From the NCBI RefSeq assembly GCF_900156495.1, contig NZ_FTNT01000002.1, forward strand, positions 130,359-154,358: a stretch of 24,000 bases of DNA. The letters are read 5' to 3'. Numbering within the stretch: position 1 is the first letter of the stretch; the number at the start of each line of letters is the position of its first letter. Below are positions 1 through 24,000 of the stretch, piece by piece. This DNA comes from Williamsia sterculiae (GTDB taxonomy: Bacteria > Actinomycetota > Actinomycetes > Mycobacteriales > Mycobacteriaceae). The position numbers and the translations under genes are program-made. The notes below the pieces were generated by a model. The model was given only the letters and a program-made list of their open reading frames with translations. It did not search any database and was not told the DNA's origin.

Positions 1-20
1 CCGAAGAGAAGGACACGATC

Positions 21-194
21 ATGGCTGTACCCAAGCGCCGGATGTCGCGGGCCAACACCCGTAGCCGTCGTTCGCAGTGGAAAGCGGACAACCCCGCGCT
101 GCAGGAAGTGAAGGTCGGCGGCGTCGCCCACCGCGTGCCGCGTCGTCTGGTCAAGGCCGTCAAGGCCGGGCTGGTCGATCTCGACCGCCGCTGA
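21..194 (+). CDS. rpmF: 50S ribosomal protein L32
   Basis: ATG at 21, TGA at 192-194. Hand translation is [57 protein letters not shown] (57 aa). The MAVPKRR.S..R.R.R..QWK N-terminus is the L32 signature. AAGGA Shine-Dalgarno lies 7 nt upstream. Too short for the supplied ORF track. rpmF also lies just upstream of mprA in M. tuberculosis. Confidence 0.9.
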
Positions 195-228
195 TCAGGT
201 CTTTCCGACTCTTTGATCGATCGCCACC

Positions 229-262
229 GCTCCGCTGTCGTTGCCGACAGCGGAGCGTTTGG
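229..262 (+). terminator. Intrinsic terminator-like hairpin after rpmF
   Basis: Perfect 12-bp inverted repeat GCTCCGCTGTCG (229-240) / CGACAGCGGAGC (245-256) with 4-nt loop TTGC, followed by the T-containing tail GTTTGGTGTGT. Confidence 0.6.
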
Positions 263-305
263 TGTGTCCGGACGTGGGTGGTCCCGGCGGGTGTCGTCGG
301 CGGGT

Positions 306-324
306 ACTCAGCACGTTCTCAGCC
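306..324 (+). promoter_or_regulatory. Candidate MprA box (autoregulation) upstream of mprA
   Basis: Two 8-bp direct repeats separated by 3 nt: ACTCAGCA-cgt-TCTCAGCC. The CTCAG core matches the site upstream of pepD at 2650-2668. It lies 20 nt upstream of the mprA ATG, with a possible TAACAC(T) -10-like element between them. Confidence 0.4.
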
Positions 325-344
325 ACTGACGTAACACTGGACTG

Positions 345-1031
345 ATGCGCATCCTGGTTGTCGACGACGATCGCGCGGTCCGTGAGTCCCTGCGCCGATC
401 TCTGACGTTCAACGGCTACACCGTGAACACGGCGAACGACGGTGTCGAGGCGTTGGAGGCCATCGTGGCCGACCGCCCCGACGCGGTGGTCCTCGATGTG
501 ATGATGCCCCGCCTCGACGGCCTCGAGGTGTGCCGTCGCCTCCGCAGCACCGGTGACGACCTGCCCATCCTCGTGCTCACCGCCCGCGACAGTGTCTCCG
601 AGCGGGTGTCGGGTCTCGACGCCGGAGCCGACGACTACCTGCCCAAGCCGTTCGCGCTCGAGGAACTGCTGGCCCGGTTGCGCGCCCTGATTCGTCGTGC
701 CGGGGCCGATGCCGATGTCGACTCCGAGGCGATGACCTTCTCGGACCTGAGCATGGACCTGGTGACCCGCGACGTCAGTCGTGGCGATCGTCCCATCAGC
801 CTCACCCGCACCGAATTCGCGTTGTTGGAGATGCTCATGGCCAACCCGCGCCGGGTGCTCACCCGCAGTCGGATCCTGGAGGAGGTGTGGGGGTATGACT
901 TCCCGACCTCGGGTAACGCCCTGGAGGTCTATGTGGGCTACCTGCGTCGCAAGACCGAGGCCGGTGGCGAACCTCGGCTGATCCACACCGTGCGCGGCGT
1001 GGGTTACGTATTGCGCGAAACCGCGCCGTGA
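345..1031 (+). CDS. mprA: OmpR/PhoB-family response regulator MprA
   Basis: 228-aa ORF. It has a receiver domain ([16 protein letters not shown]..., phospho-acceptor context [17 protein letters not shown]) and a winged-helix trans_reg_C domain ([13 protein letters not shown]..., [12 protein letters not shown]). It is near-collinear with my recollection of M. tuberculosis MprA, and it sits next to a histidine kinase and pepD. Confidence 0.93.
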
Positions 1032-2569
1032 ACTTCGGGCTGACCTCGCGGCGGCACCAGCAGGTCGTGCACCCTGCGCCACTGTCGACATCGGGACCGG
1101 TACCGCGGGCGCAGCCGTCGACCGAGCAACCGGTACCCGAGCGGGCACCCGGGCAGATGCGCGACCCGATACCGCTGACCAGGTCCGTCTCGCTGCGGGT
1201 GCGGGTGACGCTACTGGCCGCCACGGTGGTCGGTGTCGCGGTCGCGGTGATGGCCGCGGCCGCATACGGCGTGATCTACCGGGCGATGTACTCCGACGTC
1301 GACGCCCAGCTGTCCAGCCGGGCGGACGGGATGACCACGCTGTCGCAGATGGGGATACTCGGCGACAGTCCGGAGTCGCTCATCGCCGGCACGTTCTTCT
1401 CCAACGACGTCTCCGCGGCCCTGGTCCTGCCCGGCAACCAGGCCTTCCAGGTGGGGTCGGTCCCGATCGGGACCGTGGAGCGGAAGGTCATCGACTCCCA
1501 GGCCGGGCAGGACATGTCCACCCTGCGCACGGTGAACAACCGTCGGGTGCTCGCCCGCAAACTCGACGACGGCACCACGCTGATCCTCGCGCAGGACCTG
1601 GCGCGCACCGACGACGTGTTGCACCGGTTGGCCTGGGTGTTGGCGATCGTCGGCGGTTGCGGGGTGATCCTGGCGGCCGTCGCGGGCACCACCGTGGCTC
1701 GGGCCGGTCTGCGGCCGGTGGCCCGATTGACCCAGGCCGCCGACCGGGTGGCCCGCACCGACGACCTGCGCCCGATCCCGGTGACGGGCAGCGACGAACT
1801 CGCCAGGCTGACCGAGAGCTTCAACCTGATGCTGCGCGCACTGGCCGAGTCGCGCGATCGGCAGAGTCGCCTGGTCGCCGACGCCGGTCATGAGCTGCGC
1901 ACACCGCTGACCTCGCTGCGCACCAACCTCGAACTACTCATCGCGAGCAGCGAACCGGGGGCACCGCCGGTACCGCCGGAGGACATGGCCGAGCTGCGGG
2001 TGGACGTGATCGCGCAGATCGAGGAGCTGTCCACCCTGGTGGGTGACCTGGTGGACCTCGCCCGCGAAGACGCCCCCGAGGTGGTCCACGAGGAGGTCGA
2101 CCTGTCGGAGGTACTCGACCGTTCCCTCGAGCGGGTGCGCCGCCGCCGCAGTGACGTGGACTTCTGGGTGCAGGCCGCTCCCTGGTACGTCTTCGGTGAG
2201 TCGGCCGGATTGTCGCGCGCGGTGCTGAACATCCTCGACAACGCCGCGAAGTGGAGCCCGCCGGGCAGTCCGGTACAGGTGGTTCTGCGCCAGCTCGACC
2301 CCACCCGCGCCGAGCTGACCGTCGCCGACAGCGGGCCGGGTATCCCGCAGGAGGAGCGCGATCTCATCTTCGAGCGCTTCTATCGGTCGACCGCGTCGCG
2401 CTCGATGCCCGGTTCGGGCCTCGGGTTGGCGATCGTCCGACAGGTGGTGACCCTGCACGGGGGGACGGTGTCGGCCGAACAGTCGGAATCCGGGGGTGCA
2501 CTGATCCGGTTGACGCTTCCCGGGCGTCCGATGCCGATGGAACCGCCGCCCCGGATCGTGTCGCAGTGA
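1028..2569 (+). CDS. mprB: Sensor histidine kinase MprB
   Basis: 513-aa ORF whose GTG start overlaps the mprA stop (GTGA). It has two TM segments, a HAMP domain ([46 protein letters not shown]), an H-box [17 protein letters not shown], an N-box [10 protein letters not shown]1 DSGPGIP and G2 GSGLGLAIV. An alternative ATG start at 1157 ([15 protein letters not shown]...) would give an N-terminal length closer to M. tuberculosis MprB. Confidence 0.9.
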
Positions 2570-2649
2570 ATTCGGGACTGTCCGTGGGACGCGCGATGAC
2601 GGCCCGCAACGGCCACGCGAGGATCAATGCAGGCAAACTTATAAATTCG

Positions 2650-2668
2650 TCTCAGTCGCCTCTCAGGC
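2650..2668 (+). promoter_or_regulatory. Candidate MprA box upstream of pepD
   Basis: TCTCAGTC-gcc-TCTCAGGC: two 8-bp direct repeats separated by 3 nt (19 bp total), about 65 nt upstream of the pepD ATG. It lies in a locally AT-richer intergenic stretch (caaacttataaattcg just 5' of it). The architecture matches the published M. tuberculosis MprA-box layout as I recall it. Confidence 0.5.
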
Positions 2669-2734
2669 GTCGGGGTGAAGGTGTGTAGGACGAGATAGCG
2701 GCGACTCGACGCCGCGCGACGACGGAGGGCGTTC

Positions 2735-4384
2735 ATGAGCGACAGAGGATCCAACCCAGGGGGATCTCACCCCGAGGGGGCCAATCCCGGGGAGTCCGCC
2801 GGACACGGGTCGGGTGGCGAGCGCGCCGACGAGGCCACCGGTTCTTCGCGCGGCGAGTCGCAACATCCGTACACGCCCCACTCGGGCAACGACGAGGCGC
2901 GCCCGACCTACGATCAGGCCACCCACGAGCAGCCGCCCTACGGCCAGGGGTCATACGAACAGGGCGGCTTCCAGCAGGGGGGTTACCAACAGGGCGGGGG
3001 CTACGGACAGCCGACCTATGGACAGACGCCCCACGATCCGTACGCCCAGGATCCTCACCAGGGTGCTCAGCAGAGCGGATGGGGGCACGACGAGCGGGGT
3101 GGGGCCCAGCAGTTCGGCGGGCACCACACCCAACAGTTCGGTACCGGCCAACAGGGGACGGGCCAGTTCGGCCAGCAGTACGGGACCGGGCAGTGGGGCA
3201 CGTTCGAGCAGCAGGGTGCGCAGCCGTCCTACGGCAACGCTCCGTACGGTGCGGGTCCCCAACAGATCGGCGCGCAACCCAAGAAGAAGGGCCGCGGCGG
3301 CCTGATCACCGGTGTCGCGCTGGCCGCGGTCGCGCTCTGCGCGCTGGCCGGGTTGGTCGGTGGGGTGATCGGGGCGTCGGTCAGCGACGGATCGGGATCC
3401 AACGACGTGGTCCTCGGTGGCGATCGCGACACTTCGCAGCCGGCCGCCGCGACCCCCGGATCCACCCAGCAGGTGGCGTCCAAGGTGTTGCCGTCGGTGG
3501 TGTCCATCGACGTCCGGGTGGGCAACCAGGAGGGGGAGGGTTCCGGGGTCGTGCTCTCCCAGGACGGTCTGATCCTCACCAACAACCACGTGGTCAGTGC
3601 CGACAACGCGGGCACGGCCAACAGCCTGGTGGTGACCTTCAACGACGGCTCGACGGCCAAGGCGACGGTCAAGGGCACCGATCCGATCTCCGACATCGCG
3701 GTCATCAAGACCGACAAGAGCGGCCTCACTCCGATCACCGTGGGCACGTCCAAGAATCTGGCCGTCGGCCAGAACGTGGTCGCGGTGGGTGCGCCACTCG
3801 GGCTGGCGGGCACGGTGACCACCGGCATCATCAGCGCACTGAACCGCCCGGTGTCCACGCAGGGGCCGAGTGACAGCACCGCGTCGGTCATCGACGCGAT
3901 CCAGACCGACGCCGCGATCAATCCGGGCAACTCCGGTGGTGCGCTGGTCAATGCGAACGGGGCGCTGATCGGGGTGAACACCGCGATCGCCAGCCTCGGT
4001 GGCTCGTCGGAGAGCCAGCAGTCGGGCAGCATCGGACTCGGCTTCGCCATCCCGGTCGACCAGGCGATGCGCACAGCTCAGCAGCTCGAGTCCACCGGTA
4101 AGGCCACGCAGGCGGGCCTCGGCGTCTCCGTGCGACCCACCAGCTCCGCTGACCAACCCGGCGCGCTGATCAGCGAGGTGCAGCGCGGCGGTGCCGCGGG
4201 CAAGGCGGGGATACCCCGCGGTGCCCTGGTGACCAAGGTCGACGATCGCACCATCGCCAGTGGGGACGCACTGGTCGCCGCGATCCGTTCCCATGCACCG
4301 GGCGATCAGGTGACGATCACCTACACAACCGGCGGGCAGACCAAGACCGCTCAGGTGACCCTCGATACGCTCAGCGTGAACTGA
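2735..4384 (+). CDS. pepD: HtrA/DegP-family serine protease PepD with C-terminal PDZ domain
   Basis: 549-aa ORF with a GGAGGG Shine-Dalgarno 5 nt upstream. Domain order is a Q/G/Y-rich N-terminal region, then a TM segment (GLITGVALAAVALCALAGLVGGVIG), a trypsin-like domain (catalytic His context LTNNHVV, Asp context DIAVIK, Ser motif GNSGGALV) and a PDZ-like C-terminus. Its position after mprAB matches M. tuberculosis Rv0983. Confidence 0.9.
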   Translation: MSDRGSNPGGSHPEGANPGESAGHGSGGERADEATGSSRGESQHPYTPHSGNDEARPTYDQATHEQPPYGQGSYEQGGFQQGGYQQGGGYGQPTYGQTPHDPYAQDPHQGAQQSGWGHDERGGAQQFGGHHTQQFGTGQQGTGQFGQQYGTGQWGTFEQQGAQPSYGNAPYGAGPQQIGAQPKKKGRGGLITGVALAAVALCALAGLVGGVIGASVSDGSGSNDVVLGGDRDTSQPAAATPGSTQQVASKVLPSVVSIDVRVGNQEGEGSGVVLSQDGLILTNNHVVSADNAGTANSLVVTFNDGSTAKATVKGTDPISDIAVIKTDKSGLTPITVGTSKNLAVGQNVVAVGAPLGLAGTVTTGIISALNRPVSTQGPSDSTASVIDAIQTDAAINPGNSGGALVNANGALIGVNTAIASLGGSSESQQSGSIGLGFAIPVDQAMRTAQQLESTGKATQAGLGVSVRPTSSADQPGALISEVQRGGAAGKAGIPRGALVTKVDDRTIASGDALVAAIRSHAPGDQVTITYTTGGQTKTAQVTLDTLSVN

Positions 4385-4399
4385 CAGGAGTGCTCAGAG

Positions 4400-5035
4400 A
4401 TGATCGAGAGTGAGCGCCCGGGTCTGGTGATCGCCACCGCCGAGGGTGGCGGTGTGGCCACGGCGGTGAGTCCGCAGGATGTGGCCGCGGCGGACAGGGC
4501 TGCCATCGTGATGGCCGCCCGCGACGACGGAGGTGCGCAAGTGACGAGCGATGTGACCGCGGAGATCGGCCGGGCATTGGTGGTGGTCATCGACGACCGG
4601 GCGGCCCACGGTGAGGACACCAGCCTGATCGGCCCTCTGGTCGGCGAGTTGCTGACCGAGGCCGGCTTCCACGTCGACGCGACCATCGCGGTGAGTTCCG
4701 ACGAGGTGGAGATCCGCAACGCACTGAACACCGCGGTCATCGGTGGGGTGGATCTGGTGGTCTCGGTGGGTGGTGTGGGTGTCGGCGCGCGGGATGTGAC
4801 CCCGGAGGCAACCGCCGGTCTGCTCGATCGCACGATTCCCGGCATCGAAGAGGCCGTTCGGAGCTCGGGCCTCGCGGCCGGGTCGGCCGACGCCGGTCTG
4901 TCGCGCGGCCTGGCGGGTATGTCGGGCCAGACGCTGGTGGTCAACCTGGCCAACTCCCGCGCGGCGGTGCGTGACGGTATGGCGACCGTCACCCCGCTGG
5001 CCAAGCACGTCATCGAGTCGATCAGCGAATTCTGA
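4400..5035 (+). CDS. moaB2: MoaB/Mog-type molybdopterin-binding (MoCF_biosynth) protein
   Basis: 211-aa ORF with a CAGGAG Shine-Dalgarno 9 nt upstream. It carries the MoaB/Mog core (ALVVVIDDRAA..., LVVSVGGVGVGARDVTPEAT, LSRGLAGMSGQTLVVNLANS). Synteny after pepD matches Rv0984 moaB2. The symbol rests on synteny only. Confidence 0.8.
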   Translation: MIESERPGLVIATAEGGGVATAVSPQDVAAADRAAIVMAARDDGGAQVTSDVTAEIGRALVVVIDDRAAHGEDTSLIGPLVGELLTEAGFHVDATIAVSSDEVEIRNALNTAVIGGVDLVVSVGGVGVGARDVTPEATAGLLDRTIPGIEEAVRSSGLAAGSADAGLSRGLAGMSGQTLVVNLANSRAAVRDGMATVTPLAKHVIESISEF

Positions 5036-5053
5036 CCGACCGCGAGCAATCTT

Positions 5054-5100
5054 CCGCGAGCGGAGAACCCGTATGGTGGGTTCTCCGCTCGCGGCGTTTC
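5054..5100 (+). terminator. Strong intrinsic terminator-like hairpin after the moaB2-like gene
   Basis: Perfect 17-bp inverted repeat CCGCGAGCGGAGAACCC (5054-5070) / GGGTTCTCCGCTCGCGG (5078-5094) with a 7-nt loop, followed by CGTTTC. Confidence 0.7.
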
Positions 5101-5108
5101 GAGGAGTG

Positions 5109-5303
5109 ATGGTGACCGGCGATGGGACCCCCGAGAAGGGGAGTGACCAGTGGCGACGGCGTCGTCGGCTGGCGGACGTGTTCGGCGACGACCTTCCCGA
5201 CACGTCCAGCGACGAAGTCGATCCGAGTGGCCAAGGTCACATAGGTGACGCTAAGTCGCGCGAGCGCTGGTTGAGGGACAACAGACCGCCCCATCACGGG
5301 TGA
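5109..5303 (+). CDS. Small charged hypothetical protein (64 aa)
   Basis: A GAGGAG Shine-Dalgarno at 5100-5105 is followed by GTG (5106) and ATG (5109), immediately after the terminator hairpin. Translation is MVTGDGTPEKGSDQWRRRRRLADVFGDDLPDTSSDEVDPSGQGHIGDAKSRERWLRDNRPPHHG. Codons are GC3-biased. I have a vague recollection of small actinobacterial proteins ending ...WLR.N.PPHH, but I cannot name a family. Confidence 0.5.
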   Translation: MVTGDGTPEKGSDQWRRRRRLADVFGDDLPDTSSDEVDPSGQGHIGDAKSRERWLRDNRPPHHG

Positions 5304-5691
5304 TCGCTGCCCGGATTTTGTCGTCGCTAGCTGTGAGTTTTGCTTCCGTTCACCTGACGCGACCAAAAATCGGACATGCGCGACGGCGAATAGCCCGATC
5401 AGTCCGATTATCGTCACAACGATCGTGGTGTTGTCGCGCCCGCTTGCTACGGCTAATGTTCCGCGAGACACATCATGTGTCCGTGCGGGCTGCGGGTGCA
5501 TGTGTCCGAGCGGCGCAGTAGAGGGTGGCGTTCGTGGTTTTTGTAGTCGGATTTGCGGAATTGACGTATCGGTAACACTTCGCAATGCGCGGTTAACCAC
5601 GTCGATGCAAGATTTCGCAGAACCGTCAGGTCACTCCGAGCTTTCACCTCGGTGGAAATCGGATAACGGAGCATCCTGTGAGAGGGAACGA

Positions 5692-6297
5692 ATGAGCAAG
5701 TTCAGTGTGTTTGGTCTGCGCCGCACTGTCGGCGTCGCCGCCATCGCGGCGGTCGCCGGTGTCGGGCTGGCAAGCATGGGGGCGGGCGAGGCTGCGGCCG
5801 GCAAGCTGCCGAACGGTTACAAGAAGACGGTCGGCGCCGACGGCACCGTCGCCGAGATCATCCGCACCGGTGACGCCGTGTACCCGGTTCCCTCCGTGTC
5901 GAACAACGGTGCGGGTCGCGCGGCCGAGGTTTTCGGCAACATCGTCGGCAAGGTGTCCGGCAACGGTGACGGATCGCTGGAGACCGGTTACCTCGTCGGT
6001 TGCCAGGTGGACGTCAGCGATCTCACCGTCGGTCTCGACGGTACTGCTGACTTCGTGGCCGGGACCGCGGGTCTCACCGGGTCGCTGAACATCCCGATCA
6101 AGCCGGGCCAGGTCGTGTCCACAAGCCTGGGTTCGAAGGACTTCAAGGGTGTGGGCGCCATCCAGTACCAGGCGCTGCAGATCGGTACCGAAGGGTGTGG
6201 CGGATTCGCCCAGGCACGTGCCTACAGCACGCTGACCGTGGCCGGCGACAACTACATCAAGACCACCCTGTACGGGAAGCCCTTCAGCATCAACTGA
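5692..6297 (+). CDS. MspA-family outer-membrane (mycomembrane) porin, copy 1
   Basis: ATG at 5692 with a GAGAGGGA Shine-Dalgarno, and a Sec signal peptide (MSKFSVFGLRRTVGVAAIAAVAGVGLASMGAGEAAA|G). The mature part aligns by eye with M. smegmatis MspA blocks: LETGYLVGCQ vs LELGYQIGF, IKPGQVVS vs LFPGVSIS, and the C-terminal TTLYGKPFSIN vs TTYGEPWNMN. Confidence 0.78.
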   Translation: MSKFSVFGLRRTVGVAAIAAVAGVGLASMGAGEAAAGKLPNGYKKTVGADGTVAEIIRTGDAVYPVPSVSNNGAGRAAEVFGNIVGKVSGNGDGSLETGYLVGCQVDVSDLTVGLDGTADFVAGTAGLTGSLNIPIKPGQVVSTSLGSKDFKGVGAIQYQALQIGTEGCGGFAQARAYSTLTVAGDNYIKTTLYGKPFSIN

Positions 6298-6367
6298 CCG
6301 GCAGAAGTAATCCACCGACTCGACACACCTTCTGCCGCAAGCAGATTTGATTCCTATGAGGGGAACC

Positions 6368-7036
6368 ATGAAGAAGTTCAATGCGCGTAGCGCAACCGTG
6401 GTCGCCGGTGCCGCCGGTGCCGCCGTCATCACTTTGGCCGGCCTCGGCGCCGGCAACGCCGCGGCCTTCCCGGTGGCCGGCGGCAAGGCCGTGCAGAAGC
6501 TCGCCGACGGCAGCGTGGTGAGCCTGTCGCTGACCAACGCGTCCGTCACTCTCGGCAACACCATCGCCAACAACCCCGCCAGCCGCCACGCCTGGGCGAC
6601 CGGCACCTACAAGGTGAACGTGAGCGGACCCGCCAAGGGCGGCGAGTTCACCGCGGCCGGGTTCCTGGTCGGCTGCCAGCTCGACTTCGGCAGTGACGGC
6701 TCCACCAGCCAGGGGGGTGGGACCGTCGGCCTGGACGGAACCGTCACCCCCAGCGCCACCACCGGCGCGGGGTTCTCCCTGGGGCCGGGCAAGGTCAGCA
6801 CGCAGTACATCATCAACAACACCAATGGTGATCTGTCGCCCGATGCGGGGAACTACAGCGACACCACCAACGCGTTCAAGGGCAACAGCGGTTCCATCAC
6901 CTACTCCGGTGAGGACGTCAACCGCGAGACCTGCGCCGGTTACGCGTCGGCGAAGCCGTTCGCGACCGTCAAGGTAGAGACCGACGCCGTGACCGGGTAT
7001 GTGACCGTGTACGGAAAGCCTTTCAGCCTCGGCTGA
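6368..7036 (+). CDS. MspA-family outer-membrane porin, copy 2 (paralogue)
   Basis: ATG at 6368 with a GAGGGG Shine-Dalgarno, and signal peptide MKKFNARSATVVAGAAGAAVITLAGLGAGNAAA|F. It shares GFLVGCQLD, LGPGKVS and the C-terminal TVYGKPFSLG with copy 1 and the MspA pattern. There is a 70-nt gap from copy 1. Confidence 0.78.
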   Translation: MKKFNARSATVVAGAAGAAVITLAGLGAGNAAAFPVAGGKAVQKLADGSVVSLSLTNASVTLGNTIANNPASRHAWATGTYKVNVSGPAKGGEFTAAGFLVGCQLDFGSDGSTSQGGGTVGLDGTVTPSATTGAGFSLGPGKVSTQYIINNTNGDLSPDAGNYSDTTNAFKGNSGSITYSGEDVNRETCAGYASAKPFATVKVETDAVTGYVTVYGKPFSLG

Positions 7037-7051
7037 CAGCTGACGTCAAAT

Positions 7052-7088
7052 CACAAGAGGGAAGGCGTGTTACGCCTTCCCTCTTGTG
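7052..7088. terminator. Bidirectional terminator-like hairpin
   Basis: Perfect 16-bp inverted repeat CACAAGAGGGAAGGCG (7052-7067) / CGCCTTCCCTCTTGTG (7073-7088) with 5-nt loop TGTTA. It lies between the convergent porin gene and the minus-strand small ORF/TetR unit. Confidence 0.7.
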
Positions 7089-7130
7089 CTGTCTGCATCA
7101 CGCGCGCCTGTCAGCGGCGGCCACCGCGTC

Positions 7131-7190
7131 TCAGCTCGCGCTCTTCAGCAAGCCCAGGATCTTCAGCAGCAGGATGATGTTGTCGAGCAT
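7131..7190 (-). CDS. Candidate 19-aa hydrophobic/amphipathic micropeptide
   Basis: The minus strand reads cgacGGGAGGGcgacATG CTC GAC AAC ATC ATC CTG CTG CTG AAG ATC CTG GGC TTG CTG AAG AGC GCG AGC TGA, giving MLDNIILLLKILGLLKSAS. It has a strong Shine-Dalgarno at ideal spacing, every codon ends in G/C, and the stop lies 42 nt from the 16-bp hairpin. I recognise no homology. Confidence 0.25.
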   Translation of the reverse strand: MLDNIILLLKILGLLKSAS

Positions 7191-7393
7191 GTCGCCCTCC
7201 CGTCGTCGTCTCGTCATCGATACTCGTCGGGTTCCCATGCGAGACGACGCTGTTGCGCGCCGCCGGCCACTGGATTCCCCAACCCGATATGCGGACGGTC
7301 GACCACCCCGCCAGCACTGAACACTCTAGAGCCCCGTGATGCGACCCGATCGCTTCCCCAACCGAACGACGAGATTGATGCCGGCGTGCGGAT

Positions 7394-8056
7394 TCACGCG
7401 CGGATGAACGCGACCAGGAGGTCCGTGAGAGTGTCGACGATGGCGGTGATGTCGGGACGAGGCGCGGGGGCAGTACTCCATCGGTGGACGATGGCTGTCA
7501 GCGCTCCGATGAACCCGATGGCGACATAGCGGTCGGTGAACTCGTCGCGCGGCGGGCGGCCACCGAATTGTTCTGCGCTGACCAGGAAGACGTCGACCCA
7601 CGTCTCTCGACTGGTCAGCCGAAACTGCTCGGCGTCGGCGCTCACCCCGACGATCTGAACGAATGAGACCTCTGCCCGCCGGGGGTCGGTCCCGACCGAG
7701 GCCATGTATTCCTGCATCGACACGCGGGCCAACTCGCCCAGGTCTGTCGAACGCGTACGGGCGAGACCCGCTGCGACGGAGGCCTGAGCATCTCGTTGAA
7801 TCGTTTCGTACACAGCCAGGAGCAGTGCTTCCCGATCGGCGAACTGCTCGTAGAACTGGCGGCGTGACAGTCCTGCCGCCGCGCACAACTGGCTGACCGA
7901 ACTGTGGGCATAACCCGTGGTTCCGAACACCTGCAGGCCGGCCTCGATGAACTGCTCCCGCCGTAACTCGCGTCGGTCGTCCAGCGGCATACCGCCGTAA
8001 GCACGCTGAGTCGCCGCACCACCTCCTGCTGACTCCGATGTCTGATCGCGCGCCAT
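7394..8056 (-). CDS. TetR/AcrR-family transcriptional regulator
   Basis: The ORF is 7394..8116. The likely start is the ATG at 8056 (MARDQTSESAGG...). It has a TetR_N HTH (REQFIEAGLQVFGTTGYAHSSVSQLCAAAGLSRRQFYEQFADREALLLAVYE) and is divergent from the lipase gene. Confidence 0.88.
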   Translation of the reverse strand: MARDQTSESAGGGAATQRAYGGMPLDDRRELRREQFIEAGLQVFGTTGYAHSSVSQLCAAAGLSRRQFYEQFADREALLLAVYETIQRDAQASVAAGLARTRSTDLGELARVSMQEYMASVGTDPRRAEVSFVQIVGVSADAEQFRLTSRETWVDVFLVSAEQFGGRPPRDEFTDRYVAIGFIGALTAIVHRWSTAPAPRPDITAIVDTLTDLLVAFIRA

Positions 8057-8247
8057 CCCATCACCCCCAACGCACGTAGCAGAACACCTCACATGTCTGC
8101 TACTGATTGTGCCCACTCCGGGTGATGACGTCAGGCAGGCCGGTCGACGGTGAGTCGCGCGTACTCGTGCACGGCGAGCGGCATTGCCAGGACCGGCGAT
8201 CTTGGCACTTCCCCTGACCGAGTGGTGTGTGTAGGGTCACAGTGTCC

Positions 8248-8273
8248 AATGTGAGACGACGGTGTCTCACATT
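8248..8273. promoter_or_regulatory. Candidate TetR operator palindrome
   Basis: AATGTGAGAC (8248-8257)-N6-GTCTCACATT (8264-8273) has perfect 10-bp arms. It lies 30 nt upstream of the lipase start codon in the TetR/lipase divergent intergenic region. Confidence 0.45.
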
Positions 8274-8302
8274 TACCCGAGGCGCTGTAGAGGTGGCATG
8301 AC

Positions 8303-9679
8303 GTGCGGAATTCTGTCCGAGCACTGGTGAGTGCGGTTCTGATCTGCGCCTCGGTCGCGCTGACACCCGCGGTGAGCGGGTGGGCCCGGCCCGCCGTGCA
8401 CGACGGTTTCTATTCCTTCACCGATGGGGGTCGGTCGCTGGCGTCCTTTGCCCCGGGTGACGTGCTGAGGACTCGGGAACTGCCGTATCACCTCGCCGGA
8501 GTGGCGACTCCGCTCCACGCCGTGCAGATCCTGTACCGCAGTACCAGCGCAACCGGAACCCCTACTGCGAACGTGACGTCGGTTCTGTCGATGCCCGGCA
8601 AGCGAAACGCCGGGGTGGTGTCGTACCAGTCGGCCTACGATTCGCTCAATCCCGAAGACAGCCCGTCGCGGGCAGTTGCCGGCGACTTCAGTCTGTTCGG
8701 GCGCACTCCGGTCGGGCGCAACATCGCCGTCGGCAACGTGTTCTCCAACGCGGAGAACGCGATATTGCCTGCCGTGCTCGGACTCGGGTATGTGGTCAAC
8801 ATCCCCGACACCGAGGGGCAGCGCGCGGATTTCGCCGCGGGGCCCGAGTACGGGATGAACACCCTCGACTCACTTCGCGCGGTGTCCCAGGTGGCGGCGA
8901 CGGGTGCGGGTGCCGACTCCCGGATCGGTCTCGTCGGGTACTCGGGTGGAGCGATCGCATCCAACTGGGCCGCGAGTCTCGCACCCGGATACGCCCCGGA
9001 CATCAACCGGCGTCTCGCGGGAGTCGCCGAGGGCGGTGTGCTGGTGAATCCGGCACGGAATCTGCGCTACGTGTCCGGGAGTCTCGGCTGGGGTGGCGTC
9101 ATCGGCATGGCCGTCAACGGTGTCGCTCGCGCTTACGGCTTCGGGCTGGACAAGTACACCAGCAGTTACGGCAAGCAAGTGCTCCGTCAACTGTCAGACG
9201 CATCCATACTGAACTTCTTCTACCCGGGTCTGACGTGGGCCAGGTTGATGAGGCCGCAGTACGCCGATCCCAACACCGTGCCCGAATACGTCGATGCCGT
9301 GAACAAGTTGAACATGGGCACGGCACCGGTCCCGACCGCACCCATGTTCATCGCCCAGGCCGCCAACGGCATCCTCGAGGGCACCGGGATCACTCCCGGT
9401 ACAGGGCCGGTTCGCGGGATCGGACCCGGTGACGGAGTGATGATCGCCGGAGACGTCGAGGCGTTGGCCCATCGTTACTGTGGCGCGGGCACGCGGGTCC
9501 AATACCACCAGTACGGGCCGCTGAGTCACACGCTGGGTACCGACATCTGGGGTCCGGAGGCGGCTCTGTGGTTGATCGGCAGGATGCGGGGTGAGCTGGC
9601 ACCCACCAACTGCCGAGACATCGGTGCGGGCAACTCCGACGCCTTCGCCGTCCAGAGGCATGCGCCGGGAGTCAGGTGA
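8303..9679 (+). CDS. Secreted lipase, LIP/CalA-like family (alpha/beta hydrolase)
   Basis: 458-aa ORF with a GTG start, an AGAGGTGG Shine-Dalgarno and signal peptide MRNSVRALVSAVLICASVALTPAVSG. The nucleophile elbow is LVGYSGGAIAS; GYSGG is the motif of Candida antarctica lipase A-type secretory lipases. The size fits that family. Confidence 0.8.
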   Translation: MRNSVRALVSAVLICASVALTPAVSGWARPAVHDGFYSFTDGGRSLASFAPGDVLRTRELPYHLAGVATPLHAVQILYRSTSATGTPTANVTSVLSMPGKRNAGVVSYQSAYDSLNPEDSPSRAVAGDFSLFGRTPVGRNIAVGNVFSNAENAILPAVLGLGYVVNIPDTEGQRADFAAGPEYGMNTLDSLRAVSQVAATGAGADSRIGLVGYSGGAIASNWAASLAPGYAPDINRRLAGVAEGGVLVNPARNLRYVSGSLGWGGVIGMAVNGVARAYGFGLDKYTSSYGKQVLRQLSDASILNFFYPGLTWARLMRPQYADPNTVPEYVDAVNKLNMGTAPVPTAPMFIAQAANGILEGTGITPGTGPVRGIGPGDGVMIAGDVEALAHRYCGAGTRVQYHQYGPLSHTLGTDIWGPEAALWLIGRMRGELAPTNCRDIGAGNSDAFAVQRHAPGVR

Positions 9680-10208
9680 TGACCTTCCGGGCCTCGGGCC
9701 AGAAGGCATACCCGGTGATGCCGAGCCCGCCGAGCCCGATGATCATCACCGCTGCGTCGACACTCGTCCGTCCCTGTTTGGCCCAGTAGACGTCCTCCAG
9801 GTCGAGGAGAAGGGCCAACTCGTCGACGATCAGTGCCGTTCCCAGTCCGTAACTCAGAGCGGTGGCGGGATGTTTGTGGTGGCGTTCGGAGCCCCGGATG
9901 GCGGTGGCGCCCACGGCACCGAGAAGGGCGATACCGATGTTGTAGTGGTGGAAGTGTTGACCGCCCACGCTCATCCCACCGCCCGCCGGGCCGTGGCCGG
10001 CTCTGATCCAATGCGTGAGCGCGCGAACGGCGCCGAAGGTGGTGGTGAATGCCGCCCACGACAACACCGCCGACTGCGCACCCGGATCCAGTGTCTTGTG
10101 CCACGTTCTACGAAGTTGCGTCCCGCGACCGGGAGTCGGCGGATCGGCGTCGCGGCGCGAGTCGATCACGGTCGACTGTGGTGCGGACTGCGCCGTTGCA
10201 TCATCCAT
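9672..10208 (-). CDS. Integral membrane protein of unknown function
   Basis: The ORF is 9672..10256 (TTG). I prefer the ATG at 10208 (MDDATAQ...). There are about four hydrophobic helices (AVLSWAAFTTTFGAV, HFHHYNIGIALLGAVGATAI, ALSYGLGTALIVDELALLL, AAVMIIGLGGLGITGYAF). It lies directly downstream of the esterase gene on the same strand, and its 3' end overlaps the lipase 3' end by 8 nt. Confidence 0.65.
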   Translation of the reverse strand: MDDATAQSAPQSTVIDSRRDADPPTPGRGTQLRRTWHKTLDPGAQSAVLSWAAFTTTFGAVRALTHWIRAGHGPAGGGMSVGGQHFHHYNIGIALLGAVGATAIRGSERHHKHPATALSYGLGTALIVDELALLLDLEDVYWAKQGRTSVDAAVMIIGLGGLGITGYAFWPEARKVIT

Positions 10209-10275
10209 TCGTCCACCATGCACCCTGGTCGGCTCGTGAGGCTGTGAAAAGACCAAGTGTTGGCGACGCCACGGA

Positions 10276-11718
10276 TCAGACCCTCAACTCCTGGGAGAAC
10301 CAGCCGAGCGCGTCGGAGAACGCGGCCGCCGCGAATTGCCAGGAATGAGTACCCGGCTGTGTGTGCACGTCACACCGTATTCCCACGGTCTTCCCGGTCG
10401 CACACAGCTGTTGGGCTGCGGCGAGTTCGGTTCCGGGCGGGGTGTGGGTCTGGTCGCGACCGCCCAGGCCGGTCCCACCGGACTGTCCGGATTTCCATCG
10501 GTGCTGTGGGCCACCCTGCCCGGGCGGCCGCGGTCGACCCGACGGTCGACCCTGACCGGGCCACTGCCCACCGCCGAAGTGACCCGGTCCGCGATCGCCG
10601 CCGCTGCTGTCGTCGAACCATCCGGTGGTGCGCGCGTACGCACCCGGTGTCTTCGCGGCGGTGGCCTTCATGACGGTCGTGGGGTCGAAGGCATCCCACT
10701 GGGCGGCGTCACCGCCGAAGAGCCGGCTGATGGTCTGGGACTTGTCGCCGGACGACGGTGCCGCGTCGCCCGCGATGTCCTCGAACGCGGAGAACAGGTC
10801 CGGATGCATCACGGCGAGGTCCACGGCGCACGTTCCGCCCATCGACCATCCGACGACACCCCACTGCGCCGCACCGTCGGCCGCGCCGAAGTGCGAGATC
10901 ACATAGGGTCGCACCTCTGTCACCAGGTGGTCGGCAACGTTGCCGCGCGAACCGTTGACGCATTCGGTGTCGTTGTTGAAACTGCCGCCGACATCCGGGA
11001 ACACCAGGATCGGAGCCGCGCCGCCGTGAGCCTCGGCGTAGGTGTCGATGGTCCGCACCGCGTTTCCGGTCCGGATCCAGTCGGCGGGGGTGTTGAACTC
11101 GCCGGCGATCATCATGATCACGGGCAATCGGGCGGCGGTCGAACCGACGAACCACTGCGGTGGCAGGTACACGTACTCGGTGCGGTGGCTGAAATGACTA
11201 CTCGAGTCGGGCGTGGTGATGGCGACGACCTTGCCGGTGGTCTGTTGATGCCCGCGCAGCCCGGCCAGCGCCGACGCGTCCACCTGGTCGGGGAGCGGTC
11301 CCGCGGTCGTCTGTGCCCATGCCTCCTGCACGGTGGTGAAATATCCGACCCACTGGTTCAGCACGATGCCGGTGGCCAGAGCGGTGACCACGATCGCCAC
11401 CACCGAGAGCACTCGGCGCCACCATCGGGTGCGTAGGAACCCGACGACGGCCGCCGCGACGGCGAAGCCGGTCATCGCAACCCACCACCACAGCAACTGC
11501 GGTGGCGGATCGGAGGAGAGGCCCTCGGATCGGTTCACCGACCAGGCGATGCCGAATGCCGCAGCACCCACCGCCACGCAGACGGGGATCCAGATCAGCC
11601 ACCAGCGACGCGACCGACGCGCCACGACGGCCAGCAGGACGACCGCCGCCAGCACCTGCACCACGATGGGTAGCCAACCGCCCAGGAGGGACAACCCGTG
11701 TTCCGCACCACCACGCAC
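10276..11718 (-). CDS. Membrane-anchored esterase-D/antigen-85-type serine hydrolase
   Basis: The C-terminal approximately 300 aa carry esterase-D-type features: LPVIMMIAGEFNTP, the nucleophile elbow GWSMGG, and the terminal GTHSWQFAAAAFSDALGWF. The N-terminus has 3-4 TM helices. The supplied ORF extends to 12330, but that extension overlaps the convergently placed GGCT gene. I place the start at GTG 11718, which is uncertain. Confidence 0.75.
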   Translation of the reverse strand: MRGGAEHGLSLLGGWLPIVVQVLAAVVLLAVVARRSRRWWLIWIPVCVAVGAAAFGIAWSVNRSEGLSSDPPPQLLWWWVAMTGFAVAAAVVGFLRTRWWRRVLSVVAIVVTALATGIVLNQWVGYFTTVQEAWAQTTAGPLPDQVDASALAGLRGHQQTTGKVVAITTPDSSSHFSHRTEYVYLPPQWFVGSTAARLPVIMMIAGEFNTPADWIRTGNAVRTIDTYAEAHGGAAPILVFPDVGGSFNNDTECVNGSRGNVADHLVTEVRPYVISHFGAADGAAQWGVVGWSMGGTCAVDLAVMHPDLFSAFEDIAGDAAPSSGDKSQTISRLFGGDAAQWDAFDPTTVMKATAAKTPGAYARTTGWFDDSSGGDRGPGHFGGGQWPGQGRPSGRPRPPGQGGPQHRWKSGQSGGTGLGGRDQTHTPPGTELAAAQQLCATGKTVGIRCDVHTQPGTHSWQFAAAAFSDALGWFSQELRV

Positions 11719-11829
11719 GGCACGCAGTATGCACGCGGTGGCTGTCAGTTCTCTGTGAGTGTCCGGCCATACCGAGGAGTCGACGGGTCGCGCACGACAC
11801 GCGACACCGACAGCGGGCAAGCTGAACCC

Positions 11830-12201
11830 ATGCACCGACTGTTCTCCTACGGAACTCTGCGCGATCCCGCAGTACAGCAGGGTGTGTTCGGCCGTGACGT
11901 GGTCACCGTCGACGCCGCACTGCGCGGTTTCCGGTTGGGATGGGTGACGATCACCGATCCCGGGGTGATTGCGATGAGCGGCACCGACCGCCACCGGATA
12001 GTGCGGCCCGGAGACCCGTCCGACGTCGTCGACGGTGCATACCTGGAGCTGACCGACGACGAGCTGCGCGCAGCGGACGACTACGAGGTGGACGATTACG
12101 TCCGGGTGGCAGCGGCGCTGGCATCGGGTGAGCGTGTCTGGGTGTACGTCGCGGCGACCGATGCGGCGCACGCAGCGACAACCACGGCCGACCGGGAATG
12201 A
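11830..12201 (+). CDS. Gamma-glutamylcyclotransferase-like (AIG2/GGCT family) protein
   Basis: An internal ATG at 11830 in ORF 11698..12201 gives MHRLFSYGTLRDPAVQQGVFGR.... The LF.YGTL N-terminus is typical of the GGCT/AIG2 fold. The protein is 123 aa. Confidence 0.7.
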   Translation: MHRLFSYGTLRDPAVQQGVFGRDVVTVDAALRGFRLGWVTITDPGVIAMSGTDRHRIVRPGDPSDVVDGAYLELTDDELRAADDYEVDDYVRVAAALASGERVWVYVAATDAAHAATTTADRE

Positions 12202-12902
12202 CGTGGCGTCCGGTGCATCGGCGATACAGTCGCGGTATGCCGATCCCCACCGTGGTCGAGGCGGTCGTATTCGACTGCGACGGACTGCTGCTCGACACCG
12301 AGACATGTTGGTCCCGGGCCGAGGCGGCACTGTTCGCCGAATACGGTCACGAATTCGGCCCTCCGGAGAAGGACCTCCTCATAGGCCGGACGCTGGGAGC
12401 TGCCTGTGCCAATATGGCGGAGTATTTCGGGCTACCCGGCCAGGGGCCTGCGCTGCAGCGGGAGCTGATGCCCCTGGTCGAGGCAGAACTCGGTGCCGAC
12501 GTCCAACCCATGCCGGGTGCGGTCGCCCTACTCGAACTCCTCGCCGGCCGCGTGCCACTGGGCATTGCCACCAACAGCACCCGGAGCCAGTTGACCGCCG
12601 CGTTGCAGGCCTCAGGTCTGGGGGCCTACTTCGACATCTCGGTCACTGCCGACGACGTGACCAACCCCAAACCCGATCCCGACCTCTATCTCCGGGCGTT
12701 CGAGCTGCTGTCGGCATCAGCGAACCGCGTTGTCGCGCTGGAGGATTCGGTCACCGGAGCGACTGCGGCCCGCGCATCCGGTGCTTTCCTCATCACCGTT
12801 CCGTCGCAAGTGGGCAAGTGTGTGGAGGCCGATCACCTGGTGCCGCGACTCGACGATCCCTCGCTCACGCGGTGGGCTTCAGCAGTGGTCGGTGTTCGAT
12901 GA
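12198..12902 (+). CDS. HAD-superfamily hydrolase (subfamily IA, beta-phosphoglucomutase/phosphatase-like)
   Basis: Motif I is VVFDCDGLLLDTE, motif II is GIATNS, and motifs III/IV are NPKPDPDLY...ALEDSVTGATAARASGA. The ATG at 12198 overlaps the GGCT stop (ATGA). The alternative ATG at 12237 (MPIPTVVEAVVFDCDG) would give a more typical N-terminus. Confidence 0.85.
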   Translation: MTWRPVHRRYSRGMPIPTVVEAVVFDCDGLLLDTETCWSRAEAALFAEYGHEFGPPEKDLLIGRTLGAACANMAEYFGLPGQGPALQRELMPLVEAELGADVQPMPGAVALLELLAGRVPLGIATNSTRSQLTAALQASGLGAYFDISVTADDVTNPKPDPDLYLRAFELLSASANRVVALEDSVTGATAARASGAFLITVPSQVGKCVEADHLVPRLDDPSLTRWASAVVGVR

Positions 12903-12921
12903 AGTCAGCGGAGGTGACCGG

Positions 12922-13137
12922 GTGAAACGCACAGTGGTCGAGTGCTCCCAGGGGGCGCGCTACGCGACGCTGTGGTGGCCGTTGGGGTCGTTCAATGCCG
13001 TCCGTCTCGGTGGCGTACGCATCCAACGGTGCCCGGTACACCACCGCTGGGAACGGACCCGACGCGTGGACCCCGCTGCGCTCAGCCTCGCCGAGCGCCG
13101 GGCCGCCGAGTCCATCCGCGACATCGGGATCATCTGA
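12922..13137 (+). CDS. Small hypothetical protein (71 aa, Cys/His-containing)
   Basis: A GGAGG Shine-Dalgarno at 12910-12914 lies 7 nt before GTG 12922. Translation is (M)KRTVVECSQGARYATLWWPLGSFNAVRLGGVRIQRCPVHHRWERTRRVDPAALSLAERRAAESIRDIGII. By my count about 60 of 71 codons end in G/C. It fills the otherwise empty 250-nt gap between the HAD and Clp_N genes. Confidence 0.45.
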   Translation: MKRTVVECSQGARYATLWWPLGSFNAVRLGGVRIQRCPVHHRWERTRRVDPAALSLAERRAAESIRDIGII

Positions 13138-13152
13138 CACGCGGGACGGCAC

Positions 13153-13884
13153 TCAGCGGTCGATGAACTGCTGGAGTTGTTCCACCACGGCATGTTCGAA
13201 CGCCTCCGCGGTGACGCCGGACTCGGTGAAGACCGGCCCGACCGACAGGTCGGCGAACAAAGCGATCAGCAGGTGTTCGGTTCCGACGTAGTTGTGCCCC
13301 AGCCGCAGGGCGATCTGAACGGTGTCCTCCAGCACCACCTTGGCGGCGTCGTCGTAGGGAACGAACGCCGTGGCCTCCCGGTCGTCATCCTGTCCGCCGG
13401 TCGATCCCGCCAACCGTTGTGTCATCGCGTCGACGTCCACACCCAGTTGGGCCAACGTGGTCACGCCGAGTGACCTGTTCTCCGCGAGTACACCCCGTGC
13501 CACCAAGGCCGATGTGACGTGTGATGACCCCTCGGCAATGGCCAGGTTGTGCGCGCTGATGACCGCATTGCGTGCCCGAGGGGTGAAGCGGGCGAACGGA
13601 TTCGACTCGCCGCTCTCGGGTGGCTGGGGCGCCTGCCCGACAAATCGCTTCTGAGCGGCCTGCTTGCTGACACCCATGCTCTGACCGATCGCGGTCCAGG
13701 ATGCGCCTGCACGACGTGCCTGGTCGACGAAGTGGCCGATCAACGCATCGGCGAGATCGCCGAGGTACTCACCCGCGGCCACTGCCTCGGACAGTTGCTG
13801 GAGTGGGTCGAAGTCGGTGTCACCGATGGCGTCGATGAGATCTCCGAGTCGGATGGTGGACGAGAACGTCTTGTCTGATGGCAT
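13153..13884 (-). CDS. HTH + Clp N-terminal (Clp_N) repeat domain protein
   Basis: 243 aa. The N-terminal part carries an HTH-like segment (ASWTAIGQSMGVSKQAAQKRF). The C-terminal part carries two Clp_N-type repeats (FTPRARNAVISAHNLAIAEGSSHVTSALVARGVL and AAKVVLEDTVQIALRLGHNYVGTEHLLIAL). Confidence 0.82.
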   Translation of the reverse strand: MPSDKTFSSTIRLGDLIDAIGDTDFDPLQQLSEAVAAGEYLGDLADALIGHFVDQARRAGASWTAIGQSMGVSKQAAQKRFVGQAPQPPESGESNPFARFTPRARNAVISAHNLAIAEGSSHVTSALVARGVLAENRSLGVTTLAQLGVDVDAMTQRLAGSTGGQDDDREATAFVPYDDAAKVVLEDTVQIALRLGHNYVGTEHLLIALFADLSVGPVFTESGVTAEAFEHAVVEQLQQFIDR

Positions 13885-13931
13885 GCGTCAACCGTAGGTT
13901 GACGCAGCGACGTCGTCAACCGTGGGTTGAC
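13885..13931. promoter_or_regulatory. Tandem palindromic operators plus leaderless-type promoter of the Clp_N gene
   Basis: GCGTCAACC-gta-GGTTGACGC lies at 13885-13905 and GTCAACC-gtg-GGTTGAC at 13915-13931, with centres 28 bp apart. The minus strand reads TTGACG (13919-13914), a 17-nt spacer, TACGGT (13896-13891), 6 nt, then ATG (13884). That is a -35/-10 pair placed to start transcription at or next to the start codon. Confidence 0.5.
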
Positions 13932-14016
13932 ACTCGTCTCGATCGGCCACGGTCGTTGTCGTCGATGTCTACGATCGTCAGGATGACGCGTGGTTCGGTG
14001 ATCCGACAGCGGTGAT

Positions 14017-15654
14017 GTGATGGAGGATCCCGTGGTTGGAGAGTTGCGCCCCGAGATCGCACTCGGATGGCGCCGCTCGCAGATGAGCGGTCTCGACCCG
14101 GGAATGGAGGTCAGGGAACCGCGCCTGTTCGAGGTGGACCGGCACAGTCGGTTGATCCACGCGGCGAAACCCGTGTTGACCAGCATGGTTCGGGAGCTGG
14201 ACGACACCCGTTTCTCGATCCTGTTGGCCGATCACTCGGCGCGGATCGTCGATCGTCGGCTGAGCAACCGGACACTGCACCGTCACCTCGATCGGGTGAA
14301 GGCCATTCCCGGGGCCCAGTACATCGAGGAACTCAGCGGGACCAACTCCCTGTCCACCGCCTTCGAATTGCGAAAGCCCATTTCCGTAGCGGGTGACGAG
14401 CATTTTCTCGAGGCGCTGCGGGTGTTCTGTTGTTACGGGGCGCCCATCATCCACCCGATCACCCGCAGGCTGGAAGGTGTCCTCGATGTCACCGGTCCCG
14501 TCGCCGATCAGAGCAATCTGCTCGGGCCATTCCTCATGCGTGCCGTCCGGGACATCGAGCAACGCCTACACGAGGGATCCCGGCTGAGCGAACAACGGCT
14601 GTTCGCCGATTTCCAGTCCGAGTCGGCGCGCAACAAGAACGCCTTGGTCCTGTTCGGCGAGAACCTCGCCTTGAGCAACGCGGCAGCGATGGATCTCATC
14701 AGCAGCGACGACAACCCACTCTTGCAGGCGATCGCCGCCGAGGTCGACGGGAGCAGCCGCTTGACCCGATCGGTGTCGCTGACGTCCGGTCGTGACGTCG
14801 ACATCCATGCGCGATTGGTCGCGGACAGCCGTGACGGTGTGATCATGGAGGTCGTCCCCCGGCAGAGACAACCCGCGAGGCGGGCGATACGTGACGTCGA
14901 CACCGGCCGGCCCACCCGACGCTGCGTTCTCGTCACCGGGCCGCCCGGCAGCGGCCGGTCGACAAGGGCTCGCGAGATGGCCGGAAACAGCGCCGTCGCG
15001 GTCGATCTGGCGGATGATGACGGACATCTGCGTGAGCAACTCGTCAGCGTGTTCGCCGATTCCGCGGTTCTGATCCTCGACAACGTGCACGCCGCCGACG
15101 CCTCGACCGTCACGTACGTGCGGCACGCGTTGAGTTCGGCCCGACCTACCGTGATCATCGTGTGCGGATCGGTAGAGGAGCTCTCCGAAGAACATCAGGC
15201 ACTCGCCGCGACGGCCGACGAGACCGTCGAATTGCCCCACCTTCGGGACATCGGTCACACCTTCGCCACGACCGTGCAGGCGATGGTGTCGGAAGTCGCC
15301 GCATCGAATCTCGCGGAGCCCGCTTCCCGAACCGGTTCGCAGTTGCGGATGACTCCCTCGGCGCTGGCGGTTCTCGCCGAACAGGATTGGCCGGGAAACC
15401 TCGCCGAGCTGGCGCGTGTCGTCCGTGTCGCGGCCCGTGGCCGGTCGTGTGGTGACATCACCGCGGATGATCTGCCCGAGTCACACCGACGACGACCCGC
15501 GCGTGGACTCACCCCGCTGGAGCGGGCCGAACGGGCGACGATCTCGGCCGCGATGGCGGAGCACGGCGGCAACAAGGTCGCGGTGGCCCACGCCCTGGGA
15601 ATCGGGCGCAACACCCTCTACCAGCGACTCCGCTACTACCGGCTCGTCAACTGA
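14017..15654 (+). CDS. AcoR/NtrC-like transcriptional activator (N-terminal sensor, degenerate AAA+ core, C-terminal Fis-type HTH)
   Basis: 545 aa, starting at GTG 14017 or ATG 14020. It has an AcoR-type N-terminus (LRPEIALGWRRSQMSGLDPG), a P-loop-like VLVTGPPGSGRST, a Walker-B-like VLILDNV, WPGNLAEL, and a Fis HTH_8 (GGNKVAVAHALGIGRNTLYQRLRYYRL). Confidence 0.85.
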   Translation: MMEDPVVGELRPEIALGWRRSQMSGLDPGMEVREPRLFEVDRHSRLIHAAKPVLTSMVRELDDTRFSILLADHSARIVDRRLSNRTLHRHLDRVKAIPGAQYIEELSGTNSLSTAFELRKPISVAGDEHFLEALRVFCCYGAPIIHPITRRLEGVLDVTGPVADQSNLLGPFLMRAVRDIEQRLHEGSRLSEQRLFADFQSESARNKNALVLFGENLALSNAAAMDLISSDDNPLLQAIAAEVDGSSRLTRSVSLTSGRDVDIHARLVADSRDGVIMEVVPRQRQPARRAIRDVDTGRPTRRCVLVTGPPGSGRSTRAREMAGNSAVAVDLADDDGHLREQLVSVFADSAVLILDNVHAADASTVTYVRHALSSARPTVIIVCGSVEELSEEHQALAATADETVELPHLRDIGHTFATTVQAMVSEVAASNLAEPASRTGSQLRMTPSALAVLAEQDWPGNLAELARVVRVAARGRSCGDITADDLPESHRRRPARGLTPLERAERATISAAMAEHGGNKVAVAHALGIGRNTLYQRLRYYRLVN

Positions 15655-15812
15655 TCGTCAGGACACCTCAGCAGCCGGCTCGTACTCCCTCGGAGAGTGT
15701 TCAAAACCAGGACACTTCCGCTTCCGTCACCCGGTGGACAGTGATGGGAGTCATAGTTCAGGGCCGATGTCGCAGCATTGACGACTACATCGGTCCTCCG
15801 AGAGGAGTTGCC

Positions 15813-17255
15813 ATGAGTACGCCCACCGATGTCAGATACGCCAACGTCATCAACGGCGAGACCCGATCATCGGCGGAGTCGGCACCCGTCTACAACCCCG
15901 CCACCGGTCAGGTGTTCGCGGAGGTACCGGTCGCAACCCGGGCCGACCTCGACGACGCCGTGACGGCCGCCGCGGCGGCATACCCAGGATGGTCGGCGAC
16001 ATCGGCGGCCGAACGCGCCGCGGCGGTGTCCGCCATCGGCGACCGACTGGAGGCGCACGCCGAGGAGTTCATCACCCTGCTCACCGCCGAACAGGGCAAA
16101 CCGCGGTCGATGGCCGAGTGGGAGGTGTACGGAAGCGTCGCGTGGTTCCGCGAGATCGCCAAACAACAGCTGCCCGACGAGGTCGTCGAGGACACCCCTG
16201 AACGCAGGGTGATCAGCCGGTACACGCCGCTGGGTGTGGTGGGCGCCATCGTCCCGTGGAACTTCCCCATCCTGCTCGCGGTCTGGAAGATCGCCCCGGC
16301 CTTGGTGACCGGCAACACGATCATCGTCAAACCTTCACCTTTCACCCCACTGTGCGATCTGAAATTGGTCGAACTCGTGCAGGATCTGCTGCCGCCGGGT
16401 GTGCTGAGTGCGCTTTCCGGTGACGACGATCTGGGCAAGTGGATGACAGTGCACCCCGGTATCGCCAAGATCGCGTTCACCGGCAGCACGGAGACCGGAC
16501 GTCACGTGATGGCCTCGGCGGCGGGCACGCTCAAACGGGTGACGCTGGAGCTCGGCGGCAACGACCCTGCGATCGTCTTGCGAGACGTGGACCCGCAGAA
16601 GGTGGCGCCGCAGATCTTCTGGGCCGCCTTCCAGAACAACGCGCAGTTCTGCAACGCCGCCAAGCGGATCTACATCCACGACGACGTCTACGACGCAGTT
16701 CGCGACGAGCTGGTCGAATACGCGAGGTCTGTGGTGGTCGGCGACGGGTCGCACCCGGACACACAGCTCGGCCCGATCCAGAACAGGCCACAGCTGGCCA
16801 AGGTGACCGAGTACTTCGACGACTGCCGAAAGAACGGGTACACCTTCGCGCTCGGTGGGGAGATCGACACCGAATCCGAAGGGTGGTTTGTGCCGGTCAC
16901 CCTGGTGGACAACCCGCCCGAGGACTCCCGGTTGGTCGCCGAGGAACCGTTCGGCCCCATCCTCCCGTTGCTGAAGTGGTCCGAGGAAGACGATGTGGTC
17001 GCTCGCGCCAACGACACCGTGTGGGGTCTCGGCGCCACGGTGTGGGGAGACGACCTCGAGGCCGTCGAGCGGATCGGACGACGTATCGAGGCTGGAACCG
17101 TGTGGCTCAACGAGGTGCACCAGTACTCGCCGCACCAGGTGTTCGGTGGCCACAAACAGTCCGGCATCGGCGCCGAGAACTCGCTACACGGTTTGGCCGA
17201 GTACACCAATTATCAGACCGTCTGCCTCAACCGCGCGCCGGGAACAGTTGCCTGA
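15813..17255 (+). CDS. NAD(P)+-dependent aldehyde dehydrogenase
   Basis: ATG at 15813 with an AGAGGAG Shine-Dalgarno; the ORF track opens at 15741. ALDH motifs are present: VPWNFP, FTGSTETG, VTLELGGNDP, the catalytic Cys context NNAQFCNAAKRIYI, and EEPFGPI. The protein is 480 aa. Confidence 0.93.
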   Translation: MSTPTDVRYANVINGETRSSAESAPVYNPATGQVFAEVPVATRADLDDAVTAAAAAYPGWSATSAAERAAAVSAIGDRLEAHAEEFITLLTAEQGKPRSMAEWEVYGSVAWFREIAKQQLPDEVVEDTPERRVISRYTPLGVVGAIVPWNFPILLAVWKIAPALVTGNTIIVKPSPFTPLCDLKLVELVQDLLPPGVLSALSGDDDLGKWMTVHPGIAKIAFTGSTETGRHVMASAAGTLKRVTLELGGNDPAIVLRDVDPQKVAPQIFWAAFQNNAQFCNAAKRIYIHDDVYDAVRDELVEYARSVVVGDGSHPDTQLGPIQNRPQLAKVTEYFDDCRKNGYTFALGGEIDTESEGWFVPVTLVDNPPEDSRLVAEEPFGPILPLLKWSEEDDVVARANDTVWGLGATVWGDDLEAVERIGRRIEAGTVWLNEVHQYSPHQVFGGHKQSGIGAENSLHGLAEYTNYQTVCLNRAPGTVA

Positions 17256-17262
17256 CAGCGCG

Positions 17263-18801
17263 ATGACCCATTCTCGACCCACCACCAGCATTGCCGAGGT
17301 CTTGCCCTGGCGCGCGCGCATCCATCCGGACAAGCCCGCGCTGATCGTCGGAGATCGGTCGTTCTCCTACGTCGACCTCGACACTCTTTCCAACAGGGTT
17401 GCGGCCGGGATGCGTTCGTCGGGGGTGCGCCCGGGTGAGGTGGTGTCGCTCTTCGGTCAGAACAGTTGGCAGTGGATCGTGGCCTATCACGGCATCCTCA
17501 AGGCGGGTGCGGTGGTCAATCCGGTGAACGTGATGCTGACCGGATCGGAATTGCGGTACGTGTTGCAGGACTGCGGAGCACGGGCCCTGTTCATCGGCGC
17601 GACCGAGTACGAGCGGGTCGCGGGCGAGCTCGAGGGGTTGCCGCTGTTGGCCTGTGTCACGCTCGACGCGGAATTCGACACCCTGCTCGACGGTGCCGAC
17701 CCGGGCTCGGTGCCGCCGGTCGACTGCCGGCCCAAGGCGCTGGGCAGCATCGGCTACACGTCGGGGACCACCGGACATCCCAAGGGGGCCATGCAGTCTC
17801 TGGAGTCGGTCCTCCTCAACTGCGCCCACACGGCCGCCATGCATGGCAAGAACGCCGACGACGTCATCCTGTCGGCGCTACCTGCGGCGCACGTCTACGG
17901 CAACGTTGCGATCAACGGCACCTTCCTGGCGGGTGGCACCGTCGTGCTGATGGAGCGGTTCGACCCGGTCGCCGCACTGCATCTCATGCAGTTGCATCGG
18001 GTCACGGTGTTCGAGGGTGTCCCGGCGATGTACTCGATGTTGCTGGCCACCGATGACCTGTCCGCGGTGGATCTCAGCGCCATCAGGGTGTCGACCGTCG
18101 GCGGCCAGACGTTCTCGCCGTTGATCATCGAGAAGTGGGAGAAACGCACGGGCGCACCATTACTCGAACTCTGGGGTATGACGGAGCTGTCCGGACTGGG
18201 CACCACGCATTCGGTGTACGGGCCGCCGTGCCCGGGGTCCATCGGCGTGTCCTTACCCGGTACGGAGATCTCGCTGGCCCCCATGGACGGCCAGAGTGGA
18301 GAGGTGTCCGCGGGTGAGCCGGGCGAGCTCATGATCCGTGGTCCGTTGGTCATGCTCGGATATTTCGGTAATCCCGCGGGGACCGCGGAGGTCCTGGGTG
18401 CAGACGGTTGGCTGCGCACCGGTGATGTGGCCTACCTCGACCAGTCCGGACATGCGTTCATCGTCGACCGCCTCAAGGACATGATCATCACCGCCGGATA
18501 CAACGTGTATCCAGCCGAGATCGAACGCGTGGTCGCCACCCATCCGGATGTCGCGATGGTTGCGGTCGGGCGTCGTCCCGATCCGATCAAGGGTGAGATC
18601 GCCGTCGCCTACATCGTGCCGCGACGCGACGCACGACCGGATGTCGCCGACATCCTGCAATTCTGTTCCGAGCGGTTGGCCGCCTACAAGCGGCCAAGGG
18701 ATGTGGTCCTGGTTGATCACCTTCCGACCACGTCGTCGGGAAAGTTACTGCGCCGCAAGCTCGATGAACTTGGTCCACACGCTCCAGCGCAGGTCGGCTG
18801 A
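17263..18801 (+). CDS. AMP-dependent acyl-CoA synthetase/ligase (FadD-like)
   Basis: ATG at 17263, 7 nt after the ALDH stop; the ORF track opens at 16993. Adenylate-forming motifs are present: YTSGTTGHPKGA, GMTE, TGDVAYLDQSGHAFIVDRLKDMI, GYNVYPAEIE, and the C-terminal SSGKLLRRKL. The protein is 512 aa. Confidence 0.93.
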   Translation: MTHSRPTTSIAEVLPWRARIHPDKPALIVGDRSFSYVDLDTLSNRVAAGMRSSGVRPGEVVSLFGQNSWQWIVAYHGILKAGAVVNPVNVMLTGSELRYVLQDCGARALFIGATEYERVAGELEGLPLLACVTLDAEFDTLLDGADPGSVPPVDCRPKALGSIGYTSGTTGHPKGAMQSLESVLLNCAHTAAMHGKNADDVILSALPAAHVYGNVAINGTFLAGGTVVLMERFDPVAALHLMQLHRVTVFEGVPAMYSMLLATDDLSAVDLSAIRVSTVGGQTFSPLIIEKWEKRTGAPLLELWGMTELSGLGTTHSVYGPPCPGSIGVSLPGTEISLAPMDGQSGEVSAGEPGELMIRGPLVMLGYFGNPAGTAEVLGADGWLRTGDVAYLDQSGHAFIVDRLKDMIITAGYNVYPAEIERVVATHPDVAMVAVGRRPDPIKGEIAVAYIVPRRDARPDVADILQFCSERLAAYKRPRDVVLVDHLPTTSSGKLLRRKLDELGPHAPAQVG

Positions 18802-18933
18802 CGGTTATCCCACAGGGATAGACGGTCACGCCGATGTCTGTCCCGGAGGTGAGTGCGCCAGCACACAGTCGGCGGGCAGTGTGACCTACACGACATACAG
18901 CCGGCAAGCCGGCACAGGCACAAGGGAGAACCC

Positions 18934-19347
18934 ATGACAGTAGTGGCCGAGGGATACAACGCCTTCGAAACATCCAAATCGCCGGTCGGAGAGGTGAAGT
19001 ACCTCGACTCGCCCCAGGATGTCATCGAGATCGTCCAGTCCGGCCGGCTCGGCGAGTACATCCTGCTGGTCCGGGGTGGCACCACCACCTTTCTGACGCC
19101 GGCCCTGAGCATGGGCGCCATCGGAGTCATCACGATGTCCGGTGCACCCGAATCGCACCTGGGCATCCTGTCCAGAGAGTTCCAGATCCCGTGCGTGATG
19201 ACCGCACACCTGACCGACAGCGACTCCCGGTACGAGGTCGGCAACACCGGCAACGCACATTTCGTCGCCATCACCGACGCACTCGAGGGCAAGAAAGTGC
19301 AACTGCACTGCGACGACGCCGACACCGGCCGCGTGAGCCTCGTCTGA
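18934..19347 (+). CDS. Stand-alone PEP-utilising-enzyme mobile (phosphohistidine swivel) domain protein
   Basis: ATG at 18934 with an AAGGGAGA Shine-Dalgarno; the protein is 137 aa. The pattern ILLVRGGTTTFLTPALSMGAIGVITMSGAPESHLGILSREFQIPCVM matches the swivel-domain consensus (ILV...T.P....M....GI.T..GG.TSHAAI.AR..GIP.V), with the His retained in an ESH context. Confidence 0.75.
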   Translation: MTVVAEGYNAFETSKSPVGEVKYLDSPQDVIEIVQSGRLGEYILLVRGGTTTFLTPALSMGAIGVITMSGAPESHLGILSREFQIPCVMTAHLTDSDSRYEVGNTGNAHFVAITDALEGKKVQLHCDDADTGRVSLV

Positions 19348-19366
19348 ACCACCGAAGGGACAACGA

Positions 19367-20803
19367 ATGACCATCAACGCCGAAGCCGGATCCACAGCAA
19401 CCTTCAAACAGCGATATGAGCCGTCGGACGACGGTCTGCGATTTCAGGAACTGACCTTCGAGGGCAACTTCGTCGGGCAAGAACCGGTCACCGACGGAAT
19501 CCTCGGAGACAAGACGATGCGTTCACGCGCCAAGAGCGCCGTGCTGGAGAGGGTCTCCAAGGAGGACGTTCTGCGCGATCAGTTCACCCTCGATGAACTG
19601 AACGACCTGAACAACTACCTGGCCTGGAACATCTGGGACACCCTGGTGATGCGGGCCACCGAGGGCGTCTCGGGGATGATCCCCCGCCAGGAGTACGAGA
19701 TCCTCGCCTTCATGCACGAGTTCTACCGGTGGCCGGAGTTCCTGCGGTTGGCGACCGACGCGGTCGGCCCCCAGGGCCTTCTCGACATCGGCGCCACCGC
19801 GCGCCGCGAGGTCGGCACCAAGATCAACTCCGTGCACGATTGGGCCATCGGTGCGGTCGGATTCGGCATGGGCCGATGCAGTCTGCTGGCGTTGGAGGCG
19901 ATCGGTCCCGACGACTACGTCGACGAGTCCAACACCATGCTGAAGTTCATGCAGCGCATCTTGTGGGGCAAGCGCCAGGACGGCTACATCCTCAACTCGC
20001 AGGACCGGTACCGCTGCACCATCCACGACGACGACTTCCTGCAGACACTGGTCGATCAGTTGATCCCTCTCGAAGACGGCGGTCCGGATCACAGTGCGCT
20101 GACCCGGTTCAACGCCGCGGCCGAGCTGTTGGCCTTCCTGCAGCATTTCGACAACCGCCTCGGCCTCGGCGACACGGGGCCCTATGAGCTCCCCAACGGC
20201 AATCTGCTGATCCTGCGTGACCTGTTCGTCAACGAGCCGATCTACCACTGGTCCGATGTGTGTGAGGACGCCGGTCTGCCGTATTCGTACACCGTTGCGC
20301 TCGAGATCGATCCGAACGCGATGGGCTTGCAGGAGATCCGGGTGAACGACATCTCCACCACGTTCACCCGGCCGAAGAACTACATTCCCGCCATCGTGGG
20401 TGGGGCCGTGTTCGCGCGGGGCAAGCACGACAGTCCGATGAGCGAATTGCGAGCGTTGTCGATCGGTGAGTTGGCCGACGAACTGCCCAAGGTGCAGGAC
20501 GCGACCCTCAAGCTGTACCGCAAGATCTCGCGGATGCCGCGTCGGGACCTGATCTGGTCGGGCCAATACGTCTATTACGTCGACATGATCCTGCCGTATC
20601 TCCGAGGCGCGGGAGTCTACGACAAATGCTGTCGAGACCTGCAACTGTGGGAGATCGACCAGCGCGTGGCGAACTACTACTACGACATCACCAAGCGCGG
20701 GTTCGCGCAGGAGACCGTCCCGCACAAGATCTTCTCCGGGCGTGGGTACCTGCCGTTCGGTGAGAACGCCGATCTACGCGCCTCCAAGTACCGGTGGCTC
20801 TGA
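19367..20803 (+). CDS. Uncharacterised 478-aa soluble protein (no family recognised)
   Basis: ATG at 19367 with a GAAGGGA Shine-Dalgarno, 19 nt after the swivel gene. It is a long ORF with normal amino-acid composition (W/Y/F-rich, balanced charges), unlike the Arg/Pro-rich shadow ORFs. I saw no TM segments and no nucleotide-binding motif. Antisense ORF 19523..20725 is a typical shadow. Confidence 0.85.
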   Translation: MTINAEAGSTATFKQRYEPSDDGLRFQELTFEGNFVGQEPVTDGILGDKTMRSRAKSAVLERVSKEDVLRDQFTLDELNDLNNYLAWNIWDTLVMRATEGVSGMIPRQEYEILAFMHEFYRWPEFLRLATDAVGPQGLLDIGATARREVGTKINSVHDWAIGAVGFGMGRCSLLALEAIGPDDYVDESNTMLKFMQRILWGKRQDGYILNSQDRYRCTIHDDDFLQTLVDQLIPLEDGGPDHSALTRFNAAAELLAFLQHFDNRLGLGDTGPYELPNGNLLILRDLFVNEPIYHWSDVCEDAGLPYSYTVALEIDPNAMGLQEIRVNDISTTFTRPKNYIPAIVGGAVFARGKHDSPMSELRALSIGELADELPKVQDATLKLYRKISRMPRRDLIWSGQYVYYVDMILPYLRGAGVYDKCCRDLQLWEIDQRVANYYYDITKRGFAQETVPHKIFSGRGYLPFGENADLRASKYRWL

Positions 20804-20900
20804 CCCCACCCGGCCCGCACTCCGCACGACTGGGTGCGCGGTACGCGACCCCGAGACGGGCCGGGTACCGCGCACACGGTACGCGAACCCAAGGAACCTC

Positions 20901-21521
20901 ATGCCCTCCACCCTGCTGGACAAGGACCTGTACGACGCGCTGAACGCCGTCGCACTGAAGAAGATGACGACGGTCGCCGGCGTCACGACCGTCACCACAC
21001 TCGAATCCGACACGGCCAGACGTGCCCTCGATGATCTCGCCGACCGGAAGTTGATAGTGCTCGTCGGCGACAACGCGTTGCCCACCGACGACAGTGCACA
21101 GGCACTATACGAGTCCGCAGCCGCCATCTACGCCCCGTTACGTGACGATCCGGCCGTGCTGACGGTCGCGGACAAGTTCGAGGACGTCAACAGCCGTTTC
21201 CTGACGGCGATGTCGGCCTGGCAACAGGTCGAGGTCGGAGGGCGCAAGATCGCCAACGATCATTCCGACGAGGAGTACGACAGCAAGATCATCACGCAGA
21301 TCGATCGCCTGGTGTCGCGGCTGAGCGGCCTGTTGGAGACGTTGGGGGAGCGCGACCCTCGATTCGGTTTGTACATCACTCGCTTCCGGCAGGCGCTGGA
21401 TGCCGTCGACTCGGGCGACCCGGGAGCCGTCTCAGATCCCACCCGCGACTCCGTGCACAACATCTGGTTCGAATTTCACGAGGACCTGCTCCGCACATTG
21501 GGTCGAAAGCGAAAGGAATGA
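20901..21521 (+). CDS. Uncharacterised 206-aa protein (possible winged-helix-like N-terminus plus helical domain)
   Basis: ATG at 20901 with an AAGGAA Shine-Dalgarno; the ORF track opens at 20742. Translation begins MPSTLLDKDLYDALNAVALKKMTTVAGVTTVTTLESDTARRALDDLADRKLIVLVGD.... The stop overlaps the start of the dikinase-like gene (ATGA at 21518-21521). Confidence 0.78.
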   Translation: MPSTLLDKDLYDALNAVALKKMTTVAGVTTVTTLESDTARRALDDLADRKLIVLVGDNALPTDDSAQALYESAAAIYAPLRDDPAVLTVADKFEDVNSRFLTAMSAWQQVEVGGRKIANDHSDEEYDSKIITQIDRLVSRLSGLLETLGERDPRFGLYITRFRQALDAVDSGDPGAVSDPTRDSVHNIWFEFHEDLLRTLGRKRKE

Positions 21522-24000
21522 CCACCATGGGTGTGGCACCAGCGACTCGTGCGGACACCACGCGCGCCTTCACCGATCCCGGGGACGTGGACGTCGACGA
21601 CGTCGGCGGCAAGGGTTTCGGGCTCATCGAGATGACGCGGGGCGGGTTGCGGGTACCACCGGGTTTCGTCATCTCCACCACCGAGTGTCACCGATTCCTC
21701 GACACGGGCGAGTTGGCACCGGAACTGCTCTCCCGGCTGCGCTCTCGGCTCACCGACCTCGAGGCCACCACCGGGAAATCCTTCGGCGGCGGCCCCCTGC
21801 CATTGCTGCTGTCGGTGCGCTCCGGTGCCCCGATATCGATGCCGGGGATGATGGACACGGTGCTCGACCTGGGCATCAGCAGAACCTCCGCTGTTGCGCT
21901 GGCCGAGGTGACCGGAGACAACCGCTTCATGGCCGACGTGGTCTTCCGTTTCCACGGTATGTACGCCGAGACGGTGCTCGACGCCTTCGACATCCCCGAC
22001 CACGAGCGGCTCACCGACGTCCTCGCAGAGCTTGCCGACGACACGTCAGCCGAGGACGTCTTCGACGCGGTCTGGTCGTACTGCGCGGACCAGCTCGCCA
22101 CCGACGGTGACGCTCGGGTGCCCACCGACCCGATGGACCAGTTGGTCGGCGCGATCGAGGCTGTGTTCCGGTCGTGGAACACCCGGCGAGCAGTCACCTA
22201 TCGTGAGCTCCACGAGATCCCTCACGACATCGGTACCGCGGTGGTCATCCAGTCGATGGCTTTCGGCAACCTCGACGCCAACAGTGGCGCCGGCGTGGTT
22301 TTCACCCGTAATCCGGCGACCGGTGAACCCGGCATGTTCGGTGAGTACCTCGAGGCCAGCCAGGGCGAGGACGTGGTCGCGGGGGTACGGACTCCCGACC
22401 CGGTGCACACGATGTCGGACAAGGTCCCGCAGGCGTATGCCGAACTGGTGGAGACATGTGCGGAGATGGAGCACAAGCGCAAGGACATGCTCGACATCGA
22501 GTTCACGGTGGAGCGTGGCACGTTGTACCTGCTGCAGGTGCGCAGTGCCAAACGTACTGCGCGCGCGGCGATCCGCATCGCCGCGGACATGTACGACGAG
22601 AACATCCTCGATGCACGGGCTGCGGTGACCTCGGTGTCTCCGGAGCAGATACGCAATGTGCAGCGACCGGGTTTCGAACCAGGCGAGCTCGCCACCGCCA
22701 GAGCGGACGGGCGGGTGGTCGCCTGCGGTGTGGGTGCCTCACCCGGCCAGGTGGTCGGTGAGTTGTACCTCGACTCCGAGGCTGCGCAGTCGGCGGCACA
22801 GGACGGTCGACGGGTCATCCTGGCCCGCCCGGTGACCAGCCCGACCGACCTGCACGGGATGATCGCCGCGGACGGAATCGTCACCGCCACCGGCGGTTCG
22901 ACATCCCACGCAGCAGTTGTGGCTCGCGCCCTGGGAACCACGTGCATCGTGGGATGTGCCGCACTGCAGATCGATCCGTCCATGGGGACCATGACCGTCG
23001 GCGACCGGACGTGGAAGTCCGGGGACACGGTGAGTCTCGACGGCTCGACCGGGGAGGTGATCGACGGTGCGATCGGTCTGGTCGACGGAGCCGCCGGGGA
23101 CGGTGGAGATCTGGCCCGGCTGTTGGACATCGCCGCGCGCACGGCCGCCGACGAGAGGATCCTCGGCCGCGCACACACCGTCGACCAGGTGGCGGAGGTG
23201 CTCGAGCGCGGTGCTGACGGTGTGGTGTCGGCGGTCGACGACGTCCTGATCACCGTGGGGCAGATGGAGTCCGTCATCACCGATCTGGAGCAGGGGCAGG
23301 AGTTGGCGACCGCGGCCGCGACGCTGGAGACGGCCATCGCGGAGACCTTCGCTCCGCTGTTCACTGCGGCCGGCGACACCGAATTCGATGTTCGTGGGCT
23401 CGATTTCCATGCCGACGACGTCGCTGAGGTGTTCGCGGTCACCAACCTGCTCGCGATCCACCCGCAAGTGGCCATGCCGCTGGGATCGACGGAGCTGGTG
23501 ACGGCGCAACTGCGTGGCCTGGCGCGCGCCGCCGAGGGCACGGCCGTCAGGGTGTGCTTCGTCAGCCCGCGCACCAGCGGTCCGTTGGAGGCGCGTGCTC
23601 TCCGAGAACTTCGTGATCGGCTTGGTGTAGCGATCTCCGTCGGCTGCTATGTGACCAACACCCAGGGCGTGTTGAGCCTATCCGACATCGCCGCCGAGGT
23701 GGACCACGTCTGGCTCGAACTGCAACGTCTGCAGGCAGCGACCTACGGGATACAGCCGAGGCATCTACTGTCCGCTGAGCCATTGGACGGGTACGTACGC
23801 GACAACCTGATCGACATCGACCCCCGCAAACAGATCAGCCCATTCGTCGAGCACCTCATCGATGATGCTCTGACGCAGTTGGAGAACCCGGCACACCTCC
23901 GTATCCGGTTGGCCGGACGCGTCTCCGAGGCCACGATCGGCGCGTTGCGGGACAAGGGCGTCCGGACCTACGCGGTGGCCTCGGATGAGATCCGGCCCGC
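21518..24000 (+). CDS. Pyruvate,phosphate dikinase-like protein (ATP-grasp + His-swivel + divergent C-terminal barrel), 3' end outside window
   Basis: It is absent from the supplied track because no stop occurs before the window end; I translated it codon by codon. The start is ATG 21518 or 21527. The PPDK_N region reads VGGKGFGLIEMTRGGLRVPPGFVISTTEC, LLSVRSGAPISMPGMMDTVLDLG, VVIQSMAFGN, GVVFTRNP.TGE, GEDVVAGVRTP and DIEFTVERGTLYLLQVRSAKRT. The swivel region reads ASPGQVVGELY...VILARPVTSPTDLHGMIAADGIVTATGGSTSHAAVVARALGTTCIVG. A long antisense shadow ORF lies at 22222..23574. Confidence 0.9.
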   Translation, partial: MTTMGVAPATRADTTRAFTDPGDVDVDDVGGKGFGLIEMTRGGLRVPPGFVISTTECHRFLDTGELAPELLSRLRSRLTDLEATTGKSFGGGPLPLLLSVRSGAPISMPGMMDTVLDLGISRTSAVALAEVTGDNRFMADVVFRFHGMYAETVLDAFDIPDHERLTDVLAELADDTSAEDVFDAVWSYCADQLATDGDARVPTDPMDQLVGAIEAVFRSWNTRRAVTYRELHEIPHDIGTAVVIQSMAFGNLDANSGAGVVFTRNPATGEPGMFGEYLEASQGEDVVAGVRTPDPVHTMSDKVPQAYAELVETCAEMEHKRKDMLDIEFTVERGTLYLLQVRSAKRTARAAIRIAADMYDENILDARAAVTSVSPEQIRNVQRPGFEPGELATARADGRVVACGVGASPGQVVGELYLDSEAAQSAAQDGRRVILARPVTSPTDLHGMIAADGIVTATGGSTSHAAVVARALGTTCIVGCAALQIDPSMGTMTVGDRTWKSGDTVSLDGSTGEVIDGAIGLVDGAAGDGGDLARLLDIAARTAADERILGRAHTVDQVAEVLERGADGVVSAVDDVLITVGQMESVITDLEQGQELATAAATLETAIAETFAPLFTAAGDTEFDVRGLDFHADDVAEVFAVTNLLAIHPQVAMPLGSTELVTAQLRGLARAAEGTAVRVCFVSPRTSGPLEARALRELRDRLGVAISVGCYVTNTQGVLSLSDIAAEVDHVWLELQRLQAATYGIQPRHLLSAEPLDGYVRDNLIDIDPRKQISPFVEHLIDDALTQLENPAHLRIRLAGRVSEATIGALRDKGVRTYAVASDEIRP

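Follow-up and report, generated by a model that had tools for sequence, protein, structure and literature searches.

HpeHI, CreHI and PpsAB, which are related to rifampin phosphotransferase, exemplify two-component small-molecule dikinases in which ATP-grasp and phospho-histidine swivel chemistry is split among several polypeptides; they initiate catabolic routes through phosphorylation of a hydroxyl group of low reactivity. In the Hpe/Cre-type pathways, the phospho-intermediate is then transformed and passed to a HAD-type phosphatase and an AMP-forming CoA ligase, with the HpeHI dikinase, the HpeD HAD phosphatase and the HpeE CoA ligase as pathway precedents (PMC9618137, PMC12167813). VadK (Rv1127c) of M. 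tuberculosis, a truncated PPDK, autophosphorylates on His (PMC13400623). Among bacterial microcompartments, MIC1 (“metabolosome with incomplete core”) has been described without a signature enzyme; it lacks a phosphotransacylase and possesses an acylating aldehyde dehydrogenase (PMC4207490). It is the closest relative of MIC2, whose nearest characterised type by AldDH phylogeny is RMM1/AAUM, an actinobacterial microcompartment for aminoacetone utilisation in which a kinase-made phospho-intermediate leads to an aldehyde handled within the compartment.

The window analyzed here, a stretch of 24,000 nucleotides from Williamsia sterculiae, carries a module sharing traits with each of these systems. 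Where indicated, gene calls were taken from locus L092, which is 100% identical to positions 10901-24000 of the window. The relevant features are:

14032..15654, + strand: MimR/AcoR-type activator with MimR_N, AAA lid and Fis-type HTH (HTH_8, AAA_lid_14)
15813..17255, + strand: non-acylating aldehyde dehydrogenase (Pfam Aldedh, E = 9.5e-148; L092 gene call)
17263..18801, + strand: AMP-forming acyl-CoA ligase (AMP-binding and AMP-binding_C; L092 gene call)
18934..19347, + strand: stand-alone phospho-histidine swivel carrier, 137 aa (Pfam PF00391, E = 1.8e-8)
19367..20803, + strand: X478, conserved family, 478 aa (no Pfam, NCBIfam or PDB-sequence match)
20804..20900, + strand: X-to-Y intergenic spacer with a stable stem-loop (folding energy)
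20901..21521, + strand: Y206, predicted acidic winged helix plus helical bundle, 206 aa (AF2 model)
21518..24000, + strand: PPDK-like “charger”, 836 aa, with ATP-grasp, own swivel and degenerate TIM barrel (PPDK_N and PEP-utilizers)

A sequence-only reading of this DNA had described the last four genes as co-directional and tightly packed, starting with a stand-alone swivel, and all four open reading frames were indeed found at these coordinates, with a gap of 19 nt between swivel and X478 and an ATGA start/stop overlap at 21518 joining Y206 to the PPDK-like gene. The order swivel, X478, Y206, PPDK-like is kept in 67 out of 69 species-level loci with room for the full block. Suggested as a check within the Mycobacteriales, this conservation extends far outside that order, the block being shared by Actinomycetota and Proteobacteria. 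Homologue counts (608 for X478, 369 for Y206) and synteny clearly identify the four as real genes. Longer starts, giving a swivel of 164 aa and a Y206 of 259 aa, were rejected, the homologues measuring 137-142 aa and 201-206 aa, respectively.

The PPDK-like open reading frame extends past the window; its full length was taken from L092, placing the stop 28 nt beyond the window end, while the gene caller starts the gene three codons downstream of the 21518 ATG (833 instead of 836 aa). Profile searches for PF01326, PF00391 and PF02896 detected PPDK_N and PEP-utilizers in this protein, but not the Pfam domain PEP-utilizers_C. The family profile aligned with residues 6-870 of PPDK 1kbl (E = 8.6e-209), showing the barrels to be homologous, and the nucleotide domain resembles that of PPDK, not that of PEP synthase. 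Like PPDK, the protein keeps the nucleotide-binding motifs, the three-domain order and the catalytic histidine, being His464 within GGSTSHAAVVARALG in its own swivel. In contrast to PPDK, it travels with three partner proteins, and of six PEP/pyruvate-site positions scored in 24 PPDK-like sequences it retains only Arg617 (24/24, as for His455 in the 1kbl alignment). Asn768 is kept in 1/24, and the PPDK residue is found in 0/24 at Glu745, Asp769, Cys831 and Arg561, the column of the latter being off by one. Judged by these residues, the pyruvate/PEP site has been lost and the protein differs from an ordinary PPDK, in agreement with the earlier reading of a PPDK-like protein, with its own ATP-grasp and swivel, serving a target other than pyruvate. 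VadK, too, derives from PPDK and has abandoned pyruvate chemistry; it shows ATP-dependent autophosphorylation of a swivel His and tightly binds a small partner encoded in its operon (PMC13400623). It differs in that its barrel is completely absent instead of degenerate, and in being reported as a regulator of methylcitrate-cycle enzymes and not as part of a catabolic dikinase.

Within the 137-aa swivel, His75 in the motif SGAPESHLGILSRE is the predicted phospho-carrier; together with its flanking motif it is at least 98% conserved among 86 orthologues. The two proteins following it had been called orphans, a label which does not hold, each belonging to a large, unnamed and conserved family. 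For X478, the assignment outside known families was confirmed by searches of Pfam, NCBIfam and PDB sequences, none of which matched, and by a Foldseek comparison of its AF2 model (pLDDT 79.5, pTM 0.86) with the PDB, giving no match at E <= 0.001. This includes rifampin phosphotransferase, of which the PDB copy holds chains as judged by sequence. The 608 homologues span 72-90% identity. Between Proteobacteria and Actinomycetota, X478 shares 68-72% identity, whereas Y206 and the PPDK-like protein of those loci share only 30-38%, indicating a constraint on the X478 sequence beyond what recent transfer alone explains. Near-invariant residues include R96, R170, R264 and R284. Y206, also unmatched in Pfam, NCBIfam and PDB sequences, yielded an AF2 model of pLDDT 94.3 and pTM 0.89, whose structural matches (MarR, PadR and O-methyltransferase N-domains) are confined to the winged helix of ~70-110 aa. 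The family has a pI of ~4.8 overall and ~4.3 in the winged helix, and HNIWFEFHEDLLRTLGR represents its invariant C-terminal motif. By sequence criteria, X478 and Y206 are two new proteins, the former founding a new family.

The relation between the components is illustrated by distant relatives. A swivel domain is fused ahead of X in 6 of 41 distant X478 relatives: P0137, P0169 and P0224 contain swivel and X in a single chain, while P0128, P0130 and P0136 comprise swivel, X and Y. The N-terminal swivel of P0130 is 53% identical to the small swivel, and Y206 is homologous to the last ~120 residues of the fused chains (E = 4e-15). In M. petroleiphilum, a gene named “MarR” adjoins a swivel and an X gene and is homologous to Y206 with 35% identity. 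By homology, Y206 can thus be assigned an accessory role in the putative X enzyme, as a subunit or as a domain. The fused swivel-X-Y genes adjoin a short PPDK-like gene, corresponding to VadK in architecture and retaining its own swivel His (555 aa with the motif GGLVSHAAVVAR in L090); in L091, gene order around the fused gene matches the window. Since even these distant fusions sit beside a short PPDK-like protein with its own swivel, the two-swivel design is conserved. One such PPDK-like protein, P0496, is fused to Y_phosphatase3. One distant fused variant is surrounded by genes for P450, ferredoxin, reductase, ADH, ALDH and Y_phosphatase3, a set which we take to resemble that of the Cre pathway (P450, ferredoxin, reductase, ADH, ALDH, phosphatase).

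Regarding the genomic neighbourhood, an aldehyde dehydrogenase, an acyl-CoA ligase and an AcoR-like activator had been put forward as partners of the module. All three are present, and PF26965 (MimR_N) is recorded for the identical activator gene in L092 as well as for the Millisia orthologue, but they are not its most conserved neighbours. Among 56 loci flanked by at least 9 kb on each side of the module, the ligase adjoins it in 15 and the aldehyde dehydrogenase in 8, while the activator is present in 3; the two enzymes are lineage-specific accessories, and the activator is probably a cluster regulator in the W. sterculiae lineage only. The conserved neighbours are instead a MIC1-type microcompartment locus, a HAD phosphatase and DUF7064, beginning ~60 bp past the window end. 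Shell genes occur in 53 of the 56 loci, and HAD plus DUF7064 in 47. Directly downstream of the window, genes for BMC-H, HAD, DUF7064, BMC-P, BMC-H, AldDH, BMC-T, LDH and ADH follow, matching MIC1 by two BMC-H, BMC-P, BMC-T (CsoS1D type), an LDH-family dehydrogenase, a Zn-ADH, a HAD hydrolase and an aldehyde dehydrogenase whose tested homologue in L006 is of the acylating type. Module and microcompartment are coupled in three different arrangements, with Proteobacteria showing a co-directional string of DUF7064, HAD, module and BMC-H. Rhodococcus sp. ACS1 and Pseudonocardia thermophila DSM 43832 are common to the MIC1 catalogue and the module loci; the MIC1 entries of the published microcompartment catalogues include neither the dikinase module nor X478, Y206 or DUF7064. 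The module may be the missing key enzyme of this microcompartment. Their coupling is not obligatory, because module loci without a microcompartment within 10 kb were found (L035, L077, L087 and the Pseudonocardia locus L002). In the shell-less L068, L077 and L078, genes for ADH, acyl-CoA ligase, ALDH, DUF7064 and HAD precede the module. RMM1/AAUM differs by employing an APH-family kinase and a PLP phospho-lyase, with no swivel chemistry, and no class-III aminotransferase was found in the MIC1-type loci examined.

We give about an even chance to the four genes encoding one multi-protein dikinase, which relays a phosphoryl group to a small non-pyruvate metabolite that is then oxidized and dephosphorylated. 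ATP, probably together with Pi, would be bound by the ATP-grasp domain of the PPDK-like protein, whose own His464 would become phosphorylated. As the barrel appears no longer to bind pyruvate or PEP, the phosphoryl group would have to leave this protein for His75 of the free swivel, with His-to-His transfer as the most likely route. To our knowledge, no direct precedent for a swivel-to-swivel transfer of this kind can be cited; alternatively, the small swivel could be charged directly by the ATP-grasp domain. From the small swivel, the phosphoryl group would be handed to X478, an arginine-rich putative binder of the acceptor metabolite, with Y206 as a non-DNA-binding structural or docking subunit. 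As X478 has no recognizable fold or catalytic motif, its role as acceptor-binding or phosphotransfer domain is proposed from its fusion position and by analogy. We infer this direction of transfer as well as the order of the subsequent pathway: the phosphorylated product would feed into an aldehyde-handling pathway encoded by the adjacent genes, in which alcohol and aldehyde dehydrogenases would act on the phospho-intermediate (in W. sterculiae housed in the MIC1-type microcompartment, with the acylating aldehyde dehydrogenase), the phosphate would be removed later by the phosphoglycolate-phosphatase-like HAD enzyme plus Y_phosphatase3 or a SurE phosphatase, and the acid product would be activated by the acyl-CoA ligase. 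The HAD enzyme scores below all NCBIfam cut-offs and could be a pyrophosphatase instead of acting on the product. For the substrate, we can offer no more than the guess of a C2-C3 diol or hydroxy-carbonyl compound. The proposal shares the logic of phosphorylation, transformation and dephosphorylation with Hpe/Cre. In HpeHI, CreHI and PpsAB, however, the ATP-grasp subunit lacks a swivel, and the only swivel present is located C-terminal to a rifampin-binding-type domain, whereas the module combines a PPDK-derived ATP-grasp protein having its own swivel and a dead barrel with a second swivel, either free or N-terminal, and an extra Y206 subunit.

The sequence-only reading had anticipated such a split ATP-dependent relay with a non-pyruvate target and the 478-aa protein as substrate-side partner. 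This was supported by every test run, i.e., by the fixed gene order, the swivel/X/Y fusions, the retained ATP-grasp and catalytic His and the lost pyruvate/PEP site, and nothing that it had named as speaking against the relay was encountered. A regulatory phosphorelay appears unlikely in comparison: here, a VadK-type autokinase would act with swivel, X478 and Y206 to sense a metabolite and control the neighbouring enzymes or the microcompartment via protein-protein interaction or the Y206 winged helix, no metabolite being phosphorylated. VadK autophosphorylates, binds methylcitrate-cycle enzymes and forms a tight complex with the operonic Rv1126c (PMC13400623), and the PPDK-like protein passes NCBIfam NF004531, a model built on the Rv1127c type, with 513 bits (cut-off 456). 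The MarR-like winged helix, reflected in the name “MarR” in some databases, fits a regulator as well, but it is acidic family-wide, and relatives have Y206 fused to the enzyme-like X domain. Moreover, 478 aa with ~70% cross-phylum identity would be unusual for a sensor domain, the loci already hold dedicated regulators (MimR-type, PucR-type, IclR, SorC), and phosphatases and dehydrogenases recur as persistent partners, a pattern shared with catabolic dikinase pathways.

PPDK chemistry is reversible, and the module could therefore run toward ATP. A high-energy phosphoryl group (acyl or enol phosphate) would then pass via X478 and the two swivels to AMP and PPi, standing in for the phosphotransacylase and acetate kinase pair absent from MIC1 loci. 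The PPDK-like nucleotide domain, the presence of the module in almost all MIC1-type loci, as expected of a core function, and the MIC1 inventory itself, without phosphotransacylase but with an acylating aldehyde dehydrogenase (PMC4207490), are compatible with this direction. We regard it as improbable, given that in the window and in the shell-less variants the module is accompanied by a non-acylating ALDH plus an AMP-forming ligase, a combination that consumes ATP and needs no CoA recycling, that the tightest partners are phosphatases (HAD, Y_phosphatase3), which would waste the phosphoryl group, and that nothing in the X478 sequence hints at binding of CoA or acyl groups. Very improbable is a re-invented pyruvate/PEP enzyme, i.e., a gluconeogenic, PEP-forming dikinase for C2-C3 products in which X478 replaces the dead barrel. 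Although the old barrel retains Arg617 and the neighbouring locus has an LDH/MDH-family enzyme that could make pyruvate, there is no reason for a degenerate barrel plus three proteins where the ancestral single chain sufficed; the clusters in which the fused relatives lie, with P450, ADH and ALDH, have no relation to central metabolism, and Foldseek (PDB) and sequence searches revealed no similarity of X478 to any PEP-binding fold.

The spacer between X478 and Y206 folds with a minimum free energy of -42.8 kcal/mol (z = -1.78 against dinucleotide shuffles). Equivalent spacers have a median length of 83 nt and reach z < -2 against mononucleotide shuffles in 58 of 81 loci, weakly suggesting that the stem-loop may serve as an intra-operon attenuator or mRNA-stability element.

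The four ORFs proposed by the sequence-only reading were confirmed by ORF inspection at the predicted coordinates and all on the + strand, its shorter start positions agreeing with the lengths of homologues. They constitute a module of a small phosphohistidine swivel protein, two proteins termed X478 and Y206, and a PPDK-like protein.

Genes of the module (window coordinates)
18934-19347, + strand: swivel, 137 aa; PF00391, E = 1.8e-8
19367-20803, + strand: X478, 478 aa; 19-nt gap after the swivel gene
20901-21521, + strand: Y206, 206 aa
21518 onward, + strand: PPDK-like protein, 836 aa in full; PPDK_N and PEP-utilizers domains, motif GGSTSHAAVVARALG

The overlap described for the last two genes was verified, the PPDK-like start sharing ATGA with the Y206 stop codon. 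A Y206 protein recorded from Williamsia sterculiae is 100% identical to that of the window. Contig L092, which carries this protein, is 100% identical to window 10901-24000 (corresponding to L092 1-13100) and extends 7.5 kb past the window end. It places the PPDK-like stop codon 28 nt past this end and thus defines a protein of 836 aa in total; the start set by the gene caller, three codons downstream, gives 833 aa. A long stem-loop (-42.8 kcal/mol, z = -1.78) is predicted for the spacer between X478 and Y206 (window 20804-20900), and 58 of the 81 related loci have a structured spacer at the equivalent position. This stem-loop could provide different expression levels of swivel and X478 versus Y206 and the PPDK-like protein. 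An Rfam search of the 20.6-kb extended locus for a riboswitch or another RNA element indicative of the ligand returned no match near threshold, and scans for promoter and terminator consensus sequences were uninformative.

The PPDK-like protein has the N-terminal ATP-grasp and the central swivel histidine in common with PPDK. Its PF01326 domain (E = 4.7e-41) aligns to PPDK (1kbl), the motifs GGKG and SVRSGA..SMPGMMDT are invariant in 24 sequences, and His464 within GGSTSHAAVVAR, the counterpart of His455 of C. symbiosum, is present in 24/24. With a single sequence as query, the alignment to PPDK was limited to residues 29-569. A profile built from 24 orthologues spans the whole enzyme (1kbl 6-870, E = 8.6e-209), which marks the C-terminal domain, as judged by alignment, as a homologous barrel. 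The site columns were read off this profile-1kbl alignment and tabulated in the 24 orthologues, using the known residues of the PPDK site (Arg561, Arg617, Glu745, Asn768, Asp769, Cys831, and the catalytic His455; C. symbiosum numbering of the established literature).

PPDK site residues in the 24 orthologues of the PPDK-like protein
His455 (catalytic): retained in 24/24
Arg617: retained in 24/24; the only barrel-site residue kept
Arg561: Ala572 in the window and Ala in the family consensus (read from these two only)
Glu745: Thr, Gln, Ser or Ala
Asn768: mostly Arg; Asn in 1/24
Asp769: Glu, Arg, Val, Leu, Ala or Thr
Cys831: Val in 20/24

The column adjacent to the Arg561 position is occupied by V, I, L, A, or M in the 24 sequences, and the window has no Arg at either position. 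In the Pfam scan PF02896 (PEP-utilizers_C) was not detected in the PPDK-like protein, and the PPDK equivalog model TIGR01828 was missed (557 bits versus a cut-off of 843), while the model of the truncated mycobacterial type (NF004531/PRK05878) was passed with 513.3 bits versus a cut-off of 456 over residues 25-587. The loss of the PEP-site residues together with the two missed models argues that the phosphoryl group of His464 cannot reach pyruvate. An aim other than pyruvate, as suggested from the sequence alone, is thereby upheld, and an ordinary PPDK is ruled out by the barrel residues.

In respect to the two proteins initially left without a family, this status persisted. X478 matches nothing in Pfam, NCBIfam, or the PDB sequences, and no family match was obtained for Y206 in searches including Pfam. 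Pfam scans of 41 diverse X478 relatives and a profile search against PDB sequences matched the fused swivel alone. The X profile did not hit any rifampin phosphotransferase (RPH) chain, although such chains are contained in the PDB set, as are PPDK, PEP synthase, and enzyme I chains according to the sequence searches. The AF2 model of X478 is confident overall (pLDDT 79.5, pTM 0.86), with Foldseek against the PDB yielding nothing at E <= 0.001 (best E = 0.24, probability 0.07). Near-invariant positions across the X superfamily include R96, R170, R264, and R284 as well as several aromatic residues, a pattern compatible with a putative phosphate-binding site. The model of Y206 is very confident (pLDDT 94.3). 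Its first ~60 residues form a winged helix like that of MarR, PadR, IclR, and the O-methyltransferase dimerisation domain; the helical remainder gave no clear structural match.

X478 has 608 detectable homologues, the best 120 of which share 72-90% identity. A species-level scan (one genome per species) revealed 162 X478 relatives, of which the best 80 loci were retained. These comprise Actinomycetota (Gordonia, Millisia, Rhodococcus, Nocardia, Pseudonocardia, Amycolatopsis, Actinomycetospora, Nakamurella, Microbacteriaceae, and others), Proteobacteria with 68-72% identity in X478 (Bradyrhizobium, Methylocella, Xanthobacter, Roseiarcus, Burkholderiales, Dokdonella), and one Vulcanimicrobiota MAG. 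According to tblastn mapping of the reference proteins, 67 of the 69 loci with room for four genes retain the arrangement swivel, X478, Y206, PPDK-like; the proposed block is therefore conserved well beyond Mycobacteriales. The two exceptions are L080 and L086, both MAG loci: in the Vulcanimicrobiota MAG, swivel and X478 are followed directly by the shell gene BMC-H, with Y206 and the PPDK-like gene not nearby, and in the gammaproteobacterial MAG no PPDK-like gene was detected after Y206.

Identity between phyla within the same loci
X478: about 70%
Swivel: 61-72%
Y206: 30-37%
PPDK-like: 35-47%; 35-38% in most proteobacterial loci

This uneven identity within the same loci indicates that X478 is under unusually strong constraint, beyond mere recent transfer. 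In the small swivel, the predicted carrier histidine His75 and the motif ESHLGILSRE are at least 98% conserved in 86 sequences.

An exhaustive HMMER search extended the family to remote X478 relatives of 25-45% identity. An N-terminal PEP-utilizers swivel is found in 6 of 41 diverse relatives, the fused swivel parts being 53% identical to the swivel of the window, and the forms of 772-794 aa carry an extra C-terminal domain aligning with Y206 and sharing its end motif H.IWMELHEDLL.TLGR. At locus L091, a PPDK-like gene comes after the fused gene, reproducing the gene order of the window. In locus L090 and on the Rhodococcus opacus B4 plasmid pROB02, the fused gene adjoins a 555-aa PPDK-like protein, which in L090 combines an ATP-grasp with a swivel of its own (GGLVSHAAVVAR) and lacks the barrel. 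These fusions beside PPDK-like genes show that the pairing of an ATP-grasp protein carrying its own swivel with a second swivel associated with X and Y is kept over deep divergence. The Y206 family is acidic, its winged-helix part showing a median pI of 4.3; because of this acidity and the fusion to X, a structural or docking role appears more likely than DNA binding. A plain MarR repressor was judged unlikely on the same grounds of charge and fusions; the winged-helix fold is recognisable, and no MarR similarity was seen in the remainder of the protein. In view of the missing PEP-site residues and of a winged helix that is acidic and fused to an enzyme, the database names "pyruvate, phosphate dikinase" for the large protein and "MarR family transcriptional regulator" for some Y206 homologues are probably misleading.

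Multi-component dikinases open catabolic pathways via phosphorylation of a hydroxyl group. In the Cre pathway of Corynebacterium, a P450 as well as alcohol and aldehyde dehydrogenases oxidise the phosphorylated substrate, with a phosphohydrolase acting afterwards. A gene set similar to the Cre enzyme list (PMC8796525) surrounds the fused swivel-X-Y relatives and includes P450, ferredoxin, reductase, ALDH, Zn-ADH, Y_phosphatase3, and APH-type kinases. HpeHI is followed by a carboxylase acting solely on the phospho-intermediate, a HAD phosphatase, and an AMP-forming CoA ligase (PMC9618137, PMC12167813). The module and the two-component dikinases PpsAB, CreHI, and HpeHI have in common an acceptor-side carrier histidine, here His75 of the small swivel. 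In contrast to these systems, in which the ATP-grasp subunit lacks a swivel, it has its own in the window, in 24/24 orthologues, and in L090. Furthermore, the known systems combine a rifampin-binding-type domain with a C-terminal swivel, while here the swivel is separate or, in fusions, N-terminal.

VadK (Rv1127c), a truncated PPDK of M. tuberculosis, performs ATP- and Mg-dependent autophosphorylation of its swivel histidine (PMC13400623). The PPDK-like protein shares with this type the match to NF004531, but differs by its degenerate barrel within 836 aa, the VadK type (about 490-550 aa) having no C-terminal barrel; the barrel-less form is represented by the 555-aa partner of the fused relatives. 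The short "PPDK" has very many relatives (8000 scored matches at E <= 0.001), several of them fused to ferredoxin and one to Y_phosphatase3 (P0496). VadK did not appear when the 120 top-ranking relatives of the short PPDK-like protein were examined, and the ~414-aa relatives, looked up by cluster, were all environmental or Actinomycetospora proteins. Compared with enzyme I/HPr of the PTS, for which PEP is the donor via a PEP-utilizers_C barrel, the PPDK-like protein is distinguished by the undetected PF02896 and the lost PEP-site residues, and the gene calls of the annotated loci contain no HPr-family gene.

The Cre-like cluster on pROB02 (L093, record 122974-137442), also seen in L090, encodes a short "PPDK", P450, ALDH, Zn-ADH, an ADP-forming acyl-CoA ligase, two APH/EcKL-type kinases, the swivel-X-Y fusion, Y_phosphatase3, and a 372-aa protein. 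On the Methylibium petroleiphilum PM1 megaplasmid (L094, record 480093-492536), the hcm genes for 2-hydroxyisobutyryl-CoA mutase/ligase in the MTBE pathway have a divergent X set immediately upstream. This set contains DUF7064, X with 415 aa and 31% identity, a 153-aa protein, a 149-aa swivel, a PucR-type regulator, and a Y-like gene annotated "MarR" with 35% identity to Y206; no PPDK-like gene occurs within 9 kb.

Examination of the genomic surroundings linked the module to bacterial microcompartments. Shell genes were first met beside it in annotated contigs of Millisia, Rhodococcus sp. ACS1, and Ornithinicoccus, and neighbours within 10 kb were subsequently counted.

Neighbours of the module within 10 kb (56 loci flanked by 9 kb or more on each side)
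Any shell gene: 53/56
BMC-T: 48/56
HAD hydrolase and DUF7064/7065 protein: 47/56
EutJ-like protein: 46/56
BMC-type aldehyde dehydrogenase: 44/56 (acylating EutE type in the L006 reference locus)
Window-type acyl-CoA ligase: 15/56
Window-type ALDH: 8/56
MimR-type regulator: 3/56

In the window's own genome, a complete locus of the "metabolosome with incomplete core" (MIC1) type starts ~60 bp past the PPDK-like stop codon.

MIC1-type locus at L092 13189-20621
minus strand: BMC-H, HAD, DUF7064
plus strand: BMC-P, BMC-H, AldDH, BMC-T (CsoS1D type), LDH-family, Zn-ADH

All components of the MIC1 definition (BMC-H twice, BMC-P, BMC-T(dp), AldDH, LDH-family, Zn-ADH, HAD, no phosphotransacylase) are reproduced here, with no phosphotransacylase (PTAC) among the gene calls within 7.5 kb downstream; a EutJ-like gene is absent from the MIC1 locus of this genome. 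The AldDH is orthologous to the acylating EutE-type enzyme of L006. The gene set next to the module is the MIC1 type of published catalogues, which assign Rhodococcus sp. ACS1 and Pseudonocardia thermophila DSM 43832 to MIC1. The module faces HAD and DUF7064 convergently in 37 loci, and DUF7064, HAD, and module lie on one strand in 10; proteobacterial loci with shell genes have BMC-H after the module and the other shell and enzyme genes divergent. Hence, proximity of module and MIC1 survives rearrangement: the module nearly always adjoins a MIC1-type locus and lies inside it in Proteobacteria. We consider the observation, the module, and its context to be of high confidence. A perfect GC-rich hairpin without T-run (GGGGCCTGACACC...GGTGTCAGGCCCC, L092 13129-13175) after the PPDK-like stop codon looks like a bidirectional terminator of actinobacterial type between the module and the convergent BMC-H.

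Methylocella silvestris TVC, Xanthobacter, and Allosphingosinicella have variants in which no shell genes were seen in the flanks covered (8.5-10 kb upstream, 6-10 kb downstream); in these, Zn-ADH, acyl-CoA ligase, ALDH, DUF7064, and HAD precede the module. It stands alone in locus L087 and has a sugar-type neighbourhood in Pseudonocardia. The MIC1 descriptions do not mention the module; a later catalogue added no MIC1 function, and PF01326, PF00391, and "PPDK" were not found in its supplementary tables (PMC8217296). Within the literature searched, no paper links the module, or any dikinase, to MIC1.

Based on the HpeHI and Cre precedents, the Cre-like fused relatives, the P0496 fusion, and VadK autophosphorylation, we propose a four-step sequence. 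ATP would charge His464 of the PPDK-like protein, the phosphate would move on to His75 of the free swivel, the latter would hand it to X478 and an acceptor, and the product would be handled by dehydrogenases, microcompartment, and phosphatases. The His-to-His step, for which we know of no direct precedent to cite, is postulated because both histidines are strictly conserved; our confidence in the relay mechanism is moderate. As substrate, a small diol or hydroxy-carbonyl compound is attractive, albeit speculative, because the HAD is phosphoglycolate-phosphatase-like (below cut-offs) and the acylating dehydrogenase of C2 type, and confidence in any particular substrate is low. An acetone/acetol link was considered because of the MimR-type regulator and dropped as a specific claim, this regulator accompanying the module in so few loci. 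In the most far-reaching reading, to which we give a rather low probability, the module would be the long-missing signature enzyme of MIC1, a double-swivel His-to-His relay dikinase with a new acceptor domain phosphorylating a small C2-C3 alcohol, diol, or hydroxy-carbonyl compound, with the VadK type as its reduced relatives.

A regulatory relay resembling VadK is unlikely in view of the acidic winged helix of Y206, the extreme conservation of X478, and the dedicated regulators already present. Reverse operation, by which the module would make ATP in place of the missing phosphotransacylase, is quite improbable considering the shell-less variants with non-acylating ALDH and AMP-forming ligase as well as the tightly linked phosphatases. 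We assign the least probability, a very low one, to a re-invented pyruvate/PEP enzyme, for which Arg617 would be the one barrel-site residue at hand.

If the signature-enzyme reading holds, the toxic aldehyde stage would be run on phosphorylated intermediates within the shell. The charger would then have reduced relatives in the VadK-type "PPDKs" of pathogenic mycobacteria, whose acceptors could be sought among X- or Y-like partners. The chemistry is within the known PEP-utilising/dikinase superfamily; the two-swivel relay, the stripped barrel, the X478 family, and the near-obligate MIC1 association appear to be undescribed in the literature searched. MIC1 has been without proposed substrate or signature enzyme since 2014; a conserved ATP-dependent module next to it offers a concrete entry point. 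Two swivels combined with a PPDK of retained but catalytically stripped barrel would represent a new phospho-histidine wiring, placed between one-swivel dikinases and the multi-carrier PTS. Knowledge of the ligand of X478, a large and extremely conserved family, would permit annotation of hundreds of genes from soil Actinomycetota and Proteobacteria and may hint at what VadK-like truncated PPDKs phosphorylate.

A HAMP/HisKA/HATPase sensor kinase (1028-2569) followed by a trypsin-like protease with PDZ domain (2735-4384) is reminiscent of an MprB/PepD-type envelope-stress pair; it has no relation to the module.

Further genes of the window
7394-8116, - strand: TetR regulator
8303-9679, + strand: secretory lipase
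10276-12330, - strand: 684-aa esterase-domain protein
11698-12902, + strand: small GGACT and HAD_2 genes
13153-13884, - strand: Clp_N-domain protein

These genes (7394-13884) are unrelated as well, the catabolic cluster starting only at the MimR-type regulator (about 14032).
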